Shown here one piece after another: positions 1 through 64,000 of a stretch of DNA of 64,000 nt. How positions within the stretch are numbered: the stretch's first letter is position 1; each line of letters begins with the position of its first letter. The notes under the pieces are model-generated. The model worked only from the letters and a program-made list of their open reading frames with translations, ran no database searches and was not told the origin of the DNA. The stretch is from the NCBI GenBank assembly GCA_965222765.1, contig CBDCVG010000043.1, positions 97,053 to 161,052 on the forward strand, in the 5' to 3' direction. The position numbers and the translations under genes were made by a program. This stretch comes from Caldora sp. Its GTDB lineage: Bacteria; Cyanobacteriota; Cyanobacteriia; Cyanobacteriales; Coleofasciculaceae.

Positions 1-1434
1 GCAAAAGTTCCTTTACTTATCGCTGCCGATATCGAAGAAGGGGTAGGTCAACGGTTTGCTAGTGCTACCTGGTTTCCTCCACCTATGGCAATTGGGGCAG
101 TTGCGGCTAAAGATGATCACAAAGCGCAGCTGTATGCTTCTCAAATGGGAGCCATCACTGCCCAGGAAGCCTTGGCAATTGGCATTAACTGGATACTAGC
201 ACCAGTAGTTGATGTCAACAACAATCCCCAAAATCCAGTGATTAATGTGCGGGCATTTGGTGAAAAAACAGCAGTTGTCAGTCAATTAGCTACTAGCTTC
301 ATCCAAGGTACTCAAAAGTATCCTGTGTTAACTACTGCTAAACATTTTCCTGGACATGGGGATACAGCAACAGACTCCCATCTAGAGCTGCCTGTATTAC
401 CTCATTCCCTCTCACGGCTAGAGGAAGTTGAATTGCCACCCTTTAAAGCTGCGATCGCTTCTGGGGTAGATGCCGTTATGACTGCCCACCTTTTGATTCC
501 GGCTTGGGATGAAAAATACCCAGCCACATTATCTCGACAGGTGCTGAGTCAATTGCTGCGGGGCAGTTTGGGATTTGAAGGATTGATTGTTACTGATGCT
601 CTAGTTATGGGGGGTATCGCTAATGATTATGGTGCAGATGAAGCCCCAATTATGGCAGTGGAAGCAGGTGCTGATATTTTGTTGATGCCCGTTAGCCCAG
701 CAAGAGCGATTAAATCGGTATGTGAGGCTGTAGCTACAGGGCGCATTTCACCAGAGCGCATTAAAGCCTCAGTCAAGCGTATTTGGGAAGCTAAGGCTAA
801 AGTATGCGGGAAATTAGGCACACAAGCAAGCAGAGAAAAAGATTCCGATTTAAAAGCCCTAACTCAAAACCCTTTACTTGAACTCGCACAACCATCCGCC
901 TTCACTACAGTAGCCAATATTCTGCAAGATTCTCAGAAAGTTGGTGGTTCGATACCTTTGCCACCAGAACCTCCCAATACTAACCGTAAATTCTATAACC
1001 TGATTGTGGTGGATGATGCCTTAAATTGTGACTTTTTGGGACGTAATGCTCCTGCAGTAGTACTACCAAGACAGCTAGGTTACGAATTACAACTATTAGA
1101 CCGCCATACTCCATTGATTGCTCAAGATTCATGGGATTCTAGTTTAAATCAACCAACTCTGGTACAGTTGTTTATTCGAGGTAATCCGTTTCGGGGTAGT
1201 ATAGGTCTAACGCCAGTGGCAGAAAATTTCCTTAATAAACTCTTAAAAAAGAATAATCTACAAGCTCTGGTGGTTTATGGTAGTCCCTATGTCTTAGAGC
1301 AGCTTCAGCCAAGTTTGTCTTCAGAGATACCTTATGTGTTTTCCTATGGGCAGATGCCAGAAGCTCAGACTGTTGCCCTTGAGGTGCTCTTTGCTAAAAG
1401 CAATCGAGTTCAGACTGTTACACAATTTATTTGA
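1..1434 (+). CDS. Glycoside hydrolase family 3 protein (beta-N-acetylhexosaminidase, NagZ-like), 5' end truncated by window start
   Basis: Frame 1 is open from nt 1 (AKVPLLIAADIEEGVGQRF...) ahead of the ORF-track Met at 85. Contains the KHFPGHGDTATDSH motif typical of the GH3 N-terminal catalytic domain. Confidence 0.8.
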   Translation, partial: AKVPLLIAADIEEGVGQRFASATWFPPPMAIGAVAAKDDHKAQLYASQMGAITAQEALAIGINWILAPVVDVNNNPQNPVINVRAFGEKTAVVSQLATSFIQGTQKYPVLTTAKHFPGHGDTATDSHLELPVLPHSLSRLEEVELPPFKAAIASGVDAVMTAHLLIPAWDEKYPATLSRQVLSQLLRGSLGFEGLIVTDALVMGGIANDYGADEAPIMAVEAGADILLMPVSPARAIKSVCEAVATGRISPERIKASVKRIWEAKAKVCGKLGTQASREKDSDLKALTQNPLLELAQPSAFTTVANILQDSQKVGGSIPLPPEPPNTNRKFYNLIVVDDALNCDFLGRNAPAVVLPRQLGYELQLLDRHTPLIAQDSWDSSLNQPTLVQLFIRGNPFRGSIGLTPVAENFLNKLLKKNNLQALVVYGSPYVLEQLQPSLSSEIPYVFSYGQMPEAQTVALEVLFAKSNRVQTVTQFI

Positions 1435-1696
1435 GCTTTATTAACTTTGACTTAACCCACTCTTTACGGTTTCATCATCGATCAGTGCTGAGCTGAGGTG
1501 CGCGTAAATTATAGCGTGTCATGATTTTATCGATAAATAGGAATAGTTTTACCAAAGAGCAAGACTTTGACCTTTAGTAATTCCTATTAATGGGGGTAGA
1601 TGGTTAGTAACTTTCTATACAGAAATAAAATTATTCTCACGCTAACGATTCTTCGATTAGTATAAGTGTAGCTCCATTCTTTCGCAGGCTAGTACT

Positions 1697-1945
1697 ATGA
1701 GTGTCAACACATTACCATCTAAATCTAAACCTTCTGTGCGTTATTCCATCAATGTTCTCCAAGATGAAGCGCGTCAACTGGTGGAAAAAGGAATTGTCAG
1801 TCGTCAGCAGCCGATCTACGTCCTCTGTCAATACATTCCTGCTCGGGATTGGGTGTGTGTTGAGTTTGAACTAGAGGAGGGTGACTTTTTGCTACGCGAT
1901 CGTATTGCGGATCTTGTAGGTTCTGAAGAATGGGAAAACGACTAG
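1697..1945 (+). CDS. Hypothetical small protein (82 aa)
   Basis: Intact ORF with no recognisable motif. Convergent with the next gene across a palindromic hairpin. Confidence 0.35.
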   Translation: MSVNTLPSKSKPSVRYSINVLQDEARQLVEKGIVSRQQPIYVLCQYIPARDWVCVEFELEEGDFLLRDRIADLVGSEEWEND

Positions 1946-2112
1946 AGAACTTGACTTGAGCTGAGAGTAGAAAAAAAACTAAAGTTGAGAGCTGGCAATA
2001 ATTTGAACACTGTCAGGCTCCTTCCCTACTAACTGAAACTTCCCTACTAACTGAAAGTAGCATTTAAGCTAAATTTGGATTAAGCACTTTTTGACAAACT
2101 GTAAAAAACCTG

Positions 2113-2140
2113 TAGAGACGTTGCATGCAACGTCTCTACA
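2113..2140. terminator. 28-nt perfect palindrome (gtagagacgttgcatgcaacgtctctac), candidate bidirectional terminator or protein-binding site between convergent genes
   Basis: Perfect inverted repeat read directly from the sequence. Preceded by aaaaaacct, and a direct repeat cttccctactaactgaaa x2 lies at 2019-2054. Confidence 0.4.
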
Positions 2141-2201
2141 ATCTTGATATAACAGGATTATATTTGCCAAATTTGCTATGACGAATTGGGAATGGCAAGA
2201 T

Positions 2202-2660
2202 TTAGTTTGATTGCCGCAACTGTTCTAACTCGGTGCGGAGGGCAGAGATTTGCGCAGTTAGTTCTTCAATCTCTTGCTGTGTATTAGTTGTAGCAGTACT
2301 TGTCGGTGGTGTTGCCGATGTATTAGTAGATGTATCTGTTGATCCAGAACTACCGGAATTATCTGGTTGCGTCCACATTGATTCCATATAACTTCGGGCT
2401 TCTTGCTCAGTTATTTTTCCTTTTTCTGCCAACGTAGCCAACTGTTGATCAAAGTCTGAATTCAGCTGAGAAAAGTTTTCTTCTCGCTTTTGAGGATCTT
2501 GCAGAGATTCGATGAGGGCAGTTGTTGCTCCCAGTGAAACGTGGAAGCCAGTTTGTAGGAATTTTACGAGATTGTTGGAATCCATTGAATTAAAAACCCG
2601 CTGGAGACCCCTACCGGCTTGGTGTGGGGAGGAAGCGGGGCGGGTTTTACCACTTCCCAA
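2202..2660 (-). CDS. Hypothetical protein with a Thr/Ser-rich linker and C-terminal coiled coil (possible internal start at 2585)
   Basis: ORF track. Likely co-transcribed with the upstream gene 2696-3073, 35 bp gap on the same strand. Confidence 0.45.
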   Translation of the reverse strand: MGSGKTRPASSPHQAGRGLQRVFNSMDSNNLVKFLQTGFHVSLGATTALIESLQDPQKREENFSQLNSDFDQQLATLAEKGKITEQEARSYMESMWTQPDNSGSSGSTDTSTNTSATPPTSTATTNTQQEIEELTAQISALRTELEQLRQSN

Positions 2661-2695
2661 CTGGTTTAAAAAGTTGAGTTGTTAAGAAGTATAAC

Positions 2696-3073
2696 TTATC
2701 CAGCTTGCTCCAGGTACTGGTTTAAATCATCAATTAAGCGAGTCAGTTCAGCTTCCGTACTTAAGCGTATGCGATCATCACGAAGAGTAATGAGAACTTT
2801 CGCAGCAAAGGGACTACCATAGATATTGGGATTGCAGAAAACTTCGAGAAACACATTCCCACTAAATTGGTACTCCATAGGTTTTTGGGGAGTTGGTCTA
2901 CCAGAACCTGAAGCCTGGGTAGTAGCTTTGAGGCTCTGCATCAATTGAGCGATCGCACTTTTTAAATCTCTAGCAGCATCGGCGGTGAATGAGAAAGAAA
3001 CTGAACCATCAGCCAGATTCAGTGTTAAAGGTGAGGTAGACATAAGCAATTGGGAAAATTGATAACTCGCCAA
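2696..3073 (-). CDS. Hypothetical protein (125 aa)
   Basis: ORF track, coding-like composition, no motif recognised. Confidence 0.5.
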   Translation of the reverse strand: MASYQFSQLLMSTSPLTLNLADGSVSFSFTADAARDLKSAIAQLMQSLKATTQASGSGRPTPQKPMEYQFSGNVFLEVFCNPNIYGSPFAAKVLITLRDDRIRLSTEAELTRLIDDLNQYLEQAG

Positions 3074-3231
3074 ATAATATTACACGGATATTGGGAATTG
3101 CTAATTGCTAATTGTTAATTGCTAATTGTTAATCGAGAAGAAGATGTAGCTATATTGTCTTCTCCACTCCCCCGAGCTACATCAAACTCTCCTGCCTTTA
3201 TAGAGCAATTGAATATTTTATTTGAAATCCC

Positions 3232-3552
3232 TTATTTTCGTTGCCGACGCTGAGCTATTGCCAGCCTTCGTAAACGTGCTAGTAAAGGCTGTAATGAGGC
3301 TGGAGCAGTGACATCGTTAAATGCTAAAAATTTTTGTCTACTGCCATCGGATAGTGAGATGCTATAAAAGAACACATCAGGGGGACCGGATGTTCTAAGA
3401 GCAACTTCCTCTGGTTGAATCTCAAAAAAAACAGAGCTTTCTACCAGCCTCAAGAGTTCTTGGGCAAGTTCTTGGGGTAACTCATCAGTGTCTGCAAGAT
3501 AGGTTAGCTGAAGATTAGCAAACCCTCCTGAACATTTAAAATCAATTTGCAT
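3232..3552 (-). CDS. Hypothetical protein (likely start MQIDF at 3552; ORF track extends to 3687)
   Basis: The N-terminal 45 codons of the long ORF are Cys-rich and do not look coding. The internal ATG gives a 106-aa product. Confidence 0.4.
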   Translation of the reverse strand: MQIDFKCSGGFANLQLTYLADTDELPQELAQELLRLVESSVFFEIQPEEVALRTSGPPDVFFYSISLSDGSRQKFLAFNDVTAPASLQPLLARLRRLAIAQRRQRK

Positions 3553-3768
3553 AATCAGCACCCAACTTCTATCTTTGTAGGCAGTGCATGTACTTACTCT
3601 ATTAAACTTCAAGAGTGAATCTTTCCAAAAAGCCAGCGATCGTGTAGAGCTCTTACCAGTGAACTTGAGATTGTTGCAGCAGAGCAAAAAAAATTTCTAA
3701 TATATCCCCGTAAGTCAGCGGGATTTGGTTTAATCAAATCAATTGCAAATTTTTTTGACTAAGCAAAA

Positions 3769-5724
3769 ATGGCCCTGTCTCAATCATCTTGGAAAGCGCT
3801 ATCAGTTTTAATCGTTACAGCAGTTGCTACTACCACTGGGTTATACTCACCTACATCTACCCTAGCCGTCCCAGAAACAGAGCAAATTGTCCAGGGGGAG
3901 GAAGATTCTCAAGCTATCCCTAAACCCTCTGGACATACAGAAAACGTCAAATCTATTGCTATGAGCCCTGATGGTCAGATTCTCGTTAGTGGGGGTGATG
4001 ACCAGACTATCAATATCTGGGATTTAACTAGTGGTGAGCTAGTTCGTACCATTTCCTCAGAAAAATGGGTGTATGACATTGCTATTAGCCCAGATGGCAG
4101 AACTATTGCTAGTGGTAGTAGTGACCAAACGATCAAGATCTGGGATTCCTATACAGGAGAATTACTGCAAAGTCTTTCTGGACATAAGGACAACGTAATT
4201 GCTGTTGCCTTTAGCCCTGACGGACAAACTCTAGTGAGTGGTAGTTGGGACAAAACTATCCGAGTATGGGATCTAAATACAGGAGAGTTGATGCGAACTC
4301 TTTCTGGACACACCGGCTTAGTAGTTTCTCTGGCTATTAGTCCAGATGGTTTATTAATTGCCAGTGGTGATTCTGAGGGGGTAGTTAATGTCTGGAATCT
4401 GGACGCAGATGAGCCGGTCTACACCCTTACTGGACATTCAACTTGGGCTAGGTCTTTAGCTTTCAGCCCTGATAGTCAAACCTTAGTTAGTAGCAGTTTA
4501 GACAATAAAGATAGCATTAAGGTTTGGAACCTGCGGACTGGCAAACTCAGAAGAACCATCAGTTCAGGAGATTGGGTTTATTCGATTATTTTCTCGAGTG
4601 ATGGTAAAACCTTGATTGGTGGCACGAATCGCAAAACCCTCAAAAGTTGGAATCTGAAGACTGGTGAACTTAAAGGTACTTTTACTGGACATGAGGAACC
4701 GATTTATGCGATCGCTCTGAGTCCCGATGGCCAAACGCTTGCTAGTGGTGGTGGTGACAGGCAGATCAAGGTGTGGGAAGTCTCTCCCCTAGCAGAAACT
4801 ATTGCAAGGGAGGAAGTTGCACTACTCAACACCCTTACCGGTCATAGTGAGGGTGTTCGAGCTGTAGCAATTAGTCCTGATGGGCAAACTATTGTTAGTG
4901 GCTCTCTCGATAACACTCTCAAAATTTGGGAGCTCAGTACAGGTGAGTTGCTTCATACTCTTGAGGGACACGAACAACCGATTTGGGCGGTAGCGATTAG
5001 TCCTGATGGACAAACCATTGTTAGTGGTAGCCTGGACAATACTCTCAAAACTTGGGATCTCAATACAGGTGAGCTAGTTCATACCCTTGATGAGCACACA
5101 GAAGCAATTTTAGCTGTAGCCATTAGTCCCGATGGAGAAACTATTGTTAGTGGCAGTGCCGACAAAACGATTAAGATTTGGGAGATAGAGACAGGGGAGT
5201 TGCAGAATACTCTTGAAGGAAATACTGACTCTGTTGCCTCCCTTGCCATTAGTCCGGACGGACAAACCCTGGTGAGTGGGAGTGACGAAGTAATCAAAAT
5301 TTGGGAGCTAGAGACAGGAGACTTGCAAGATACTTTCACCGGACATGCTAACTACGTTGCCTCCCTAGCGATTAATGCCAGCGAGGATGCCTTCTTTGAG
5401 GGTTTAGGACCAAGACTAGTGAGTACCGGTGACGAAAAAATCAGGATTTGGAACCTCAAGACTGGAGAGTCACAAGATATCCTCGAAGGGCATTGGAGCC
5501 GTGTTTACTCCCTGGCTCTTAGCTCCAATGGACATACCCTAGTAAGTGGGGGAGTGGACAAAAATATCAAGCTGTGGAATTTGAGTACAGGTGTCCTCCA
5601 AGATATTTTCCCTGGACACGATGCTTGGATTTATTCCCTTGCCATCAGCTCTGATGGACAGACCCTTGTGAGTGGGAGCTTAGATAAAACCATTAAGATT
5701 TGGCAAATGCCCCAGAGATTTTAG
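3769..5724 (+). CDS. WD40 repeat protein (about 14 WD repeats) with an N-terminal signal/anchor
   Basis: Repeated GHxxxVxxVAISPDGQTLVSGSxDxTIKIW units. Confidence 0.9.
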   Translation: MALSQSSWKALSVLIVTAVATTTGLYSPTSTLAVPETEQIVQGEEDSQAIPKPSGHTENVKSIAMSPDGQILVSGGDDQTINIWDLTSGELVRTISSEKWVYDIAISPDGRTIASGSSDQTIKIWDSYTGELLQSLSGHKDNVIAVAFSPDGQTLVSGSWDKTIRVWDLNTGELMRTLSGHTGLVVSLAISPDGLLIASGDSEGVVNVWNLDADEPVYTLTGHSTWARSLAFSPDSQTLVSSSLDNKDSIKVWNLRTGKLRRTISSGDWVYSIIFSSDGKTLIGGTNRKTLKSWNLKTGELKGTFTGHEEPIYAIALSPDGQTLASGGGDRQIKVWEVSPLAETIAREEVALLNTLTGHSEGVRAVAISPDGQTIVSGSLDNTLKIWELSTGELLHTLEGHEQPIWAVAISPDGQTIVSGSLDNTLKTWDLNTGELVHTLDEHTEAILAVAISPDGETIVSGSADKTIKIWEIETGELQNTLEGNTDSVASLAISPDGQTLVSGSDEVIKIWELETGDLQDTFTGHANYVASLAINASEDAFFEGLGPRLVSTGDEKIRIWNLKTGESQDILEGHWSRVYSLALSSNGHTLVSGGVDKNIKLWNLSTGVLQDIFPGHDAWIYSLAISSDGQTLVSGSLDKTIKIWQMPQRF

Positions 5725-5894
5725 ATAACTCCAGTGGAGGAGAAATTTTATGAGTATAGAAGTTAGTAACAACAAGACTTATGGAAAGCATCTATTTATA
5801 GGGTATGTTGGCGTAGTTAACACATCTTTGACTCTATCTGTAGTGTAGCTGCCTAAGTTCTTAATAATTCCTATACATAAGGAAGGAGGAGACC

Positions 5895-6245
5895 ATGACA
5901 GAATTTTTAGATTTTCTTAAGCACAAATTTGCCTATGTTGCGATCGGAGAATTCAAACCAGGTAAGTTTGAAGAAGCAGAGCAGCTCTTTGAAAAAGCCG
6001 TATCAACTTATACCCACGGTTTTAAGGGAGCCTATCTACTGCAAGAACCTGGCACTGATAAAGGTATTGCTGTTATTTTTTGGGAAAATATTGACGATAT
6101 GGAAGACAATCAAAATGAGGCTTACCAAGCAATTTTGCACGAAATGTCTCCTTTGTTTGCCCAACCTCCAACCACATCTTTCTATGAAGTGTGTAGTGAA
6201 ATTCCAGGACAAAGTAGTGAGCGCCTAACGGCGAATGAAGAATGA
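5895..6245 (+). CDS. Hypothetical protein (116 aa); stop codon lies inside an STRR array
   Basis: ORF track. The C-terminal ANEE-stop is encoded by the gaatgaa heptamer repeats. Confidence 0.5.
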   Translation: MTEFLDFLKHKFAYVAIGEFKPGKFEEAEQLFEKAVSTYTHGFKGAYLLQEPGTDKGIAVIFWENIDDMEDNQNEAYQAILHEMSPLFAQPPTTSFYEVCSEIPGQSSERLTANEE

Positions 6246-6286
6246 AGAATGAAGAATGAAGAATTAAGAATTAAGAATTAAGAATT
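6234..6286. repeat. STRR heptanucleotide tandem array (AATGAAG x4 then AATTAAG x3)
   Basis: Read directly from the sequence. Confidence 0.85.
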
Positions 6287-6295
6287 CATTGATAG

Positions 6296-6470
6296 AATCG
6301 CTGAAAAAGAAGTCAGAAAATAGTCATATCAAGGGATTCAGCCATTCCTTTTCATTTTTAGTTTCTGCAGAGTAATGAGTAATGATTGAATTACCCTTGA
6401 TTAGCTTCCATATTTTTTCCATTGTGCAAGGATTTTGAGCCCATTGATATAAAAACCTTGCACCTTCTTG
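6296..6470. repeat. Dispersed repeat family 2, copy 1 (second copy at 18300-18560); ends in the 40-nt hairpin module shared with the MITE family
   Basis: gaagtcagaaaatagtcatatcaagg...ttttcatttttagtttctgcagagtaatgagt...ccattgtgcaagg recurs at 18300-18560. Confidence 0.5.
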
Positions 6471-6480
6471 AAAAATTACC

Positions 6481-6797
6481 TAGGGCTTGCTGTATAAGTC
6501 AATATGCACTCATTACTTAGGGCTTGCTGCAAAAGTGTGGAAACTATACCAGGCAAAGCTTTCAATCATTTTATACTTTGCCAAGTGCAAGGTTTTTGTA
6601 TCTTTTGGCTCAATTTCCTTGCACCGTAAGTCGAAAATCCCTAACACCTACTACCTCCAACCTCACCTACCACCTACCACCTACCACCTAACACCTATTC
6701 AAACCCGAAAGTTACGACTTATTCAGCAAGCCCTACTTATTACTCATTACTTATTACTTCAAAACCCGAATGAATCGATTTATTCAGCAAGCCCTAA
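6481..6797. mobile_element. Nested MITE-like elements of family 1 (terminal inverted repeats TAGGGCTTGCTG): outer ends at 6481-6500 and 6778-6797, full inner copy 6517-6735 in minus orientation
   Basis: The inner copy is near-identical to the reverse complement of 29355-29573. The element carries an internal TAGGTGG-type heptamer array and a tgcaaggttttt...aaaaaccttgca hairpin. Confidence 0.6.
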
Positions 6798-6817
6798 CTA
6801 TCACCTTGATGTCCGCC

Positions 6818-7057
6818 TTAGATTGTAGCCTTTTTAGTTCCTTCAATCATCATACCAACAAAGCCTAGATCATGAGTTTTCATAGCAAATCCTCTAGATT
6901 CAAGCAACTCCTGGAAATAGCTTAGGGGATAAGCATTAGCATAATGCAATCCCCCTTCTAAAATTACTTGATTGCCATCTATACTTTCTACCTTGAAATC
7001 CGTTTTATCATAATATCGTAAGCGTTCCTCCATTACGGCTGAGGTGCAGAGGATCAA
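6818..7057 (-). CDS. Hypothetical small protein downstream of the decarboxylase (possibly a gene fragment)
   Basis: ORF track; same strand and 55 bp after the decarboxylase stop. Confidence 0.3.
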   Translation of the reverse strand: MILCTSAVMEERLRYYDKTDFKVESIDGNQVILEGGLHYANAYPLSYFQELLESRGFAMKTHDLGFVGMMIEGTKKATI

Positions 7058-7111
7058 GAAATTTAAATCCCATCCCTTCGTAAAATTCTTGGCTATCTTT
7101 CATTGTTATTG

Positions 7112-8545
7112 CTATACTTCAGTGGGTTCGCACATTTTACCAGCATTCAGTAAATTATCGAAAAACCTTTCTAGATCGGCTTTTTGCAATTCAGAGTTAG
7201 CTAGAATTAAACGAATGATAATCTTACCTTGATAACGAGCCTGATTTACAAATGTTTCACCTGAGTAGATTAGTTTTTTGCGTATTTTTAGATTAAGCTG
7301 GTCTATAGTAGTAGAGTTAAGCTGATTTTCTTTGGGAAGATAACGGAAACAAATATTCAAAAATGTTGGTTGGGCTATCAACTCTAAATTATCACAACTA
7401 AGGATATACTCTGTTGCATAACTAGCAATTTCAAACAAATTATCCACCTGCTGCTGATAACCTTTATTGCCGTAGTACTTCCAACATAGCCATAGTTTTA
7501 GGGCATCTACTTTACGACCACATTGTAAGGACATTTGACCTAAATTATAGGAAGCATTTTCATCATCATGAAATAAATAATCTGTGCCTCCACCAGAACA
7601 AGCTTTTTGCAAGATTCCTTGCTCTTTCACTAAAATAGCTGAACAAATTAAAGGAACTCCCATTAACTTATGAGCATCCCAAGTGAAAGAATCAGCTAAC
7701 TCACTTCCTGTTAACAAATGCTTGTGTTTTTGACTAAATAACACAGGCGCACCCCAAGCACCATCTATGTGAAACCACAAGTCATACTTCCTAGTAATTT
7801 CAGCAATCGGAGGTAAAGTATCAAAAGCCCCTAACACTGTAGTTCCCGCAGTTGCACCGACAAAAAAAGGTGTTTTCTCCTCTGATAAACTCTGTTGAAT
7901 AGCAGTTTCTAATGCTTCGGGAATCATTCTCCCTTTAATATCAGACTTAACCTTGACTAAATTTTCTATACCTATTCCCATCAAATTAGCAGCTTTTCCA
8001 TAGGAATAATGCGCCTGCTCTGAAACAAATGCTACTAACTGATGATTACTTAATCCCTTCAATTTAGCTTCAGGTAAAACTTGATGTCGTCCACAAAGCA
8101 TTCCTATCAAATTAGCATTACTCCCTCCCGTCACTATCAAGCCTTCACCTTGATTAAACCCCACTAAATTATTCAATTTTTTAATCAATTCGATTTCCAT
8201 CAGTGTGGCTACTGGGGCAACATCATAGGTGTGCATGGTGGTATTAGTGGCACTAGTCACCATTTCTGCTAATATTCCGGGAATACTAGAGCCACTAAAG
8301 AGTAAATTGAAAAATTGAGTGCTACCTGTTCTGACACTATACTCAAGGTAAGATTCGACTACAGAAATTAATTCCTCTAAAACTACTCCCTCATCTGGTA
8401 AAGTTAAATCTAATTTTTCTTTGAGAACATCGGCAGTTTGAGAATTAACGACTTTTGTCTCTGGATACCAATTACTTTCTATATATTGGAGAATGAGAGC
8501 AACTGCTTTATTTAGTGTTGTTTGAGTATCGTTCATTAAGCACAA
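7112..8545 (-). CDS. Pyridoxal-phosphate-dependent decarboxylase, group II (DDC/GAD/DABA-decarboxylase family)
   Basis: SFTWDAHKLMGVPLICS matches the S-x-x-x-D-x-H-K PLP-lysine motif of group II decarboxylases. The 477-aa length fits. Confidence 0.85.
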   Translation of the reverse strand: MCLMNDTQTTLNKAVALILQYIESNWYPETKVVNSQTADVLKEKLDLTLPDEGVVLEELISVVESYLEYSVRTGSTQFFNLLFSGSSIPGILAEMVTSATNTTMHTYDVAPVATLMEIELIKKLNNLVGFNQGEGLIVTGGSNANLIGMLCGRHQVLPEAKLKGLSNHQLVAFVSEQAHYSYGKAANLMGIGIENLVKVKSDIKGRMIPEALETAIQQSLSEEKTPFFVGATAGTTVLGAFDTLPPIAEITRKYDLWFHIDGAWGAPVLFSQKHKHLLTGSELADSFTWDAHKLMGVPLICSAILVKEQGILQKACSGGGTDYLFHDDENASYNLGQMSLQCGRKVDALKLWLCWKYYGNKGYQQQVDNLFEIASYATEYILSCDNLELIAQPTFLNICFRYLPKENQLNSTTIDQLNLKIRKKLIYSGETFVNQARYQGKIIIRLILANSELQKADLERFFDNLLNAGKMCEPTEV

Positions 8546-8743
8546 ATAAGAACCAGGTTAGTGACGTTCTCCCCCGCTAACCCTTGCGGGTATAACGGGG
8601 GCTTCTAAAATAGAGACAGTTGAACCCCCGACTCTATTTGTAGCTTCGCGCTTCCCAGGCTGTCATCGACTAAGCCTCCACGCGCAGGGAAGATGAGTCC
8701 CACCTCGCTTAATGCTCGGTCTAAAATATTCCGAGCTGCGTTT

Positions 8744-9903
8744 TCATCTCTGTTCCAGGGTGATGCCACATTTGTGACATTCATGCAACCTAACAGACAA
8801 AGTTTTCGGTACTTTCACTCCACAGTTTGAGCAATTTTGTGATGTACCATGAGGGTTCACTGCAACCACTCGGACACCGCGTTTGACCGCCACTGCCTCC
8901 AAGATGGTGATGAATTTACCCCAAGCTGCATCCAAAATTGATTTGCTCAATCTTGTACGAGCTAGTCCTTTAATGTTCAAATCTTCCACTGCAATCAAGT
9001 CATATTGTTTGACCAGTTTGTGAGCTGTATTGTAATGGAAGTTTTTCCCTGATTCTGCCAATACGCTGATGAATTCTGGCAATGAAGTTCTTCTGTTTTT
9101 CAGCTCGTTTTGAACCACCTTTTTTACGTGCTAACTTACGTTGCTGACGAGCTAGATGAGACTGAGTTTTACGATAGGTTTGCTGAATTGGAACTGTCTC
9201 ACCATGTGAGGTTGTCAGAAATTCTTTGAGTCCGACATCAACACCAACAGCAGTCTGAACTTGATCTAATGGCATAGGTTCGGTAACTGTTTCATCCTGC
9301 ATAGAAATGCAACAGTACCAGCCATCAGCTTTGTGGACTATGGTGCAAGTATTGAGAGTAAAACCATCCGGAATAGGACGATGCATGATTACAGGCATCT
9401 GTCCTATCTTTGATAGTTTCAGTATCCCATTATTGATGTGCGCACCAGAATCGTTTACAGTTAACTCTAGGGTAAACAAATGAGCGAAGTGTACCTGCTT
9501 TTTTGAACCGTGGGCGTCCACCGCGTTTGCCAGACTTATCCGGAATTAGCCAGCGCTCCCAAGCTTTGTTTAATCTTTGCAGATTTACTTGTTGAGATTC
9601 TGACCAGATGTTTTTGTAGTCTGGAAAAAGTTTCTTTGTTTCTTTAAGAGCCGACTGTTGAGTGTAGTAGTTAACTTTTTCTGATATTTCCCCAATCGGC
9701 TCAGAAATCAGACTACAACGGTCAATCCGACAACGAGTTCTTCTTAGCCAATCTAACCTCTGACCGAGTGCGTAATTCCAATGCCTCCGAAGTAGCTCCA
9801 ATGTGTAGAACATGGATAGTTCTTGTTCGGCGCTGGGTTTAATTCGGTAGCAGTAGGTTAGAATCATAGTGATAATTTTACAGCTTATCGCCTGATATGA
9901 CAA
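8744..9903 (-). pseudogene. tnpB: tnpB (IS605 OrfB / TnpB RNA-guided nuclease family), disrupted by two frameshifts
   Basis: Three overlapping ORFs (9430-9903, 9000-9521, 8744-9118) together give the OrfB N-terminus, RuvC region and C-terminal CxxC...CxxC zinc finger (NCSNCGVKV...HECHKCG). Confidence 0.8.
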
Positions 9904-10307
9904 CAGCTTATGACAAGGGATTTAGGTCTGTATACTTGCTTACCGCTCACATCGTATTTGTCACCAAGTACCGCAAGAAGGTGATCAACAAAGACATCTA
10001 TCAACGACTTGCTAGTATCTTTGATGAAGCTTGCTCAAAATGGGAATCTTCCTTGCTAGAGTTTAATGGAGAAAAAGACCATGTACACTTAATAATTCGT
10101 TATCATCCGCAAATCCAACTAAGCAAGTTTATCGCTAACCTAAAAACGGTTTCTAGTCGTCTAATTCGCAAAGAGTTCGAGGATTATCTAAGCCGCGTTT
10201 ACCACAAACCTGTATTCTGGACTGGCTCTTATTTTGTTGCCAGTTGTGGGGGTGTAACGCTTGAACAACTCAAAAAGTATGTTGAGCAACAAACAACTCC
10301 AGATTAA
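9897..10307 (+). CDS. tnpA: IS200/IS605-family Y1 (HUH) transposase TnpA
   Basis: HVHLII HUH motif and SYFVASCGG catalytic-Tyr region; 136 aa. Confidence 0.85.
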   Translation: MTTAYDKGFRSVYLLTAHIVFVTKYRKKVINKDIYQRLASIFDEACSKWESSLLEFNGEKDHVHLIIRYHPQIQLSKFIANLKTVSSRLIRKEFEDYLSRVYHKPVFWTGSYFVASCGGVTLEQLKKYVEQQTTPD

Positions 10308-10462
10308 GGATGTGCTATGCACGTTTTTCTTCGTCGGCATTCCCCGCCCGTTAAGCCTATACGGCTATAACGGGTGACCCCTGCCGACATTAAGTTGGAA
10401 AAATTTTACCTCTTTTATTCAGGCAACATAATAGTATACATGTATTGTAATAGGGTACTAAG

Positions 10463-10482
10463 TAGGGCTTGCTGAATAAGTC
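10463..10482. repeat. Solo terminal repeat of MITE family 1 (TAGGGCTTGCTGAATAAGTC)
   Basis: Exact match to the element ends at 25637 and 29355. Confidence 0.5.
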
Positions 10483-10718
10483 CATTGATTCGGTTTTTTA
10501 AGTAATAAACGTGTCTCCTGTCTGAGCCTGATATGCTAGTCCAGAATCAAAACACTCTCGGGAGAATCCCATTGGTATGCGAAAGTTTTTGTGGAGAGTA
10601 TCGCTGGGTTTAGTCACGATTAGTATCCCAAAATTGGCAGTTCAGATCGATCTCGATTAGTAGGTTATTATCGTTAAATTAGTGTCTTCCTAATCTCTAA
10701 ATTCACCCAAAAAACTGG

Positions 10719-11675
10719 TTAGTGCCGATTATGGGGTGCATCGAAATCAATCATCGGGCCTTTGGGGACAATGCGGGTGGGGTTAATAAAAGGATGACTC
10801 TTATAATAGTGCTGCTTGATATGATCTAAATTGCACGTTTCCTTAACTCCTGGTTGCTGGTATAAATCCTTCAGATAGTTCCACAGATTGGGATAATCAA
10901 CGATACGCTGCCAATTACACTTGAAATGTACGTAGTAAACTGGATCAAAGCGTAAGAGAGTAGTGAACATACACCAGTCAGCTTCAGTAACGCGATCGCT
11001 ACATAGATAACGTTGCTTGCCTAAAACCCCTTCCCAATGCTCAAGAGCCTCAAATAGTTCAGTTACCGCTTCTTCATAGGCATTCTGCGTAGTAGCAAAT
11101 CCTGAACGATAAACACCATTGTTGATTGGTTGATAGATGGCATCAATTGTTTGATCTATTTCTGCTTGTAGATCATATGGATAGAAGCTAACATCAGAAT
11201 TTGCGATCGCTGCAAACTCTGTGTCAAACATCCGAATAATCTCACGAGATTCATTGTTAACAATTGTGCTAGTTTTTTTATCCCAGAGTATTGGTACTGT
11301 TACTCGTCCTGTACATTGAGGATCAGCTTTAACATATATTTCTCGGAGATAACGAGCGCCATTGATTGTATCAGGGATGCAACCTGGAGCCTCAGAAAAT
11401 TCCCATCCTTCCTCATCCATCAACGGATCAACAATAGAAAGAGTAATTGCCTCTTCTAAACCTTTCAATTTCCGCATAATCAGAGTGCGGTGCGCCCAAG
11501 GACAGGCATAGGAAACATAAAGATGGTAGCGACCAGATTCTGGTTTAAAATCTGTAGAGCCGTTAGCCTTAACCCAGTTGCGAAACTTAGTAGGATTCCG
11601 CATAAATCTTCCCTGGGCGTCTTGTTTGTATACTTCATGAGTCCATTGCCCATTAACTAGCATACCTGTTCCCAT
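10719..11675 (-). CDS. Xi-class glutathione S-transferase / glutathionyl-hydroquinone reductase (YqjG/ECM4-like)
   Basis: CPWA active-site motif (YACPWAHRT); 318 aa, typical of YqjG. Confidence 0.8.
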   Translation of the reverse strand: MGTGMLVNGQWTHEVYKQDAQGRFMRNPTKFRNWVKANGSTDFKPESGRYHLYVSYACPWAHRTLIMRKLKGLEEAITLSIVDPLMDEEGWEFSEAPGCIPDTINGARYLREIYVKADPQCTGRVTVPILWDKKTSTIVNNESREIIRMFDTEFAAIANSDVSFYPYDLQAEIDQTIDAIYQPINNGVYRSGFATTQNAYEEAVTELFEALEHWEGVLGKQRYLCSDRVTEADWCMFTTLLRFDPVYYVHFKCNWQRIVDYPNLWNYLKDLYQQPGVKETCNLDHIKQHYYKSHPFINPTRIVPKGPMIDFDAPHNRH

Positions 11676-11781
11676 ATTTTCCTCCTCAACAAGAAACCTA
11701 TACCCCTTTTTTGGGTTACCTAAGTTTTAGGGTGATTTAGAATTTTAGAAGGCAGAGAATAATTCTTAATTCTCATTGCCA

Positions 11782-12072
11782 TTACTCTTCACTCATAATT
11801 TTGGGAACCCTGAAAAAATCACCATCGGGATCAGGAGCTTCTTTGAGGATTGCTTCTCGGTTAGAGTCGGGGCGTAGTTCATCCGCTCTAGTCACATTGC
11901 TGACATCAATTGCCCTGGTAGTAGGCGGTACATTATCAGTATCTAATTCACTCAATTGTTGAAAATAATCCAGAACACTACTCATGTCAGTAGCCATCTG
12001 TTCTTCTTCTTCCTCCGTCATTTCCAAACGGGCAAGATTAGCAACTTTGTGAACTTGTTCGCGGTCAATCAT
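11782..12072 (-). CDS. gatC: Asp-tRNA(Asn)/Glu-tRNA(Gln) amidotransferase subunit C
   Basis: 96 aa, NLARLEMTEEE...VLDYFQQL pattern of GatC. Confidence 0.75.
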   Translation of the reverse strand: MIDREQVHKVANLARLEMTEEEEEQMATDMSSVLDYFQQLSELDTDNVPPTTRAIDVSNVTRADELRPDSNREAILKEAPDPDGDFFRVPKIMSEE

Positions 12073-12141
12073 AATATTGGTTATTGGCTATTGGTTATTA
12101 GTCATTGGTCATTAGTCGTACAAAGAACAGACAACAAACAA

Positions 12142-12663
12142 CTAGAAGTAAACATCCATTGTTGAGCGCCCTGTCGTTTTCAACCAGTTTTGTGCCTCAA
12201 TGTAGTTGTTGGGAGCAAGACGAATCGCTTCTTTCCAATATTCAGCTGCTTTGCTGTAGTAATCTTCAGCTTTTTCTTCCTCTCCAGCCTCCTTTGCCTG
12301 TTCCCCTTGGTAGTGGTGAATCACCGCAATGTTGTTGAATGCTTGAGGTAGACGGGGATTGAGTTCAATTGCTTGATCGTATAAATCTAGAGCTTGCTCA
12401 TGTTTACCGTTGCTGGCGTAAATCAGCCCCATGTTATAAAGAATATAGCTGCGATCATAGGGGTCTTCCTCTAGGGTCAGAGCTTCGTTATAGTTATCTA
12501 AGGCTTCGGCATATTCCCCATCAGCCTGAGCAGACATGCCGTCACGGTAGTAGACAAAGGCTTCTTTGGCTTTTTTGTTGGTGGGCAGCACTTTCAGGAT
12601 GATGTCTGCCATCACCGTAAAGGATTTGTCAATAAAGTTATCGTTACGTTGAGTTCTTGGCAT
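12142..12663 (-). CDS. ycf3: Photosystem I assembly protein Ycf3 (TPR)
   Basis: [16 protein letters not shown]-terminus and three TPRs characteristic of Ycf3; 173 aa. Confidence 0.85.
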
Positions 12664-12941
12664 ACTAACCTTTACGTTGTTATTGCTTGTGGGAGTGGTT
12701 ACGCCACCATACCCTTGACATTGATGAAAGTTGGTTAAGATTCATCTTCATCAGTTTACTCTGAATTGAAGATTCGCACTTGGGCAGCCAACAATCAGCC
12801 ATTTCAGGTTTTGCGGAATTAGACATAGTTTTCGTCTCCCTGCTCCGTACTCCCACAGAATAATTATCATTTTTTAGGGATTGGGGAAGAGAAATGAAGT
12901 ATTAAGAATTAGGGAGTGGAAAAATATCTCTACAAAGAAAA

Positions 12942-13793
12942 ATGAAAATCTTCACTTATGCAATTATCTCATTGGGTATAGGGTTTACTCTTGCTTTGGG
13001 GGGATGTGGATTGCAAAAGACTGCCTCACAACCTAAGGAAATAGGCAATTTCAGTAGCTTTGTCGATTGGTGTGAAAATCAAAAAAATCTTTCTGAGGAG
13101 GCGAACAAGACGGTTGATATACTGTTGTTTATAGCTGATACTAAGCAATGTAGTAATGCTAGTGACAATCTTGCTAGCCTTACTGAACTCGACCTTGGCT
13201 ACAAGGAAATATCTGACCTCAGACCCCTTTCATCCCTAACTAATCTCACTACTCTCTACCTCAGTGCCAATGAAATCTCAGATCTCCGACCCCTTGCATC
13301 CCTAACTAACCTGACGAATCTCTATCTTAGGGATAATGACATATCCTACCTCAGTCCGATCAAATCCCTGACTAACTTGACAGGACTCGATCTTGCTGCT
13401 AACAAAATATCCGAATTAAGCCCCCTCAAATCTTTAACTAAGTTGACTGACTTAGTCCTCAGTGACAATAAAATAACCAACATCAGTCCTCTCGAATCCT
13501 TGACGAAGCTAGAAACAATCCACCTCAGCAACAATGAAATAACAGACATTAGTCCCCTCGAATCCCTGACGAAGCTAGAAACAATTCACCTCAGTGACAA
13601 TGAAATAGCAGACATTAGTCCCCTCGAATCCCTGACGAAGCTAGAAACAATTCACCTCAGTGACAATGAAATAGCAGACATCAGTACCCTTGCATCCCTG
13701 GCTAAACTAGAAAAAATCTATCTTAAAGGGAATCAACTAATTTATGAAACTTGCCCATTGGAGTCAGAGGAGGTTTGTCATTTTGATGAATAA
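12942..13793 (+). CDS. Leucine-rich-repeat lipoprotein (internalin-like LRRs); three near-identical 66-nt tandem repeats at about 13485-13700
   Basis: Signal peptide plus LALGGCG lipobox, then LxxLxxLxLxxNxIxDIxPL repeats. Confidence 0.8.
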   Translation: MKIFTYAIISLGIGFTLALGGCGLQKTASQPKEIGNFSSFVDWCENQKNLSEEANKTVDILLFIADTKQCSNASDNLASLTELDLGYKEISDLRPLSSLTNLTTLYLSANEISDLRPLASLTNLTNLYLRDNDISYLSPIKSLTNLTGLDLAANKISELSPLKSLTKLTDLVLSDNKITNISPLESLTKLETIHLSNNEITDISPLESLTKLETIHLSDNEIADISPLESLTKLETIHLSDNEIADISTLASLAKLEKIYLKGNQLIYETCPLESEEVCHFDE

Positions 13794-13970
13794 GCCTATG
13801 TGAAAAATATAAGATATTGCATCTCAAGGGGAGTATCCCAATTCCTGTTGCCTTGCTAAAACGCATTTAAAATGGGTTTTAGCTTATGAGTTCAAGATCC
13901 TTAGTTTGGTGGAAAATCTGATTCTCATAATAATCTTGAATTAGGGAAGATACTCTTTGACTCCAGCACT

Positions 13971-14156
13971 ATGATAACAATTCCTGGATATCACATTCTT
14001 GAGCTTATCTACGAAAGCTCGAAAACCCTGGTTTATCGAGGAATTTGTCAAACAGATCAACAGTCTGTCATTATCAAAGTGCTCAAAAGCGAGTATCCCA
14101 CACTTTGGGAACTTGTACGCTTTCACAATCAGTATAGGATTACCACAAAACCTTAA
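13971..14156 (+). pseudogene. Remnant N-terminus of a Ser/Thr protein kinase domain (Gly loop plus VIIK subdomains I-II), decayed further downstream
   Basis: MITIPGYHILELIYESSKTLVYRGI...SVIIKVLKSEYPTLWELVRFHNQY matches the conserved start of cyanobacterial multi-domain STK-AAA-GAF-HK proteins. The reading frame breaks after subdomain II. Confidence 0.6.
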
Positions 14157-14488
14157 CCTGCCTGGAAATTGTTCAACCCATAGCTTTTGTCAACTACCGC
14201 AATGGCTTTGCTTACTCCTACCATTCTTATCTAATTGGTAAAAGAATTAGGAGAGCTGGAAGAGGAAAATGGCATCTTACAGTACGCTGATGAGTCAACT
14301 CAACCAAGAAAACTGCCCTTAATTGGAATCAAATTTTTTCGACAAAACGGTATTGAATTTGCAAGGTAGAGCTGGAGGAGATAGGGAGACAGGGAGACAG
14401 GGAGACGGGGAGCTGAGGGAGAGGCAAAAGGAGGATGTTTCGGATTCTTCAGCAAGCAAAACATCTAGCAATAATCCGTGCTTGTTAA

Positions 14489-17400
14489 TTGGAGATGCCT
14501 ATAATGAAACAAATCAAGCTAGAACAGCATCAATCAGCTAGCGATCGCACCGGACTATACTACTTATATTGGAATAAACTAACCCTCTGTTATTTGTTTG
14601 GAGATTACCAGCAAGCAGTTGAAAATGCTCAGGAAGCTCAACAGTATATAGATGGAGTTGCTGGTTCGCTCCTTATTCCCTTCTTCCATTTCTATGACTC
14701 TCTTTCCTTGTTAGCACTGTATTCTCAAACTTCTGAACCAGAGCAAGAAGAAATTTTACTAAATTCGGATCAATATCTCCTTTGTTCACAGAAACAGCAG
14801 GGAGCAGGGAGCAGGGAGCAGGGAGTAGAGAGAGAGAAAAACTCCAAAAATCATCAAAGGAGTTTTTGTCAGAGATCTAGTATTTTTGACAGGATAGCCG
14901 CTAATCAGCAAAAAATGCAGCAATGGGCAGACTATGCACCACTGAATTTTTTGCATAAATTTGAGTTAGTGGAAGCAGAGCGGTATCGAATCAGGGGTAA
15001 AAAGATGGAGGCAATGGAGTATTATGACCGTGCCATTGCTGGTGCTGCTACTAACGAATATATCCAAGAAGAAGCCTTAGCTAACGAACTGGCAGCTAAA
15101 TTTTATCTAGCATGGGGTAAGCCCAAGATTGCCCAAGTCTATTTGACAGATGCCTACTACGGCTACGCTTGCTGGGGAGCTAAAGCGAAAGTTGAGCAAT
15201 TAGAAAAACACTATTCCCAATTCCTCGCTCCCATTATGACTAGGGAAAGAGGTAGTCTGACAGATGATACTGTCTCCAACTTAAGCACTGAAGCCATCAC
15301 TTCTAGCAGTAGCAATGATTCAGCTATTCTGGATTTGGCAGCAGTGATGAAAGCTTCCCAACTGCTCTCTGGCGAAATTCACCTGGCTCCCTTGCTCTCC
15401 ACTTTGCTGGAAGTAATGATGGAAAATGCCGGAGCTCAGAAAGGTTCTCTGCTGTTACTTGAAGCGGATAATTTAATTATTGCAGCCCAATGTATCACTG
15501 GTCAACAGTGTAACCTCCAACCAATTCCCTTGGAATCCAGTGGTGAGATTTCCCACGCCGCGATTAATTATGTTTGGCTTACTCAACAAATTTTCGTAAG
15601 TAATGAGGCAACAGCAGAAACGAGCTTAGTTGCCGATCCTTACATTATCAATGTGCAGCCTAAATCTCTGTTGTGTCTACCCATTATCCAACAAGGCAAA
15701 CTAGTTGGTATTCTTTACCTGGAAAATAACCTGACGGCAGGAGCATTTACCAACGATCGTATCGAAATTTTACAACTCCTGTGTACTCAAGCTGCTATTA
15801 CCTTGGACAATGCCCAGCTTTACCAACAGCTAGAAGAATATTCTCACACCTTAGAGAAGAAAGTCCAAGAGCGTACTCAGCAATTGCAAGAGGAAATTCA
15901 AGAACGACAGCAAGTAGAAGAAACCCTCAAGCAACTGAATCAAAAGCTAAAAACCAAATTTGAAGAACTTGGACAAATGAATTTGGCTCTAGCAAACGCC
16001 ATGCCAGGAATTGCTAAACTCAGCACTGAAGGTCATTATCTAGAAGTCAATAACTCCTATGCTCAAATAGTTGGCTACCAACCAGAGGAAATGCTGGGAA
16101 TCAACTGGGAGATAACCGTTCATCCTGAGGATATACCAATTGCAATCGCTGCCTACAAAAAGATGCTAATTGAGGGTAAAGGGGAGTTTGAAGCTAGGGG
16201 AGTTCGCCGGGATAGTTCTATTTTCTACAAACAAGTGTTAATGGTGAAAGCTGATGTGAATCTTGCTGGTTTTGAGGGTCACTACTGCTTTTTCAAGGAT
16301 ATAAGCGAACGGAAACAGGCGGAGGAGGCACTAAGAGAGAGCGAAGAACGCTATCGCTCCCTTTATGAACATACCCCAGTTATGTTGCATTCTATCGACT
16401 CCATGGGCAAATTAATCAGTGTCAGTAACTATTGGCTGAAAAAGCTAGGTTATGAGCGCTCCGAAGTTCTTGGGAGAAAATCTACAGAATTTTTGACAGA
16501 AGAGTCTCGCCGTTATGCTAAAGAAGTGATGATGCCTAAATTTTTTCGGGCAGGAAGTTGTTTAGAAATTCCTTATCAGTTTGTCTGCAAAAATGGCAAA
16601 ATTATTGATGTACTCCTTTCTGCTATTACTGAACAGGATAAATCTGGCAAGATAGTTCGTTCCCTAGCAGTTTTAGTCGATGTAACCAAACGTAAGCAAG
16701 CCGAGAAAGCACTGCAACAGGCCAAAGAAGCTGCTGAAGTTGCTAACCAAGCCAAAAGCCAATTTTTAGCTAACATGAGTCACGAATTGCGTACTCCCCT
16801 CAACGGCATTCTCGGCTATACTCAAATTCTGCAACGTTCCCAGGAACTCAACTCCCAGCAACAAAAAGGTATTGATACCATCCACGCCTGCGGCAGTCAT
16901 TTGCTGACTCTGATTAACGATATTTTAGACATCTCCAAAATCGAAGCCGGGAAAATGGAACTCTCTCCCGAAAATTTCCACTTTCCTAACTTTTTGCGCA
17001 GTGTTGTCGAAATCTGCCACATCCGTGCTCAACAACAAGAAATTACTTTTACCTACCAATTCTCTAATCAACTACCTACCGCTGTCTATACAGATGAAAA
17101 ACGACTCAGGCAAGTTTTGATTAATTTGTTGAGTAATGCGATCAAATTTACCAATACTGGTAGCGTTAATTTTAACGTAAGTGTCATTAGTCATTGGTCA
17201 ACAGCCAACAACCAACAACCAACAACAAATAACCAACAACAAATAACCAACAACAAAATTCGGTTTGAGATTGAAGACACTGGTATTGGTATCGCAGTAG
17301 AAGAGCTAGAAAAAATCTTTGAACCCTTTGAACAAGTAGGACACAGCAGCCACAAAGCAGAAGGAACTGGACTAGGATTAGCCATTACCCAGAAAATTGT

Positions 17401-18205
17401 CTCTCAGATGGGAGGGCAACTCCAAGTCGAAAGTACCTTAGGAGTTGGTAGTACCTTTTGGTTCGATATAGAATTACCCCAATCCTCAAAATTAATTGAA
17501 CTACCGATTGTCAATTACTCCAACAAGATAATTGGCTACCAGGGTGACAAGAAAAAAATTCTGGTGGTAGATGATTGCTGGGAAAATCGTGCAGTTCTTG
17601 TTAATTTTCTCGAACCTATCGGCTTTGAAATGAGGGAGGTAACAAACGGAATAGAAGGTTTAGAGCAAGCCAAAGAATTTCAACCAGATTTAATGATCAT
17701 TGACCTAGTGATGCCAGTGATGGATGGTTTTGAGCTAACCCGATCTCTGCGCCAGTTACCAGAATTTAAAGAGACAATTTTGATTGCTTCTTCGGCGAGT
17801 GTTTCTGAGTTTTATCAGCAACAAAGTCAGGAAATAGCTTGTAATTATTTCCTACCTAAGCCTATACAAACAGGAGATTTACTGACCCAAATCAGAAATT
17901 TCTTAAAATTAATCTGGGTATATGATGATACTGAGAAATTATTCAGCCAGCAGCAATCTAATGGCTATAATTCAGTCAGAGAAATTCAAGTAACAAACAT
18001 TATACCTCCTGCTGTTGAGGAACTAAATATCTTGTATGACTTAGCCAGAAAAGGTTGGATCGACAACCTCATTGAGCAGGGGGAGAAATTGAAAAATTTG
18101 GATAATAAATATGTGCCCTTTGCTCAACAACTTCAGGAATTAGCTAAAGAATTTAAAATCAAGAAAATTAGAGAATTTCTGGAACAATATATCAGGAGTA
18201 GTTAG
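14489..18205 (+). CDS. Hybrid sensor histidine kinase (TPR-like region, GAF, PAS/PAC x2, HisKA, HATPase_c, REC, conserved C-terminal extension), N-terminally truncated relative to the ancestral STK-AAA form
   Basis: H-box SHELRTPLNGILGY. The C-terminal REC has D in IIDLVMP. The N-terminal 250 aa match the post-AAA TPR region of giant kinases. In-frame STRRs lie inside the ORF. Confidence 0.85.
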   Translation: MEMPIMKQIKLEQHQSASDRTGLYYLYWNKLTLCYLFGDYQQAVENAQEAQQYIDGVAGSLLIPFFHFYDSLSLLALYSQTSEPEQEEILLNSDQYLLCSQKQQGAGSREQGVEREKNSKNHQRSFCQRSSIFDRIAANQQKMQQWADYAPLNFLHKFELVEAERYRIRGKKMEAMEYYDRAIAGAATNEYIQEEALANELAAKFYLAWGKPKIAQVYLTDAYYGYACWGAKAKVEQLEKHYSQFLAPIMTRERGSLTDDTVSNLSTEAITSSSSNDSAILDLAAVMKASQLLSGEIHLAPLLSTLLEVMMENAGAQKGSLLLLEADNLIIAAQCITGQQCNLQPIPLESSGEISHAAINYVWLTQQIFVSNEATAETSLVADPYIINVQPKSLLCLPIIQQGKLVGILYLENNLTAGAFTNDRIEILQLLCTQAAITLDNAQLYQQLEEYSHTLEKKVQERTQQLQEEIQERQQVEETLKQLNQKLKTKFEELGQMNLALANAMPGIAKLSTEGHYLEVNNSYAQIVGYQPEEMLGINWEITVHPEDIPIAIAAYKKMLIEGKGEFEARGVRRDSSIFYKQVLMVKADVNLAGFEGHYCFFKDISERKQAEEALRESEERYRSLYEHTPVMLHSIDSMGKLISVSNYWLKKLGYERSEVLGRKSTEFLTEESRRYAKEVMMPKFFRAGSCLEIPYQFVCKNGKIIDVLLSAITEQDKSGKIVRSLAVLVDVTKRKQAEKALQQAKEAAEVANQAKSQFLANMSHELRTPLNGILGYTQILQRSQELNSQQQKGIDTIHACGSHLLTLINDILDISKIEAGKMELSPENFHFPNFLRSVVEICHIRAQQQEITFTYQFSNQLPTAVYTDEKRLRQVLINLLSNAIKFTNTGSVNFNVSVISHWSTANNQQPTTNNQQQITNNKIRFEIEDTGIGIAVEELEKIFEPFEQVGHSSHKAEGTGLGLAITQKIVSQMGGQLQVESTLGVGSTFWFDIELPQSSKLIELPIVNYSNKIIGYQGDKKKILVVDDCWENRAVLVNFLEPIGFEMREVTNGIEGLEQAKEFQPDLMIIDLVMPVMDGFELTRSLRQLPEFKETILIASSASVSEFYQQQSQEIACNYFLPKPIQTGDLLTQIRNFLKLIWVYDDTEKLFSQQQSNGYNSVREIQVTNIIPPAVEELNILYDLARKGWIDNLIEQGEKLKNLDNKYVPFAQQLQELAKEFKIKKIREFLEQYIRSS

Positions 18206-18263
18206 CTATAGTTTAACTCATCGAGTCTATTGAGAAAGGGTTTTGAAGTAATGAGCGTTAGAA

Positions 18264-18293
18264 GGCAGGAGGCAGGAGGCAGGAGGCAGGAGG
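18264..18293. repeat. STRR heptamer array (GGCAGGA x4)
   Basis: Read directly from the sequence. Confidence 0.85.
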
Positions 18294-18299
18294 AATAAG

Positions 18300-18560
18300 A
18301 GTTTTTTCTACCTAAAAAGAAGCCAGAAACTAGTCATATCAAGGAATTTCTACTTCTTTTTTCATTTTTAGTTTCTCGAGAGTAATAAGTGAATTATACC
18401 AAATCCGCTTTAGCTAGACCACAAATATGTCAACTAAAAGTCATGTATATCAAGCTTTGCTCAATAAGATATATGGTCTGTAGTAACCGGATTTGGTATT
18501 ACCCCTCGATTAGCTTCCAGATTTTTTCCATTGTGCAAGGGTTTGATACGACATTTGGTA
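18300..18560. repeat. Dispersed repeat family 2, copy 2, interrupted by a nested ~105-bp mini-MITE (18394-18498; 12-bp TIR ataccaaatccg / cggatttggtat)
   Basis: Aligning with copy 1 (6296-6470) shows the insertion between gaatta and cccttg. Confidence 0.5.
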
Positions 18561-18873
18561 TTTCACACTGTAATACGTGATAATGACGATTATTGGGTAG
18601 CTCGGTGAACAGAAACACTAAAGTATGCAAGTATTTATACGTAAAAAATTCGCCAAGCTACCCAGAATCTGCATACTACTTTAATACTACATATTGAAGT
18701 GCGGAATGTATATATGAGACCCATTAAAAGAGCCAACGTGCCAAATTGGGATGCTCCCGCGAATCTTTCCTCTATGGTAGCGATCGCCTTTTCGATTTAA
18801 ATTTTCCATTGCTGATTGACCGATGTATTCCAATGAGAACAAGAGCAACTAGCTTAACAGGGAAAAGAGCCGT

Positions 18874-21800
18874 ATGAGAGGTGACTGTATATCTAGCCTA
18901 ATAACTCAAACTTTTACTGCTATCGGTACTAGTAGTTCAGCTGTTCTGGACTTGACAAAGGTAATCAAAGCTTCCCAAGCTTTCTTTGAGGAAATTTACC
19001 TGGCTCCTTTGCTCTCCACTGTGCTCCAAGTAATGATGGAAAATGCCGGAGCAGACAAAGGGGCTCTGCTGTTACTCGAAGCTGATAACCTGGTTATTGC
19101 TGCTCAATGTATTAGTGGTCAACAGTGCAACCTTCAACCAATCCCCATTGAGTCTAGCTCTAAGCTTCCCATCACTGCCATTAACTATGTCTGGCACACT
19201 CAACAAACTTTGGTAAGTAACGAGGTAAAAGCAGAAACTTTCTTGGCAGCTGATTCTTACATCATCGGTACACAACCCCAATCTTTGTTGTGCTTACCTA
19301 TAATTCACCAAAGCAAACTCATTGGCATCCTTTACCTGGAAAATCAGCTGACAGCGGGTATTTTTACCAGCAATCGCCTCGAAATTCTCAAACTCCTCTG
19401 TGCTCAAACTGCCATTGCTCTGGAAAATGCTCGACTTTACCAACAGCTAGAAGCATATTCTGAAACCCTCGAACAGAAAGTTCAAAAGCGCACTCACGAA
19501 TTACAGCAAGAAATTAGAGGGCGCCAGGAAGTAGATTCAGCACTCCGTCTCTCAGAGGAAAAGTTTGCTAAAGCCTTTCTTTGTAGTCCTAATGCCATTA
19601 CAATTACTTCCCTGAGTGATGGCAAACACCTTGAGGTCAACGATAGTTTCTGTAGTTTTACTGGTTACTCTGCTGAAGAAATCCTTGGTTATACAGCAAT
19701 GGAGCTGAATCTGTGGGTCAATGCAGAAGACCGTGATCGCTTATTCAATGCTATACAAGATACAAAGGTTATTCGCAACTATGAATTCGATTTCCGCACT
19801 AAATCAGGAGCTGTGAGAACAGCGCTCTTATCAGCAGAAATTATCACTCTTCACGGACAAAAATGCCTACTTTCCCTTTCCAATGATATCACTGAGCGCC
19901 AGCAAGCATCCAAATCACTGGCTCAATTGAATCTAGCTCTGGCAAATGCTATGCCAGGAATTGCTAAACTCAGTACCGAAGGTCGTTATGTGGAAGTCAA
20001 TGACTCCTATGCCAAAATTGCAGGTTACGAACCCGAAGAAATGATTGGGGTGCAATGGCAAGAAAGCATTTATCCTGAAGATCTACCCATTGCGATCGCT
20101 GCCTATGAAAGGATGTTAGTAGAAGGCAAAGCTGAATTTGAAGCCAGAGGAGTTCGCCAAGATGGCTCTATTTTCTACAAACAAGTCCTAATGGTAAAAG
20201 CTGATCTTAACCGTGCAGGCTTTGAAGGTCACTACTGCTTTTACAAAGATATCAGCGATGCCTATCAGCGAGCGGAACAACGCAGACAAACAGAAGCTGC
20301 TCTAGAGCACCAAAATCAACAACTCCAGCAAGAAATCTCAGAGCGTCAACGCATAGAGGCAATGCTTGATGGACAAAATCGTATCCTCGAACTAATTGCC
20401 AAAGGAAAGCCTCTCTCAGAGATCTTAGATAGCCTAGCACAGTTTATTGAATGGCTTTCAGGTGAGGCTTTATGTTCTTTTCTGCTACTGGAGAGCAATA
20501 CAGGAAAACTTCGACATGGTGCTGCTCCTAGTCTACCAGATAGCTATAACCAAGCAGTTGATGGTATAGCTATTGGTCCTAAGGTGGGGTCTTGTGGTAC
20601 AGCGGCTTACTCCAAGAAAACGGTGATTGTCTCAGATATTGCGACTAATTACCTGTGGGAAGATTTTAAAGATTTAGCATTACAGTACAATCTTCGTGCC
20701 TGTTGGTCTACACCAGTTATTGCTAGGGAAGAAGTGCTGGGTACTTTCGCCATGTATTACGGCGAATCAAAAACCCCTAGTCCTGAAACTCAAAAGTTGA
20801 TTGACAAAGCGACTTATTTAGCAAGAATAGCAATCGAACACGACAGAACTACGCAAGCTTTGCAACAGGCAAAAGAAGCTGCTGATGCTGCCAACCGAGC
20901 CAAAAGCCAATTTTTAACCAATATGAGCCACGAACTACGCACTCCCCTCAACGGCATTCTCGGCTATACTCAACTTTTCCAACGTTCTGCTGAACTCACA
21001 CCCCAGCAACAAAAAGGCATCAACACCATTCACACTTGCGGCACTCACCTGCTTACCTTAATTAACGATATTTTAGACCTCTCCAAAATCGAAGTAGAGA
21101 AAATGGAACTCTACCCCCACGACTTTCATTTGCCTAACTTCTTATGGGGAGTGACACAAATGTGTCAGATTCGCGCTCAACAAAAAGGAATTACTTTTGC
21201 CTACCAACCCAGTAATCAACTACCGACTGCTGTTCATGCTGATGAAAAACGGCTGCGGCAAGTGTTGATTAACCTGCTGGGTAATGCCATTAAATTTACC
21301 GATAGTGGTGGTGTAACTTTTAAGGTAAGTGTTATTAGTCAAGAGCAAAGGACAAATGACGTAGGACAAATGACTAATCAAATCAGGTTTGAGGTAGAAG
21401 ATACTGGTATTGGTATAGCCACAGAGGAACTAGAAAAAATCTTTGAGCCTTTTGAGCAAGTGGGAGACAATCAGCATAAATCAGAAGGCACCGGACTGGG
21501 ATTAGCCATCACCAAGAAAATTATCTCTCTGATGGGAAGCCAACTCCAAGTCGAAACTACCTTGGGAGATGGTAGCACCTTTTGGTTCGAGCTAGAATTA
21601 CCCCAAGCCTCAGAATCGATGCAGTTAAGAACTCAGAGTTCTTTGAGGGAAATAATTGGCTATCAAGGGGATAGGAAGAAAATTCTTGTGGTAGATGACT
21701 ACGATGAAAATCGTTTGGTTTTCGTCAAGTTGCTCGAACCCCTTGGCTTTGAAATTAGAGAAGCATCTAACGCAGAAGAAGCTGTAGAGCAAGGGATTAA

Positions 21801-22332
21801 GTTTCGACCAAATTTGATGATCATTGATTTGGTGATGCCAGGGATAGATGGTTTTGAATTGACTCAATATCTACGCCAGTTAGCTGAGTTTGAACGGACG
21901 ATTTTGATCGCTTCTTCCGCCAGTGTCTCTGAGTTTTATCAAGTTCAGAGTAAAGAAGTTGGTTGCAATGATTTTCTCGCTAAACCAATACAAGCGGAAG
22001 ATTTGCTCCTTAAAATTCGAGATAACTTAGAGTTGACATGGGTGTACAAAGATGATAATAAAATGCCAAATCAACCGACTTTAGCTCTAACTAATTCCTC
22101 CCAAGGCATTCAATCAACTACAATAATTACTCCCTCTATTGAAGAACTAAATACCTTATATGATTTGGCTAAAAAAGGGCTAATTGATAGCTTGATAGAG
22201 CAAGCAGAGAAATTGAAAGACTTAGATCTTAAATATTTGAGTTTTGCTCAAAAAATTCAACAATTAGCTCAAAATTTTGAAATTAAAGCAATTAGAAATT
22301 TACTTCAAGAATATATAAATAGGGCTTGCTGA
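18874..22332 (+). CDS. Hybrid sensor histidine kinase, paralog of 14489-18205 (GAF, PAS x2, GAF, HisKA, HATPase_c, REC, C-terminal extension)
   Basis: Collinear with HK1 from its residue ~258 onward. H-box SHELRTPLNGILGY. Stop codon supplied by a MITE terminal repeat. Confidence 0.85.
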   Translation: MRGDCISSLITQTFTAIGTSSSAVLDLTKVIKASQAFFEEIYLAPLLSTVLQVMMENAGADKGALLLLEADNLVIAAQCISGQQCNLQPIPIESSSKLPITAINYVWHTQQTLVSNEVKAETFLAADSYIIGTQPQSLLCLPIIHQSKLIGILYLENQLTAGIFTSNRLEILKLLCAQTAIALENARLYQQLEAYSETLEQKVQKRTHELQQEIRGRQEVDSALRLSEEKFAKAFLCSPNAITITSLSDGKHLEVNDSFCSFTGYSAEEILGYTAMELNLWVNAEDRDRLFNAIQDTKVIRNYEFDFRTKSGAVRTALLSAEIITLHGQKCLLSLSNDITERQQASKSLAQLNLALANAMPGIAKLSTEGRYVEVNDSYAKIAGYEPEEMIGVQWQESIYPEDLPIAIAAYERMLVEGKAEFEARGVRQDGSIFYKQVLMVKADLNRAGFEGHYCFYKDISDAYQRAEQRRQTEAALEHQNQQLQQEISERQRIEAMLDGQNRILELIAKGKPLSEILDSLAQFIEWLSGEALCSFLLLESNTGKLRHGAAPSLPDSYNQAVDGIAIGPKVGSCGTAAYSKKTVIVSDIATNYLWEDFKDLALQYNLRACWSTPVIAREEVLGTFAMYYGESKTPSPETQKLIDKATYLARIAIEHDRTTQALQQAKEAADAANRAKSQFLTNMSHELRTPLNGILGYTQLFQRSAELTPQQQKGINTIHTCGTHLLTLINDILDLSKIEVEKMELYPHDFHLPNFLWGVTQMCQIRAQQKGITFAYQPSNQLPTAVHADEKRLRQVLINLLGNAIKFTDSGGVTFKVSVISQEQRTNDVGQMTNQIRFEVEDTGIGIATEELEKIFEPFEQVGDNQHKSEGTGLGLAITKKIISLMGSQLQVETTLGDGSTFWFELELPQASESMQLRTQSSLREIIGYQGDRKKILVVDDYDENRLVFVKLLEPLGFEIREASNAEEAVEQGIKFRPNLMIIDLVMPGIDGFELTQYLRQLAEFERTILIASSASVSEFYQVQSKEVGCNDFLAKPIQAEDLLLKIRDNLELTWVYKDDNKMPNQPTLALTNSSQGIQSTTIITPSIEELNTLYDLAKKGLIDSLIEQAEKLKDLDLKYLSFAQKIQQLAQNFEIKAIRNLLQEYINRAC

Positions 22333-22365
22333 ATAAGTTTTTTGTGAGAAGAGGCAATGGTGAGC

Positions 22366-23064
22366 TTAAACTTTGATTAGTTGAGAACGTCTATATTTGA
22401 CAATTTCAGGTATATAGCTATTTTTGCCTTTTTGTCTTTGAAAGCCAAGGCGATCGTAAACCATCCCACCAATTCCAGGAATCACTTCACCTTGAGAGGT
22501 ACGTTCGTCGTCCTTGGCAAAGTAGAAAAACCGAAATTTATCATAGATATTCTTTTCAAATTCATTTTCCAGTTTCTTTTCAGCGTCATAATACATCACT
22601 GGAGCAACTATAAAAATATTTTCTGGATCAATTTTTTGAATCAGATCAACAAGATTAGTTCTAACTACACAGGCTCCAGAAATGATAGATTTTACTATAA
22701 CTAAATAGTTGACATGACTTGCCGTAGGTTCTTGATATTTTTTAATAATTGGAGCAATTTTCATGTCTTCAACTTCAAAGGGAGAAAATCGCTGATTCCA
22801 GAAGCAAGCGAAGGCGATTTTCTGAAGCTTATTTTCCAGACTATTCAAGATTCCTTTTGCTAAAAAATCAGCATCTTCAACTGTACAAGCAAGGTATAGA
22901 CTGCTCTGCTCTTGATCAATTTCAGTTACCAGTATATTACCGAGACTCATACCAATTTTTGTCATAGTTTCTCGGTAAAGAGTTGGTTCACTACTCTTGT
23001 TAGCGATAGTGTCAAGTAGAACCTTAATATGTTCATTAACAAGGCTTGAGTATACTCTGGTCAT
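22366..23064 (-). CDS. Uracil phosphoribosyltransferase-family protein, divergent (PRPP-loop acidic residues replaced)
   Basis: C-terminal EVIPGIGGMVYDRLGF aligns with the UPRT YIIPGLGDAGDRIFGT motif. LVIVKSIISGACVV lies where the DPMLATGGS PRPP loop would be. The gene is AT-rich. Confidence 0.5.
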   Translation of the reverse strand: MTRVYSSLVNEHIKVLLDTIANKSSEPTLYRETMTKIGMSLGNILVTEIDQEQSSLYLACTVEDADFLAKGILNSLENKLQKIAFACFWNQRFSPFEVEDMKIAPIIKKYQEPTASHVNYLVIVKSIISGACVVRTNLVDLIQKIDPENIFIVAPVMYYDAEKKLENEFEKNIYDKFRFFYFAKDDERTSQGEVIPGIGGMVYDRLGFQRQKGKNSYIPEIVKYRRSQLIKV

Positions 23065-23514
23065 ATTAAAAAAGCCTCGAGTTCTTCAAAAGAAGTAGGG
23101 TTATTTCTTTTGAGTAGTTCCTGAAATCGTTTAAACTTACTGGAATCAATACTATATGGTAGTGTTCCTTGGTCTAGCCCATTGCTGTTGATGCAAGTGT
23201 ACCATCTTGACGAGAAGCTTCATGTACTTACTTAAAGTAAAACCCCTGCTACACACTACTTTTGTCATTGCGATCGCTAAGTACCTAATTTCTAAGCCTG
23301 GTATACTTTTTGAGTCTGTACTTGATGGATAAGTTATCTTAGCAGAGCATAGCTTACTTAGTATTGCATCACTACCCCACTCAGAACCAAAAATTGATTT
23401 GTTCATTTTTATGAATACACAAGATACTTCAGCTTCTCCTCCTATACAAATTCGTCCTCTGAGGACTTTTATGCGAGTAGACACACTCAGAGTGAAGATG
23501 TCCGGATTGAGCTT

Positions 23515-24333
23515 GTGCCCATGATTGACGTAATTTTTTGTATTCTGACATTCTTTATCCTGGCGGCAGTGGGCTTTTCTCGCCAACAAGCAATTAGTGT
23601 CGATATACCTAAAGCAAGAACTGGAACGCCACAAGGGCAGGAAATCTTGATGATTACCCTTGATCAGTCGGGTGAGGTTTATGTTGAAAAAGAACGTATG
23701 CTAAGGAAAGAGCAGTTTAAGCGCAAACTAGAGGCATATCGTCAACAGAATCCTGGTGGATTGATGGCGCTCTATGCTTCGGAAAATGCCCGTTACAATC
23801 AGGTTGTGCAGGTGTTGGATTTTCTTAGGGAAGTCGGAGGCGAGCGGGTAGCGCTAGCAACTCTAGCTGGGGAATTGCCAACTAGTAACCAGCCTGCTAC
23901 GCAACCACCAGGTACTTCTGTCCCTGGCTTAGATCCTAACCAGCAACCAGGTACTTCTATCCCTGGCATCACACCACCAACTCCAGGTACTTCTATCCCT
24001 GGCATCACACCACCAACTTCAGGTACTTCTATCCCTGGCATCACACCACCAACTCCAGGTACTTCTATCCCTGGCATCACACCACCAACTTCAGGTACTT
24101 CTATCCCTGGCATCACACCACCAACTTCAGGCACTTACCCTAATCAACAGCCACAAGGATTACCCAACTTCAACGGTTCCAGTCCAGGTAATCAACAGCC
24201 ACAAGGATCACCTAATTTGAACAGTCCAAGTCCAGGTAATCTACAACAATCTTTGCCTGGAGACACAGGGGTGAGTCCGAATCCTCGTCCTACAGCTTCT
24301 CCAAGAAAGAGTAATACTCTTCCTGAGAGTTAA
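23515..24333 (+). CDS. ExbD/TolR-family biopolymer transport protein with a C-terminal Pro/Thr-rich tandem-repeat extension; start uncertain (GTG 23515 or ATG 23521)
   Basis: PMIDVIFCILTFFILAAV TM helix and ExbD periplasmic core. Six 36-nt repeats encoding PGTSIPGITPPT at 23946-24130. Confidence 0.7.
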   Translation: MPMIDVIFCILTFFILAAVGFSRQQAISVDIPKARTGTPQGQEILMITLDQSGEVYVEKERMLRKEQFKRKLEAYRQQNPGGLMALYASENARYNQVVQVLDFLREVGGERVALATLAGELPTSNQPATQPPGTSVPGLDPNQQPGTSIPGITPPTPGTSIPGITPPTSGTSIPGITPPTPGTSIPGITPPTSGTSIPGITPPTSGTYPNQQPQGLPNFNGSSPGNQQPQGSPNLNSPSPGNLQQSLPGDTGVSPNPRPTASPRKSNTLPES

Positions 24334-24485
24334 TTTAATTCTCCCCCATGGAGTTGTCAAACGACTACGAATGTTCCCCTGCGGCTACCTACTTCCTTAC
24401 TCAAGCAGATAGATGAAGCTGTTCAAAAAAGGGTGATAAAGATGCCGCACTTAGCGGATACTTGGAACAGATGAGCGATCGCGAT

Positions 24486-24652
24486 CACCGAAAGCGGCAC
24501 CGAAGCCCATTCCTTTAGGGATGGGAGGGATAGCTGCCCGCCGCTTGGTTGGCAAGTTATTTGTTAGAAAGTTTTTTGTACAAACAACCAACAACTAACA
24601 ACTTACTAACACTTGTATCCCCCGTGCTGTCTTCCGGGGGATGAGGGGTGAA
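24486..24652. repeat. Dispersed repeat family 3 copy (caccgaaagcggcaccgaagcccattcc ... hairpin ... GGGGATGAG)
   Basis: Near-identical copies at 52719-52885 and 53396-53570. Confidence 0.55.
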
Positions 24653-24847
24653 CGAAATATGAAGTGGGATTTATAGCAAAGTATCCTCTCAAATCATTAG
24701 TTCTCCTTTGTTTCCGTATCTCCCCATCTCCCTATCTCCCCACCCTTTTTTTCGCTCACCCGGGGATGAGTTAACTGGAGAATCCTCAAAGATTGCTCCT
24801 CTGAAATATGATGAAAATAGTACCAAATCAAAAGAGCTGTATTCGGT

Positions 24848-25117
24848 ATGACTACCATTAAAGACAAATTGGACATGGCGATTGCATCCACCCCAGAACC
24901 GATCCTAGAACAAGTTCTCGACTATCTCGAATACCTCAAAGCTAAAGCAGGTAACTCTAGGAGAGAATCTAGCACAGCTGTGATTGAGCCGGTCGAACCT
25001 ATTTTGCGTGATTCTAAAGCCAAAGACTTACTGAAATTTGCAGGCACTTGGCAAGGAGAAGACTTTGAGGAATGCCTTGAACTTGTCTACAATAGTCGTT
25101 CTGAAGCTCAATTCTGA
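24848..25117 (+). CDS. Type II antitoxin (VapB-like partner of the downstream PIN toxin)
   Basis: 89-aa ORF whose stop overlaps the start of the PIN-domain gene (ATGA overlap). Confidence 0.6.
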   Translation: MTTIKDKLDMAIASTPEPILEQVLDYLEYLKAKAGNSRRESSTAVIEPVEPILRDSKAKDLLKFAGTWQGEDFEECLELVYNSRSEAQF

Positions 25118-25560
25118 TGTATTTGCTCGACACCAACCACTGTAGCCGTATCATCTTCGGCGAACCTACCTTGATGCAGCAGCTACAACTTCACACAGAA
25201 GCAGGTGTTGCCACCAGTACCATCGTCTGTGGAGAGCTCTTTTACATGGCAGCTAAATCTGAACGAAGAGCCGCGAACCTCCAGCAAGTCAGAGCTTTTA
25301 TAGACACAATCGCCTTATACCCCATTAATCTCCCCATTTCTGAAATTTACGGCTCCCTCAAAGGAAAACTGATTGCTGCTTTTGGTCCCAAAAATAAAAT
25401 ACAGCGACGAAACTTCAACCCACAAAACCTTGGTTTTGGAGACAATGATCTCTGGATTGCAGCTACAGCAATATACAACAAACTTACAGTTGTTTCTGCC
25501 GACAATGATTTTCAGCGCATTCAACAGGTGGAACCTTTGGTATTAGAATCTTGGATTTGA
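25117..25560 (+). CDS. vapC: PIN-domain toxin VapC
   Basis: LLDTNHC N-terminal acidic motif, NDLWIAATAI and VVSADNDF PIN motifs; 147 aa. Confidence 0.8.
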   Translation: MYLLDTNHCSRIIFGEPTLMQQLQLHTEAGVATSTIVCGELFYMAAKSERRAANLQQVRAFIDTIALYPINLPISEIYGSLKGKLIAAFGPKNKIQRRNFNPQNLGFGDNDLWIAATAIYNKLTVVSADNDFQRIQQVEPLVLESWI

Positions 25561-25636
25561 AGAGAATTACAACAAAGGCACACCAGGGTAAAAAGAAAGG
25601 TTCCGATCGCTTACTCAGATCAACCCAACACATAAC

Positions 25637-25857
25637 TAGGGCTTGCTGAATAAGTCGTAATTTTCGGGTTTGAATAGGTGGTAGGTGGTAGGTGGCAGGT
25701 GGTAGGTAAGGTATTAGGTATTAGGTGTTAGGGAATTTTCCACGAAAGTGCAAGGTTTTTGAGCCCATAGATGCAAAAACCTTGCACTTGTTTGGCTTAC
25801 CATAGGATTGAAAGCCTCGTCACCGCATGGCTTCCACACTTATGCAGCAAACCCTAA
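25637..25857. mobile_element. MITE family 1 copy (plus orientation)
   Basis: TAGGGCTTGCTGAATAAGTC at the left end and GCAGCAAACCCTAA at the right end. Internal TAGGTGG heptamer array and hairpin gtgcaaggtttttgagcccatagatgcaaaaaccttgcac. Confidence 0.65.
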
Positions 25858-26036
25858 CTACATATATAGCAGTTATCGCATCCGTGAGATACAGTCAATT
25901 TTGACGAGCCTATTCCTTAGAATTGGGGTTTAGACTAAAAATTTAATGTCTATGGACTGACTTGTTAGGCATTATTTCGGTTTCCTTTTTCACCAACCAG
26001 GTAGATGATAAATAGAATTACGACGAGCACATCTTA

Positions 26037-26642
26037 TTAGAGCTTCTGTTTCTTCTTGCCAAGGATTGCTGAACCTACGCTGAAAGTACCGAGTGCAAAG
26101 AGGCTCAGAGTTGACATGGGTTCAGGGACGGTGATTGGAGCTGCAGTAAAACTAGCGGGTAATTCACTATCTTCCGGACCGAAATTTTCAAAACCTGGTA
26201 CAAATGGTGGTGCAGAAAAAATCTCAAAATAACCTGGAGGCTCCAAAAAACTAGCAAAAAACACATTAACAAAGTTTCCTCCCGAGGTGGAATAGCCAAA
26301 ACCATCACTTGTTAACTGCTCAGGATTAAGACTGATTAAATTGTCAAGTTCAAAAGGTTCGTTTCCCGGTATTGAAGTTCCCGTAGCTTCCAAACCAGTA
26401 ATTGTTTCGTTATTGCGCGTACCAGTAATTCCAGTAATTTGGTAAAAACCCAAATCGTCAGGAGTATCATTAGTAGTTAAAGTACCACTAGCATCTACGC
26501 CAGTAACTGAATAGCTCCAGTTCCAAGTTAAAGCAGAGGCAGTTTCTATTTTCCCAAAAACTAACCCAGATGTAGCCGTAAGGACTGTGATAGATAGTGC
26601 AATTATATTTTTCATCAAAAAATTTAATCGGAAAGTAAACAA
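26037..26642 (-). CDS. PEP-CTERM sorting-domain secreted protein
   Basis: N-terminal signal peptide. C-terminal VPEP motif, hydrophobic segment and KKKQKL basic tail. Confidence 0.75.
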   Translation of the reverse strand: MFTFRLNFLMKNIIALSITVLTATSGLVFGKIETASALTWNWSYSVTGVDASGTLTTNDTPDDLGFYQITGITGTRNNETITGLEATGTSIPGNEPFELDNLISLNPEQLTSDGFGYSTSGGNFVNVFFASFLEPPGYFEIFSAPPFVPGFENFGPEDSELPASFTAAPITVPEPMSTLSLFALGTFSVGSAILGKKKQKL

Positions 26643-26762
26643 TACCCTGAGGGCTGAAATTAGTCAAATCCAACTGCGATCGCTCAGGAAAGGAGAAGAA
26701 ATTAACTCATCCCCCGGAAGACAGCCCTTGGTTGACTATCGGGATGGGTGAAGATATGACAT

Positions 26763-28244
26763 TTAAAACAATTCGGCTTCCTTAAACTGCTCCAACTTCT
26801 GAGCATTTGCCGCTTCGCCACAAGTGCGCGGTGTAGGAAATATTTTACCTGGATTGGCTAAACCTTTGGGGTTGAAAACTTGATTGATCCATTTCATCGT
26901 TTCTAAATCAGTTTCCGTGAACATGTCCGGCATATAACAATTCTTATCCGCACCAATACCATGTTCCCCAGAAATACTACCTCCTGAGCTAACACAGAGT
27001 TTGAGAATTTCTCCTCCTAACTCTTCCACTTGTGCAAATGCTCCTTCAACGGAATTATCATAAAGAATCAGTGGATGGAGGTTACCATCACCAGCATGAA
27101 ATACATTAGCAATGGGATACCCATATTTCTCACTTAAAGCTTCAATATCTTGAAGAACTCCTGCTAATTGAGTACGAGGAATTACCCCATCTTGAACGAA
27201 ATAATTAGGACTCATATGACCGGCTGCAGCAAAGGCGGCTTTGCGACCTTTCCACAATTTGAGGCGAGTTTCTTGGTCTCTAGCAGAAGTAATATTTCTG
27301 GCTCCATTCTGTTGACAAATTTCCGCAACCCGCTGTTTATTAGTTGCTACTTCTACCTCTAAGCCATCAAGTTCTACTAACAGAATCGCTTCTGCATCTC
27401 TGGGATAACATCCCGTTGCCACTACATCTTCCACGGCATTAATACTGAGGTTATCCATCATTTCCATACCAGCAGGAATAATCCCGTTACTAATAATATC
27501 TGCAACCGCAGCACCAGCAGCTTCAATGCTGGTAAAGTCTGCCAGAAGGACACAAATAGATTCCGGTGTCTTAAGAATACGTAGGGTAATTTCTGTGGCA
27601 ATACCGAGAGTACCTTCAGAACCAACAAATAAACCCGTCAGATCATAACCAGGCATTTCTGGCACTGCTCCTCCCACATCTACAATTGAACCATCACCCA
27701 AGACCAGTTTTAAACCCATAACATGGTTAGTCGTGACCCCATATTTGAGACAATGGACACCACCGGAATTTTCAGCAACATTACCCCCGATGGAACAAAT
27801 AATTTGGCTGGAAGGGTCAGGAGCATAGTAAAATCCAGCACCACTGACAGCTTGGGTAACCCAGTTGTTGATTACCCCTGGTTGCACAACAATCCGCTGG
27901 TTTTCTAAGTCAATATCCAGGATGCGCTTCATCAAGGCGGTGACAATCAACACGCAATCTTCCACCGGCAAAGCACCGCCAGATAAGCCAGTACCAGCTC
28001 CCCGTGCTACCCAAGGGATTTGATTTTGATCACAAATTTTCACTGCTGCTGCTACTTGTTCTGTGGTGCGGGGTAGCACTACTAATGCGGGTTTTTGCCG
28101 ATAGCTGGCTAAACCATCACATTCATAGGTCAACAATTCTTCTTTACGACGAATTACACTATTTTTACCTACAGCTGCCTCAAATTGCTTAATAATTTGT
28201 TTCGAGTTAGCTTTTGTAGCTTGGACGGGATTTCTCAGAATCAT
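26763..28244 (-). CDS. glcD: Glycolate oxidase subunit GlcD (FAD-linked oxidase)
   Basis: FAD_binding_4 N-domain (PRTTEQVAAAVKIC...ARGAGTGLSGGALP); 493 aa. Confidence 0.8.
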   Translation of the reverse strand: MILRNPVQATKANSKQIIKQFEAAVGKNSVIRRKEELLTYECDGLASYRQKPALVVLPRTTEQVAAAVKICDQNQIPWVARGAGTGLSGGALPVEDCVLIVTALMKRILDIDLENQRIVVQPGVINNWVTQAVSGAGFYYAPDPSSQIICSIGGNVAENSGGVHCLKYGVTTNHVMGLKLVLGDGSIVDVGGAVPEMPGYDLTGLFVGSEGTLGIATEITLRILKTPESICVLLADFTSIEAAGAAVADIISNGIIPAGMEMMDNLSINAVEDVVATGCYPRDAEAILLVELDGLEVEVATNKQRVAEICQQNGARNITSARDQETRLKLWKGRKAAFAAAGHMSPNYFVQDGVIPRTQLAGVLQDIEALSEKYGYPIANVFHAGDGNLHPLILYDNSVEGAFAQVEELGGEILKLCVSSGGSISGEHGIGADKNCYMPDMFTETDLETMKWINQVFNPKGLANPGKIFPTPRTCGEAANAQKLEQFKEAELF

Positions 28245-28285
28245 AATAGGGTGATTAAATTAGAAAGTATTAACTATTTTTCAGG

Positions 28286-29353
28286 ATGTCTACAAACCTC
28301 ACTTCCCAGTCTCCCAACCCCGTATATCCCATTATCTGGCAAGAAGACAAAGTTGTACTGATTGACCAAACTCAACTGCCAGAAAAGTACACCACTGTAG
28401 AAATTAATGACTATCAGGAGATGGCGCAAGCAATCAAAACTATGATTGTCCGAGGTGCCCCTGCCATTGGTATTGCAGCAGCTTATGGGATGTACCTGGG
28501 AGCAAGGGAAATTCAGACAACAGACAGAGATACCTTCCTTAACCAACTCGAAGAAATTGCTCAGCAGTTGCGCCAGACTCGTCCCACAGCAGTTAATTTA
28601 TTTTGGGCGATCGCACGGATGTTGAAAACTGCTCAGGAGACACAGGGTTCATTGGAGCAGCTTCAGGCATCTTTGTTGGCAACAGCTCAAGCAATTCAAA
28701 CTGAAGATTTACACACTTGTCAAGCAATTGGCGATCGCGGTTTAGAAATTTTACCATCTCAACCTCAGCAATTAACTCTGTTAACTCACTGTAATGCTGG
28801 AGCACTAGCAACAGCTGGTTATGGTACTGCCTTAGGTGTAGTGCGCTCAGCATGGCGGGAGGGAAGACTAAATCGAGTCTATGCAGATGAAACCCGTCCC
28901 CGCTTGCAAGGAGCCAAGCTTACTTCCTGGGAATGTGTGCAAGAAGGCATACCAGTTACGGTAATTACCGATAACATGGCAGCTCATTGTATGAAACAGG
29001 GGTTAATTGATGCAGTAGTTGTAGGAGCGGATCGGATTACTGCGAATGGGGACGTTGCTAACAAAATAGGCACTTATAGTTTAGCGATCGCAGCTGTTGC
29101 TCACAATATTCCTTTCTTTGTTGCTGCGCCTTTATCTACTATTGATTTTAAGCTAGCTACCGGCAGTGAAATCCCAATAGAAGAGCGCCACCCCTCGGAA
29201 ATCTATCAAGTAGGGGAAACGGTCTTGTGTCCACCAAGAGTAGAGTTTTATAATCCCGCCTTTGATGTTACACCTGCGAAGTTAATCACAGCAATTATTA
29301 CTGAGCAGGGTGCGGTTGCGCCTGAGAAGTTGGGACGACTTAGGGCTTGCTAA
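28286..29353 (+). CDS. mtnA: S-methyl-5-thioribose-1-phosphate isomerase (eIF-2B alpha/beta/delta family)
   Basis: 355 aa with the characteristic MtnA length and motifs ([32 protein letters not shown]). Last codons and stop come from a MITE end. Confidence 0.85.
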
Positions 29354-29354
29354 A

Positions 29355-29573
29355 TAGGGCTTGCTGAATAAGTCGTAACTTTCGGGTTTGAATAGGTGTT
29401 AGGTGTTAGGTGGTAGGTGGTAGGTGAGGTTGGAGGTAGTAGGTGTTAGGGATTTTCGACTTACGGTGCAAGGAAATTGAGCCAAAAGATACAAAAACCT
29501 TGCACTTGGCAAAGTATAAAATGTTTGAAAGCTTTGCCTGGCATAGTTTCCACACTTTTGCAGCAAGCCCTAA
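29355..29573. mobile_element. MITE family 1 copy (plus orientation), preceded by a partial tandem terminal repeat at 29341-29354
   Basis: Reverse complement is near-identical to 6517-6735. Confidence 0.65.
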
Positions 29574-29643
29574 ATAAGTCGGGTGGTGACGAGAGGCAAC
29601 AGCTCATCTGGCAACAGGCAACAGTTCCGGAGTGATTATCCAT

Positions 29644-30423
29644 TCAAATAAATCTAGTCAGCTGCACCCGGTAGCGTTCCTTTTTAGTTACACTAACATC
29701 CCCAACTTCCACTCGTCCCTTCCCACGAATAGCAATTAAGTCTCCTGATTTAACTAAGGAGCTAGCTTGGGTAACATCTTTCCAGTTCACCCGGACATCA
29801 CCACCATTAATCAGCTCAACCATTTTATTGCGGGAAGTGCCGAAACCAGCCGAAGCGATCGCATCTAAGCGCATTGATGCTTCTACAGTGGTTCTTTCTT
29901 TTTTCTTCGGTTGTCGAATCTTGAGTTCACTCAGTTCAATCCGTTCACTTTTTACTGGTACTGAACGTACCTGAGTTAAATTAGCTGCCAGAAACTCCAC
30001 CATTTCCGGCACTACAATTGCTTGGGCTCCTCGTTCTCCCAGGACAATAATATCCCCAGTCTTTTCCCGCACCAAACCTGTTCCCAACATTGCCCCCAAG
30101 AAATCCCGGTGGTTAGCTGGATCAAAGAGAAAATTACCTGCAATGTCTAATGCTGCCACTTCTACTTGGTATTGTTCTAAGGGTAACTCTTCTCGTGCGA
30201 TCGCTAAACGTTGTCGTTCTGCTTGAGGATAACCTCCCCAAGCCAGCAGCTGCACTTCTGTCAGACGCCCAAACTGCTGCTGAATTTCGATTAATACTGG
30301 TGGTGAGAGAAAATCAGTCAAGACCACTTCCCAAGTCTTGATTGCCTGTTCAGCTTGATCAATGATACGGGCAACATCCTCTCGATTTTCGACCCCTTTT
30401 AACAGTTCTTCTCTTGGTAACAT
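29644..30423 (-). CDS. S4 RNA-binding domain protein (YlmH-like; photosystem II S4 domain protein family)
   Basis: C-terminal S4 domain (MRLDAIASAGFGTSRNKMVELINGGDVRVN); 259 aa. Confidence 0.65.
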   Translation of the reverse strand: MLPREELLKGVENREDVARIIDQAEQAIKTWEVVLTDFLSPPVLIEIQQQFGRLTEVQLLAWGGYPQAERQRLAIAREELPLEQYQVEVAALDIAGNFLFDPANHRDFLGAMLGTGLVREKTGDIIVLGERGAQAIVVPEMVEFLAANLTQVRSVPVKSERIELSELKIRQPKKKERTTVEASMRLDAIASAGFGTSRNKMVELINGGDVRVNWKDVTQASSLVKSGDLIAIRGKGRVEVGDVSVTKKERYRVQLTRFI

Positions 30424-30842
30424 TTTAGTTGTTATTTATCAATTGATAATTGATAATTGATAATTGATTAAATGATTTCTTGACCGAGCGGCTTGCTTTC
30501 AACGAAATCTTGTATATCGTCAGGATACTGAAAATCATTGGGAATGCTGGCTAATAATTCATCAAGGTTTGAAGAACTGTTCTTCTTGGTGATAATCAGG
30601 GTATCCTATGACTCAGTTAGTTCAATAATTGAGTCAGAGGATACCGAAGCTTTCCGCGATTGTGCGGGGGATTCGGAAGCCGATACTATTACCCCATTTT
30701 GTTAGTTCAATCTCCATGTCTGTCCCCTTGCCGTAAGAATTATACAATGTATAACTCTCATGGTAGTTGATCAATAACAAGTATGAGCGCCTAATCTGCC
30801 GACAAGATGATCCTCTACGATATGGTGCATCACATCTTCTTC

Positions 30843-31397
30843 CTATTTGTCAAGACCTTGATAGAGCTGAGCGATCACAAATTCCAGATCAATACTTTTT
30901 AGTGAAACAAGATCGCCTCTCTCGTAAACAACCGTCTCCCAGGTATTCACCGAGGTGCGACGGCGACATTCTACCCGCTGATTTTCTTGAGAAATTAAAA
31001 CATATTCTTCCAAAGATGCTATTTTTTGATAATCCTTAAATTTTTCCTCTAAATCAAAGGTCTTTGTACTAGGTGAAAGTACTTCAACAATCAGTTTAGG
31101 GTATCTCTTGATGTAGCGGTCATTGCGGTCTCGTGGGTCACAAGTAACGAAGGCATCTGGATAGTAATAAAATTCATTTTGGTAATTAACCTTCACATTA
31201 CCCGAGTGAAATCGGCAATCTGAGTTGCCTAAATGCAAGTTAATCAAGCTGAGAAGGTTTAGAGCAAGACGATCATGATTATCTGTGCCACCAGCCATCG
31301 CATAGACTAAGCCGTGCCAATATTCATGGCGGATCTGGCTTTGGCGTTCGATGTCGAGATACTCTTCAGGAGTGATGTAATTACGGATGGCAATCAT
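30843..31397 (-). CDS. Uma2-family endonuclease (DUF820)
   Basis: EYxxGxL...D...PDLAIEV-type PD-(D/E)xK pattern (YPKLIVEVLSPST). Confidence 0.75.
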   Translation of the reverse strand: MIAIRNYITPEEYLDIERQSQIRHEYWHGLVYAMAGGTDNHDRLALNLLSLINLHLGNSDCRFHSGNVKVNYQNEFYYYPDAFVTCDPRDRNDRYIKRYPKLIVEVLSPSTKTFDLEEKFKDYQKIASLEEYVLISQENQRVECRRRTSVNTWETVVYERGDLVSLKSIDLEFVIAQLYQGLDK

Positions 31398-31480
31398 AAG
31401 GATGGTTATTGGTTATTTGCCTTACACCTAATGTAGTAGCGTGACACACCAATTACCAAATACGTTGATTAGGATCTAAT

Positions 31481-32080
31481 TCACATCAGGCGTAAAGTTT
31501 CTCGAAATGCTATCACTGCATCAAACTGCTCTTCAGGTTTAACATAGCTAGCTAGCAACTTGAGGTCTAATGCCGATAGTAACTCACTAGCTTCTACTAA
31601 CTCATATCCGGTTGAGCGCAGATGATAAATAGAAAATTGTCCTGATTGCCACTGCCAAACTTCGCGTACTCCCAAACCCCGATAGATATCCAACTTATTG
31701 ACCAATCCACTAGTGATGACCACCTCGATCGCTAAGTCGGGGAATTCCTTTTTTGCTCCTAAACAATAGCACTCATCAGGTTCTAAGCCTCGCTTCTTGG
31801 CAGCTTGGCGAAATGTGGTGGAACCCCCTGCATGGAAACGAGTTCGCGTTTCTTGTAGATAGGCTTCTATCAACATCCCAATCACCTTTTTGAGCTCCTC
31901 GTGTTCTGGAGAATTAGTCATGATTTCTAGAGTTCCCTCTAAGTAGCTCATTCGCAATGTCGGAAAGTTATCTCCTAGAACATCTAGCAAACTCTCATAC
32001 TGATGCCAATCAACTCCATGAAGTAGCACCCGTTGCTCTGAATCTACCAATGGAGGTTGAGTGACGATTGGAGAATTCAT
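31481..32080 (-). CDS. Uma2-family endonuclease (DUF820)
   Basis: LEGTLEIMTNSPEHE ... FPDLAIEVVITS motifs. Confidence 0.75.
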   Translation of the reverse strand: MNSPIVTQPPLVDSEQRVLLHGVDWHQYESLLDVLGDNFPTLRMSYLEGTLEIMTNSPEHEELKKVIGMLIEAYLQETRTRFHAGGSTTFRQAAKKRGLEPDECYCLGAKKEFPDLAIEVVITSGLVNKLDIYRGLGVREVWQWQSGQFSIYHLRSTGYELVEASELLSALDLKLLASYVKPEEQFDAVIAFRETLRLM

Positions 32081-32248
32081 AGTATTTAACCACTAACTTT
32101 CCTTGTCCTTATTTTAGATTAGGCGATCGCTGAATAATACTTTGAACTTCTAGTACAGCGCGGCGGAAATAACCCACCAGGAGAGAGCGATAGAATCCTT
32201 ACTCTATAAGCATTCTTAATTCTTAATTCTTAATTCTGCGCAGCGGTA

Positions 32249-32788
32249 CTAGCCATTTTCTGGTTCGACGTAGCCTTGTATATTCTCAAGATTGAATTGC
32301 TTCAGTAGAGTTGTGGCTTGCCTAGTCAAACTTTCAGAACCTTTGACCACAATCAAGTATTTTCCAGCATTGAGGCGATTACGGTAAGACAAAGCATCAC
32401 CACTACCAACGCTTAAACCGACGCCACCACCAACAAAAAAGCTACCCATTGACCCTGCGATCGCACCGAAGAAACCGCCGATGATGTGATTAACTACTGC
32501 ACCTGTTCCTGGAAGAATTTCTATTCCTGTTTGCAAGTTAAACACATAACCCGCTCCGAAACCAAAGGGAATCAACAAGAATGCCAGCTGATAAATTTGC
32601 TTTTTCGCTTTAGTGGTGGGGTCTATTAAGCCAAATTCATCAGCACTTTGGTATCCTCTACCCAGAATAGTGACCTTATCCATCGGTAAGCCTGCTTTTT
32701 CTAGGGCAGTATAGGCTGCTTCTGCCTCAATGCGGTTTGGCAATATGGCAATCAAATAGTTCATTGCTTGGATCTTGGTTCGATACAA
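32249..32788 (-). CDS. Membrane protein with a glycine-zipper segment (DUF1269-like)
   Basis: GGFFGAIAGSMGSFFVGGGVGLSVGSG glycine-zipper transmembrane region. Confidence 0.5.
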   Translation of the reverse strand: MYRTKIQAMNYLIAILPNRIEAEAAYTALEKAGLPMDKVTILGRGYQSADEFGLIDPTTKAKKQIYQLAFLLIPFGFGAGYVFNLQTGIEILPGTGAVVNHIIGGFFGAIAGSMGSFFVGGGVGLSVGSGDALSYRNRLNAGKYLIVVKGSESLTRQATTLLKQFNLENIQGYVEPENG

Positions 32789-33136
32789 GACTTACTTTAC
32801 CCGTTTATCTTTACAAGAGAGACTTTGAAGGCAAGGAATAAGGTTTGGAGAGAGGATTAAATCCTGTTCTTCTCCCACTCCAAGAGTTCCTGTTGCTTTT
32901 TACCTTTTCATGATGGGGAGAAACCTAAAAATTTTCAGACAACTGAGGCACTAGTGACCCTTTGCAGTTAATATAGCCTACTGCGGTGAGAACTCACTGT
33001 TGTTTTCACTCTACTCCCACTGCATTCAGCAGCTGACTGCTATTTGTTGTCTGTCGCTTGCAGCGCTCCTTGCCTTGAAATTCCTTTAAGGTAGAGGAGC
33101 GGGATTAGGACAAGCTCATTTCAACCCCATTAGGTA

Positions 33137-34720
33137 ATGTCTAAGGTTCTCGTCTCTGACCCAATTAATCAAGCTGGAATTGATATCCTTTCCCAAGTTG
33201 CTCAGGTTGACATCAAAACAAATCTACCGCCTGAGGAACTAGCTGGGATTATCTCAGAATATGATGCCTTGATGATTCGCTCTGGGACTCGCGTTACCCA
33301 AGAGATTATTGAGGCTGGCAATCAACTGAAGATCATTGGACGTGCTGGTGTTGGTGTAGATAACGTCGATGTTGCAGCAGCTACCCGTCACGGAATTGTT
33401 GTAGTTAACTCTCCAGAAGGGAATACAATTGCCGCAGCTGAACACGCCCTTGCGATGATGCTGTCTCTTTCTCGCCATATTCCCCATGCTAATGAGTCAG
33501 TTAAAAACAATAAGTGGGACCGCAAGCGCTTCATCGGTACAGAAGTTTATAAGAAGACTTTGGGTGTTGTTGGCTTGGGCAAAATTGGCTCCCATGTGGC
33601 TACTGCAGCACGAGCTATGGGTATGAAGTTACTCGCCTATGACCCCTTCATTTCCATCGAACGAGCTGAGCAGCTAGGCTGCCGCTTAGTTGAGATGGAT
33701 TTACTGTTGCGGGAGTCTGATTACATTACTCTACACATTCCTAAAACTGCGGAAACGGCTCATCTAATTGATGCTGAAGCCTTAGCCAAGATGAAGCCAG
33801 GAGCCCGCATTGTCAACTGTGCTAGAGGTGGCATTATTGATGAAGAGGCGCTAGCCGAGGCTTTAAAGGAAGGTAAAATTGCCGGTGCAGCTTTGGATGT
33901 CTTTGAATCAGAACCCCTAGGAGAATCACAATTGCGATCGCTGGGGAAAGAAGTTATACTGACTCCCCACCTAGGAGCCTCTACCGAAGAAGCTCAAGTT
34001 AATGTGGCGATTGATGTTGCTGAGCAAATTCGTGATGTTTTGTTAGGCTTACCAGCCCGTTCAGCAGTTAATATTCCTGGCCTTTCTCCCAACGTACTCG
34101 AAACTCTCAAACCCTATATGAAGTTGGCAGAAACCCTGGGTAATTTAGTCAGTCAGCTGGCGGGAGGACGGATTGAAGTTTTGAATGTGCGGTTACAGGG
34201 AGAGTTAGCGACTAATAATAGTCAGCCTTTAGTTGTAGCTTCCCTTAAAGGTTTACTTTCCCATGCCCTGCGGGAGCGAGTTAATTATGTTAATGCCACC
34301 ATTGAAGCTAAAGAACGGGGAATTCGTGTCATTGAAACCCGAGATGCTTCAATTAAGGACTATTCAGGAGGCTCATTACAGTTATCAGCTAAGGGTTCTT
34401 TGGGAGAACATTCTGTGACTGGAGCTTTGCTCAGTGATGGAGAAATCCATGTTACCAGTATTGATGAGTTCCCAATTAACGTTCCTCCTAGTAATCACAT
34501 GCTCTTTACTCTGCACCGCGATATGCCGGGAATTATTGGGAAAATTGGCTCTCTGCTAGGCAGTTTTAATGTCAATATTGCCAGTATGCAGGTTGGTCGC
34601 AAAATTGTGCGGGGTGATGCAGTTATGGTACTGAGTATTGATGATCCTCTACCGGAGGGAATTTTGAAGGAGATTATGAAAGTTCCTGGAATTCGGGATG
34701 CTTATACGGTAACTTTGTAG
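33137..34720 (+). CDS. serA: D-3-phosphoglycerate dehydrogenase with C-terminal ACT domain
   Basis: NAD-binding GVVGLGKIGSHVA. Catalytic R/E/H region (NCARGGIID, TPHLGAST). 527 aa including ASB/ACT domains. Confidence 0.9.
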   Translation: MSKVLVSDPINQAGIDILSQVAQVDIKTNLPPEELAGIISEYDALMIRSGTRVTQEIIEAGNQLKIIGRAGVGVDNVDVAAATRHGIVVVNSPEGNTIAAAEHALAMMLSLSRHIPHANESVKNNKWDRKRFIGTEVYKKTLGVVGLGKIGSHVATAARAMGMKLLAYDPFISIERAEQLGCRLVEMDLLLRESDYITLHIPKTAETAHLIDAEALAKMKPGARIVNCARGGIIDEEALAEALKEGKIAGAALDVFESEPLGESQLRSLGKEVILTPHLGASTEEAQVNVAIDVAEQIRDVLLGLPARSAVNIPGLSPNVLETLKPYMKLAETLGNLVSQLAGGRIEVLNVRLQGELATNNSQPLVVASLKGLLSHALRERVNYVNATIEAKERGIRVIETRDASIKDYSGGSLQLSAKGSLGEHSVTGALLSDGEIHVTSIDEFPINVPPSNHMLFTLHRDMPGIIGKIGSLLGSFNVNIASMQVGRKIVRGDAVMVLSIDDPLPEGILKEIMKVPGIRDAYTVTL

Positions 34721-34860
34721 GGGCGTGGCGAAGTTAGATATTTCGCCGATAGTGCCAAATGTTAATCAAGCCTTGACCTTCAAGGAACTAGGAGTCAGTA
34801 GTCACGAGAAATTCAGCAATTGCTGAATTTCTGGATTTCAAAGTCAGCAATTCTGGAATT

Positions 34861-35751
34861 ATGGCAAACAGCTGGTGGGAAATTAAAATTCTCTGTGACT
34901 CTGCTTTGGAGGATTTAATCTTCTGGCGACTGGAAAAATTTGGTTGTCGTGGTATGTCCAGCGAAGTCAAGGGAAATTCCCACCTTTTGTGTAGTTATCT
35001 ACCTCAGATAGAGGCACAACTATTGGATTTAGCGGCTCTTTCCCTATGGCTGCGTCAGGATGCCCTCACTCTGGGACAGCCAATACCGATGATGCATTGG
35101 CGTTTGATTGATGAGGAGGACTGGGCTAGTAATTGGAAGCAGCACTGGCAACCACAGGATATTGGCGATAAATTGTTGATCTACCCTGCCTGGTTGCCGG
35201 AGCCAAAACTCTCTGAACGTCTGCTATTACGCCTTGATCCTGGAGCTGCATTTGGTACTGGTACTCACTCGACTACTCAGCTTTGCCTAGAAGCTTTGGA
35301 AATGCGATTAGGAGATGGCAGTAATGGTGTAGTGGCTGATATTGGTTGTGGCTCTGGTATTCTCTCTATTGGAGCTGTATTGCTAGGTGCGAAAAAGGTC
35401 TATGGGGTTGATATTGACCCCTTGGCCGTGCGTTCTGCCCGCAGTAACCGTGACTTGAATCAAATTAGTGCTCAGCAAATGGTTGTGGAAAGAGGCAGTA
35501 TTGACAAGTTACAGAAGCTAACTAACAATCAATTAGTAGATGGAATTCTCTGCAATATTCTGGCAGAAGTAATTATCGATTTAATTCCAAACATGAGTGC
35601 CCTTGCTGGTCCTAAAACTTGGGGTATTCTTAGTGGAATTTTGTTAGATCAGGCTAAATCAATTGCTGATATCCTGGAACAATATAACTGGATTGTGGCA
35701 GCCCTCTGGAAGCGTCAAGAATGGTGTTGCTTTAATATTAGAAGATCTTAG
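34861..35751 (+). CDS. prmA: Ribosomal protein L11 methyltransferase
   Basis: SAM-binding motif [15 protein letters not shown]; 296 aa. Confidence 0.85.
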
Positions 35752-35921
35752 TAATTTCCCAATACAAAAATCCTCACTTAAGGTGATTTCCAAGAAACAA
35801 TGTACCTATCGTAGGGTTTGTTAGCGAAGCGTAAGGCACCGCATTGCGGGTACAATCATTATCAAAAATCGCCTAATTTCTAACTAGAGGTCAAGCCTAA
35901 AAAGCTTTAAGCTTAGTTCCT

Positions 35922-37121
35922 ATGCGAACAGTTGCTCAAATCAATGATAAAATCCTCCGCCGTTGTGCAGTGGTATGGACTGTAGAAGAATTAAAAGCAC
36001 GAGTGGCAGATGTAGGTGTGACTCAGGCGGCGAAACAAGTGGATATCATTACCACCGGTACCTTTGAGCCAATGGAGTCTTCCGGTGCAATTATCAATCT
36101 GGGACATACAGATCCACCTATCAAAATTCGTCAGTGTTGGCTGGATAGAGTGCCAGCCTACCCTGGCTTTGGGGCAGTGGATTTGTATTTAGGGGCAACT
36201 CAAGTGGTAGATTACACCGGTACTGGTGACATTCCAGACTCAGAGGAATTAAGAGAACGTGGTGGCGGACACATCATTGAAGACTTAATTGCCGGTAAAA
36301 CAATACAATTGCGAGCCCTTGGATATGTAACAGACTGCTATCCCAGGGCGTCTTTTGAGACAACAATTACTCGCGATACAATTAACCAGTTTTATTTATT
36401 TAATCCCCGCAATCTTTATCAAAACTTTATTGTTGGTGTTAATGGGGGAGATCGTCCCCTATTCACTTATTTAGGTCCCCTACAGCCGAGGCTTGCCAAT
36501 GCAGTTTACTCCAACCCAGGAGAAATTTCTCCCCTACTCAATGATCCAGAACTCAAGCTCATTGGGATTGGCACAAAGATTTTCCTAGGTGGAGGCATTG
36601 GTTACATTGCTTGGGAAGGAACCCAACATTTCCCCTTGCAAAAACGCCTTCCTAATCGAACACCAGTAGGACCGGCAGCCACTCTTGCCTTAATTGGAGA
36701 TGCTAAGCAAATGAACCCTAAGTGGGTGAGGGGTTGCTACTTCAAAAATTATGGTCCTTCTCTGATGCTGGGTGTTGGTGTGCCACTACCAGTCTTAAAT
36801 GAAGAAGTTGTCAAATGCTGTGCTGTCGAAGATAAAGACATTGTCGCACCAGTTGTGGACTTTTCTATTCCCCGACGTGTCCGTCCTACTTTCGGTTTAG
36901 TGAGCTATGCTCAATTAAAGTCTGGTCGTATGACGATTGATGGCAAATCAGTACGGGTAGCTCCCCTGGCTAGTATTTTTCTCTCACGACAAGTAGCTTG
37001 GGACTTGAAGGAATGGATTGAGCAAGGGGAATTTACCCTTACTGAACCAGTCGCGCCAATTCCGATGAATAGCTCGTTTCTTCCTCAAGACCGATGGGAT
37101 TCTCAAATTGCCCTAGATTAA
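35922..37121 (+). CDS. DUF39-family protein (homocysteine biosynthesis protein, MJ0100-like, without CBS domains)
   Basis: The 399-aa sequence resembles the DUF39 proteins annotated in cyanobacteria; this is a recall-based call. Confidence 0.55.
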   Translation: MRTVAQINDKILRRCAVVWTVEELKARVADVGVTQAAKQVDIITTGTFEPMESSGAIINLGHTDPPIKIRQCWLDRVPAYPGFGAVDLYLGATQVVDYTGTGDIPDSEELRERGGGHIIEDLIAGKTIQLRALGYVTDCYPRASFETTITRDTINQFYLFNPRNLYQNFIVGVNGGDRPLFTYLGPLQPRLANAVYSNPGEISPLLNDPELKLIGIGTKIFLGGGIGYIAWEGTQHFPLQKRLPNRTPVGPAATLALIGDAKQMNPKWVRGCYFKNYGPSLMLGVGVPLPVLNEEVVKCCAVEDKDIVAPVVDFSIPRRVRPTFGLVSYAQLKSGRMTIDGKSVRVAPLASIFLSRQVAWDLKEWIEQGEFTLTEPVAPIPMNSSFLPQDRWDSQIALD

Positions 37122-37251
37122 TTTAGGTTTTAGGTTTTAGGTTGAGAAAAAACAGTAAGTTTGAGTTATTTTCCTGTAAATACTCTTGATGAAGGATAAT
37201 AACTTTGCCAATAACTCAAAAATCTCATTACCTAACACCTAACACCTTTTC

Positions 37252-38235
37252 TTAAGTACTACCTCCACGCTGCTTTTGGCTATGCTTAATCGGTTTAGGT
37301 AAAGGTTCTCGGCGTTTAGTTGGCGTCACTGCTACTGGGCGATCACCTGAACTAAAGGAGCGCTTATTGGAAGTTTTCTTGTTTTTATAGGAATGCTTTT
37401 TACCGGAAGTTTTTTTGCCTGGTCTTTTTTTTCTGAGAGGCATCATACCAATGTCATTGGCTTCCTTAATTAACAGAGTATTCCCCTGCAACTGCACATG
37501 TAAATCCCAAAAGCGACCCAGTACTTTCTCTCCTAGAATCCCTTTGAGATTGATCTTAAAAAACTTAGGTGATTCTGACTCTTTACGAGGAGATTGCCTA
37601 ATCTTGATGACTACTCGTTCCTGTTCTTTTGAGTGGTAGATTACCTCACCACGAATAGAAAAATAGCCATTTTTAAAAACGGGTGAAACTTCAGCTTGAG
37701 AAACTTCTTCAGAGCTTTTTACTTCTGATTCCTCAGAAACTTGTTCAGACTCAGCAGATCTGGTTGATGTTGTTTTATTAAGTTTTTCTGGCTCCCAAAC
37801 ACCGACAATTTGGACGTGTAAGTTATTGTCTTCTTGCCTGGATCGAGGATAAACAACCCAAAGATGGGGTTGTGCTAAGTCCAAGTGATTTTTGACTAAG
37901 CTCATCACCCTACCTAGTAACACAGCATCAATTAGGGTTCCATCTGTTGTTACTAAAGTACCTCGAGTCAATTGCTCTGCCGAGGGCATATATTGTCCCT
38001 TGATTAGCCCGATAGCTCGGTACTGCTTGGGTTCACTCGGGGGAGGAATTGGTTGTTCTCGCTGAACGTTTGGTGGCATAGTCCCGGTTGAATCAGCTGT
38101 AGCAGTTGAGTTAGTGACGTTTGGAGAATCGCCAACTGGCGTTTCTGGGGGTTGGTTTGATATTGTTGGTGTTTCTGGCGACTGAACTCCAGAAGCATTG
38201 GGTGATTCGGTAGACAGATTCACAGAAAGATTCAT
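37252..38235 (-). CDS. Hypothetical protein with a Pro/Ser/Thr-rich N-terminus and Lys/Arg-rich C-terminus
   Basis: ORF track; low-complexity termini around a central globular region. Confidence 0.5.
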   Translation of the reverse strand: MNLSVNLSTESPNASGVQSPETPTISNQPPETPVGDSPNVTNSTATADSTGTMPPNVQREQPIPPPSEPKQYRAIGLIKGQYMPSAEQLTRGTLVTTDGTLIDAVLLGRVMSLVKNHLDLAQPHLWVVYPRSRQEDNNLHVQIVGVWEPEKLNKTTSTRSAESEQVSEESEVKSSEEVSQAEVSPVFKNGYFSIRGEVIYHSKEQERVVIKIRQSPRKESESPKFFKINLKGILGEKVLGRFWDLHVQLQGNTLLIKEANDIGMMPLRKKRPGKKTSGKKHSYKNKKTSNKRSFSSGDRPVAVTPTKRREPLPKPIKHSQKQRGGST

Positions 38236-38612
38236 ATAACCTCTAACCTCCTAGCGGCGGAGACACATTACCCGTTATGGGGGTTCGGCTGACTTGACTA
38301 AGAGTCTTTTGCTCAACACTATCTAGCTGTTGGTTGTTTCAGAAACAATGACTTGAGGTTGAACAACCAAAAAACTCCTAGGTGAGAAAACTTAATTATC
38401 AGCCTGCCTATTGTATAAAATGCAATGGGATGATCGGTATATCCGTAAAGTTTATGGAATCTTTAATGGTAGAACCTTATAACTATACTAACTCTAGGCT
38501 GAATTTTGCCCAGATTCTGGTGGGTTTGAGGTTCAGGGCAGGGTAGAATAAAAAATCCTCGCTGTCTCAGCACGAGGAGTGTCAAAATGTAATTAGAGTT
38601 CAAGGAAGTTTT

Positions 38613-39515
38613 GTGTCTCAAAAGCGCAGTCCCTGGTTAAATCTGGTATTGATATTGGCGGTGCTGGCATTTGTCGGTTTTTCAATGATTCCTTTGATTG
38701 GAAGTATCTTCGAGGGAAATGAACCGACAGCAGGAGCCTCACCAGCCGCAACACCAACAATTTCTTCAGAACAGCAGGCAAAACTCGAAGCTGAGGCGAA
38801 GGGCTATGAATTAGTTGTGCAGAGGGAGCCAAACAATACCACAGCACTGCGAGGGCTGGTAGAGGCAAGGTTGCGGCTTGGAGATATTAAAGGAGTGATC
38901 TCGCCCCTAGAACAGTTGGCAAAGCTAAATCCTGACCAGACTGATTATGTTATATTGCTGGCTCAGGCTAAGCAGCAAGTTGGCGATCGCGAAGGAGCAG
39001 CTCAAGCCTATCGTGATGTACTAGCCTCGGAACAGGGAAACATGAATGCCTTGCAAGGGCTTGTCAGTCTATTAGTACAGCAAGGTCGCCCAGAAGCAGC
39101 AATTGGCGAGTTGCAAAAGAAGCTAAAAACAGCAGCATCTATTAATGAGTTTCAGCCCAATACGATCGATATCGTTGGCGTACAGATGTTGTTAGGTCAA
39201 GTTTACGCTAGCCAAAAGCGCTACACAGAAGCGCTCACAGTCTATGATGAGGCTATTAAGTCTAACGAAGAAGCTTGGAGACCAGTTCTAGCTAAAGCAT
39301 TGATTTTTAAACAACAGGGTAAAACGGCAGAAGCAGAACCCCTCTTCACAAAAGCCATTTCTCTAGCACCAGCTCAACACAAAGACCAAATTCAACAGTT
39401 AGCAAGTCCATCAGAGCAACCAGAGCCTAATAGTTCACCTACCAATGAGACTACCAATGAGACTACCAATGAGACTCCTGAACTGCCAGAGTCGATCCCA
39501 ACAGTGAGTCCTTAA
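38613..39515 (+). CDS. TPR-repeat protein with an N-terminal membrane anchor; C-terminal TNETTNETTNET repeat
   Basis: TM helix LNLVLILAVLAFVGF followed by TPRs. A 12-nt tandem repeat at 39433-39470. Confidence 0.7.
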   Translation: MSQKRSPWLNLVLILAVLAFVGFSMIPLIGSIFEGNEPTAGASPAATPTISSEQQAKLEAEAKGYELVVQREPNNTTALRGLVEARLRLGDIKGVISPLEQLAKLNPDQTDYVILLAQAKQQVGDREGAAQAYRDVLASEQGNMNALQGLVSLLVQQGRPEAAIGELQKKLKTAASINEFQPNTIDIVGVQMLLGQVYASQKRYTEALTVYDEAIKSNEEAWRPVLAKALIFKQQGKTAEAEPLFTKAISLAPAQHKDQIQQLASPSEQPEPNSSPTNETTNETTNETPELPESIPTVSP

Positions 39516-39585
39516 ACAGAGCTCAGGACTTACGCAAAACCTCCATTTGTAGGGTGTGTTAGCGTAGCGTAACGCACCTTTGAAT

Positions 39586-41481
39586 CTATTGCTCCCCAAC
39601 TTTCCTTCTCAATTCAAGTGCTTTCAGATCAAGAGATTCTGCTTTATCGTACCTACCCTGTAACTTGTAGATATGTGCTAGATGATTGACGCTGGTAGCT
39701 ACATGGGGATGATCATTCCCTAGACGAGTTTTTGTCGCTAAATAACACTGTTCATACCAGTTAACTGTTTGCTCATAATCTCCTTGTCCCTGATAAAAAC
39801 GAGCTAAACCAACAAAAGGAAAGATTAAATCTTCATCATTTAACCAGTCGCTTTGAGCTGTTGCTGCTTCCGCTAAGTGAGGAATAGCGGGAGTGAGTTC
39901 TGTAATTTGTCTTTGAGTTGGAGTCTCTGGAATTTTTTGTGCCTCTGCCACCATAACTTGACAAAACACTAGCTTCAATTGGTTTGCTTCGATTAATTGC
40001 TCCAGCTTACCTCGGAAAAATTCTCGAATTAGCGGGTGTAGTTGATAGTTACCTTGACTATACCTCTGTAGTAGACTCAAATTTATTAAAGACTGATCTC
40101 TAGCATCTTCTACATCTTCCTTGTCTTGCTCCGGTAAGCACTTTTCCACTAATTCCCAAGGAATAGGGGCTAAAGCAAACAGACTCAACAAGCATCCTAA
40201 TTGTTGTTCTGACTCATCTAGTTCTTGCCAACTCAACTCCAAAGCATCAGCAACCCCCAACCTCGCTGTCATATCTTCAGAAGGTTGCTGTAATGAGCGG
40301 TGCTCTAGCTCCAATCGCTGACGCATTTCAGCTAGAGACAAATCTGACTTGCTCTTCAAATATCGCCCAACCAGCTCCAAACCTAAGGGTAAAAATCCCA
40401 ATTCCTCACAAAGCTCTTTTGCTTGATCAAGTTCCTTTGTAATACGCTCTTGTCCCACAAATGATACCAATAATTCCAAAGAGGCGTTCTTCGACAGACC
40501 CTCTAAGTTGATTTGCACAAAAGACTCACCCAATAATTGCTTTCTGGTGGTGAAGAGTATCTTGAAGCGTGGCTCGGCTGGTGGCAGATAGGGCTTGACT
40601 TGTAGATAGTCTCTCACATCATCCCAGATCAACAACACCTCACCCTCTTGCCAATTTCGCCAACAGTAAGCCACCTGCTCTTCCAAATTGCACTCGGATG
40701 GCGGCTGTAAGTTAAACTGAATTTTGGCAAAACTCAGGATTTGAGTTCCCAATTCACCCTTTCCCGCCTCTAACCAGCAGATGCCACCGGGGTAAGTACC
40801 TTGCTCTTGATCTAACAGGGCATATTGCAGAGCCAGTTCTGTTTTCCCAACACCCCCCATTCCAGTAATAGCAGAAATAGCGACTCGTTCTGTCTGTTGT
40901 AATTGTTGGTGTAGGGTTTCAATAGCTTCAGTGTGTCCAACAAACTTAATCGCGCCGCTGCGGGGTAGGTTTGAAGGGATACTGGCAGTTTGAACAGCAG
41001 TTACTTCATCTAATTCATCTGGGTTATTTTGATCAACTAAAGCTGTTGCAAAAGTAACCTCTTTTTGTAGTGCTTTTGATCTTGTTGATCGTCGGCGTTC
41101 CCACTCTTGATCAAACCGTTCCAAATTCTTGGTTTTGTCTTTTGACCATAGGGTTAGGGTAAAATTCCAGTCATCTGAACCCCGCTTCTGTGCCCGATTA
41201 TCTTCCAAAATCCCCAGAAAGTCTTCCATCCGATGAAGAGCTTCTCGGATTTGAGCTTTGGTAAGCTTACCTAGATATTGATCATTTTGGGTCAGTTCTG
41301 CTAAAACTCTGAGCTTAGTGTTGACATGTAGCTTGGGATTAGTCGAGTTTTCAGAATTCCAACGGTATTGGATATCAAGATGCTCATAACCCTCCAACTC
41401 AACATTCACAAACGCCAGCAATGCTTCAAGCACGCAAAGAACTCTCTTTTTTACTCGAGATCCATAGGTGGCTCTTGGCAT
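39586..41481 (-). CDS. STAND NTPase: uncharacterised N-terminal ~170-aa domain, NB-ARC P-loop NTPase, C-terminal TPRs
   Basis: Walker A GMGGVGKT in an NB-ARC context (hhhhDDV, GLPLGL motifs). C-terminal kinesin-light-chain-type TPRs. Confidence 0.8.
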   Translation of the reverse strand: MPRATYGSRVKKRVLCVLEALLAFVNVELEGYEHLDIQYRWNSENSTNPKLHVNTKLRVLAELTQNDQYLGKLTKAQIREALHRMEDFLGILEDNRAQKRGSDDWNFTLTLWSKDKTKNLERFDQEWERRRSTRSKALQKEVTFATALVDQNNPDELDEVTAVQTASIPSNLPRSGAIKFVGHTEAIETLHQQLQQTERVAISAITGMGGVGKTELALQYALLDQEQGTYPGGICWLEAGKGELGTQILSFAKIQFNLQPPSECNLEEQVAYCWRNWQEGEVLLIWDDVRDYLQVKPYLPPAEPRFKILFTTRKQLLGESFVQINLEGLSKNASLELLVSFVGQERITKELDQAKELCEELGFLPLGLELVGRYLKSKSDLSLAEMRQRLELEHRSLQQPSEDMTARLGVADALELSWQELDESEQQLGCLLSLFALAPIPWELVEKCLPEQDKEDVEDARDQSLINLSLLQRYSQGNYQLHPLIREFFRGKLEQLIEANQLKLVFCQVMVAEAQKIPETPTQRQITELTPAIPHLAEAATAQSDWLNDEDLIFPFVGLARFYQGQGDYEQTVNWYEQCYLATKTRLGNDHPHVATSVNHLAHIYKLQGRYDKAESLDLKALELRRKVGEQ

Positions 41482-41510
41482 ATGTCTAAGCAGGAGATTC
41501 GCTCAAAAAG

Positions 41511-41617
41511 TTTGGGGAAACCCCAAACTATATACTACCCTAAAATATCTTAAAATCTTGATTATGCAGGTTTTTACCTACCAAAATTTAACAATTGATT
41601 TGGGGTACTACCCCAAA
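41511..41617. promoter_or_regulatory. Two similar palindromes (tttggggaaaccccaaa at 41511-41527; tttggggtactaccccaaa at 41598-41617) just upstream of the STAND gene start; candidate operator pair
   Basis: Read directly from the sequence. Each is followed by a similar ctatata / gttatag tail. Confidence 0.3.
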
Positions 41618-41701
41618 GTTATAGTTGCAGAGATGTGATGGTAAGGCATTAACTAGTGTGATTTAGGAATGTGATTTTTAAGGCATGATATTGCTAAACG
41701 C

Positions 41702-41733
41702 AAAAAAGGCGAGGTGTCAGCTCGCCTAAATTT
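41702..41733 (-). terminator. Rho-independent terminator for the minus-strand small gene (ggcgagctgacacctcgcc then T7 on the minus strand)
   Basis: GC hairpin followed by ttttttt when read on the minus strand. Confidence 0.55.
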
Positions 41734-41777
41734 ACAATATTCCCTAGATATTTAGGAGTGCTTCAGACTCCTTAAAT

Positions 41778-41996
41778 CTAGCTATTGTCTTTTTCATCCT
41801 CTTTGTCGTTTTGCTTTGTTGGCCGCTTTTTCTTTTGCTGAGGACTTTCGTCAATACCATTAAGCAGTTTGGCGATCGCCGGGGGTATCACATCTGCTCC
41901 GGGTTGAGGTTGGTTATCTTGATTGATAACACCAACCATAAATCCCCAGCAAAGTATAGAAGCAGCTACTAAGCGTGCAAAATTGAACAAGCTCAT
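41778..41996 (-). CDS. Small single-TM membrane protein (72 aa) with a Lys/Asp/Glu-rich tail
   Basis: ORF plus a downstream intrinsic terminator. Confidence 0.4.
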   Translation of the reverse strand: MSLFNFARLVAASILCWGFMVGVINQDNQPQPGADVIPPAIAKLLNGIDESPQQKKKRPTKQNDKEDEKDNS

Positions 41997-42918
41997 TGAC
42001 TATTTCTCCATTATCAGGATTATTAGAGTTCCCTGACGCAGGTCGTTAATGATCGAAGTCAGTGAGCGCAGGAGGTGTCTAGTAGCCCCCAGAGCATAGC
42101 TAGGCACATACACCTGCTTTGCTCTATCGAAGTTTAACACCTTTTGTATTAGGTTGCAACTCTCATTCTTGGTTCAAAACACAATGGGGCAATAATTTCA
42201 AGCAATTTTTGCAATCTTTGAAAATCTTTTGCTTACCTGTGTTCCTTGCACCTCAATTATGGGTTTAAGTAGGTGAGTATAGAATAAATCCGCATGGGTA
42301 GTTATCTTTGGCAAAACAAGATTAAACACTGACTATATCAAGGCTTCAGTTTAGGTGTAGGTTGGGTTGACCGAACGGATACTATTGGCGAAATCGCTCG
42401 AAGGGTTGTAGGGGTGTATTGCATACACCCAATCTAATGGATTGAGATACCGATAGATGCTGAATTGGGCAAATGCAATTTGCCCCTACAATTTACAAAA
42501 TGTTTCGCCAACAGCATCAGGAAAGAAACCCAATATCCAAGCACATTTGTGTTGGGTTATTTCCGCCGCGCTGCACTAGTGATACCTTGGAAAATGCGAT
42601 CGCCCAAGCTTATGCAGCAATGGATTGCATTCAATTTAAGGAAAGATTAAATCTTCATCATTTAACCAGTCGCTATTTTGACCAAAATCTCAAGGGAAAT
42701 CACCAAAAGCGAAACCCAACGCTAATTCTCTCGGTGTTGGGTTTCGCTACGCTGCACCCAACCCAATACTGCTCGGTTAAGAGAAAGTTTCGGTAAAGAT
42801 GAGCTGGGGGAGCTGGGGGAGCTGGGGGAGAAGAATTGGGGCTTATCCGAGCAGTATTGGCACCCAACCTACAATAGCTACAGCTGACAGCTGAAAAATA
42901 TTGTTTCTTTACAACCTG

Positions 42919-44397
42919 TCAGCTCTCACTCAGTACCCAATTTACTAGAGTACGGACTGGGTAACCAGTAGCACCGCTATTATTGCACCCATTTTCCTTA
43001 TCTGACCAAACTGTACCAGCAATATCTAGATGAGCCCAAGGAGTCTCCTTCACAAACTGCTTCAAAAATAAAGCAGCTGTAATCGAACCTCCTGCACGGG
43101 GCCCAGTGTTTTTCATATCAGCTATTGGTGACTTCATACCCTCAAAGTACTTCTCTTCTAGTGGCATCTGCCATAATTTTTCCCCAGCTGCTTCTGAAGC
43201 TGCTTTAAGCTGAGTAGCTAGAGTATCATCTGTTGACCACATGCCGCCAATATTATTACCTAAGGCAATAACACAGGCGCCAGTCAAGGTTGCTAAATCA
43301 ATGATCGCATCTAGCTCTAATTTTTCGGCAAACACTAGAGCATCGGCAAGAGTTAGTCGTCCTTCTGCATCAGTATTATTAACTTCAATCGTCTTACCAT
43401 TAGAGGCGGTGAGGATATCTCCTGGGTGCAAAGCACGTCCACTAATCATGTTTTCTGTAGCCGCACTGATGAAGTGAACCTCTACATCAGGCTTTAGTTG
43501 CGCAATGGCTTTGGCAGCTCCAAAAGTAGCTGCTGCACCTCCCATATCGATTTTCATTGTCTCGATGCCACTACCAGCACCTTTGATATTCAAACCCCCG
43601 GAATCGAAAGTAAGACCTTTACCCACGATCGCTAATTTGCGCCGGGGTGTATCCTTGGGTTTATAGGTCAGATGAATAAACTTAGGCGGCAAATCAGAGG
43701 CTTGAGCAACCCCCAGAAAAGAACCCATACCGAGTTTTTCACAATCTTCCTTTTCCAAGATTTCTAGGGAAAGACCGTATTCTGAGGCAATCTTTTCTGC
43801 TGTTTGAGCTAAACTAATCGGTGTTACCGCATTAGCTGGTGCTGCAACCAATTCCCTGGCTAGAATCACTCCATCACAGATTTGTTGAGCTTTGGTGATT
43901 GCCGTTTCCTGATTTTCCAATCCCAGTAAATCTACTTGTTCGAGCTTGGCTCCTTTATCTTCCGGATCTGACTTAAAGCGATTATCCAGGTGCAATGCCA
44001 GCAGTAAGCCTTCTGTAATCACCTGAGCTGTTGCCCTTGGATCATCATTAACTACAGGTAAGCTAATAGCTAGAGTTTTGCTCTTCTCTCGTTTCGCCAA
44101 CCGACCGATCGCAGCGGTAGCACGACGTAAGCTATCTAAACTTAGGGTATCTGCTTTCCCTAGCCCCACCAGCATAATTTTGCGGATGGAGCTACCTGCA
44201 CCTACGCGGGTTACAGCTGAGCTACCAACGCTTCCCTTAAATTCCGTTTCTTCAATCAATTCCTTGAGAACACCGGCAAACTTCTCATCTAATTGGGCTA
44301 AATCACCAGTCAGTTCTACTGCATCTTCAAAAAAACTAACTGCCAAAGCATCGCCAGTCCAGTCCAACCGTGGTGTATCCGTTGCTCGAATTTCCAT
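42919..44397 (-). CDS. pepA: Leucyl aminopeptidase (M17)
   Basis: NTDAEGRL signature and metal-binding context; 492 aa. Confidence 0.9.
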
Positions 44398-44824
44398 CCT
44401 TAGTTTGATCTACCTAAAATACGATTATGTGAAGTACCCAAAACTGATGCTACGCATACAGCGTGAGCTTCTTGTCTCATCCGCCAATGCCGCCATACCA
44501 AAGTATTTTGGTTTTATTCAGTAGGTTGTTGATTTCTTACTAGGATACCAGGAGCACGAAAGTCCTATGGGTTTAGCCGAGAGATAAAAGTTGGTCTAGT
44601 CAGCAACTTTTCGCTCACAGGGTGACAAGCAATAGGTTCGTAAATACTTCGTAATATAAAAAAATTCTTCTTTTTGTAGTGCGTAATGTCGGATACTATA
44701 CTCCTAATTTAGGAGTTACAGCACTTTGCAGCTTAATGAGGTACATCTTACTTCTGCCTCCTGCCTTCAAGCGACAAATTCTGTACTTCACTTAGTTCAA
44801 AAATTGATAAAAACCGCTGTAAAT

Positions 44825-46432
44825 ATGTACACCACATCTCAGCCAGACCCCGTCCGCTTAGAAATATTCAAAAACCTCTATCAATTCATTGCTGAACAAA
44901 TGGGGATTGTCCTCCAAAATACAGCAGCATCAGTAAATATCAAAGAACGCTTAGATTTCTCCTGTGCAATTTTTGATGCCTCTGGATTATTAGTTGCCAA
45001 TGCTCCCCATATTCCTGTTCATTTAGGTTCAATGAGTGAAAGTGTATGCAGTTTAATTAATGACAAAGGAGATACAATAAAACCAGGAAATGTCTATCTC
45101 TCCAACAATCCCTATAACGGAGGAACCCATCTTCCTGATGTAACAGCAATTACCCCTGTATTTTGGACAAGTGGTAACTATTCTCAATCCCCAATTCTCA
45201 ATCCCCAATTCTCAATTCCCAATTCTCAATTCCCGATTCCCCTCTTTTTTGTTGCTTCTCGCGGACACCAAGCTGATATCGGTGGCATTACTCCTGGTTC
45301 CATGCCCCCAAATAGTACTACGGTAGAAGAAGAAGGCATTATTTTCGATAATTTTCTCCTGGTTGAGGAAGGGCATTTTCAGGAAATCCCCCTACGGCAG
45401 GTACTTCTAAATCATTCCTATCCTGCCCGTAACCCAAACCAAAATATAGCTGATTTCAAGGCACAAATTGCCGCCAATGAAATGGGGGTGCAAGAACTCA
45501 ATAAAATGGTGTCACAATATGGATTGGAAACAGTTCATGCTTATATGAAATTTGTTCAAGACAATGCAGAGGAATCAGTCAGAAGGGCAATTGATGTGCT
45601 TCGAGATGGAGAGTTTAGCTATGAAATGGATAATGGTGCACATATTCAACTCAAAGTAACCATTGACAAACAAAATCGCACTGCCACCATTGATTTTACT
45701 GGAACATCCGAGCAACTAAATAGTAACTTCAATGCTCCCAAAGCTGTCACTCAAGCTGCAGTTTTATACGTCTTTCGCACTTTGGTGGATGATAATATTC
45801 CCCTCAATGCTGGGTGTCTTAATCCTCTAGAAATTATTATCCCTTCTGGCTGTATGCTCAACCCTACCTATCCAGCAGCAGTGGTAGCAGGTAATGTCGA
45901 GACTTCTCAAACCATCGTCGATGCCTTATATGGAGCCTTAGGGGTGATGGCAGCTTCTCAGGGAACGATGAATAACTTTACCTTCGGGAATGACTGTTAT
46001 CAATATTATGAAACTATCTGCGGGGGTTCTGGAGCAGGAGCTAACTTTGATGGCACTGATGCTGTGCATACCCACATGACTAACTCCCGCTTGACTGATC
46101 CAGAAGTTTTAGAAACTCGCTATCCTGTACAAGTCGAAAGCTTTAATCTTCGTCCTGATAGTGGGGGCAAAGGAAAATATGCAGGTGGTAATGGAGTGAT
46201 TCGCCGCATCAGATTTTTAGAACCGATGACAGCTAATATTCTCTCTAATCATCGCCTGGTTCCTCCCTTTGGCTTAAATAGTGGCGAAGCTGGGTTAGTT
46301 GGATACAACTGGATACAACGTTACACTGGAACCCAAGAAAATTTAGATAGTACTGCAACTGTAGAGATGCAACCTGGAGATGTTTTTGTTATTGAAACTC
46401 CTGGGGGAGGAGGATTTGGTAAAGTTTTGTAA
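44825..46432 (+). CDS. Hydantoinase B / oxoprolinase-family protein (ORF track start 44726; probable start MYTTSQ at 44825); contains an in-frame STRR insertion
   Basis: HyuB-type core. Heptamer-like repeats at 45181-45240 encode SQSPILNPQFSIPNSQFPIP. Confidence 0.75.
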   Translation: MYTTSQPDPVRLEIFKNLYQFIAEQMGIVLQNTAASVNIKERLDFSCAIFDASGLLVANAPHIPVHLGSMSESVCSLINDKGDTIKPGNVYLSNNPYNGGTHLPDVTAITPVFWTSGNYSQSPILNPQFSIPNSQFPIPLFFVASRGHQADIGGITPGSMPPNSTTVEEEGIIFDNFLLVEEGHFQEIPLRQVLLNHSYPARNPNQNIADFKAQIAANEMGVQELNKMVSQYGLETVHAYMKFVQDNAEESVRRAIDVLRDGEFSYEMDNGAHIQLKVTIDKQNRTATIDFTGTSEQLNSNFNAPKAVTQAAVLYVFRTLVDDNIPLNAGCLNPLEIIIPSGCMLNPTYPAAVVAGNVETSQTIVDALYGALGVMAASQGTMNNFTFGNDCYQYYETICGGSGAGANFDGTDAVHTHMTNSRLTDPEVLETRYPVQVESFNLRPDSGGKGKYAGGNGVIRRIRFLEPMTANILSNHRLVPPFGLNSGEAGLVGYNWIQRYTGTQENLDSTATVEMQPGDVFVIETPGGGGFGKVL

Positions 46433-46614
46433 GCAAACCCTAATTAAAATTTTGCGATCGCGCTCACAATTCTCTTTGTGTCCTTTGTGTCCTTTGTGCC
46501 TTTGTGGTTTCTTAAAAAGAATAGTCTATATGCCCACAATTATTCCATTATATATACGATAGCACAAGAATGGGGCGTATGCAACACGGGGCGTATGCAA
46601 TACGCCCCTACGGT

Positions 46615-48813
46615 CTAACCAACTAATTCAACAGCACGTTTTGCCAACGCTTCAGCGGTTAAGCCATTGAATGCCATAATGTGGCCAGCACTAGCAGCAG
46701 TTTCACCCCGTTTCCAAGCAAAGGTGTCCCTTTGGCAATTACTGCGCAGCATAATTGGCTCTAGCATCGCACTGGAACCGCCAGTCACACCGATTAAAGC
46801 ATTACCACCAAAAAGTTTTTCAAACCCCTCGTCATCGAGGAAGTGACTATCAGCTGCAGTGCAGGCTTGCCAAGCTGTATCATCAGGACGATACAAGCGG
46901 CGAGGATTGATTACTGAGACAATCCGTACCCCAATGCCTTCATCTTCTAGATGAGCTGCGGCATCAAATACGGGAATCAGGGTCATATCTCCAATTACAG
47001 CAAATACTACTTTTTTACTACCTTCGGTTTCATGCAGCACAACTCCACCATCCTTGAGTGCTTGACGGGTTTGCTCAAAGGTAGTGCGCACAGGTAAAGG
47101 CGACTTACTTGCAGTAATCGTAATCCCCTTATTCTTAGTAGTCAGCGCCCAATCGTAACAAACTTGGATACTGTTAGCATCGGCAGGGAACAACGGGAAG
47201 ATATTGCCATTGCGCATCATAGCGGCAAAGTAGTTTTCTATTTCAGGACGCTGGTGAGTCCAGCCATTACGCCCTTGTTCCAAGGCTCCAGCAGTAAATA
47301 GGGTAATTGTAGCAGGGGTAGGGCGACGTAATTCTGCCATTGCTTGAGTTACCGTCTGCCAAATCGGTAAGCCGTTAATGGCAAAGGATTCGTAGGAACA
47401 CCAGAGGGTACGAGCACCAAAGAGGGCTAAACTAGCAGCTAAACCGGCACAGGCATCTTCACTCAAAGGTTCGTAAACTTGACCCTTTGGTCCTTGGAAG
47501 TAAATTTCATCAGGGGTGGGATGAATGATTTTGAGGGCAATGTTTATGTTATTAATGCCAGAAGCAGCATTGCCATCAGCGTTGGAAACGATAAAGTTGG
47601 GGTCTTTTTGTCCTACATGGGCAACTAATGCCCCCATTGCTGTTGTCGCTACTTTCTTCTCCCCCTTAACAGGAAATTCTTCTAAGGGCAATTCACCTAA
47701 ATCTGTCAGAGGCAATTCTTTTTCTGTCACCACCTGATGGGAAGCAGGGCCACCTGCTGAGCGCTCAAAGTTGGTTCTTACTAATTCCCAAGCTTCGGGG
47801 GACAAGGCACGAGTTTTTAAGGCACTAACAATGTAGTCTTTTTCCAAGGTGTCACCGGGGTAAAGGTTATGGGATTGTGCCCCTCGCTTATGAACTCCTG
47901 CACCTTTAAGCTGTTTGACAATTAGTACAGTGAGCTTGCCGCTCATGGCTGACTTAGCAGCTTTATCTGTTGCCTCTAATACAGCTTGGGTAAATTCCAA
48001 CCGTTTCTCCCAGGAAAATTGGGTACTATCGACATAATCACCAGGTTGGTTGGCGTCGTCATAGTCCTTAGCATTAACTAAAATAATTTCTTGAAAGCCG
48101 TTACCTTCCCAATAGGCAATCATCTCTTGATTCGACTTAGTAGACACCATGCTGTGGTGTTCCTGACTGTAGCCGTTCCAAACCAGGATGGGCAGGAAAT
48201 TGGTGACTTGTGGATAAGCAGTGTGGAAATGACCAATGCTACTCATCACATAGGGTTCACCAATACCACCGTCGCCAATAGTAACAGGAAATAGCACATC
48301 TCGATGGAGTAAGGCTCCTGCCATCGCAAAGTGTTGCCCTTGTCCCAAGGGACCAGCAGGATTGAGCAGTCCCGGAATTTGACCTGAAAGGTGTCCTAGC
48401 AGTCCGTGCATTTCCCTGAAGCGTTCCCCCATTTGTTCAACGGTGGTAATTCCCATATCTTCTAGGGAACGGTCCAGGAACATATTGCTGTAGAAACCGG
48501 GAGCATGGTGACCCACTTCCGTAATGATGTTTTTGTGACCAAGCATCACTAAAGAAGCGATCGCTTCAGCTATGCTGGCAAATCCCCCTGGATGTCCAGA
48601 AGCTTTACTAGCAGTCACTTGCAGGGTCAAGTAGCGCAGAGCATCAGCAGCAAGTACAGTTTGGAATACTGCAGCAGGGTCGGAAGGAGATGCGATCGCT
48701 GATTGAGATGAGGCGATCGCAGGTTGTTGCCCATATTTCTCAAACCCAGGCAGCGCTTTACCAAAATACTGAATTCCTTGACAAAAAGCAGGGGTTGCGC
48801 TAGCAATGGTCAT
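46615..48813 (-). CDS. Transketolase-family thiamine-diphosphate enzyme, divergent (732 aa)
   Basis: SGHPGG motif near the N-terminus, IGDGGIGEP TPP-binding motif, central Pyr domain and C-terminal domain. Not the canonical cyanobacterial tkt; the phosphoketolase GHWGT-type motif is absent. Confidence 0.6.
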   Translation of the reverse strand: MTIASATPAFCQGIQYFGKALPGFEKYGQQPAIASSQSAIASPSDPAAVFQTVLAADALRYLTLQVTASKASGHPGGFASIAEAIASLVMLGHKNIITEVGHHAPGFYSNMFLDRSLEDMGITTVEQMGERFREMHGLLGHLSGQIPGLLNPAGPLGQGQHFAMAGALLHRDVLFPVTIGDGGIGEPYVMSSIGHFHTAYPQVTNFLPILVWNGYSQEHHSMVSTKSNQEMIAYWEGNGFQEIILVNAKDYDDANQPGDYVDSTQFSWEKRLEFTQAVLEATDKAAKSAMSGKLTVLIVKQLKGAGVHKRGAQSHNLYPGDTLEKDYIVSALKTRALSPEAWELVRTNFERSAGGPASHQVVTEKELPLTDLGELPLEEFPVKGEKKVATTAMGALVAHVGQKDPNFIVSNADGNAASGINNINIALKIIHPTPDEIYFQGPKGQVYEPLSEDACAGLAASLALFGARTLWCSYESFAINGLPIWQTVTQAMAELRRPTPATITLFTAGALEQGRNGWTHQRPEIENYFAAMMRNGNIFPLFPADANSIQVCYDWALTTKNKGITITASKSPLPVRTTFEQTRQALKDGGVVLHETEGSKKVVFAVIGDMTLIPVFDAAAHLEDEGIGVRIVSVINPRRLYRPDDTAWQACTAADSHFLDDEGFEKLFGGNALIGVTGGSSAMLEPIMLRSNCQRDTFAWKRGETAASAGHIMAFNGLTAEALAKRAVELVG

Positions 48814-48987
48814 AGTTTTAGATACCTCTTCAAATAACTGCGAGCCTTAAATAAATCCTACAGTTTGCCAGGATCTTGCTGGATAAGTGATGCCTCGGAT
48901 AACTATAGATTTAGCTTACACTAGCAAGAAGCCCCACGTCTGGAGATAGGGAGATGGGGAGAGAGATTATCTACCTCCTGTCTTCTG

Positions 48988-49050
48988 AATTCTAAATTCT
49001 GCATTCTAAATTCTAAATTCTGCATTCTGCATTCTGCCTCCTGCCTCCAT
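48988..49050. repeat. STRR heptamer array (AATTCTA / CATTCTG / CCTCCTG units)
   Basis: Read directly from the sequence. Confidence 0.8.
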
Positions 49051-49053
49051 AAA

Positions 49054-49473
49054 CTAATAAGATTTCGCAACTAGCAGACAATTGCGGTTATCATCTGTGC
49101 GTGTATAACTAAGCTGGTCGGAAATTTTTTGTAAAATTGCAAGACCACGCCCTCCTCCAGCCTTAAGGTCTACCTGATGCTCCAGATTCTGAAGCCGTCC
49201 TTCTAAATCAAAGGGTGGTCCCCAATCCCAGATTCGGAGTTCTAAAAATTGGGGAGCGATCGTGACTTCAATATCAATAGAAAGATCACCCGATAGATCT
49301 TTGTGAGCATGACGAACGACGTTGGTAAATCCTTCCGCCAGAGCTAATTGAAACTGTAACCAGACTTTTCTGGGAATATACGGTTGGCTAAGCTGGTCGA
49401 ACCATGACAAAATTTGGTCTAATGCCTTAAGGTCGGAGGGAAATTGCTTGATATATTTGTGAGAGTCTTTCAA
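49054..49473 (-). CDS. Anti-sigma regulatory factor / Ser-protein kinase (RsbW-like, HATPase_c)
   Basis: 139 aa, LAEGFTNVVRHAH...IRVWDWGPPFD pattern. Confidence 0.8.
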   Translation of the reverse strand: MKDSHKYIKQFPSDLKALDQILSWFDQLSQPYIPRKVWLQFQLALAEGFTNVVRHAHKDLSGDLSIDIEVTIAPQFLELRIWDWGPPFDLEGRLQNLEHQVDLKAGGGRGLAILQKISDQLSYTRTDDNRNCLLVAKSY

Positions 49474-49707
49474 TTGCTCAAAGCCTTTTAAATCAACGAC
49501 ACTACAGCCTGGTCATAAATGCACCTCTGTTCCTTGTGAAACAATTCAGTTTACCCTGGATCTGAAGCCTTACTTGAGCATTGATTAACTTGCTGGGGAA
49601 CTGAACTCTTTCCTGAGGCAACTACAGGGTAACTGAATATAGTTGCTAACCTCTTTGTTAGTATGTGCATCTGCAAATCTAATACTGAATTGTAGTACTT
49701 CAATACC

Positions 49708-50847
49708 ATGAGCCAAATTCTGATTATTGATGACGACCCAGCTATTCAGATGTTACTGAAACGGACACTTGCTAAACGGGGTTACGATATTTCAGTTGCC
49801 AGTAACGGTGAAGACGGTCTAGCATTGGCACAAGAGCTAAGTCCGGGACTAATTCTGTGCGATTGGAATATGCCACGCATGAATGGACTAGAGGTCTGTT
49901 GCAAAGTCAAGGCAACACCAGAGCTCTCTACTACCATATTCGTGCTGCTGACTGCTCGCACTTCGATTGAGGATCGTGTCCAAGGATTGGATGCTGGTGC
50001 TGATGACTTTTTGTCAAAGCCCATCGAAATGCCTGAATTGCAGGCGCGGGTAAGGGCTGGGTTGAGGTTACATCAACTTAGTCGCGATTTGCAGAACCAA
50101 AAGCAGCTGCTGGAGACAGAATTAGCAGAAGCTGCTGATTATGTGAGTTCTATTCTTCCCGACCGGATTACCGAACCACCAGTAACGATCGACTCCCGAT
50201 TTATACCTTCCTTTCAGTTAGGAGGTGACGGTTTTGATTATTACTGGCTAGATTCAGAGCATTTGGCAATTTATTTACTAGATGCGGCTGGACATGGCTT
50301 AAAAGCTGCCTTACCGACTATTTCAGTTTTGAACCTATTGAGGTCCCGAGCACTTCCTCACATAAATTACTACAAACCCAGCGATGTCCTGCGAGGGTTA
50401 AATGACACTTTCCAGATGACTCAGCGCAATGATAAGTACTTCACCATCTGGTACGGAGTATATAACCGGTTTAATCGCCAACTAACTTACTCTAGTGCAG
50501 GACATCCACCAGCTATCTTGCTCTGTAAGAGTCCTGATTCATCAATTCAGGTAGAACGCCTGAAAACTCAAGGTTTGCCCATTGGTATGTTTCCTGAGGC
50601 TGCCTATATTGAGCAAAGCTGCGAGGTGGTAGGGTCTAGTACACTGTACCTCTTTAGCGATGGGATTTACGAAATTAACCAAAGTGATGGTAACATCTGG
50701 GGATTAGATCCCTTTGTCAAGCTGCTTGCCGACTGTAGGAACAATGGAGCCCATAACCTAGACCAGGTCTTGAATTCTATTGCCTCTATCAATCCCCAAG
50801 ATGATTTTGATGATGATTTATCTCTGTTAGAAATCAACTTTGGTTAA
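49708..50847 (+). CDS. Response-regulator receiver fused to a PP2C/SpoIIE phosphatase (RsbU-like)
   Basis: REC (ILIIDDD...LILCDWNMP...K) followed by a PP2C domain (GGDGFDY...DAAGHG...FSDG). Confidence 0.85.
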   Translation: MSQILIIDDDPAIQMLLKRTLAKRGYDISVASNGEDGLALAQELSPGLILCDWNMPRMNGLEVCCKVKATPELSTTIFVLLTARTSIEDRVQGLDAGADDFLSKPIEMPELQARVRAGLRLHQLSRDLQNQKQLLETELAEAADYVSSILPDRITEPPVTIDSRFIPSFQLGGDGFDYYWLDSEHLAIYLLDAAGHGLKAALPTISVLNLLRSRALPHINYYKPSDVLRGLNDTFQMTQRNDKYFTIWYGVYNRFNRQLTYSSAGHPPAILLCKSPDSSIQVERLKTQGLPIGMFPEAAYIEQSCEVVGSSTLYLFSDGIYEINQSDGNIWGLDPFVKLLADCRNNGAHNLDQVLNSIASINPQDDFDDDLSLLEINFG

Positions 50848-50875
50848 TATTGCGCCTCCGCAAGAATAATCTTGC

Positions 50876-51202
50876 TTAGTGAGTCGAAGCAACAGCATTT
50901 TCAAACTCTTCTCGGGTCTCAAAGATTTCAAAGACGCGATCCATGCTGGTTAGTTCAAATAACATTCTTATTTGGTCATTGACAGAACAAATAAAAAGCT
51001 TACCACCAGCTGCACGAACTGTTTTCAGGGCCAGGACAAGAGCTCCTAAGCCGGAACTATCCATAAAGGTAACGTCGGCAAAATCAATCAACACAATATC
51101 TACATTAGATTCCACCAATTTAGTAATCTCTTGGCGAAATTGACCAGCTTTGGTGCCATCTAAGATACCAGAGGGTCGAACAACTTTAACAACAGCACTC
51201 AT
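50876..51202 (-). CDS. Anti-sigma-factor antagonist (STAS domain, RsbV/SpoIIAA-like)
   Basis: 108 aa, FMDSSGLGALV STAS motif with a phosphorylatable Ser. Confidence 0.85.
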   Translation of the reverse strand: MSAVVKVVRPSGILDGTKAGQFRQEITKLVESNVDIVLIDFADVTFMDSSGLGALVLALKTVRAAGGKLFICSVNDQIRMLFELTSMDRVFEIFETREEFENAVASTH

Positions 51203-51344
51203 ATTTCTCTCGAGACTTTCTATTTACAAAAATATCCAGACCTTGCCAGTATAGCCGCGACTATTAGTTTCAGCCACACTGTACCTACTAGTAATATTCA
51301 TTAATTTCCTTGGGTAGTCATTGACATCCTCCCTCCGCTAACCT

Positions 51345-52637
51345 CTAACGAGGTATAGCGGGTGATTCCCAAGAGTTCTTGGTTCGCAGTTCATCGAGCC
51401 GACTTAGAACCAGAGCGTTTCCGTTCTTGAGCCAGAGGTCAGTTTCTCCCTGCGCTTTCGAGCTTTTGGCTCCGGATTCTGTATGCCCTACAGTACCGTT
51501 TAAATATTCAGCTAATAACAATAATCCTTTTTTCAAGATGTTTTTGGCTGCATTATGGTCGCGGTCTAATACCGTTTTACAATTACTGCATTTATGTGTT
51601 CTGGTGCTAAGTGTTTTCTTCACCTTCGCCTTACAATATGAGCAATCAACAGTTGTATTGTGAGGCACTACAGCAATAACTATCACACCATACACTTTGG
51701 CAAAGTATTGAAGCCATTTGGTGAATCGATACCAAGATGCATCGCTGATGGATTTAGCTAGCTGGTGATTTTTTACCATGTTTTGTATCTTCAAGTCCTC
51801 GTAGACAATTAAATCTTTCGACTTAACTAGCGCCAAAGCATCTTTACGAGCTTTGTCTTCACGCTGTCTACTTACCTTCAGATGTTGCTTCGCTAAAGCC
51901 TTGCGTGCCTTGTGGTATCTGTTAGACTGTTTCTTCTTTTCAACATGTTTCTTAGAAACCCGACGTTGAAGCATCTTTAATCTTCGTTCGGATTTCCTCA
52001 AATATCGAGGGTTGTCAACAGTATTTCCATCGGAATCGGTATAGAACTCTTTTAGTCCTAAATCAATTCCCGTCATTTTCCCTTGAAATTCATGCTTCTC
52101 TCGTCTATCCCAATCCACTAAGAACTGAGCATAGTAGCCGTCAGCACGTCTTATGACTCGAACTCTTCGGATTTGTTTTTCCCTGGTCCAAACTAAATCC
52201 CTAGAACTCCACAAATCCATCATTCCGACTTGAAAACCATCAGTGAAAGTTATAGTCCTTCTCTCAGCAGACAATTTCCAGCCTGAATTTTTGTACTCGA
52301 GGGAACGACTGAATTTTTTGTAGCGAGGATAGCCTTTTTTACCGGTTTTTCCTAATCTACAGTTTTCATAAAAACGCTGAATGGCAGACCATGCCCTATC
52401 AGCGTGAGCCTGCCTTGCTTGGGAGTTAAGTTTTTTCGCCCAAGGGGCAAGTTTGTCCTTAGCTAGTAGGGCGCAAAGCTTTTGGAGGTCGTTACGAGTG
52501 ACCCGTCTGTTATCTTCCCAATAGCGCAAACAGGTGTTGCGGATGAACTGCCCTGTTCGGATTGCTTCATCCAACTTGCTGTACTGAACTTTGGTTCCTT
52601 TGAGCTTGGCTTCAATTACTAGCATGAGACCAAGCAT
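51345..52637 (-). CDS. tnpB: TnpB (IS605 OrfB family RNA-guided endonuclease), intact
   Basis: RuvC-I TGIDLGLKEF, RuvC-II YEDLKIQNM, zinc finger CSYCKAKV...CSNCKTV, RuvC-III DRDHNAAKNI; 430 aa. Confidence 0.9.
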   Translation of the reverse strand: MLGLMLVIEAKLKGTKVQYSKLDEAIRTGQFIRNTCLRYWEDNRRVTRNDLQKLCALLAKDKLAPWAKKLNSQARQAHADRAWSAIQRFYENCRLGKTGKKGYPRYKKFSRSLEYKNSGWKLSAERRTITFTDGFQVGMMDLWSSRDLVWTREKQIRRVRVIRRADGYYAQFLVDWDRREKHEFQGKMTGIDLGLKEFYTDSDGNTVDNPRYLRKSERRLKMLQRRVSKKHVEKKKQSNRYHKARKALAKQHLKVSRQREDKARKDALALVKSKDLIVYEDLKIQNMVKNHQLAKSISDASWYRFTKWLQYFAKVYGVIVIAVVPHNTTVDCSYCKAKVKKTLSTRTHKCSNCKTVLDRDHNAAKNILKKGLLLLAEYLNGTVGHTESGAKSSKAQGETDLWLKNGNALVLSRLDELRTKNSWESPAIPR

Positions 52638-52718
52638 AACATATTTTACCGACTGCGAATACAGGTAGAATTATTTAGATTCGCTGCCGCTCAATTGTTA
52701 GCTGGTCGGCATTCATCT

Positions 52719-52885
52719 CACCGAAAGCGGCGGGAAGCCCATTCCTTCTAAGGATGGGAGGGATAGCAGCCCGCCGCTTGGTTGGCAAGTTATTTGTTAG
52801 AAAGTTTTTCTTGACAAACAACTAACAACCAACAACAAATAACGCTTGCATCCCACGTACTTTAGTCGTGGGATGAGCTTAACGC
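52719..52885. repeat. Dispersed repeat family 3 copy
   Basis: Aligns with 24486-24652 and 53396-53570. Confidence 0.55.
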
Positions 52886-53395
52886 TAAACCATTGGCGGT
52901 ACTCGGCTACGCCTCGATCAATCCGCCTCGGTTATAGCGGGAGCCTTCTGCCGACATTAAGGTAATTTTTTGGAGATGCCCTACTAGGCAACCTATAAAT
53001 TTATTTAGATTCTTGGCAATTAGGGTGCTCTAAAGAGGTCAACAGCTTCATTGCTTAACTCCTGGAGTCCCCTAAAGAACCTTCGGATTTTACCGACGTA
53101 AACATATCATACCAAGTTGCTTTCCTCTGAAGAAACACTCCTTCGGAGTGAGGGTATGGGGTGTAGGGTATCGATTGTGGAACTGGCATCTTGCCAGTTG
53201 CTCTGAAGAAACAAGGCAGGAGGCAGTCCCGATGAAAAATTTTTTTCACCACCAGGTGATGAAAGTAGGGGCGAATGGCCATTCGCCCCTACTGCTCTCG
53301 ACTCCCTACTTTCAAGTCAGGAGGGAAGAGGGTTTGGCTTGTTTCTTCCTTTCATAGCAGGTGGTACACCGCCTGTCAGGCGCTTTCTAAAAACA

Positions 53396-53570
53396 TCACC
53401 GAAAGCGGCACCGAAGCCCATTCCTTAAGGGATTGGAGGGATAGCCGCCTGCCGCTTGGTTGTTAGTTGTTTGTTAGTTGTTTGTTAGAAAGTTTTTTGA
53501 CAAACAACCAACAACTAATAACTTGCTAACACGAAATCCCCCATGCTTTAGCCGGGGGATGAGTTAAATG
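53396..53570. repeat. Dispersed repeat family 3 copy
   Basis: Aligns with 24486-24652 and 52719-52885. Ends with hairpin atcccccatgctttagccgggggat then GAGTTAA. Confidence 0.55.
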
Positions 53571-53726
53571 ATGCTCCCAGAATTTTGTTGAGATATGTTA
53601 CAAAATTTCCTCGATTTTCCTGCGCCAACTGCATAAGTGGATTTTTGCACCGCTATTTACTCTATGTAGGGGTCAAAGCTGAGCCCCTAACCAAGTTCAA
53701 CAATTTCGACTTTCAGGAGAATCGAG

Positions 53727-54374
53727 ATGAATCAGAATTTACCCACCATTATCAACGGTACTGCTGGAGATGACACCGTGGAAGGAACTATCGGGATTGA
53801 CTTACTCCTCGGTTTCGGTGGTAATGATCTACTCCAAGGGAATGAGGGACACGATTTTCTATTTGGACATGCTGGTAATGATATCCTCTACGGAGGTGAG
53901 GGACATGATTATCTGTTAGGAGGTACTGGAAATGATCTCCTTTACGGAGATGAAGGCAGTGATATCCTCCTTGGCGGTGAAGGGAATGATCGTCTTTATG
54001 GGGGAATTGGCAGTGATTTACTTCTTGGTAATGATGGTAATGATGTTCTTGTTGGTGGAACTGGTGCGGATACTTTTGGCTTCCTCTCCCCCAACCAAGG
54101 AATTGATACCATCGTTGACTTTAATTTAGCCCAAGGAGACCTAATACAAATTTCTGCTAGTGGCTTTGGTGGTGGACTCACCGGAGGTACGCTGGATGCT
54201 GACCAGTTGACCATCGGTTCAGCTGCTACCAATGGAAGCGATCGCTTTATCTATAACGATGCCACAGGTGCTTTATTCTTTGACCCTGATGGCACAGGAG
54301 CTCTGGGACAAATCCAGTTTGCCCAACTTTCTACAGGGTTGGCTCTCACCAACAGTGACATTTTCGTTGTCTAG
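53727..54374 (+). CDS. RTX calcium-binding repeat protein (hemolysin-type nonapeptide repeats)
   Basis: Tandem GGxGNDxLx / GGEGxDxLx nonapeptides across about 120 aa. Confidence 0.8.
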   Translation: MNQNLPTIINGTAGDDTVEGTIGIDLLLGFGGNDLLQGNEGHDFLFGHAGNDILYGGEGHDYLLGGTGNDLLYGDEGSDILLGGEGNDRLYGGIGSDLLLGNDGNDVLVGGTGADTFGFLSPNQGIDTIVDFNLAQGDLIQISASGFGGGLTGGTLDADQLTIGSAATNGSDRFIYNDATGALFFDPDGTGALGQIQFAQLSTGLALTNSDIFVV

Positions 54375-54383
54375 AGCTGGGGA

Positions 54384-54414
54384 GATGCGCGACTTCTTGA
54401 AGAAGTCGCGCATC
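54384..54414 (+). terminator. Perfect 14-bp-stem hairpin immediately after the RTX gene (gatgcgcgacttctt-ga-agaagtcgcgcatc)
   Basis: Perfect inverted repeat; no clear U-tract, so an intrinsic-terminator function is uncertain. Confidence 0.4.
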
Positions 54415-54502
54415 TGGAGTATTCGCAATTGCATCTGAGTATTAAGGGCGCAAGCATTCATTAATCAGGGTAGTATTTTTGAGAGCAACTTAGAATTTAA
54501 CT

Positions 54503-56179
54503 ATGGAATCTTATGATGTTGTGATTATTGGTGCAGGTCACAATGGACTTGTCTGTGCCTCTTACTTGCTCAAAGCTGGTTATAGAGTATTGCTCCTGGA
54601 GGCTCGTTCTGTTCCTGGCGGTGCAGCAACTACTGAGGAAGCTTTGCCAGAGGAGGCCCCGGGTTTTAAGTTTAATCTTTGTGCCATCGACCACGAATTT
54701 ATTCACTTAGGACCAGTTGTCGAGGAATTAGAACTGCAAAAATATGGGTTGGAATATCTGTTCTGTGACCCTGTAGTCTTTTGTCCCCATCCTGATGGTA
54801 AGTATTTCTTAGGTCACCAGTCTGTAGAGAAAACCTGTGCTGAGATTGCTCGTTATAGCGATCGCGACGCCCAAAAATATGCTGAATTCACTGATTACTG
54901 GCAGCGGGTCACCAGCGCGATCGCGCCTTTGTTTAATGCACCACCTCAGTCAATTGTTGATATTTTGGGCAACTATCGTCTGGAGAATCTGCAAAATGCC
55001 TTGTCTGTAGTTGGTGGTGTCAACAAGACGCTTGACTGGTTGCGCAACATGATTACCAGTCCGGAAGATGTCCTCAACGAGTGGTTTGATTCTGAGTTCC
55101 TCAAAGCACCCCTCGCTAGACTCGCCGCCGAATTAGGAACACCTCCTTCCCAAAAAACTACTGCTATTGGGGCGATGATGATGTCTCTGCGCCACCATCC
55201 TGGGATGGCAAGACCGAAAGGAGGTACTGGGGCACTTACCCAAGCTCTCTTAAAGTTGGTCAAAAGTAAAGGTGGCGTCGTTTTATGTGATCAACCGGTT
55301 CAGCAAGTTTTAATTGATGATAATTATCGGGCTGTGGGAGTAAAAGTATTAGGTGGCAAAGAGTATCGTGCCAACAAGGGAGTAATTTCTAATATTGACG
55401 CCCAGCGGTTGTTTCTTCAGATGGTTGACTCCAGTGCTCTCCATTCAGCAGATCCCAAACTGGAGGAGAGACTAAAGAGAAGAATTGTTAACAATAATGA
55501 AACAATTCTTAAAATTGATTGTGCCTTGTCAGAAGTACCTCGCTTTGAAGCTTTTAATCACCAAGATGAATATCTGATTGGTACAGTGCTGATTGCTGAT
55601 TCCGTAGCCCATGTAGAACAAGCTCATGCTCTAGCACAAATGGGACAGATCCCTGACTCCGACCCTTCCCTGTATCTGGATGTACCTACAGTGCTAGATC
55701 CATCTATGGCACCATTTGGCAAGCATACCCTGTGGATTGAGTTTTTTGCCCCCTATCAAATTGCTGGAGCTGAGGGAACGGGTTTAAACGGTACTGGTTG
55801 GACGGATGAGTTGAAGAATAAAGTTGCTGACCGGGTGATTGATAAATTAGCAGATTATGCGCCGAATCTTAAGCAAGGAATCATAGCACGTCGAGTGGAA
55901 AGTCCAGCGGAATTGGGAGCAAGGTTGGGAGCTCATAAAGGAAATTATTATCACCTAGATATGACTTTAGATCAGATGATTTTCTTGCGTCCTTTACCGG
56001 AAATTGCTAACTATACAACACCAATTAAAGGGTTATTTCTTACAGGAGCTGGTACACATCCGGGGGGGTCAATTTCTGGAATGCCGGGACGTAATTGTGC
56101 TAGGGTGTTTTTGAATAGTCAGCAGCCATTTAGTCATAAAGTTAAAGATCTTATCAGTTACTTAAAATCGATGGTGTAA
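54503..56179 (+). CDS. FAD-dependent oxidoreductase of the phytoene desaturase (CrtI) family
   Basis: N-terminal dinucleotide fold YDVVIIGAGHNGLVCASYLLKAGYRVLLLEAR...GGAATT; 558 aa. Confidence 0.7.
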   Translation: MESYDVVIIGAGHNGLVCASYLLKAGYRVLLLEARSVPGGAATTEEALPEEAPGFKFNLCAIDHEFIHLGPVVEELELQKYGLEYLFCDPVVFCPHPDGKYFLGHQSVEKTCAEIARYSDRDAQKYAEFTDYWQRVTSAIAPLFNAPPQSIVDILGNYRLENLQNALSVVGGVNKTLDWLRNMITSPEDVLNEWFDSEFLKAPLARLAAELGTPPSQKTTAIGAMMMSLRHHPGMARPKGGTGALTQALLKLVKSKGGVVLCDQPVQQVLIDDNYRAVGVKVLGGKEYRANKGVISNIDAQRLFLQMVDSSALHSADPKLEERLKRRIVNNNETILKIDCALSEVPRFEAFNHQDEYLIGTVLIADSVAHVEQAHALAQMGQIPDSDPSLYLDVPTVLDPSMAPFGKHTLWIEFFAPYQIAGAEGTGLNGTGWTDELKNKVADRVIDKLADYAPNLKQGIIARRVESPAELGARLGAHKGNYYHLDMTLDQMIFLRPLPEIANYTTPIKGLFLTGAGTHPGGSISGMPGRNCARVFLNSQQPFSHKVKDLISYLKSMV

Positions 56180-56189
56180 ATAATATAAT

Positions 56190-56450
56190 AAGCTAGTACC
56201 GCTGTGCGGAATTAAGAATTAAGAATTAAGAATTAAGAATGCTTATAGAGTAAGGATTATATCGCTCTCAAGCTGGTCACAAAAAGCGATGGGGAAGCCA
56301 ACTCATTAAAGGGGTTGGAGGAAATGTCGCCCCACCGCTTTGTCATTTGTCAAGTGTCATGGGTCATTAGTAAAAAGGACAAAGGACTAATGACGCGAAA
56401 TCCCACGTAATGCAAGTCGTGGGATGAGATTAATTATTTCCGCCGTCCTA
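56190..56450. repeat. Composite repeat: STRR (GAATTAA x4, 56209-56240) plus a diverged family-3-like element; a shorter reverse-complement copy lies at 32150-32250
   Basis: 56190-56280 is the reverse complement of 32161-32250. The interior ends with atcccacgtaatgcaagtcgtgggatgagattaatt. Confidence 0.5.
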
Positions 56451-56495
56451 AGCTAGGATAGTTTTATACTCTTTTACCCTATTTCGGAAACACCT

Positions 56496-56933
56496 ATGGT
56501 TAAAACTAATGATAATGACTCAGTTGTAATCAATGCATCTATTTATGATGAGATTACAGATAAGTTAATTCCTGAAGAATTAGCGATTGAGAATCAAGGT
56601 ACAAGTGAACTGATTACTAAAGATAATGAGCCTGTACTGCAAGCGGTCATTCAACAGCAAAGCACAAAGGAACTAGGAACTGATGTTCATAACTCACTTG
56701 TGATAAAAGCTCCTATTTATGACGAGATTACAGAAGATTTATTGACTCAAAAAGCATCTATTACCAATGAAGGTAGAAAGGGATTAGTTACTGAGGATAA
56801 TGATTTTTTAGGGCAAACTGTGTTGCCACAGCAAAGCAACAGGGAAATAGTAAGTGAAGGTGATGAATTAATTATGGTCAAAGCACCTATTTACGATGAA
56901 ATTACAGAAGATTTATTGACTCAAGAGGGTTAA
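56496..56933 (+). CDS. Hypothetical protein made of three ~48-aa repeats (KAPIYDEITEDLLTQ...)
   Basis: Internal triplication visible in the translation. AT-rich. Stop immediately followed by a MITE end fragment. Confidence 0.45.
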   Translation: MVKTNDNDSVVINASIYDEITDKLIPEELAIENQGTSELITKDNEPVLQAVIQQQSTKELGTDVHNSLVIKAPIYDEITEDLLTQKASITNEGRKGLVTEDNDFLGQTVLPQQSNREIVSEGDELIMVKAPIYDEITEDLLTQEG

Positions 56934-57276
56934 ATAGGGCTTGCTGCATCAGTGTGAAAACTATACCAGACAGGGCTTCAAAAGGAGCCAGTCAAGGGTG
57001 AGCGAAAAAACGTGTGGGGAAAAGAGTAAGCAGACACGGAGACGCGGAGATGCGGAGATATTGAAATCCCACGCAAAATTTCGTTCACCCGCCAGTCAAG
57101 AAACCCGGTTTCTGAGGGATACTGATATTTCTTTGTTGTCCTCACAAGAAACCGAGTTTTTGATACCTCTCTTCTGTCACTCTGGGATATTTCCACGAAT
57201 TTACGGCATTACAGCCAAGGTAAAATCAACGTTTCAACCCGGTTTGACAGAAGAGAGGTAATACTTAAACGGCGCT

Positions 57277-58809
57277 CTAAGACTTACTAGGAAAATGTGC
57301 CCAGGTAGTTGTGGGAGAACCTGTCATACTCTTTCGAGATAATAAACCATAACTGTATTCAAGATTATCTCCAGTCAGTTTAGTATTGTAGCCATAGGAA
57401 AACCATTCACCATAGGGGTCATTAACATACCAACATTGCTTAGATTCACTAAAGCCTCGGATAACAATAATGTGTCCTCCGTGGGTGAGTGTTCCCGAGT
57501 AGATGACAGGGTTACCCTTGCGTAAATGTTCTTTGACTTCCTCCCAAGTGGCATCAGTTTTAAACGTATCCTGGATACCATATTCTTGAAACAGTTTAAC
57601 AAGGTTGGAATGATAAGTACGGTTCCAGCCTTTGCCCTCCAAAAATGTAAAAAATTCGTCCTCTAGCTGAATCTTAGTTTGCCGGGGTTTAACACCGAAG
57701 AAGCTACAACACATTGCTACACAGGTAACGTTGCAAGTGACGTGCGGTTTGTATCTGTTGTCCAGTTGAGAAAAGAAGGGGACTTTGATGTTAACTTCAT
57801 TGCGGTTTACAGTATCTGGTCCTGGAGAGCTCCAAATCGTTTTAGTTTTTTCCAAAACTTTTTTGGGCGTTTTACTCTGCAATAGCTCAATTGCTTCTTT
57901 GCTAGTATTTTTCAACAGAAATGCTACAGCCTCGTTTTGTTTACTGACAGTGGTATCCCACTCTTCAATAACATCTGTTAGGAGAAACTCTGGTTCAGGA
58001 ATAATCAGCTTGACATGACCAGAAAAAAGATAATCTTCTTCATTGTTGGGTAACCTGGGATCATCCCACTTAACTAGGTAATGTCCTTGTTTCTCAGCAT
58101 AGCCTTTAATCTGGTATTTACCAGGCTTAATACTTTTAAGAGAAATACCTTGCTTGATTAATTTTTTGGAAAGGATTGGCTGAGGTTTGAGAGGAGTTGT
58201 TTTTAAAACCTCTAAAGTCGCTGGTATCATGGTCATTGAGCCATGGGTATCATCATCACCAATAGGTTCAACTACCTGAGATAAACCTTGATCGTTGTCA
58301 GATGAATCTCTATCGTTGGAGTTTTCCGCCGGAGCCATAAACAGCTGTCCTTCTAGCTGACGACGTTTTACTAATCCTTGCAAAACTCCATATGTCCCTT
58401 TGTTCCACCACTGAAGAGCTTCGACACAACCTTTGTAATCTCCTTGATTGAGGCGCTTTAGAGCTGTAGATCTTCCTAAAGCTCCTTCTCCACAGTTGTA
58501 GGCAAAGCTAACTAAAGCAGAAAACTGATTCTCGTTGAGCTCAACCTTGACTAGCTTCTTTACAGCTTTTTCAAAATATTCCATATCCTCCCTTAGCCAA
58601 TCTTCAGCAGTAGATTCTGTAATGACTAAGCCTGGTTTTAAACGAGAACCAGTTGTACCATAACCGATAGTTAGGACACCAGAAGGGCAATAATAGGTTT
58701 TTACTAATTGTTCTCCATTTCTCTTACCACATTTTTTATGCAGACCTTCACATTTTTTAACCAAATTTATTCCGACTTGATTAATTTTCAGATTTTCGTT
58801 CATGTTCAC
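57277..58809 (-). CDS. Two-domain cell-wall hydrolase: N-terminal GH24 phage-type lysozyme plus C-terminal papain-like Cys peptidase (C39-like), no signal peptide
   Basis: CEGLHKK...TIGYGTTG...QFSALVSFAYNCG...RRQLEGQLF matches the lambda-R / T4-type lysozyme catalytic core. The C-terminus has Cys (CNVTCVAMCCSFFG) then His (GGHIIVIRG) about 90 aa later. Confidence 0.75.
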   Translation of the reverse strand: MNMNENLKINQVGINLVKKCEGLHKKCGKRNGEQLVKTYYCPSGVLTIGYGTTGSRLKPGLVITESTAEDWLREDMEYFEKAVKKLVKVELNENQFSALVSFAYNCGEGALGRSTALKRLNQGDYKGCVEALQWWNKGTYGVLQGLVKRRQLEGQLFMAPAENSNDRDSSDNDQGLSQVVEPIGDDDTHGSMTMIPATLEVLKTTPLKPQPILSKKLIKQGISLKSIKPGKYQIKGYAEKQGHYLVKWDDPRLPNNEEDYLFSGHVKLIIPEPEFLLTDVIEEWDTTVSKQNEAVAFLLKNTSKEAIELLQSKTPKKVLEKTKTIWSSPGPDTVNRNEVNIKVPFFSQLDNRYKPHVTCNVTCVAMCCSFFGVKPRQTKIQLEDEFFTFLEGKGWNRTYHSNLVKLFQEYGIQDTFKTDATWEEVKEHLRKGNPVIYSGTLTHGGHIIVIRGFSESKQCWYVNDPYGEWFSYGYNTKLTGDNLEYSYGLLSRKSMTGSPTTTWAHFPSKS

Positions 58810-58885
58810 CCTGATAATCAGTTGTCAATCGATTTGATGCACTATAGAAATAATAAGGAAAAAATATTTAATTGGAAAAGTAAAT

Positions 58886-60385
58886 CTAAAAATCGAAATA
58901 GATGTAAGGTTGACCACCTTGAGGAGCCAGTACCCAGACAGTATATAACCCCAACGGCATCAATAAAAGCTTCACTGGCCAGTTAAGTTGTAATTTTAAA
59001 CCCCTGTAGAAAAAGTAAACTAGGGTCATTAGTACTACTAATATCCCTATCAGGAAAGCTATCTGAAGACGTCCTAAACCAAGTGCCTCAATATAGACTT
59101 TTTGGGCAAATTGAATATCAGCTGGTTGACCCCAGAGGTGTTGGACAGCTAAAGTAGCTTGACTGAGCTTGGGTAACCGGAAAAAAATCCAAGAGACGAA
59201 TACCATTGACTGAGTCAAAAACCAGGCAACTAAAACCCCTATCCAGCTTTGCCACCAAAGTTTTACCCAATTTAATCCATTAGCTACAGCATCAGTCAAT
59301 CGGTGAATTACTAAAGCTAAGCCATGCAACCCTCCCCAGACAAGAAAACCCCAGGCAGCTCCGTGCCAGATGCCAGTAATGAGCATGACTATCACTAGGT
59401 TCAAGCAAGTTCTACTTAGTCCCTTACGAGAGCCACCCAAGGGAAAGTAGAGATAGTTGCGAATCCAATCTCCTAGAGTCATGTGCCAACGGCGCCAAAA
59501 ATCGGCAATACTGGTGCTGAAGTAAGGAAAATCAAAGTTTTCTGGGAGATTAATTCCCATGAGAACTGCAGTACCCCTGGCAATGTCCACATAGCCACTG
59601 AAATCGAGATAGAGTTGCAAACCGTAGGCAAAGATTGCCAACCATAAATCACCACTACCAGCTCGCTCTAGGTTACCAAAACACAAATCAACTAAAATAC
59701 CAAGACGATCCCCTAATAGTGCCTTTTTTACAGCACCACAGGTAATTAACCAAAGTCCCTCTGTAACTCGATCGAGGGTAGGGAATTGTAAGTTCTTCAG
59801 TCTACCGGTAAATTGATGGTAGCGAGTTATGGGACCAGAAATCAATTTGGGAAAATACAGTTTGTAAGCGGTGAACTGCAGTAACTGCTTAGTTGCTGGA
59901 GCACCGCGATAGACATCTATTAAGTAGGCAATGCACTCGAAGGTGAAGAAGGATATTCCCAACGGAGCAATTAAGTAAGTGCTAATCCAACTGGCACTCT
60001 CCTCAACTACTGGTAAATTAAGAGGAGCTGCAATGTTGCTCAAGATAAAAGGAACATACTTGAAGCTCACTAAGCAGATAACATTCAAAAGAACACCCAG
60101 GCACAAAAGCTTCAAGCGTCGCTGATTCCATCTCTTTTGAGCAGACTGCCACTTTTTCGTATTCTGTCGTCCTGGTGCTAGATTCGCTCCAATTGCTCTT
60201 CCCAGATAAAAGTTAATTAGAGTAATAGCTAATAGTAGGGGTATGTATTGAATTTGTAGTGAAGCATAAAAGGTCAAACTGCCAATTAGTAGTATCCACA
60301 GTTTTCCAGATGGGGATTTCATAGACCAGTAGATTCCCAGGAAAACCAGCAGAAAAAGACCGTAGGTAGTTGAGATAAATGTCAT
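58886..60385 (-). CDS. MBOAT-family membrane O-acyltransferase (AlgI/DltB/PatA-like)
   Basis: ISFFTFECIAYLIDVYRG and WRRWHMTLGDWIRNYLYFPLGG with the conserved His; about 10 TM helices; 499 aa. Confidence 0.85.
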   Translation of the reverse strand: MTFISTTYGLFLLVFLGIYWSMKSPSGKLWILLIGSLTFYASLQIQYIPLLLAITLINFYLGRAIGANLAPGRQNTKKWQSAQKRWNQRRLKLLCLGVLLNVICLVSFKYVPFILSNIAAPLNLPVVEESASWISTYLIAPLGISFFTFECIAYLIDVYRGAPATKQLLQFTAYKLYFPKLISGPITRYHQFTGRLKNLQFPTLDRVTEGLWLITCGAVKKALLGDRLGILVDLCFGNLERAGSGDLWLAIFAYGLQLYLDFSGYVDIARGTAVLMGINLPENFDFPYFSTSIADFWRRWHMTLGDWIRNYLYFPLGGSRKGLSRTCLNLVIVMLITGIWHGAAWGFLVWGGLHGLALVIHRLTDAVANGLNWVKLWWQSWIGVLVAWFLTQSMVFVSWIFFRLPKLSQATLAVQHLWGQPADIQFAQKVYIEALGLGRLQIAFLIGILVVLMTLVYFFYRGLKLQLNWPVKLLLMPLGLYTVWVLAPQGGQPYIYFDF

Positions 60386-60534
60386 TTTAAGTTAAAGAGA
60401 GTATATCATCCCAGACTTGAGCGAAAGCTCCAGATGGTATAATCAAGCATAAATGAACAGATGAACTAGTTTCAGCTTATTTAGTTGCGATCGCCTACGG
60501 TACTAGCAAAGCTAATCGCCACAGATGAAAAACG

Positions 60535-61260
60535 ATGACCCTCTCCCCTCTAAAAACCCCCATCTTTTATCCAGAACCGGATGGCTCTCCTATGGCAGAA
60601 AGCGACCCTAACCGCGACTATCTAGTTTATGGGGTTGAGTCTCTCAAACTCTATTTTCAACACCGCCAGGATGTTTACGTTTCCGGCAATCTCTGGCTAT
60701 CTTATGAGCAAGGAGTCCCTGATGCAGTTGTCTGTCCGGACGTGTTTGTCGTCTTTGGAGTAGAAAACCGTCCCCGCAGAAGTTACAAAGTGTGGGAAGA
60801 ACAGGGAAAAACTTCCGATTGGGTTTTAGAGGTGACTTCGAGCAGCACACGCCATAAGGACGAACGAGAGAAACCACATACTTATGCTCAAATGGGAGTG
60901 TCTGAGTATTTTCAATACGATCCTAGTAGAGATTATCTCAAACCCTCACTCAAAGGACGGCGTTTAACAAAAAATGGTTATCAAATTCTCACTCCTAATT
61001 ACCTGGAAAATGGAGAGTTGGTTTTTCCTTCATTGGTGTTAGGATTAGAGATACGGCTACTTCCCGATGGTCAGTTACGGTTTTTCAATGCTCAACAGGG
61101 AGAGTTTTTACGAACTTATCGCGAAGAAAGAGAAAGGGGCGATCGTGAACAACAACGAGCTGAGCAGGAACGGCAACGAGCTGAGCAGGAAGGACAACGA
61201 GCCGAGATCCTTGCCGCAAAATTGCGTGAACTAGGAATCGATCCCTCGGAATTATTGTAA
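60535..61260 (+). CDS. Uma2-family endonuclease (DUF820) with a C-terminal coiled-coil repeat (EQQRAEQERQRAEQEGQRAE)
   Basis: PD-(D/E)xK-like core (PDVFVVFG..., LEVTSSST) and tandem 33-nt repeats at 61150-61200. Confidence 0.7.
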   Translation: MTLSPLKTPIFYPEPDGSPMAESDPNRDYLVYGVESLKLYFQHRQDVYVSGNLWLSYEQGVPDAVVCPDVFVVFGVENRPRRSYKVWEEQGKTSDWVLEVTSSSTRHKDEREKPHTYAQMGVSEYFQYDPSRDYLKPSLKGRRLTKNGYQILTPNYLENGELVFPSLVLGLEIRLLPDGQLRFFNAQQGEFLRTYREERERGDREQQRAEQERQRAEQEGQRAEILAAKLRELGIDPSELL

Positions 61261-61286
61261 TCTCGTTCTTCAAAAAACTGCTATAG

Positions 61287-62459
61287 ATGGAAAGCCTAAC
61301 CTCTCGTATGCAGGAGGTGCAATCACCAATTATTCCCATTGTTGGGGAGCTAATTCGTCGCAACCCTGGAACTATCTCCTTAGGACAAGGTGTTGTTTAT
61401 TATGGCCCTCCCCCAGAAGCGATCGCACTTTTGCCTGAATTCCTTAAGTCTTTGCATAATCATCAATACCAACCGGTTCAGGGAATTCCCCCTTTGTTAT
61501 CAGCAATTGAGACAAAACTGCAAGCATCCAATTGTATTGAGATTAATGGAAAAAACTGCATCGTGGTGACAGCGGGAAGCAACATGGCTTTCATGAATGC
61601 GATTCTAGCTATTACCACTCCTGGTGATGAGATTATTATCCAGGTCCCCTATTATTTCAATCATGAGATGGCGATTACTATGGCAAGTTGTCGTCCTATT
61701 CTCGTAGCGACTGATGAGAATTACCAGCTACGTCCTGAAGCGATTGCCCAAGCAATTACAGAAAGAACTAGGGCTGTGGTAACAATTTCCCCTAATAATC
61801 CCACTGGAGCTGTGTATTCTCAAGAGGCGTTGCGGGAAGTTAATCAAATCTGTTGCGATCGCGGTATTTACCACATTAGTGATGAAGCCTACGAGTATTT
61901 TACCTACAACGGGGTGAAACATGTTTCACCAGGAGCCTTTCCCCAAAGTAGTGAATACACTATTTCCCTCTACTCCCTTTCCAAAGCCTACGGTTTTGCC
62001 AGTTGGCGCATCGGTTATATGGTAATTCCTCAACATCTACTTGGGGCTGTGAAGAAAGTTCAGGATACGATTCTGATTTGTCCTCCAGTAGTTTCCCAAT
62101 ACGCGGCTTTAGGAGCACTACAGGTAGGAGTTGACTACTGCAAAGATCATATTAGTGCGATCGCAACTGTGCGACAGCTAGCACTAAACTCCCTAAATCG
62201 ACTCAAAGATGTATGTACGATTGCTCCTGCTGATGGTGCTTTCTATTTTTTCCTCAAGGTTCATACTAAGCTAAGTGCTTTTGAGTTGGTAGAGCAACTA
62301 ATACAAGAATATCGAGTAGCGGTAATTCCTGGTACTACCTTTGGTATGGATGATGGCTGTTACTTGCGAGTTGCTTACGGGGCCCTACAAAAGGAGACGG
62401 CAAAAGAGGGTATTGAGAGATTAGTGAGAGGTTTAGAAACAATATCTGTAGAGACGTAG
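61287..62459 (+). CDS. Class I/II PLP-dependent aminotransferase (aspartate aminotransferase-like)
   Basis: NPTG motif and SLSKAYGFASWRIGY (SxSKxxGxxGxRxGY) PLP-lysine motif; 390 aa. Confidence 0.85.
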   Translation: MESLTSRMQEVQSPIIPIVGELIRRNPGTISLGQGVVYYGPPPEAIALLPEFLKSLHNHQYQPVQGIPPLLSAIETKLQASNCIEINGKNCIVVTAGSNMAFMNAILAITTPGDEIIIQVPYYFNHEMAITMASCRPILVATDENYQLRPEAIAQAITERTRAVVTISPNNPTGAVYSQEALREVNQICCDRGIYHISDEAYEYFTYNGVKHVSPGAFPQSSEYTISLYSLSKAYGFASWRIGYMVIPQHLLGAVKKVQDTILICPPVVSQYAALGALQVGVDYCKDHISAIATVRQLALNSLNRLKDVCTIAPADGAFYFFLKVHTKLSAFELVEQLIQEYRVAVIPGTTFGMDDGCYLRVAYGALQKETAKEGIERLVRGLETISVET

Positions 62460-62493
62460 CAGGCTACGTCTTTACATCTCTTAGAGTTGCCCT

Positions 62494-62943
62494 CTAGATA
62501 TCGCCGCGAATTTCTTCAACAACTCCATCCCGTAGCAGAACTTCAACATTCATTTTCCGCACCAGGTTATCCCCTACTTCAACTCGGAAAAAGCTCTCTA
62601 TTTGACCTTGATTAACCTCTTGATCAAGTTCTAGCATCTGGATTTGTTGCAGTTGTTGTAATTGCTGATTTTTTTGTTCTAGTAGTTCACTTTTCTTTTG
62701 ATTAACCTGAACTTGAATATTTTCGACTTGTTGTGCTACTTGAGGACTAGGGGGTTGTGCACTTTGCTTTTGAATTTCTGCGATCGCTCTTTGTCCTTGT
62801 AAATCTAGCTGTTGTAGCTGAGAGTCGAGTTGGTTGATCTGCTTTTGAAGCTGTTGCTGAACCTCATCCTTCCATCGTGTCGTGACAATGGCTTTGATAT
62901 TAACAGGTCTCTTCAAAAGTAGATTTGATTTAGATTCGTCCAT
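62494..62943 (-). CDS. Hypothetical Gln-rich coiled-coil protein
   Basis: ORF track; heptad-rich Q/L sequence. Confidence 0.45.
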   Translation of the reverse strand: MDESKSNLLLKRPVNIKAIVTTRWKDEVQQQLQKQINQLDSQLQQLDLQGQRAIAEIQKQSAQPPSPQVAQQVENIQVQVNQKKSELLEQKNQQLQQLQQIQMLELDQEVNQGQIESFFRVEVGDNLVRKMNVEVLLRDGVVEEIRGDI

Positions 62944-63091
62944 ATTTGGTTACGTTAATCAGGTCTAATGGCTAAAATGTTTAATTCGTTGTTCTTACTA
63001 ACGTGAACTACCTACAGTGACGCAACGCGAGTACACAGTAGGCTTCCTGTCCAACAGAAAGCGCAATAGTAGATTTCTTGCGTCCTCTATA

Positions 63092-64000
63092 TCAGGCAAA
63101 CATCCCGTTAATGATATCGCGATAATGTTCGGTCACAACGGGTCGCCGGATTTTTAGAGTTCGAGTCATCATGCCATTGTCAATGGAAAATGGCTCTAGA
63201 ATCAACCTAATCTGACTAATACGGTCATCAGGACGATAACCAGGACGATTTTTTACTTCCCGGTTCAATTCCTGCCGGAATAAGTCTTGAATTTCTTTAC
63301 TCTCCAAGTCAATTGCCTTCCGGAAATCTGCTGTTGGTTGTGATTCATCAAACTCTGGTAAATCTAGGTGTAGATTCTGTGAGGTTGCCCATTCTCGCAG
63401 GGTATCAAGATTGGGCACGATTAAAGCTCCCAGCGCTTTTTGATCTTGACCCACTAACATGATTTGGTCAATATAAGCACTCCGCACACAAGCATCCTCA
63501 ATCGGCTGAGGTTCAATATTTTCACCATTGGAGAGAACAATTGTATCTTTAGCTCTTCCCGTCAGTACTAAATTATTTTGGGATGTCACCCAACCCAAAT
63601 CGCCGGTATCAAACCAACCTTCGGCATTGAGGACTTTGGCAGTTGCTTCCGGTTTGTTGTAATAACCTTGCATTACCTGGGGTCCTCGTATCATAACTAA
63701 ACCTCCTTCTCCTTGGGGGAGAGGTTGGCGAGTTTCCGGATCTACAATCTGAATTTCTGTCTGAGGCATCGGTGGCCCTGAAGAACCCCGTAAGTTATAC
63801 CAAGGACGGCGCACATTAGTTACTGGAGAGGTTTCTGTCAAGCCATAGCCTACTAGTACCTCAATACCAACAATTTCAAAAAACTTGTCGATGTGTCTAG
63901 CAAGGGAACCCCCACCACTAATCACTTGCTTGATTTTTCCCCCAGTAGCTTGGCGGACTTTTTGGTAAACTAACTTATCGGCTAGTTGATGGACAGGCCA
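63092..64000 (-). CDS. AMP-dependent synthetase/ligase (long-chain acyl-CoA / acyl-ACP synthetase-like), C-terminal part; gene continues past the window end
   Basis: GYGLTETSP AMP-binding motif and C-terminal domain. The reading frame is open to position 64000. Confidence 0.8.
   Translation of the reverse strand, partial: WPVHQLADKLVYQKVRQATGGKIKQVISGGGSLARHIDKFFEIVGIEVLVGYGLTETSPVTNVRRPWYNLRGSSGPPMPQTEIQIVDPETRQPLPQGEGGLVMIRGPQVMQGYYNKPEATAKVLNAEGWFDTGDLGWVTSQNNLVLTGRAKDTIVLSNGENIEPQPIEDACVRSAYIDQIMLVGQDQKALGALIVPNLDTLREWATSQNLHLDLPEFDESQPTADFRKAIDLESKEIQDLFRQELNREVKNRPGYRPDDRISQIRLILEPFSIDNGMMTRTLKIRRPVVTEHYRDIINGMFA

Follow-up and report, generated by a model that had tools for sequence, protein, structure and literature searches.

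The small repeats dispersed in the window (the whole stretch of DNA analysed, 64 kb long) are genuine MITEs: they have terminal inverted repeats (TIRs) and target-site duplications, occur in many copies and have no coding content. Very probably they are the non-autonomous elements of a Symploca-like filamentous cyanobacterium, and from their ends we infer mobilisation in trans by an IS5-family DDE transposase of the ISMae6/ISAcma17 type. What is directly observed comprises the terminal repeats, the duplications, the presence or absence of copies between strains and the existence of a same-ended IS in the same genus.

Structure of the elements

The 64-kb window has 12 matches to the terminal repeat TAGGGCTTGCTG (at most one mismatch) against 0.34 expected, and none of 100 shuffled windows reached this number (maximum 2). 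These ends delimit three full copies and several solo ends, of which those at 10463, 22320, 29341 and 56935, listed to within one base in the earlier note, were recovered by the end search of the window. The full copies and two of the solo ends are as follows.

6518-6735, minus strand: MITE copy 1, 218 bp, with the A-end (IRR-like) at 6735 and the B-end (IRL-like) at 6518; heptamer array at about 6641-6697, hairpin at 6585-6624; flank repeat TACTTA at 6514-6519 and 6734-6739
25637-25856, plus strand: MITE copy 2, 220 bp; heptamers at about 25675-25731, hairpin at 25748-25787; flank repeat TAACTA at 25633-25638 and 25855-25860
29355-29572, plus strand: MITE copy 3, 218 bp; heptamers at 29393-29449, hairpin at 29466-29505; flank repeat TAAATA at 29351-29356 and 29571-29576
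10463-10508, plus strand: solo A'-end, TAGGGCTTGCTGAATAAGTCCATTGATTCGG...AAGTAATAA; the right end of the outer element, at 6796, belongs to the same subfamily
56935-56983, plus strand: solo B-end; the ORF upstream (56457-56933) has its native TAA within the TAAATA flank

Three near-identical copies of about 220 bp with perfect 12-bp TIRs had been claimed for this DNA. Three full copies do exist, at positions one base away from those first given, but only copies 1 and 3 are near-identical (98.6%), whereas copy 2 is merely about 81% identical to either. Likewise, the 12-nt inverted repeat is perfect (12/12) in copies 1 and 3 and has one mismatch (11/12) in copy 2. The repeat continues imperfectly to about 19 nt (TAGGGCTTGCTG.A..AGT). 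All three copies have the internal heptamer array and the 40-nt hairpin previously ascribed to them, in a common layout that runs from the A-end TAGGGCTTGCTGAATAAGTCGTAAYTTTCGGGTTTGAA through about eight TAGGTGK heptamers and the hairpin to the B-end (...GGAAACTATRCCAGG...CACACTTWTGCAGCAAGCCCTA). The hairpin (GTGCAAGG...CCTTGCAC) has four matches in the window, with none expected. The full copies are within the size range of MITEs (under about 600 bp) and non-coding, holding internally only short chance ORFs of 41-55 aa, and fold modestly better than their shuffles (z = -2.5). Such an element is modular, with an A-end equal to the IRR of an IS, a heptamer array, a hairpin module and an IRL-like B-end.

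Target site and flank duplication

Perfect direct TA-NN-TA hexamers, counted with the TA that opens the terminal repeat, flank all three window copies (TAAGTA, which is TACTTA on the plus strand, TAACTA and TAAATA) as well as a fourth copy, from Symploca sp. SIO2C1 (TAAATA). The same target is seen in other genomes. Among the matches listed, TA is found at -4/-3 in 102 of 119 ends, an inverted partner, mostly 180-350 nt off, is present for 49 ends, and 35 of these 49 paired elements, which come from many cyanobacteria and some Bacteroidota, are bordered by perfect 6-nt repeats in which NN takes ten different forms. Insertion at TA-NN-TA leaves the hexamer on either side. By sequence, a duplication of 2 bp (NN), 4 bp (ANNT) or 6 bp cannot be told apart, and under each of the three models the empty site would be one TANNTA.

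A probable autonomous IS5-family partner

An autonomous IS with the same TIRs, which the earlier note had proposed to look for, has been found in Symploca sp. SIO2B6 and in other cyanobacteria. One of the matched loci (L038) is the right end of an IS of about 1.65 kb encoding a 477-aa transposase, which has DUF772 and DDE_Tnp_1_2 domains and scores 452 bits on the IS5-family model NCBIfam NF033578 (cut-off, 275 bits); on this model, the range for the three transposases tested is 452-478 bits. Partial copies of this type of transposase are present in five further loci, and homologues annotated as 'IS5 family transposase' occur in Symploca, Moorena, Okeania, Microcoleus, Nostoc, Scytonema, Pleurocapsa, Planktothrix and Crocosphaera. 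The copies of autonomous ISs that share the ends and the TA-NN-TA flanks are 1676-1701 bp long.

Symploca sp. SIO2B6 (L122): 1676 bp; ends TAGGGCTTGCTGCATAAACC... and TAGGGCTTGCTGAATAAGTCGGAG...; flanks TAAGTA and TATGTA, one mismatch
Nostoc sp. MS1, three copies (L123-125): 1677 bp; ends TAGGGCTGGCTGAATAAGG... and TAGGGCTTGCTGAAAAAGTC...; flanks TACATA/TACATA and TAATTA/TAATTA, non-matching in the third copy
Pleurocapsa PCC 7319 (L126): about 1680 bp; ends TAGGGTTTGCTGAATAACTT... and TAGAGTTTGCTGAAAAAGTA...; flanks TAGTTA and TAATTA, one mismatch
Microcystis plasmid (L127): 1686 bp; ends TAGGGTTTGCTGAATAATGG... and TAGGGTTTGCTGAAAAAGTC...; TAATTA on both flanks; annotated by PGAP as 'IS5-like element ISMae6 family'
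Acaryochloris plasmid (L128): 1701 bp; ends TAGGGCTTGCTTCGGAAGTC... and TAGGGTTTGCTGAGAAAGTA...; TAGTTA on both flanks; annotated by PGAP as 'ISAcma17 family'

The MITE A-end is identical to the IRR of the SIO2B6 IS over 21/21 nt, and the B-end matches its IRL over 14-17 nt. On this likeness, ISs of the ISMae6/ISAcma17 type are the probable source of transposase for the window MITEs; these copies would have been mobilised by that enzyme, and the source genome may carry an active IS. Against this reading, the 64-kb window itself holds no transposase of this type. Beyond the terminal 17-21 nt or so, the MITE interior has no similarity to the SIO2B6 IS, and an origin of the interior by internal deletion of the IS ('type I' origin) is not supported on this ground; the absence of an IS-derived interior has no bearing on trans-mobilisation. 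Also against the reading, the annotated 499-aa transposase of the SIO2B6 IS (L122, 1501-3002) needs a frameshift after ...KKKAQN, where the straight translation ends; this could be programmed slippage at the A-run or the mark of a dead copy.

Gene ends encoded by the terminal repeat

Two unrelated genes of the window, mtnA and the sensor kinase gene HK2, were said to receive their final R-A-C and stop codon from the element end. Both tails do lie in it: they are encoded by TAGGGCTTGCT[A/G]A, in the frame T|AGG|GCT|TGC|T[A/G]A. The features concerned are given below (an asterisk denotes the stop codon).

14489-18205: HK1, tandem paralogue of HK2; tail ...EQYIRSS*
18874-22332, plus strand: HK2, hybrid sensor histidine kinase, 1152 aa; tail ...QEYINRAC*
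22320-22362, plus strand: solo A-end, TAGGGCTTGCTGAATAAGTTTTTTGTGAG..., which provides the R-A-C-TGA of HK2 (stop codon at 22330-22332)
28286-29353, plus strand: mtnA, S-methyl-5-thioribose-1-phosphate isomerase, 355 aa; last three codons and stop in the terminal repeat, tail ...GRLRAC*
29341-29624 (approximate end), plus strand: older element end split by copy 3; its first 13 nt are the R-A-C-stop of mtnA

The solo A-end at 22320 occupies the 33-nt spacer between convergent genes. The end of HK2 agrees with the terminal-repeat consensus at 19/19 nt and with the MITE A-end over its first 20 nt. HK1 and HK2 can be aligned up to ...EQYI, and their divergence begins at the TAAATA flank hexamer. 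The search for a close HK2 orthologue in the protein database returned none, the best hit being partial and 65% identical; distant homologues stop 1-4 residues past the same Y[ILV]. The two paralogues are 71-83% identical in nucleotides over long stretches, and the spacer between them is full of small repeats.

At mtnA, the end at 29341, first described as a solo end, is indeed present, yet it is part of an older and longer end that copy 3 has split. When 29341-29356 is joined to 29577 onward, the sequence obtained is TAGGGCTTGCTaAATAAGTCGG, after which GGCAACA heptamers run to about 29624; with copy 3 and one TAAATA removed in this way, the mtnA end agrees with the IS right end at 22/23 nt. 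Copy 3 is, as read from the sequence, a nested insertion into this older end, which encodes RAC*.

Comparison with Symploca sp. SIO2C1 is informative in this respect. Its mtnA product is 95% identical in amino acids, and the 3.3 kb around the gene are syntenic and 94% identical in nucleotides. SIO2C1 is on these figures the nearest relative, and the window belongs to a marine, filamentous, Symploca-like cyanobacterium; a Nostoc origin is rejected. The mtnA-ylmH spacer measures 46 nt in SIO2C1 and 290 nt in the window, so copy 3 is missing from the orthologous spacer and is polymorphic between strains; since the differences between the two spacers exceed the insertion, they do not form a clean empty/filled pair. 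The SIO2C1 gene ends in TAGGGTTTTCTGA, giving ...LRVF* and a protein also of 355 aa; a terminal-repeat-like mtnA end thus predates the split of the two strains. In other Symploca strains the residues after ...GAVAPG(K/E)L differ again: IRLK* in SIO1C2, where the stop adjoins (TAAGAAT)n (L120, about 2545-2600), and VDLSNK* in SIO2E6, where the tail is encoded by (GTAATAA)n (L121, about 2550-2610). The mtnA tail across Symploca is, to judge from these sequences, variable and repeat-encoded. More distant cyanobacteria have an mtnA ending in ...QLKQPA, and the window gene is the only one with a RAC end among the 120 homologues listed.

A second spacer, at 25857-26029, also differs in repeat content between the window and SIO2C1. 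Upstream of a conserved FAD-oxidase region, the SIO2C1 contig (L117, 1-154) stops inside a 300-bp element of the type found at L019; the counterpart in the window is unrelated sequence and MITE copy 2.

Why elements accumulate at stop codons

When the A-end is read inwards, each frame meets a stop codon within 15 nt: TAG; AGG GCT TGC TGA (RAC*); and GGG CTT GCT GAA TAA (GLAE*). Among the matches listed, 17 of 131 ends terminate ORFs of at least 100 codons, 12 of them through TAG, three through RAC* and two in the third frame (GLAE* and GLAEKVSAL*); mtnA is a fourth RAC* case, outside this pattern count. RAC* tails at the same repeat in other genomes are those of L026 and L053. Where the TAG is used, the native stop codon most likely began with the second TA of the target, and the protein would for that reason be unaltered.

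Sites of the form TA-NN-TA are common in AT-rich spacers, at stop codons (TAA/TAG) and in heptamer arrays of the GTAATAA type, and their abundance there accounts for the piling up of elements at gene 3' ends and for their nesting. Where an element lands at the very 3' end of a gene, the cost is a few residues at most; given that the A-end carries stops in all frames, such insertions may be nearly neutral and be tolerated, leaving RAC-stop tails. To explain the gene-end pattern, it suffices to assume a TA-rich target that takes in stop codons and selection against upstream insertions.

The effect on proteins is trivial for both insertions. The statement that these elements are rewriting the 3' ends of genes was thus too strong: in mtnA and HK2 three residues are replaced, with the length unchanged in mtnA and one residue greater in HK2. 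In these genomes, the final few codons of many genes derive from repeats and are specific to the strain, and in annotation such ends should not be taken as functional C-termini. Heptamer arrays also supply or adjoin C-termini, as in the mtnA genes of SIO2E6 and SIO1C2 and in the window ORF at 5895-6245, which ends in ...TANEE* within a (GAATGAA)n array (6226-6285).

The nested insertion at 6481-6796

The earlier note placed one copy inside another here, and this has been confirmed.

6481-6796, minus strand: outer (host) short element, with four GTAATRA units between an A'-end and a second terminal repeat
6424-6463, plus strand: free-standing hairpin GTGCAAGG...CCTTGCAC, just outside the outer element; a homologue of the hairpin inside the MITEs

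Without 6520-6733 and one TACTTA, the outer element is 98 bp long and reads TAGGGCTTGCTGAATAAATCGATTCATTCGGGTTTTGAA-(GTAATRA)4-GTGCATATTGACTTATACAGCAAGCCCTA; its flanks, TAGTTA and TAGGTA, differ by one base. The 'tactcattac duplication' formerly attributed to the insertion is the periodicity of the (GTAATRA)n array of the outer element, and the real target duplication is TACTTA. The target of the inner copy, TAAGTA, was itself supplied by GTAATAA heptamers. An outer-type end followed by these heptamers is also found at 10463 and in elements of 292-300 bp in Symploca SIO2C1 and Moorena bouillonii, with perfect duplications in both.

The adjoining spacer (6226-6480) contains a heptamer array, a 77-nt repeat and the free-standing hairpin module. 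Besides standing alone here, this hairpin has matches in loci from other cyanobacteria and in one Cyclobacteriaceae contig (L008, L020, L034, L049, L066 and L095), which suggests that the module spreads separately from the MITE. The 77-nt repeat is present at 6304-6380 and 18314-18390, 82% identical, each copy being closely preceded by a heptamer array and the end of a gene.

Heptamer arrays

Among the matches listed, at least three tandem heptamers lie within 90 nt inside the end in 31 of 107 ends, against 15 of 560 windows taken as controls within these loci, so that heptamers are about ten times commoner beside the terminal repeat than in the controls. The unit varies by lineage (AGGAGTC, GGGAACA, AGGCAAC, GGGAGTA, TAGGTGT, GTAATAA). 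Beside the other heptamer arrays of the window, degenerate terminal repeats were not found above chance; since these arrays have no adjoining terminal repeat, not all arrays are MITE-borne. The association between heptamers and the terminal repeat is therefore real but not exclusive, and it is a mildly novel point. The literature searched gave no usable description linking STRR arrays with transposable elements.

A bolder and rather doubtful reading would be that a single modular MITE superfamily with the 19-nt end TAGGGCTTGCTGAAWAAGT, conserved across Nostocales, Oscillatoriales, Microcystis and Pseudanabaena and as far as Bacteroidota, is a major vehicle seeding and spreading the STRR-type heptamer arrays of filamentous cyanobacteria; the arrays could in turn offer fresh TANNTA targets (e.g., GTAATAA), by which nests would build at gene ends. 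The heptamer link and the conservation of the end across phyla could merit a dedicated survey.

Other repeats were noted in the window. A second small family has a reference copy at 24485-24576 and copies at 52718-52809 and 53396-53487 that are 77-86% identical to it; its core is a GC-rich hairpin (AAGCGGCGGG...CCCGCCGCTT), CAACAAN-type heptamers follow each copy, only the copy at 52718 folds clearly better than its shuffles (z = -3.8), and the family has no Rfam match. A gene for a WD40-repeat protein lies at 3769-5724, a 66-nt tandem repeat at 13193-13720, and a 36-nt in-frame tandem repeat encoding a Pro/Thr-rich stretch at 23911-24172.

Distribution beyond the window

The pattern TAGGGCTTGCTGHAWMAGT, scanned against one genome per prokaryotic species, was found at no fewer than 116 loci. 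Cyanobacterial hosts among the matches listed include Nostocales, Oscillatoriales, Microcystis, Pseudanabaena, Chamaesiphon, Synechococcales and others, and about 20 of these matches come from Bacteroidota, Nitrospirota and others. Because roughly 50 chance matches are expected in the entire collection, by our own estimate, isolated non-cyanobacterial matches need caution; most matches, however, can be taken as real elements on account of the TA at -4/-3, the inverted partners and the perfect flank repeats. Several matches lie at contig ends, counted only where the 8-kb block starts at contig position 1.

Elements of 180-350 bp bordered by these ends occur throughout the cyanobacteria, among the matches listed. 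Symploca sp. SIO2C1 has at least nine loci with the terminal repeat, one of which (L069) is a 212-bp copy with the layout of the window copies. Five Bacteroidota contigs (L014, L037, L082, L083 and L092; hosts Indibacter, Cyclobacteriaceae, Algoriphagus, Chitinophaga and Cytophagales) have elements of 240-330 bp with the identical 19-nt end TAGGGCTTGCTGAAAAAGT and perfect TANNTA flanks; by its sequence, this end is conserved across phyla. The interior of the Symploca copies gave no match outside marine filamentous genera. A blastn search of all PLSDB plasmids with the 219-bp copy gave no match, a Nostocales-type copy matched plasmids solely through heptamer arrays, and the terminal-repeat pattern was not found in the viral contigs of IMG/VR.

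Alternative explanations

That the elements are not selfish DNA but functional gene-end elements under selection (for instance terminators, stabilisers of mRNA 3' ends or sRNA genes) is improbable, although it is the alternative to which we give most weight. Their position between convergent genes and directly at stop codons, and a folding somewhat above that of shuffles (z = -2.5), would fit such a role. However, Rfam yields no match at gathering score across the whole window, the hairpin has no U-tract after it, the interior is a mosaic of variable modules, and presence varies between strains that are 94% identical; the location at gene ends follows from a TA-rich target and purifying selection. 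It is even harder to maintain that the RAC-stop tails are native gene ends resembling the terminal repeat by chance. The mtnA of SIO2C1, which has no 218-bp copy, already ends in the similar TAGGGTTTTCTGA, as this explanation would have it, but the window mtnA agrees with the IS right end at 22/23 nt once the nested copy is removed, HK2 matches the consensus at 19/19 nt and departs from HK1 exactly at the flank hexamer, and RAC* recurs at the same repeat in other genomes (L026, L053).

As for the mechanism, a Stowaway-like MITE of the IS630/Tc1-mariner superfamily, duplicating the TA dinucleotide, might be considered, since TA begins and ends every copy and IS630-family elements are common in cyanobacteria (PMC2779907). 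The flank repeat nevertheless has two variable bases beyond TA (perfect in 35/49, among the matches listed), and all the same-ended autonomous elements found encode an IS5-family transposase (DUF772 and DDE_Tnp_1_2), with no IS630-type partner among them, which makes this origin very unlikely. Scarcely any credit can be given to REP/REPIN palindromes spread by a RAYT (an IS200-like tyrosine transposase), or to very small dispersed repeats of the Nostoc type. REPINs are 20-40-nt palindromes in inverted pairs, associated with a RAYT gene and free of target duplications. The genome is rich in short hairpin modules that also stand alone (e.g., 6424-6463), and solo ends are frequent; yet the elements described here have target duplications, the ends of a DDE-type IS and a size of 180-350 bp instead of 20-40 bp, and no RAYT was seen near the copies.

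Comparison with known systems

Cyanobacteria are among the most MITE-rich prokaryotes (PMC11602168; PMC2779907; PMC3542288). To speak of an undescribed MITE family was an overstatement here, since a catalogued IS5-family group (ISMae6/ISAcma17) has these terminal repeats and this TANNTA target; GGGCTTGCTG was not found in the cyanobacterial literature searched. The Symploca subfamily may lack a name of its own, but its kind is well known. It is a genuine MITE family of that kind, in a little-studied genus and with a plausible partner among the catalogued ISs. It is an ordinary find, which leaves the understanding of how MITEs work unchanged. Its value lies in a testable account of gene ends and spacers in very repeat-rich cyanobacterial genomes, in which an IS5-type transposase with a TA-NN-TA target would put small elements on or beside stop codons.

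The closest known elements are ISMae6 and ISAcma17, which share with the window MITEs the ends TAGGG[C/T]TTGCTG..AAGT and the TA-NN-TA flank repeats. ISMae6 is an IS5-family element of 1686 bp, with eight copies in Microcystis aeruginosa NIES-843 (PMC2779907), and the Microcystis plasmid copy measured here has exactly the published length. Unlike these ISs, the window elements are about 219 bp long and non-coding, and have 17-21 terminal nt in common with them. The same Microcystis strain has 517 copies of MaeMITEa-h, of 176-429 bp, MaeMITEa being 219 bp long (PMC2779907); these are likewise cyanobacterial and of similar size, the likeness being one of description. Two Microcystis contigs (L011 and L099) hold elements of 196 and 218 bp with the present terminal repeat and TAATTA and TAAGTA duplications, whereas the interiors of the Symploca copies match nothing outside marine filamentous genera. 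In Anabaena sp. PCC 7120, MITEs of about 224 bp and the fusion of IS or MITE sequence to chromosomal reading frames have been described (Wolk et al., 2010, as relayed in PMC3184786); as described there, they resemble the window MITEs in size class, host group and reading-frame fusion. The Nezha MITE of Anabaena variabilis and Nostoc, of 130-170 bp, has the ends of ISNpu3 (Zhou et al., 2008, as relayed in PMC3184786). According to that description, it is shorter than the window MITEs and resembles them in its IS ends, its duplications and its filled and empty sites between close relatives.

Outside the cyanobacteria, small IS-derived repeats with TA-containing targets are represented by the Correia elements of Neisseria, the RUP elements of Streptococcus pneumoniae and the RPEs of Rickettsia, which land in or beside genes and can alter the ends of reading frames. 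Their sequences, hosts and IS partners are unrelated to those of the window MITEs. RPEs, moreover, insert in frame inside genes, whereas the window MITEs contribute the last three codons only.

Follow-up and report, generated by a model that had tools for sequence, protein, structure and literature searches.

The stretch of Caldora sp. DNA analyzed here, referred to as the window, is 64,000 nt long (GCA_965222765.1, CBDCVG010000043.1:97053-161052) and carries on its minus strand a gene encoding a STAND NTPase of 631 amino acids. A preliminary description of the locus had recognized an NB-ARC-TPR protein of the conflict system kind, and this was borne out by Pfam, which assigned EAD4, NB-ARC, and TPR_10/TPR_12 to the translation. 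The N-terminal domain, which had been left unassigned, was identified as EAD4, a domain described as an adaptor and not as an effector. The gene and its domains are as follows.

39586 to 41481, minus strand: EAD4-NB-ARC-TPR STAND NTPase gene, 631 aa (from the ORF list, Pfam, and colinearity with homologs)
41095 to 41463, minus strand: EAD4 (effector-associated domain 4), residues 7 to 129, predicted fold winged-helix-like alpha+beta
40288 to 40929, minus strand: NB-ARC ATPase module, residues 185 to 398 (PF00931)
39592 to 39810, minus strand: reduced TPR sensor array, residues 558 to 630, about two TPR_12 units (Pfam TPR_10/TPR_12)

The start codon is the ATG at 41479 to 41481. The match to EAD4 (PF19959) covered the whole Pfam profile (E = 1.2e-39, 136.1 bits against a cutoff of 27), and NB-ARC (PF00931) scored 68.4 bits against a cutoff of 23.5 (E = 7.7e-19). 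The Walker A (GMGGVGKT, residue 207) and Walker B (LLIWDDV) motifs are intact, and the translation also contains a GLPL-like FLPLGLELVG and an MHD-like LHPL (LHPLIREF). The protein is colinear with its homologs P0001 and P0002 across residues 1 to 623. After the P-loop it has 424 residues, versus 499 to 961 in the 119 of 120 homologs with an identifiable P-loop motif, which exceed it by 75 to 537 residues (n = 119), and its TPR array is the shortest in the set of 121 relatives. The stop codon falls in the middle of a repeat (…ALELRRKVGEQ) and is identical in Symploca sp. SIO2C1, so that the TPR reduction is common to the window and this sister genome.

The neighboring genes are housekeeping genes (serA, prmA, a homocysteine biosynthesis enzyme, pepA, and oxoprolinase), and the locus is not a defense island. 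When the 64-kb window was translated in all six frames and searched with the EAD4 HMM, this gene alone was hit, and no effector, vWA-MoxR, or other partner gene was found within the 64 kb. Given that only two TPR units remain and that the neighbors are housekeeping genes, the protein may be nonfunctional.

Homologs and the slot ahead of NB-ARC

A total of 2,673 homologs were found, and EAD4 was present in 35 of the best 120. In close homologs the N-terminal slot can instead hold a caspase, CHAT, TIR, transglutaminase-like, EAD10, or Xre-type HTH domain. Judging from these sequences, the slot ahead of NB-ARC is a variable effector/adaptor position, as the preliminary description had anticipated.

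The EAD concept comes from Kaur, Burroughs, Iyer, and Aravind (eLife 2020, 2021; PMC7159879, PMC8195603). In the EAD sections of these papers, EAD4 is defined as an adaptor without enzyme activity, not an effector (PMC7159879), is termed "mixed alpha+beta", and is said to occur fused to effectors and to TRADD-N, and the family is classed with NTP-dependent conflict and programmed-death systems of multicellular bacteria (PMC7159879, PMC8195603). As far as these sections go, the window gene resembles such systems in its N-terminal EAD4, STAND ATPase, and C-terminal superstructure-forming repeats, in its filamentous cyanobacterial host, and in the exchange of its slot with caspase, CHAT, TIR, and EAD10; it differs in having no partner within 64 kb and a TPR array of about two repeats. 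Elsewhere in the family, one locus (L105) has two EAD4 genes separated by 2.5 kb, and in another (L106) a TRADD-N/pentapeptide gene adjoins the EAD4-STAND gene, both of which are consistent with the conflict system picture.

Antiviral STAND NTPases (Avs/bNACHT, as collected in PADLOC) likewise combine an N-terminal output domain, a STAND ATPase, and a C-terminal repeat sensor, but the N terminus here is an adaptor rather than a nuclease, protease, or TIR effector. No defense system model in PADLOC-DB matched beyond the generic TPR model PDLC01169 (E = 0.0027, 38 residues), and the score against the FxSxx-COOH system TPR protein model of NCBIfam (NF040586, 140.5 bits) was below its equivalog cutoff of 300. 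The gene is an ordinary member of the large cyanobacterial family of NB-ARC/TPR conflict ATPases and adds little in itself, EAD4-NB-ARC-TPR proteins being plentiful in filamentous cyanobacteria.

A conserved module upstream of EAD4 genes

The two palindromes reported earlier, about 30 and about 120 nt ahead of the start codon, were located at 41511 to 41527 (proximal, TTTGGGGAAACCCCAAA, 30 nt upstream of the ATG) and at 41599 to 41617 (distal, TTTGGGGTACTACCCCAAA, about 120 nt upstream). They are the sole matches to TTTGGGG-N(1-8)-CCCCAAA in 64 kb, for a chance expectation of 0.00. Their description as operator-like agrees with their conservation across relatives, seen in the positions of hexamers, in a covariance model (R1), and in an nhmmer profile. 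The palindromes belong to a larger module with the following parts.

41497 to 41625, minus strand: conserved noncoding module, a putative promoter and leader, common to EAD4 genes of other cyanobacteria (nhmmer)
41599 to 41617, no strand assigned: distal palindrome, reading TTTGGGGTAGTACCCCAAA on the sense strand, at about -136 to -118 relative to the ATG (covariance model match, E = 0.22)
41561 to 41566, minus strand: predicted -10-like hexamer CATAAT, about -85 to -80 from the ATG (conserved column block)
41502 to 41530, minus strand: putative leader hairpin GTTTGGGG-TTT-CCCCAAAC with a TTTTT tail, its end 26 nt short of the ATG; this is the proximal palindrome (covariance model R1)

For nhmmer, the stretches preceding 12 foreign EAD4 genes, with the window left out, were made into a profile, which matched positions 41497 to 41625 (E = 6.8e-16, 53.6 bits) and gave nothing significant in 1.22 Mb of control loci (best E = 1.3). 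The shared parts are a distal CTTTGGGGT…GCAA box, a -10-like box reading TAnAAT in relatives, the hairpin GTTTGGGG…CCCCAAAC, and a T-rich run. Of the distal palindrome, relatives keep only the 5' half CTTTGGGGT and the GCAA that follows, while the 3' half decays, a pattern suggesting that the box is recognized as DNA and not through its structure. Across 15 EAD4 loci, 36% of TTGGGG/CCCCAA hexamers fall within the 200 nt before the ATG, which make up 3.6% of the sequence, and they recur near -130, -105, -60, -41, and -32.

The leader hairpin was matched by R1 at E = 0.012 although the window was absent from the seed. Outside the seed, matches upstream of EAD4 were obtained in the window, at four further loci (L102, L087, L084, and L081), and before the second EAD4 gene of L105; across 65 control loci the lowest value was E = 0.92. 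The hairpin formed in all 15 leaders folded, and 3 of its 8 core pairs showed double-sided compensatory changes, with covariation that is modest in the seed alignment alone (the observed score was reached by 21 of 500 shuffles). A T-rich stretch follows the hairpin in most of the 15 leaders, the T-run being imperfect in several loci, and a terminator scan did not call the hairpin in the window. On the sequence comparison, many filamentous cyanobacteria share a conserved module of about 130 nt ahead of 5' ends that code for EAD4, regardless of which STAND ATPase comes next, and the class of ATPase downstream of the promoter-leader-EAD4 unit differs between genomes.

The arrangement recalls leader terminators and attenuators, with which it shares a G/C-cored hairpin and T-run sited after a -10-like box and before the start codon, and compensatory changes that preserve base pairing. 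Unlike in these, the stem sequence itself is conserved, the octamer of its 5' arm is repeated upstream, an alternative antiterminator structure is not apparent, and the hairpin lies anywhere from 25 to 360 nt from the ATG; Rfam 15 gave no relevant match at E ≤ 1 in positions 38000 to 45000 of the window or in five related loci. Once transcribed, the hairpin may attenuate in the manner of a terminator or be bound by a protein as a stem-loop, and would then keep expression of a potentially toxic ATPase low, while the repeated TTTGGGGT octamer could be the site of a sequence-specific factor.

A more specific identity for the palindromes would be that of sites for the regulator HetR, which would tie EAD4 conflict genes to cell differentiation signaling in filamentous cyanobacteria, where the module is found. 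The requirement for HetR is a GGGnnnnnCCC inverted repeat (quoted in PMC4192349), and both the distal GGGG-TAGTA-CCCC and the proximal GGG-GTTTC-CCC of the window fit it; the hetP site GAGGGGTCTAACCCCTC moreover has the same GGGGT-N3-ACCCC core. However, among related distal boxes GGG-N5-CCC survives in just about half, the conserved TTT/AAA flanks are unlike those of HetR sites, and leader hairpins with loops of 17 to 24 nt cannot serve as dimer sites. The likeness may simply reflect G4/C4 palindromes, and we regard HetR binding as very improbable.

The upstream regulatory module of EAD4 genes is thus far undescribed; in the EAD sections of PMC7159879 and PMC8195603, neither the module nor a winged-helix-like fold for EAD4 was found. 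Being common to Symploca, Nostoc, and other cyanobacteria, the module offers a testable handle on the silencing and activation of potentially suicidal conflict ATPases.

Predicted fold of EAD4

The preliminary description had set its conflict system reading against a transcriptional regulator with a DNA-binding HTH of the AfsR/MalT type. In profile searches the N terminus proved to be EAD4 and not such an HTH, but structure prediction gave a winged-helix-like fold in two AlphaFold models, which leaves the regulator reading some probability. AfsR/SARP and MalT-type regulators share the NB-ARC and TPR core with the window protein, and the latter has its predicted winged-helix-like N terminus beside repeated conserved boxes in its own promoter. 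Unlike AfsR/SARP proteins, it has no OmpR-type wHTH, BTAD, or Trans_reg_C match in Pfam, and the NCBIfam AfsR model (NF053617) reached 92 bits against a cutoff of 1430, over residues 155 to 497 and model positions 274 to 615, i.e., the NB-ARC part only.

If the predicted fold is taken at face value, EAD4 could be a winged-helix nucleic acid binder and the protein a regulator with AfsR/MalT logic (DNA-binding domain, NB-ARC, and TPR), the palindromes being autoregulatory operators and the protein binding its own TTTGGGGT/ACCCCAAA boxes or the leader stem-loop. The cis-acting module goes with EAD4 regardless of the class of ATPase downstream, an Xre-type HTH fills the same slot in some close NB-ARC-TPR homologs, and one octamer is found both upstream of the -10-like box and inside the leader. 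However, physical linkage suffices to explain why the module travels with EAD4, and the nearest EAD4 relatives, P0001 and P0002, have different hairpin arms (GGTTAGGG/CCCTAACC). Structure comparison was weak, with Z always below 8 and Foldseek E values above 0.02, and no sequence kinship of EAD4 to solved structures was found. The domain is charge balanced (pI 5.4 to 9.5 for the window domain and 34 homologs), and its most conserved block, I-L-E-D-N-R, contains two acidic residues. Winged helices also double as protein-protein modules, as in Cdt1, and the fusions of EAD4 to effectors and TRADD-N noted in the EAD sections of Kaur et al. also speak against a regulator. We consider a regulator of this kind unlikely.

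A broader form of the proposal, which is also unlikely, would make EAD4 more than a passive adaptor: as a winged-helix binder it would read what always precedes EAD4-coding sequence, namely the TTTGGGGT/ACCCCAAA boxes or the stem-loop of the leader, the promoter, leader, and EAD4 would together form a self-regulating portable 5' cassette swapped among STAND ATPases, and the gain or loss of one such cassette would have left its footprint in a 37-nt repeat located where NB-ARC gives way to TPR. The winged-helix-like prediction makes it testable whether an "effector-associated" domain may bind nucleic acid.

A 37-nt repeat and a 2,785-bp segment missing in Symploca sp. SIO2C1

The perfect duplication of a piece of the gene reported earlier is real, but its length is 37 nt and not 39 (the string quoted was already the 37-mer), and its two copies lie slightly off the positions first given, 39823 to 39861 and 42635 to 42673.

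39816 to 39852, no strand assigned: copy A of the 37-nt exact direct repeat, inside the gene, encoding SDWLNDEDLIFPF, where the NB-ARC helical region meets the TPR array
42638 to 42674, no strand assigned: copy B, located 1,157 nt before the start codon, with flanks unrelated to the gene family
39853 to 42637, no strand assigned: 2,785-bp segment absent from Symploca sp. SIO2C1 (blastn of the window against L001 and three-way junction alignment)

Even with up to 3 mismatches, the 37-mer has only these 2 matches in the window, where 0 are expected. It contains an internal 8-7-8 inverted repeat, GATTAAAT-CTTCATC-ATTTAACC, complementary at 7 of 8 positions, and was found only in the window and in L001, being absent from the other compared loci, metagenome contigs, and viral contigs.

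Copy B had been interpreted as the trace of a decayed paralog in a defense island. NB-ARC-TPR genes are multicopy in these genomes and small mobile repeats occur in the intergenic region, but tblastn with six full-length homologs returned only 12 to 15 residues at the repeat copy itself, the flanks being without similarity to the family at the protein or DNA level. An in-frame stop directly follows the repeat and another lies 6 codons before it, 37/37 identity would not be expected in a fragment decayed past recognition, and the surrounding genes are housekeeping genes. The decayed paralog is contradicted by these results and by the junction alignment, in which the repeat instead marks the breakpoint of the 2,785-bp difference, and it is scarcely credible.

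The comparison genome is represented by L001, a short-read metagenome-assembled contig of Symploca sp. SIO2C1 whose DNA is about 96% identical to the window, and the presence/absence comparison rests on these two genomes only. The segment consists of the gene's 5' 1,629 nt, the regulatory module, a small ORF, and 640 nt of other sequence, and its base composition is native. The L001 junction joins the left flank of copy A, one repeat, and the right flank of copy B, with identity limited to exactly 37 nt at all three junctions. L001 keeps only a 3' stub, which begins exactly at the repeat, carries a nonsense mutation (AAA to TAA), and is without a start codon, an in-frame TGA lying 6 codons upstream.

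Since L001 is a short-read MAG contig, and synteny with the window stops abruptly at both ends (32259 and 44587), the difference could be an assembly error at the repeat, by which the segment was collapsed from the MAG or a foreign molecule was threaded into the window, with no true polymorphism. The final k-mer of an assembly is usually longer than 37 nt, so that collapse at this repeat is unlikely; the arrangement in the window yields an intact ORF colinear with all homologs, L001 has independent substitutions that include the nonsense codon of the stub, and no recorded protein shares over 62% identity with the missing gene part, though SIO2C1 proteins are in the database. A misassembly is accordingly judged highly improbable.

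The SIO2C1 form most likely arose by deletion of what lay between the repeats, although this presupposes an earlier upstream copy of the 37-mer. Alternatively, the repeats might be the attL and attR of a 2.8-kb 5' cassette (promoter, leader, EAD4, and NB-ARC) that is mobile or can be excised and sits reversibly in a resident TPR stub, with SIO2C1 as the empty site and …CATTCAATTT-repeat-TTGAGCTG… as the predicted circular junction. A single event would then link the two genomes with no separate origin of copy B, and the clean junctions and the inverted repeat inside the 37-mer would fit. Exchange of 5' modules does occur in the family, where promoter-leader-EAD4 is joined to other ATPases; downstream of the EAD4-only truncation P0124 (L086), as of the full-length gene in L081, come a small ORF and a gene of the ParA/CbiA family. 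However, a scan of 40 window ORFs yielded no integrase or recombinase, only a TnpB 9 kb away, and the 37-mer does not recur in other loci or in metagenome or viral contigs. The native composition of the segment, a stub that starts at the repeat and bears a nonsense mutation as a deletion remnant would, and a gene that reads colinearly through copy A as in every homolog also speak against a cassette, and an excisable one seems unlikely.

Known cyanobacterial excised elements are those of nifD, fdxN, and hupL, with the recombinases XisA, XisF, and XisC. These elements and short-repeat deletions resemble the present case in a gene-interrupting or gene-removing segment and short exact direct repeats of which one copy is left. 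Here, in contrast, no recombinase turned up among the scanned ORFs, and what was removed is the 5' part of the gene itself and not an interrupting insertion; the host genus of the window is presumably nonheterocystous. The clean 2.8-kb difference offers a view of how such genes lose or gain 5' modules, probably within one species.

Taken together, we hypothesize that the locus holds a solitary EAD4-NB-ARC-TPR STAND ATPase with a conserved promoter/leader module and attenuator-like hairpin, and that the 5' part of the gene was deleted in a sister lineage, an account that we consider moderately probable. EAD4 would couple the ATPase, through EAD4-EAD4 contact as suggested by the literature, to an effector encoded elsewhere. 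The sister lineage would have lost the promoter, EAD4, and NB-ARC by recombination between the repeat copies, leaving a dead 3' stub, and such a loss would imply that the gene is dispensable and decaying in the species.

The 1.4-kb stretch upstream of the gene (41482 to 42918), described earlier as noncoding, is not entirely so and contains one plausible ORF inside the 2,785-bp segment.

41778 to 41996, minus strand: 72-aa ORF with an N-terminal hydrophobic helix and a GGAG Shine-Dalgarno sequence

This ORF has no Pfam match and no relationship to the small ORFs that precede homologs; it is followed by an intrinsic terminator at 41727 to 41707. The same upstream stretch carries a 96-nt MITE-like insert.

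Domain architecture and setting of the STAND gene

The STAND gene has the following architecture, observed directly:

39586..41481, minus strand: STAND open reading frame, 631 aa
Residues 7-129: EAD4 (Pfam PF19959, E=1.2e-39, full profile)
Residues 185-398: NB-ARC (Pfam, E=7.7e-19)
Residues 558-630: TPR_10/TPR_12 (Pfam)

The N terminus had been described as matching no recognizable domain, but the Pfam match assigns residues 7-129 to EAD4. EAD4 is one of the "effector-associated domains", which passages of two papers by Kaur et al. (PMC7159879, PMC8195603) treat as small non-enzymatic adaptors. According to the same passages, the core NTPase bears one EAD copy, other copies are found on effectors or on signalling proteins, and homotypic contact is proposed as the means of coupling between copies. 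The STAND gene is an EAD4-STAND conflict NTPase, a kind already known. Homologs of the protein were numerous (2,673 matches, chiefly in Nostoc, Symploca, Moorena, and Coleofasciculus), the closest being only 62% identical. EAD4 was present in 35 of the 120 best homologs; elsewhere among these 120 the N-terminal slot held CHAT, caspase, TIR, transglutaminase-like, EAD10, or Xre-type HTH domains or was empty. A PADLOC search with the protein returned only a weak generic TPR match and placed it in no PADLOC defence system. The NCBIfam AfsR and FxSxx-TPR models matched only the NB-ARC/TPR core, with scores far under cut-off, and the protein belonged to neither AfsR/SARP nor the FxSxx-TPR equivalog.

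The protein is colinear with its homologs to residue ~623 and then stops in mid-repeat, ending in …ALELRRKVGEQ* at the place where relatives read …ALELRKRLLGEEHPDVA…. Only 424 residues follow the P-loop, versus 499 to 961 in those homologs, 119 of 120, whose P-loop motif could be located. Judging from this stop and these lengths, the predicted TPR sensor array is drastically shortened. The same early end is present in the contig of Symploca sp. SIO2C1 (L001), whose DNA is ~96% identical to the window, and the truncation therefore predates the split between the two. A dispersed repeat, GGTGCGTTACGCTACGCTAACACACC, lies directly 3' of the premature stop (39549-39578; also L001 7575-7604) and may mark the truncating event.

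The preliminary description had pointed to decay or rearrangement of the kind seen in defence islands. The locus is no such island, and the neighbours of the gene are housekeeping genes. One side has serA, prmA, genes for a homocysteine-biosynthesis enzyme and an unassigned protein of 327 aa, and a TPR gene; the other has pepA and genes for oxoprolinase B, an enzyme resembling phosphoketolase, and a response regulator-PP2C. An EAD4 HMM search of the six-frame translation found no second EAD4 gene, so the window does not hold the second EAD copy of EAD4 conflict systems. The 1.4-kb stretch between the STAND gene and pepA, described as non-coding, does contain a 72-aa open reading frame:

41778-41996, minus strand: 72-aa open reading frame with a GGAG ribosome-binding site
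41727-41707: intrinsic terminator of this stretch

Small open reading frames upstream of EAD4 genes were mutually unrelated, and no conserved small partner was found there.

A conserved, putative promoter and leader module upstream of EAD4 genes

Two palindromes had been noted 30 and ~120 nt upstream of the STAND gene ATG, and both positions were borne out:

41511-41527: proximal palindrome TTTGGGGAAACCCCAAA
41599-41617: distal palindrome TTTGGGGTACTACCCCAAA

They are the sole matches to TTTGGGG-N(1-8)-CCCCAAA in the 64 kb, where none are expected by chance. The palindromes are missing upstream of the closest STAND homologs. More distant EAD4 genes carry the same hexamers at recurring positions of about -130, -105, -60, -41, and -32 from the ATG. 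This distant set comprised one Nostoc locus, 14 metagenome loci reached via EAD4 protein alignment, and three more look-ups, with near-duplicates among the metagenome loci (L091/L092/L100 and L094/L095). Of the TTGGGG/CCCCAA hexamers in 15 loci, 36% fell within 200 nt upstream of the ATG, a region that makes up 3.6% of the sequence. A profile HMM of the 155 nt upstream of 12 EAD4 genes, built with the window excluded, matched the window at 41625-41497 on the minus strand (E=6.8e-16) over the whole module, and gave nothing better than E=1.3 against 1.22 Mb of control loci. The conserved module, a direct observation, has three parts:

Part 1: distal box, CTTTGGGGT(A)GTA(CCCCAAA)GCAA
Part 2: predicted -10-like TAnAAT; in the window CATAAT at 41561-41566
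Part 3: leader, with GTTTGGGGT(R)G paired to (CYA)CCCCAAAC and a loop of 3 to 24 nt between them

In the distal box the 5' half and the GCAA are kept, while the 3' half is often decayed. The pairing region of the leader is followed by a T-rich run and then by the ribosome-binding site. The ATPases encoded 3' of the module fall into different classes (the NB-ARC-TPR type of the window, another NB-ARC type, NACHT-like, and others); it is therefore the 5' end coding for EAD4 that the module accompanies, and not the ATPase.

All 15 leaders tested folded into this leader hairpin (-8 to -21 kcal/mol). In a plain MAFFT alignment the 3' arms were out of register, and RNAalifold therefore returned no structure; a trimmed alignment with a covariance model was used in its place. 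In the resulting 12-sequence alignment 91% of pair cells were paired, and covariation was modest, the observed score being reached by 21 of 500 shuffles. The covariance model (R1) built from it recovered non-seed hairpins upstream of six more EAD4 genes, namely that of the window (E=0.012), those in L102, L087, L084, and L081, and the second EAD4 gene in L105; its best match in 65 control loci had only E=0.92. The 19 sense hairpins show double-sided, compensatory changes in three of eight core pairs (T:A->G:C, G:C->A:T, and G:C->T:A). No Rfam family matches the hairpin, and we found no description of the module in Rfam or in the passages of the two EAD4-defining papers. A literature search with the octamer returned primer noise only.

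We hypothesize that the hairpin and T-run would lie in the transcript and would hold down expression, either as an attenuator of terminator-like form or as a stem-loop bound by a protein. The repeated octamer (TTTGGGGT in distal boxes), of which there are copies 5' of the -10-like box as well, would be read by a sequence-specific factor. EAD4 itself would recruit an effector encoded elsewhere. The GGGGT-N3-ACCCC core of the palindromes resembles the HetR site of hetP, and the HetR requirement is given as GGG-N5-CCC in a passage of PMC4192349. This likeness is confined to roughly half of the distal boxes; we consider it very improbable that the palindromes are HetR sites.

The octamer-reading factor might also be EAD4, in self-regulating proteins after the manner of AfsR/MalT-type STAND regulators. 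The predicted EAD4 fold speaks for this reading, which we nevertheless regard as rather unlikely. Two AlphaFold2 models, from 10-row and 43-row alignments (mean pLDDT 71.8 and 76.8; 84 to 93 over most of the core), both had the topology H-E-E-H-H-E-E-H, and a profile search of PDB sequences gave no match. The domain is charge-balanced (pI 5.4 to 9.5 in 35 members), and for this reason the winged-helix-like prediction is made with moderate confidence and the partner bound may be protein, DNA, or RNA. Passages of the two EAD4-defining papers contained no description of such a fold. Both the module and the fold prediction concern the whole EAD4 family, beyond the window gene alone.

A 2,785-bp difference between two genomes

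The direct repeat reported within and upstream of the gene is exact and its quoted sequence is correct; its length is 37 nt, not 39, and its positions, slightly corrected, are as follows:

39816-39852: copy A, inside the STAND gene
42638-42674: copy B, upstream of its start

Window 32259-39852 aligns with L001 11157-3573 and window 42638-42768 with L001 3609-3477. L001 therefore lacks window 39853-42637 (2,785 bp) and has one 37-mer at the junction. In a three-way alignment this junction consists of the copy A left flank, the repeat, and the copy B right flank, and the 37-mer is identical in all three places. The missing segment takes in the first 1,629 nt of the STAND gene, which code for EAD4 and NB-ARC, together with the palindromes, the 72-aa open reading frame, and 640 unassigned nt. 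L001 retains a 3' stub of 267 nt. An in-frame TGA six codons upstream leaves the stub without a start codon, and the stub also carries a nonsense change (AAA -> TAA).

The 37-mer codes for SDWLNDEDLIFPF, a conserved motif located precisely where the TPR array begins, and copy A is therefore native. Around copy B a decayed paralog had been suspected. Its flanks bear no likeness to the family in protein or DNA (tblastn with six homologs, three-frame translation, and alignment), with nothing past the repeat, and we therefore reject that reading. A DGR template/variable repeat pair was rejected by inspection: the repeat is exact and shows no A-specific differences, and there is no reverse transcriptase. 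A transposon target-site duplication was also rejected, 37 nt being too long for one and the segment having neither terminal inverted repeats nor a transposase. Foreign origin of the segment was likewise discarded (no GC/skew anomaly and no plasmid match).

The simplest account, from two genomes only, is a deletion in which the SIO2C1 lineage would have lost the segment by recombination between copies A and B. It does not explain how copy B arose, and this is its weakness. An alternative is a 2,822-bp circle that integrates or excises through the 37-mer and whose circular form would have the junction …CATTCAATTT-repeat-TTGAGCTG…. A single event would then suffice, the junction is clean, and the 37-mer contains a weak internal 8-7-8 inverted repeat. 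However, no recombinase was found among the 40 window open reading frames scanned, the segment has no compositional signal, and the 37-mer was absent outside the window and L001 from 84-plus other loci, metagenome contigs, and viral contigs. A local recombination signal was looked for as well, and the identity profile of the window/L001 alignment showed no anomaly close to the junction. L001 was the only syntenic locus among 80 pepA loci, and exact look-up of the STAND, pepA, and HcyBio proteins and of the neighbouring TPR protein returned no record of further strains.

Synteny between the window and L001 spans only 12.3 kb, with breaks at window 32259 and 44587 and L001 parts 1-1765 and 11158-13431 beyond them; either the genomes are strongly rearranged or one contig is chimeric. 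An assembly error behind the 2,785-bp difference itself is unlikely. Past one break a disrupted L001 open reading frame (11323-12533) appears HNH/IscB-like by eye only, and the oxoprolinase of the window is replaced in L001 by an unrelated membrane protein.

The window copy may be heading for a pseudogene state, given its two-repeat sensor, its housekeeping neighbours, and the loss from the sister genome.

Repeats, neighbouring genes, and other EAD4 loci

Two kinds of repeat lie near copy B:

42526-42577 and 42712-42760, either side of copy B: hairpin motif AAACCCAA-N17/18-TTGGGTT…CGCTGCAC
42764-42859: MITE-like insert of 96 nt, whose terminal inverted repeats, CAATACTGCTCGGTTAAG…CTTATCCGAGCAGTATTG, are 18-19 nt long

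The hairpin motif occurs twice in 64 kb (0.01 expected), once in the polymorphic segment and once in the pepA-proximal flank, also present in L001. Both copies look terminator-like on the minus strand, and it is possible that they were part of the rearrangement. The insert holds three tandem GGGGAGCTG units and is bordered by a 10-bp duplication, GCACCCAACC, at 42754-42763 and 42860-42869; L001 lacks the insert and has one GCACCCAACC. One end (42764-42785) has a 22-nt match in a Xenococcaceae locus (L028).

WD40 and LRR repeat proteins are often tied to STAND systems in cyanobacteria. The window encodes one of each, listed first below; the remaining entries are further genes of mobile or conflict type:

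3769-5724, plus strand: 651-aa protein with WD40 matches over most of its length
12942-13793, plus strand: LRR protein, 283 aa
25117-25560: PIN-domain protein
30843-31397, 31481-32080, and 60535-61260: three Uma2-family putative endonucleases
51345-52637, minus strand: TnpB (OrfB_IS605 and Cas12f-like TNB)
57277-58809: phage-lysozyme and C39-like peptidase fusion, 510 aa

In the neighbouring TPR gene, three tandem 12-nt units (CTACCAATGAGA) at the 3' end (39439-39476) encode a TNETTNETTNET tail.

A search for a standalone EAD4 partner yielded P0121-P0129. Most of these products are short, and several, being on short contigs, may be fragments; P0128 proved to be part of the frameshifted P0014 gene. 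One metagenome locus (L105) has two divergent EAD4 genes 2.5 kb apart (2-421, minus strand, and 3001-6000, plus strand), both with an upstream hairpin. In L106/L107 a gene for a TRADD-like_N and pentapeptide-repeat protein (649-1881) precedes, at a distance of 1.1 kb, an EAD4 gene that also has a TPR array. These loci agree with the pairing principle described by Kaur et al., whereas the window STAND gene is solitary. A full EAD4-NB-ARC-TPR gene (P0002, 813 aa; L081 8001-10442) and an EAD4-only gene (P0124, 229 aa; L086 8001-8690) are each followed by a small open reading frame and a ParA/CbiA-family gene. Both contexts are plasmid-like, with a second ParA-family gene in L081 and an integrase and DUF3854 in L086, and P0124 may be a second case of truncation in EAD4-NB-ARC-TPR genes.

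Follow-up and report, generated by a model that had tools for sequence, protein, structure and literature searches.

The 64,000-nucleotide stretch of Caldora sp. DNA analysed here (the window) carries a tnpB gene with a small structured repeat, family-3, lying between its start codon and the left terminus of the surrounding element. The original prediction described this locus as an intact solo TnpB element in which the repeat occupies the slot of a replaced tnpA. This raises the questions of whether a tnpA was ever lost from the element and what kind of DNA the repeat itself is. We find it likely that the locus combines a TnpB-only IS608-type element, here called IS2, with a nested family-3 repeat that is a PATE-like, non-autonomous IS200/IS605 derivative. 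The coordinates of all features are given in Table 1.

Table 1. Positions in the window of the insertion elements, their parts and the family-3 copies.
Feature	Positions	Strand	Remarks
IS1, IS605-type	8561-10394	-	tnpA intact, tnpB frameshifted; CCAA flanks it on the left, TCAC closes its right end
IS1 tnpA	9897-10307	+	intact; Pfam Y1_Tnp 1-121/121
Family-3 copy A	24489-24774	+	target TCAC 24485-24488; right hairpin region broken by MITE2
MITE2	24646-24761		116 bp; terminal inverted repeats; 9-bp duplication GGGGATGAG (24637-24645, 24762-24770)
Solo remnant of family-3 right end	26702-26731	-	GGCTGTCTTCCGGGGGATGAGTTAA
Flank that would give the omega-RNA guide	51301-51320	-	TGACTACCCAAGGAAATTAA; putative, from the right-end boundary and the known TnpB/omega-RNA arrangement
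IS2	51321-52961	-	1641 bp, counting the 161-bp foreign insertion; TnpB-only IS200/IS605-family element, IS1341-like organisation
IS2 right end	51321-51370	-	GAAT guide, imperfect hairpin CACCCGCTATACCTC/GAGGTTAGCGGAGGG, linker, terminal cleavage tetranucleotide TCAA
Predicted omega-RNA scaffold	51321-51499 (upper bound ~51499)	-	overlaps tnpB 3' end; RNAalifold on six relatives
tnpB ORF	51345-52637	-	430 aa, apparently intact; Pfam, structure match, motifs
IS2 left end, proximal part	52638-52721	-	hairpin foot to tnpB start codon; near-identical to L006
Family-3 copy B	52722-52882	+	161 bp; 3' of TCAC (52718-52721), inside IS2 left-end hairpin
IS2 left end, distal part	52883-52961	-	CTTAATGTCGGCAG, AAGG, hairpin 5' arm, loop region; near-identical to L006 and L183
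TTAC, target and left cleavage tetranucleotide	52962-52965	-	predicted TnpB TAM; also before the left end in L006 and L183
Family-3 copy C	53400-53567	+	target TCAC 53396-53399
Family-3 copy D	56281-56433	+	diverged subfamily; both left-end stems show compensatory changes; target TCAC 56277-56280

IS2 is a TnpB-only element

The tnpB product matches the Pfam families OrfB_IS605 and Cas12f1-like_TNB and was aligned over residues 30-387 with the ISDra2 TnpB structures 8BF8/8EXA (E=3.6e-33). The RuvC D-E-D residues are located in GIDLG (at 190), YEDLK (at 279) and DRDHNAA (at 358), and the CxxC zinc-finger motifs CSYC and CSNC are present, in agreement with the prediction that the protein retains the full set of RuvC and zinc-finger motifs. 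A neighbouring gene encodes a STAS protein.

The ends of IS2 were defined by comparison with six relatives (L006, L183, L185, L186, L188 and L194). Homology begins immediately 3' of TTAC and ends after ...GGAGGATGTCAA. TTAC is found 5' of the IS2-type left end in three independent copies with unrelated flanks (window, L006 and L183), and TGTCAA is the terminus in all six relatives, beyond which the sequences diverge. As read from its flanks, IS2 may have inserted without target duplication; no IS2 empty site was recovered. Subterminal hairpins are present on the top strand at both the left end (LE; CCGCTA(T)AACC.../...GGTTTAGCGG) and the right end (RE; CCGCTATACCTC/GAGGTTAGCGG), and in the six relatives the pairing of the RE hairpin is kept through compensatory changes. 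There are no terminal inverted repeats. No tnpA is present within IS2, so that its organisation is TnpB-only and IS1341-like. IS2 is an ordinary TnpB-only member of the IS200/IS605 family, of the IS608 type.

The likeness to IS608 extends to the cleavage sites and guides. As in IS608, the target and left cleavage site is TTAC, the right cleavage site TCAA and the right guide GAAT, and the imperfect hairpins are spaced similarly from the cleavage points. Both IS2 guides (AAGG left, GAAT right) are located 5' of the hairpin feet; GAAT with TCAA reproduces the IS608 pairing, and AAGG agrees with TTAC at the three positions that pair. Unlike IS608, IS2 has no tnpA, and an additional closing stem surrounds the guide and hairpin of its left end.

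Folding of the RE region by RNAalifold on the six relatives, a check that had been proposed, revealed a conserved structure running into the ORF to ~51499. Forty-six pairs were predicted, 20 of them with compensatory changes; pairing was found in 97% of the alignment cells (29-39% in slid controls), and the covariation score was reached by none of 500 shuffles. The fold of the single sequence gave only z = -1.7; the evidence for this structure is the covariation, which does not distinguish DNA hairpins from RNA hairpins. An RE hairpin and a conserved structure of omega-RNA type are present, as had been proposed, but the interval originally given for the scaffold (51205-51365) is for the most part flanking DNA, its portion 51205-51320 lying outside the element. 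An omega-RNA would be expressed from 51321-~51499, with its guide read from the IS2 flank, from 51320 downward. The arrangement resembles that of ISDra2 TnpB in that the 3' end of tnpB is overlapped by a conserved structured region, which reaches no further than the right end and would take its guide from the flank. It differs in the TAM (TTGAT in ISDra2, predicted TTAC in IS2) and in the missing tnpA.

A family-3 repeat interrupts the IS2 left end

L006 (from Symploca) and L183 are both TnpB-only, with TnpB proteins 84-87% identical to that of the window. The L006 left end (~160 bp) is near-identical to that of the window and contains neither tnpA nor the repeat. Alignment to L006 demonstrated that only the insertion separates the proximal from the distal part of the IS2 left end: the empty site ...CATCTCAC|CGTTAAACC... 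in L006 corresponds to ...CATCTCAC[161 bp]CGCTAAACC... in the window, a single clean 161-bp gap that begins immediately 3' of TCAC and shows no duplicated target. The short left end thus exists in L006 in the same form but free of the repeat, which must have been inserted later, and no tnpA was replaced by it. The supposed tnpA slot (52640-52900) is therefore IS2's own left end plus a secondary insertion. The proposal that IS2 formerly had a tnpA upstream of tnpB draws on the position of the repeat, which lies where tnpA is found in IS605-type elements such as IS1, but it is close to untenable in view of the clean insertion relative to L006 and of L183, where the same left end carries other small insertions and again no tnpA.

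The TCAC on which copy B landed belongs to the foot of the hairpin at the IS2 left end; the insertion split the 3' arm of this hairpin and left tnpB and the right end intact. Because of this split the IS2 left end is probably disabled, and IS2 may have lost its mobility. The expectation of an intact element with an RE hairpin consequently holds for TnpB and for the hairpin, but not for the element as a whole.

Architecture of the family-3 repeats

An nhmmer census of the window detected exactly four left and four right family-3 modules, plus one solo remnant. The copies expected at 24486 and 53396, and in diverged form within 56190-56450, were all found on the + strand (copies A, C and D). Every window copy finishes with a GC hairpin followed by GAG(N)TTAA, a slightly relaxed form of the GAGTTAA ending first noted. 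The left end consists of a closing stem around GAAG, a hairpin and AGGRAT; the middle is a variable hairpin built of short tandem repeats; and the right end consists of (AAAT), the GC hairpin, 5-6 nt and TTAA. Hairpins are thus predicted near both termini, but the ends are asymmetric: the left and right hairpins (CCCATTCC/GGGATGGG and CCCCCG/CGGGGG respectively) have only a CCC/GGG foot in common. Direct reading revealed no inverted terminal repeats, the 5' end CGAAAGCGGCGG not being complementary to the 3' end ...GGGGGATGAGTTAA. A comparison of 18 sequences showed covariation in the left-end hairpin, with double changes in 5 of its 7 pairs. Length varies between 102 and 286 bp (mode 157-161, 45 copies measured) and no ORF is present in the window copies; family-3 is therefore too short to encode a transposase, as is typical of PATEs.

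Copy A is interrupted by MITE2, which belongs to another family. A classical TIR-type MITE was considered for family-3 and rejected, as family-3 has neither terminal inverted repeats nor a target-site duplication, while MITE2 shows both.

Distribution, target site and relatives of family-3

Beyond the window, 59 additional copies were recovered from Symploca, Caldora, Coleofasciculus, Microcoleus, Potamolinea and other cyanobacterial assemblies, with at least 20-25 strict-pattern copies per Symploca MAG. TCAC is located upstream of 47 of 48 complete copies, a sample that is biased because the genome scan supplying most of them required TCAC. The copies unselected for their flank (n=15) comprise four from the window, four from cyanobacterial metagenomes and seven non-cyanobacterial relatives; 12 are preceded by TCAC and 3 by TTAC, the metagenome part being drawn from the matches listed. 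The metagenome scan had no TCAC requirement, and about 11 of the matches listed were relevant, most being chance matches. In L003 and L037 a family-3 copy divides a MITE2 terminus (CGCTCAC[...]CC), which fixes the family-3 junction after TCAC. The search for a conserved insertion-site motif, suggested as a check, was thus answered: copies lie 3' of TCAC, sometimes TTAC, without duplication, the main scan having required TCAC.

The family-3 left-end motif lies directly upstream of tnpB in two loci from unrelated bacteria (L113 and L159, Pfam-confirmed) and upstream of a tnpB-like ORF in L129, and it forms the left half of ~215-bp LE+RE mini-elements in L125 and L176. The suggestion that the small repeats are IS200/605-derived and PATE-like is borne out by this left-end architecture, common to tnpB-bearing elements, and by the insertion 3' of a tetranucleotide.

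A search of about 0.5 Mb of Symploca DNA, by tblastn with TnpA and TnpB against all loci and by inspection of the ORFs downstream of copies without a right end, yielded neither an autonomous family-3 parent nor a cognate TnpA. Several candidates were examined. In L012 the gene of a serine recombinase of the IS607 type has inserted into a family-3 copy, and L037 has a tnpA disrupted by MITE2 and unrelated ends. In the IS605 of L023/L057/L058, considered as source or mobiliser, the LE hairpin resembles the family-3 right hairpin, but the boundaries and flanks misfit the pairing rule. Copy C had no BLAST match among the PLSDB plasmids.

Guide and cleavage-site pairing

The IS608 guide/cleavage pairing rule predicts the guide GAAG for TCAC (PMC3201880). 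GAAG is invariant beside the family-3 left hairpin, and the lone variation of the flank (C/T, position 2) faces its G. At the right end the rule, applied by hand reading, fits 14 of 37 copies, those with AAAT, which pairs with TTAA; the other 23 have GCAT, CAAT or CACT 5' of the right hairpin, with only a partial fit to TTAA. Family-3 thus follows the IS608 pairing rule (GAAG with TCAC, AAAT with TTAA), but differs from IS608 in having no gene and in its dissimilar hairpins, which are near-identical in IS608. By hand reading, the rule also fits both ends of IS2, IS1 and L113 and the right ends of L159 and L125; outside family-3 the hairpin feet for these assignments were placed by hand, with no program. 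From the cut to the hairpin foot the distance is 16-17 nt on the left and 9-10 nt on the right, compared to 19 and 10 in IS608.

The window also contains IS1, an IS605-type element whose ends were located solely by alignment to IS2 (a two-sequence comparison). Its tnpB has at least three frameshifts, and the element adjoins a PLP-dependent decarboxylase gene, where a degraded IS605 had been anticipated. The match noted between the IS2 left end and the first IS at about 10380 was recovered as the 15-mer CTGCCGACATTAAGG, at 52948 and, with one mismatch, at 10381. The left ends of IS1 and IS2 share the layout of closing stem, guide and hairpin with family-3, and the foot of the IS1 RE hairpin (CCCCCG/CGGGGG) is identical to that of the family-3 right end.

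Discussion

Family-3 is non-coding, lies 3' of a TCAC or TTAC site, has a left end linked to tnpB and carries the GAAG guide predicted for its target; on these grounds we assign it to the PATE-like non-autonomous IS200/IS605 elements (PATEs as defined in PMC3119063). It would most likely move in single-stranded form, with a Y1 (HUH) TnpA acting in trans to cut and rejoin the DNA. The target would be selected by pairing of GAAG with TCAC or TTAC, and insertion would occur exactly 3' of the tetranucleotide, in one orientation and without duplication. The PATEs of Haloquadratum walsbyi and other IS605-derived mini-elements likewise lack inverted terminal repeats and target duplications, have near-terminal palindromes, a length too short for a transposase and ends related to IS605-type elements, and show nesting with small mobile elements of other kinds that hit the palindromes (PMC3119063). 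Unlike them, family-3 is found in cyanobacterial hosts, has a modular middle of short tandem repeats and does not have one common repeated palindrome at its two ends; for this last reason, a simple repeat-mediated loss of a single parent's core is not evident.

A domesticated, single-copy RAYT/TnpA-REP Y1 transposase might mobilise family-3 in place of an IS-borne TnpA, as for REP/BIME sequences, which are also high-copy intergenic hairpin elements presumably handled in trans by a Y1 HUH enzyme. The copy number in Symploca would agree with this, no linked transposase was seen in the loci, and cyanobacteria are reported to carry TnpA-REP subclasses 2.4, 2.7 and 2.8 (PMC6006769). The REPs of these subclasses are, however, single palindromes beside a 5' GT[AG]G (PMC6006769), while in family-3 the LE and RE modules are separate, the target is TYAC (GTRA when read from the opposite strand) and the left end shows homology to that of tnpB elements; no GT[AG]G was found beside the family-3 hairpins and no RAYT gene in the loci examined, and we consider the idea improbable. 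The asymmetric ends, the hairpin 9-10 nt from the 3' end and the tetranucleotide-adjacent insertion without duplication would also suit a rolling-circle miniature element (IS91/ISCR/Helitron-like) with one-ended recognition. This is exceedingly improbable, as the structured motif of the left end recurs in IS605-type elements, upstream of their tnpB, guide and cleavage sites are complementary according to the IS608 scheme, and no Rep/Y2 gene was seen near any copy.

A main role of family-3 as a structured, functional gene for RNA or as a cis-regulatory element, with its spread incidental, is suggested by strong folding (z = -5.4, -3.6 and -7.7), by the covarying stems of the left module and by the intergenic position of all four window copies, three of them between genes likewise on the + strand. 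We judge this very improbable because presence or absence is polymorphic at a precise junction, copies sit inside other repeats and inside the end of an IS, the middle is highly variable and no Rfam family was matched even at E<=10. Rfam 15 gave no hit at the gathering score in the whole window and, at E<=10 in 50800-53800, only chance-level matches, among them STnc490 (16.8 bits against a gathering score of 56). At copy B, the sole copy in the scanned region 51150-53100, there was no consensus promoter or terminator; the promoter scan and GC skew were uninformative. Judged from the sequence, ribozymes of the hammerhead, twister and HDV-like kinds were dropped, as were integron attC sites, for want of support from Rfam and because of a wrong core or symmetry.

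The PATE-like reading of family-3 could be taken further, although we think it rather unlikely: the repeat may be a hybrid-ended PATE, with left and right hairpins from different IS605 lineages, moved by a hairpin-relaxed TnpA or a dedicated single-copy Y1 enzyme, and engaged with MITE2 in mutual targeting of hairpin feet. If so, family-3 would target IS605 left ends and MITE2 would target family-3 right hairpins, a transposon-versus-transposon inactivation in filamentous cyanobacteria paralleling SMR-A/PATE in Haloquadratum.

The analysis reveals no new mechanism, and a known kind of mobile DNA gains a member. For the TnpB element it gives base-exact boundaries, together with predictions of the TAM (TTAC), of the omega-RNA scaffold and of the guide. 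Several unrelated elements conform to the IS608 guide/cleavage code, so that the left-end sequence alone could suffice to predict targets and TAMs. Family-3 is a previously undescribed PATE-like repeat family of marine filamentous cyanobacteria (Symploca and relatives), whose copies break up assemblies and mislead annotation.

IS2 is an IS608-like TnpB-only element

The ends of IS2, the TnpB-only IS200/IS605-family element in the window, were set by comparison with six loci from protein searches (L006, L183, L185, L186, L188 and L194). TnpB identity to the window is 87% in L006 (over the 77 N-terminal residues present in the locus) and 74-85% in the other five. On the element top strand (window minus strand), left end (LE) homology starts directly after TTAC in the window, L006 and L183, and right end (RE) homology stops after ...GGAG(G/T)ATGTCAA in 6/6 3' ends, with unrelated flanks beyond. 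Because homology begins after TTAC and ends after TGTCAA, IS2 was placed as listed in the table. IS608 cleaves at these same tetranucleotides, TTAC on the left and TCAA on the right, and its right guide GAAT is likewise present in IS2, 5' of the right hairpin foot. IS2 is an ordinary IS608-like TnpB-only element.

The tnpB gene looks intact, as originally predicted, because the Pfam matches (OrfB_IS605, E=4.6e-20; Cas12f1-like_TNB, E=2.6e-18), the alignment of residues 30-387 to solved ISDra2 TnpB structures (E=3.6e-33), the RuvC motifs (GIDLG at 190, YEDLK at 279, DRDHNAA at 358) and the zinc-finger pairs (CSYC/CSNC) are all in place. The 90%-identity cluster of this protein has 25 members; the 15 listed are spread over at least 10 different contigs (9-480 kb), so the family is probably multi-copy in a close relative.

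An omega-RNA had been expected at 51205-51365, coordinates that do not hold. The part from 51321 to 51365 lies inside IS2, while the remainder is spacer before a STAS-domain gene. The final ~180 nt before the IS2 RE (51321-51499) overlap the tnpB C-terminus. RNAalifold with six relatives predicted 46 pairs here, 20 of them with compensatory changes; 97% of cells pair (29-39% with partners slid 1-3 columns), and the covariation score was matched by 0/500 shuffles. Single-sequence folding was unremarkable (z = -1.7). The conserved structure has the form expected of a TnpB omega-RNA scaffold and is predicted to be one; its guide would be the flank TGACTACCCAAGG..., read from 51320 downward.

Features of the window
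Feature	Position	Strand	Remarks
IS2	51321-52961	minus	start/stop of homology with relatives
IS2 target TTAC	52962-52965	minus	precedes LE
IS2 tnpB ORF	51345-52637	minus	430 aa
Family-3 copy A	24489-24774	plus	complete
Family-3 copy B	52722-52882	plus (antisense to tnpB)	161-bp insertion in IS2 left end
Family-3 copy C	53400-53567	plus	complete
Family-3 copy D	56281-56433	plus	complete
Family-3 right-end remnant	26702-26731	minus	
MITE2	24646-24761; 56996-57090		
MITE2 duplication GGGGATGAG	24637-24645 and 24762-24770		
MITE2 duplication GCCAGTCAA	56987-56995 and 57091-57099		
IS1 Y1 tnpA	9897-10307		intact, full-length Pfam match
Heptamer runs GAATTAA/GAATGAA	6226-6285; 12885-12916; 56209-56240		last run a short way upstream of copy D
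TAGGGCTTGCTGAATAAGTC-core repeat	6424-6804; 10458-10497; 22315-22354; 25632-25794; 29350-29512		one copy a short way outside IS1 left end
WD40-type repeat gene	3769-5724		many internal repeats; unrelated to family-3/IS2
Two large adjacent paralogous ORFs	14489-18205; 18874-22332		71-83% identical DNA blocks; unrelated to family-3/IS2

A small repeat has entered the IS2 left end

L006 (a Symploca sp. SIO2C1 contig) carries a near-identical IS2-type left end without the repeat, and its pairwise alignment with the window shows a single clean 161-column gap. The empty site reads ...GGCATTCATCTCAC|CGTTAAACCATTGG... in L006; the occupied site reads ...GGCATTCATCTCAC followed by the insert CGAAAGCGG...GATGAGCTTAA and then CGCTAAACCATTGG... 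in the window. L183 is also TnpB-only, its IS2-type left end being broken by other small insertions. The original prediction, that a repeat had replaced tnpA in its slot, does not hold: L006 and L183 are TnpB-only with the same left end and nothing replaced. The alignments indicate that an element of family-3, a small gene-less repeat, entered the IS2 left end without replacement. On the top strand, copy B interrupts the 3' arm of the left-end hairpin at the junction of GGTTTAGCG and GTGAG, so this end is probably no longer a transposition substrate. The L183 left end (1700-2000) holds short palindromic insertions, one of them at the hairpin foot hit by family-3 in the window.

Structure and target site of family-3

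The four complete copies in the window are all on the plus strand and contain no ORF. Family-3 is 102-286 bp long (mode 157-161) and consists of a conserved left module of ~60 nt, a variable AT-rich hairpin of short tandem repeats with extra nested modules in some copies, and a GC hairpin followed by (AT)GAG(N)TTAA. Terminal inverted repeats are absent, and no Rfam family matches it. The diverged copy previously suspected in 56190-56450 is copy D; the heptamer run within that interval is outside the element.

Several copies depart from this plan. The right-hairpin loop occurs in two orientations (CGTACTTTAGTCG vs CGACTAAAGTACG, CGTGCTGTCTTCCG vs CGGAAGACAGCACG) with the same stem and flanks, as if the tip had been inverted in some copies (e.g. 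L020, L038, L054 and L029, vs most copies). Extra modules were seen in L013, L030, L032 and L049 (Symploca SIO2E6) and in L011, L021, L027, L048 and L056; nested modules include a ~32-nt tandem unit (TTGCCTCGCGTTGCTCACCATGC...) and a GTTAGCGTAGCGGCACGAAGTGCA block before the right hairpin. The minus-strand remnant is an isolated 3' half of the right end (GGCTGTCTTCCGGGGGATGAGTTAA), preceded by TCAC and short pieces resembling reverse-complemented left-module fragments, which may reflect rearrangement or extensive deletion of a copy. At ~6110-6150 of L047, the left module begins a few bases past an apparent tRNA-gene 3' end (GGTTCGAATCCTACC...), and this copy is without the usual right end.

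The boundary was fixed by three independent junctions: the L006 empty site, and L003 and L037, in which family-3 splits a terminus (...CGCTCACCC) of MITE2, a separate small element family, as CGCTCAC[family-3]CC. They indicate that family-3 (CGAAAG...TTAA) inserts directly 3' of TCAC without duplication, because no other solution satisfies all three. One genome per species was scanned with a pattern that required TCAC, which gave 56 loci: 25 in Symploca sp. SIO2E6, 20 in SIO2C1, 3 in SIO1C2, 2 in Caldora, 1 each in Coleofasciculus, Microcoleus and Potamolinea, cyanobacterial-type copies in two further assemblies, and one in a verrucomicrobial MAG that was rejected as a chance match. TCAC precedes 47/48 complete copies (mostly from this TCAC-requiring scan), and the first downstream base is a pyrimidine in 41/48. 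Because the scan required TCAC, copies unselected for it were also used (4 from the window, 4 cyanobacterial metagenome copies and 7 non-cyanobacterial left-module relatives, the metagenome members being among the matches listed); 12 have TCAC and 3 TTAC. The conserved tetranucleotide target, proposed earlier as a check, was therefore found.

Family-3 ends resemble those of IS200/IS605 elements

The metagenome scan that supplied these unselected copies, with no TCAC in its pattern, also showed that the left-module motif (TCAC, 2-4 nt, AAAGCG.., GAAG, hairpin, AGGRAT) occurs outside cyanobacteria. It lies directly upstream of a Pfam-confirmed tnpB in L113 and L159 and upstream of a tnpB-like ORF in L129; in L125 and L176 it makes up the left half of LE+RE mini-elements of ~215 bp. 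Its hairpin covaries over 18 sequences, with double changes in 5/7 pairs. The left ends of IS2 and of IS1, the degraded IS605-type element at 8561-10394, share this layout, with a closing stem GTCGGCA/TGCCGAC around guide and hairpin.

In IS608, cleavage-site bases 1, 2 and 4 pair with guide bases 2, 1 and 4 respectively, base 3 is unpaired, and the cut lies 19 nt 5' of the hairpin at the left end and 10 nt 3' of it at the right end (PMC3201880); the family-3 distances, 16-17 and 9-10 nt, are close to these. GAAG, the guide predicted by this rule for TCAC, is invariant directly 5' of the family-3 left hairpin, and the sole flank variation (C/T at position 2) faces the guide G, giving G-C or G-T. 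The rule fits the pairs read by hand at other definable ends (table). Among 37 family-3 right ends, 14 carry AAAT, 19 GCAT, 3 CAAT and 1 CACT, those other than AAAT matching the rule only in part.

Guide and cleavage-site pairs read by hand
End	Guide	Cleavage site
IS2 LE	AAGG	TTAC
IS2 RE	GAAT	TCAA
IS1 LE	GGGT	CCAA
IS1 RE	GAAG	TCAC
L113 LE	GAAG	TCAC
L113 RE	GAAT	TCAA
L159 RE	CAAG	TGAC
L125 RE	GAAG	TCCC
Family-3 RE	AAAT	TTAA

Family-3 is best read as a non-autonomous element of IS200/IS605 type, resembling the palindrome-associated transposable elements (PATEs) defined in PMC3119063. A Y1 TnpA supplied in trans would move it as single-stranded DNA, and GAAG would set the target choice. The main weakness is that the left and right family-3 hairpins differ beyond their CCC/GGG foot; those of full elements such as L113 are also partly different.

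Candidate transposases

Tblastn over all loci returned unrelated IS605 copies only and yielded neither a parent element nor a cognate transposase. L037 was rejected as parent, its tnpA being broken by MITE2, as was L012, in which an IS607-type serine recombinase gene is inserted into a family-3 copy. Behind this L012 tnpA (reverse complement, ~1040-1750; 200 aa, MerR HTH and serine resolvase domain), which is inserted into, or truncates, the copy, come the opening codons of a tnpB-like ORF. The IS1 tnpB has at least three frameshifts. The intact Y1 tnpA of IS1, and the right hairpin foot CCCCCG/CGGGGG identical in IS1 and family-3, make an IS1-type TnpA a candidate mobiliser, nothing more. In L023, L057 and L058, an IS605 with divergent tnpA and tnpB carries at its left end (6840-6880 in L023) the hairpin AAACCCCG(Y)G...CCGGGGATGAAAGGG, which is very similar, even in its loop, to the right hairpin of family-3; the flanks of this IS605 showed no fit to the pairing rule.

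Family-3 among other small elements

The suggestion that the small repeats are PATE-like was well founded, family-3 agreeing with PATEs in all sequence-level criteria. Archaeal PATEs are tangled with other hairpin-hitting small elements, as family-3 is: MITE2 lies inside the family-3 right hairpin in three copies (window copy A, L009 and L016), and family-3 lies inside the MITE2 terminus (L003, L037) and the IS2 left hairpin. MITE2 is bounded by terminal inverted repeats (GGGTGA(A/G)CGAAA...) and duplicates 9 bp of its target; besides the window it occurs in L009, L016, L037 and further loci. Another dispersed repeat, with core TAGGGCTTGCTGAATAAGTC and hairpin GTGCAAGG...CCTTGCAC, occurs in the window, L016 and L052. 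No description of family-3 in cyanobacteria was found in the literature searched; the kind of element to which it belongs is already well known.
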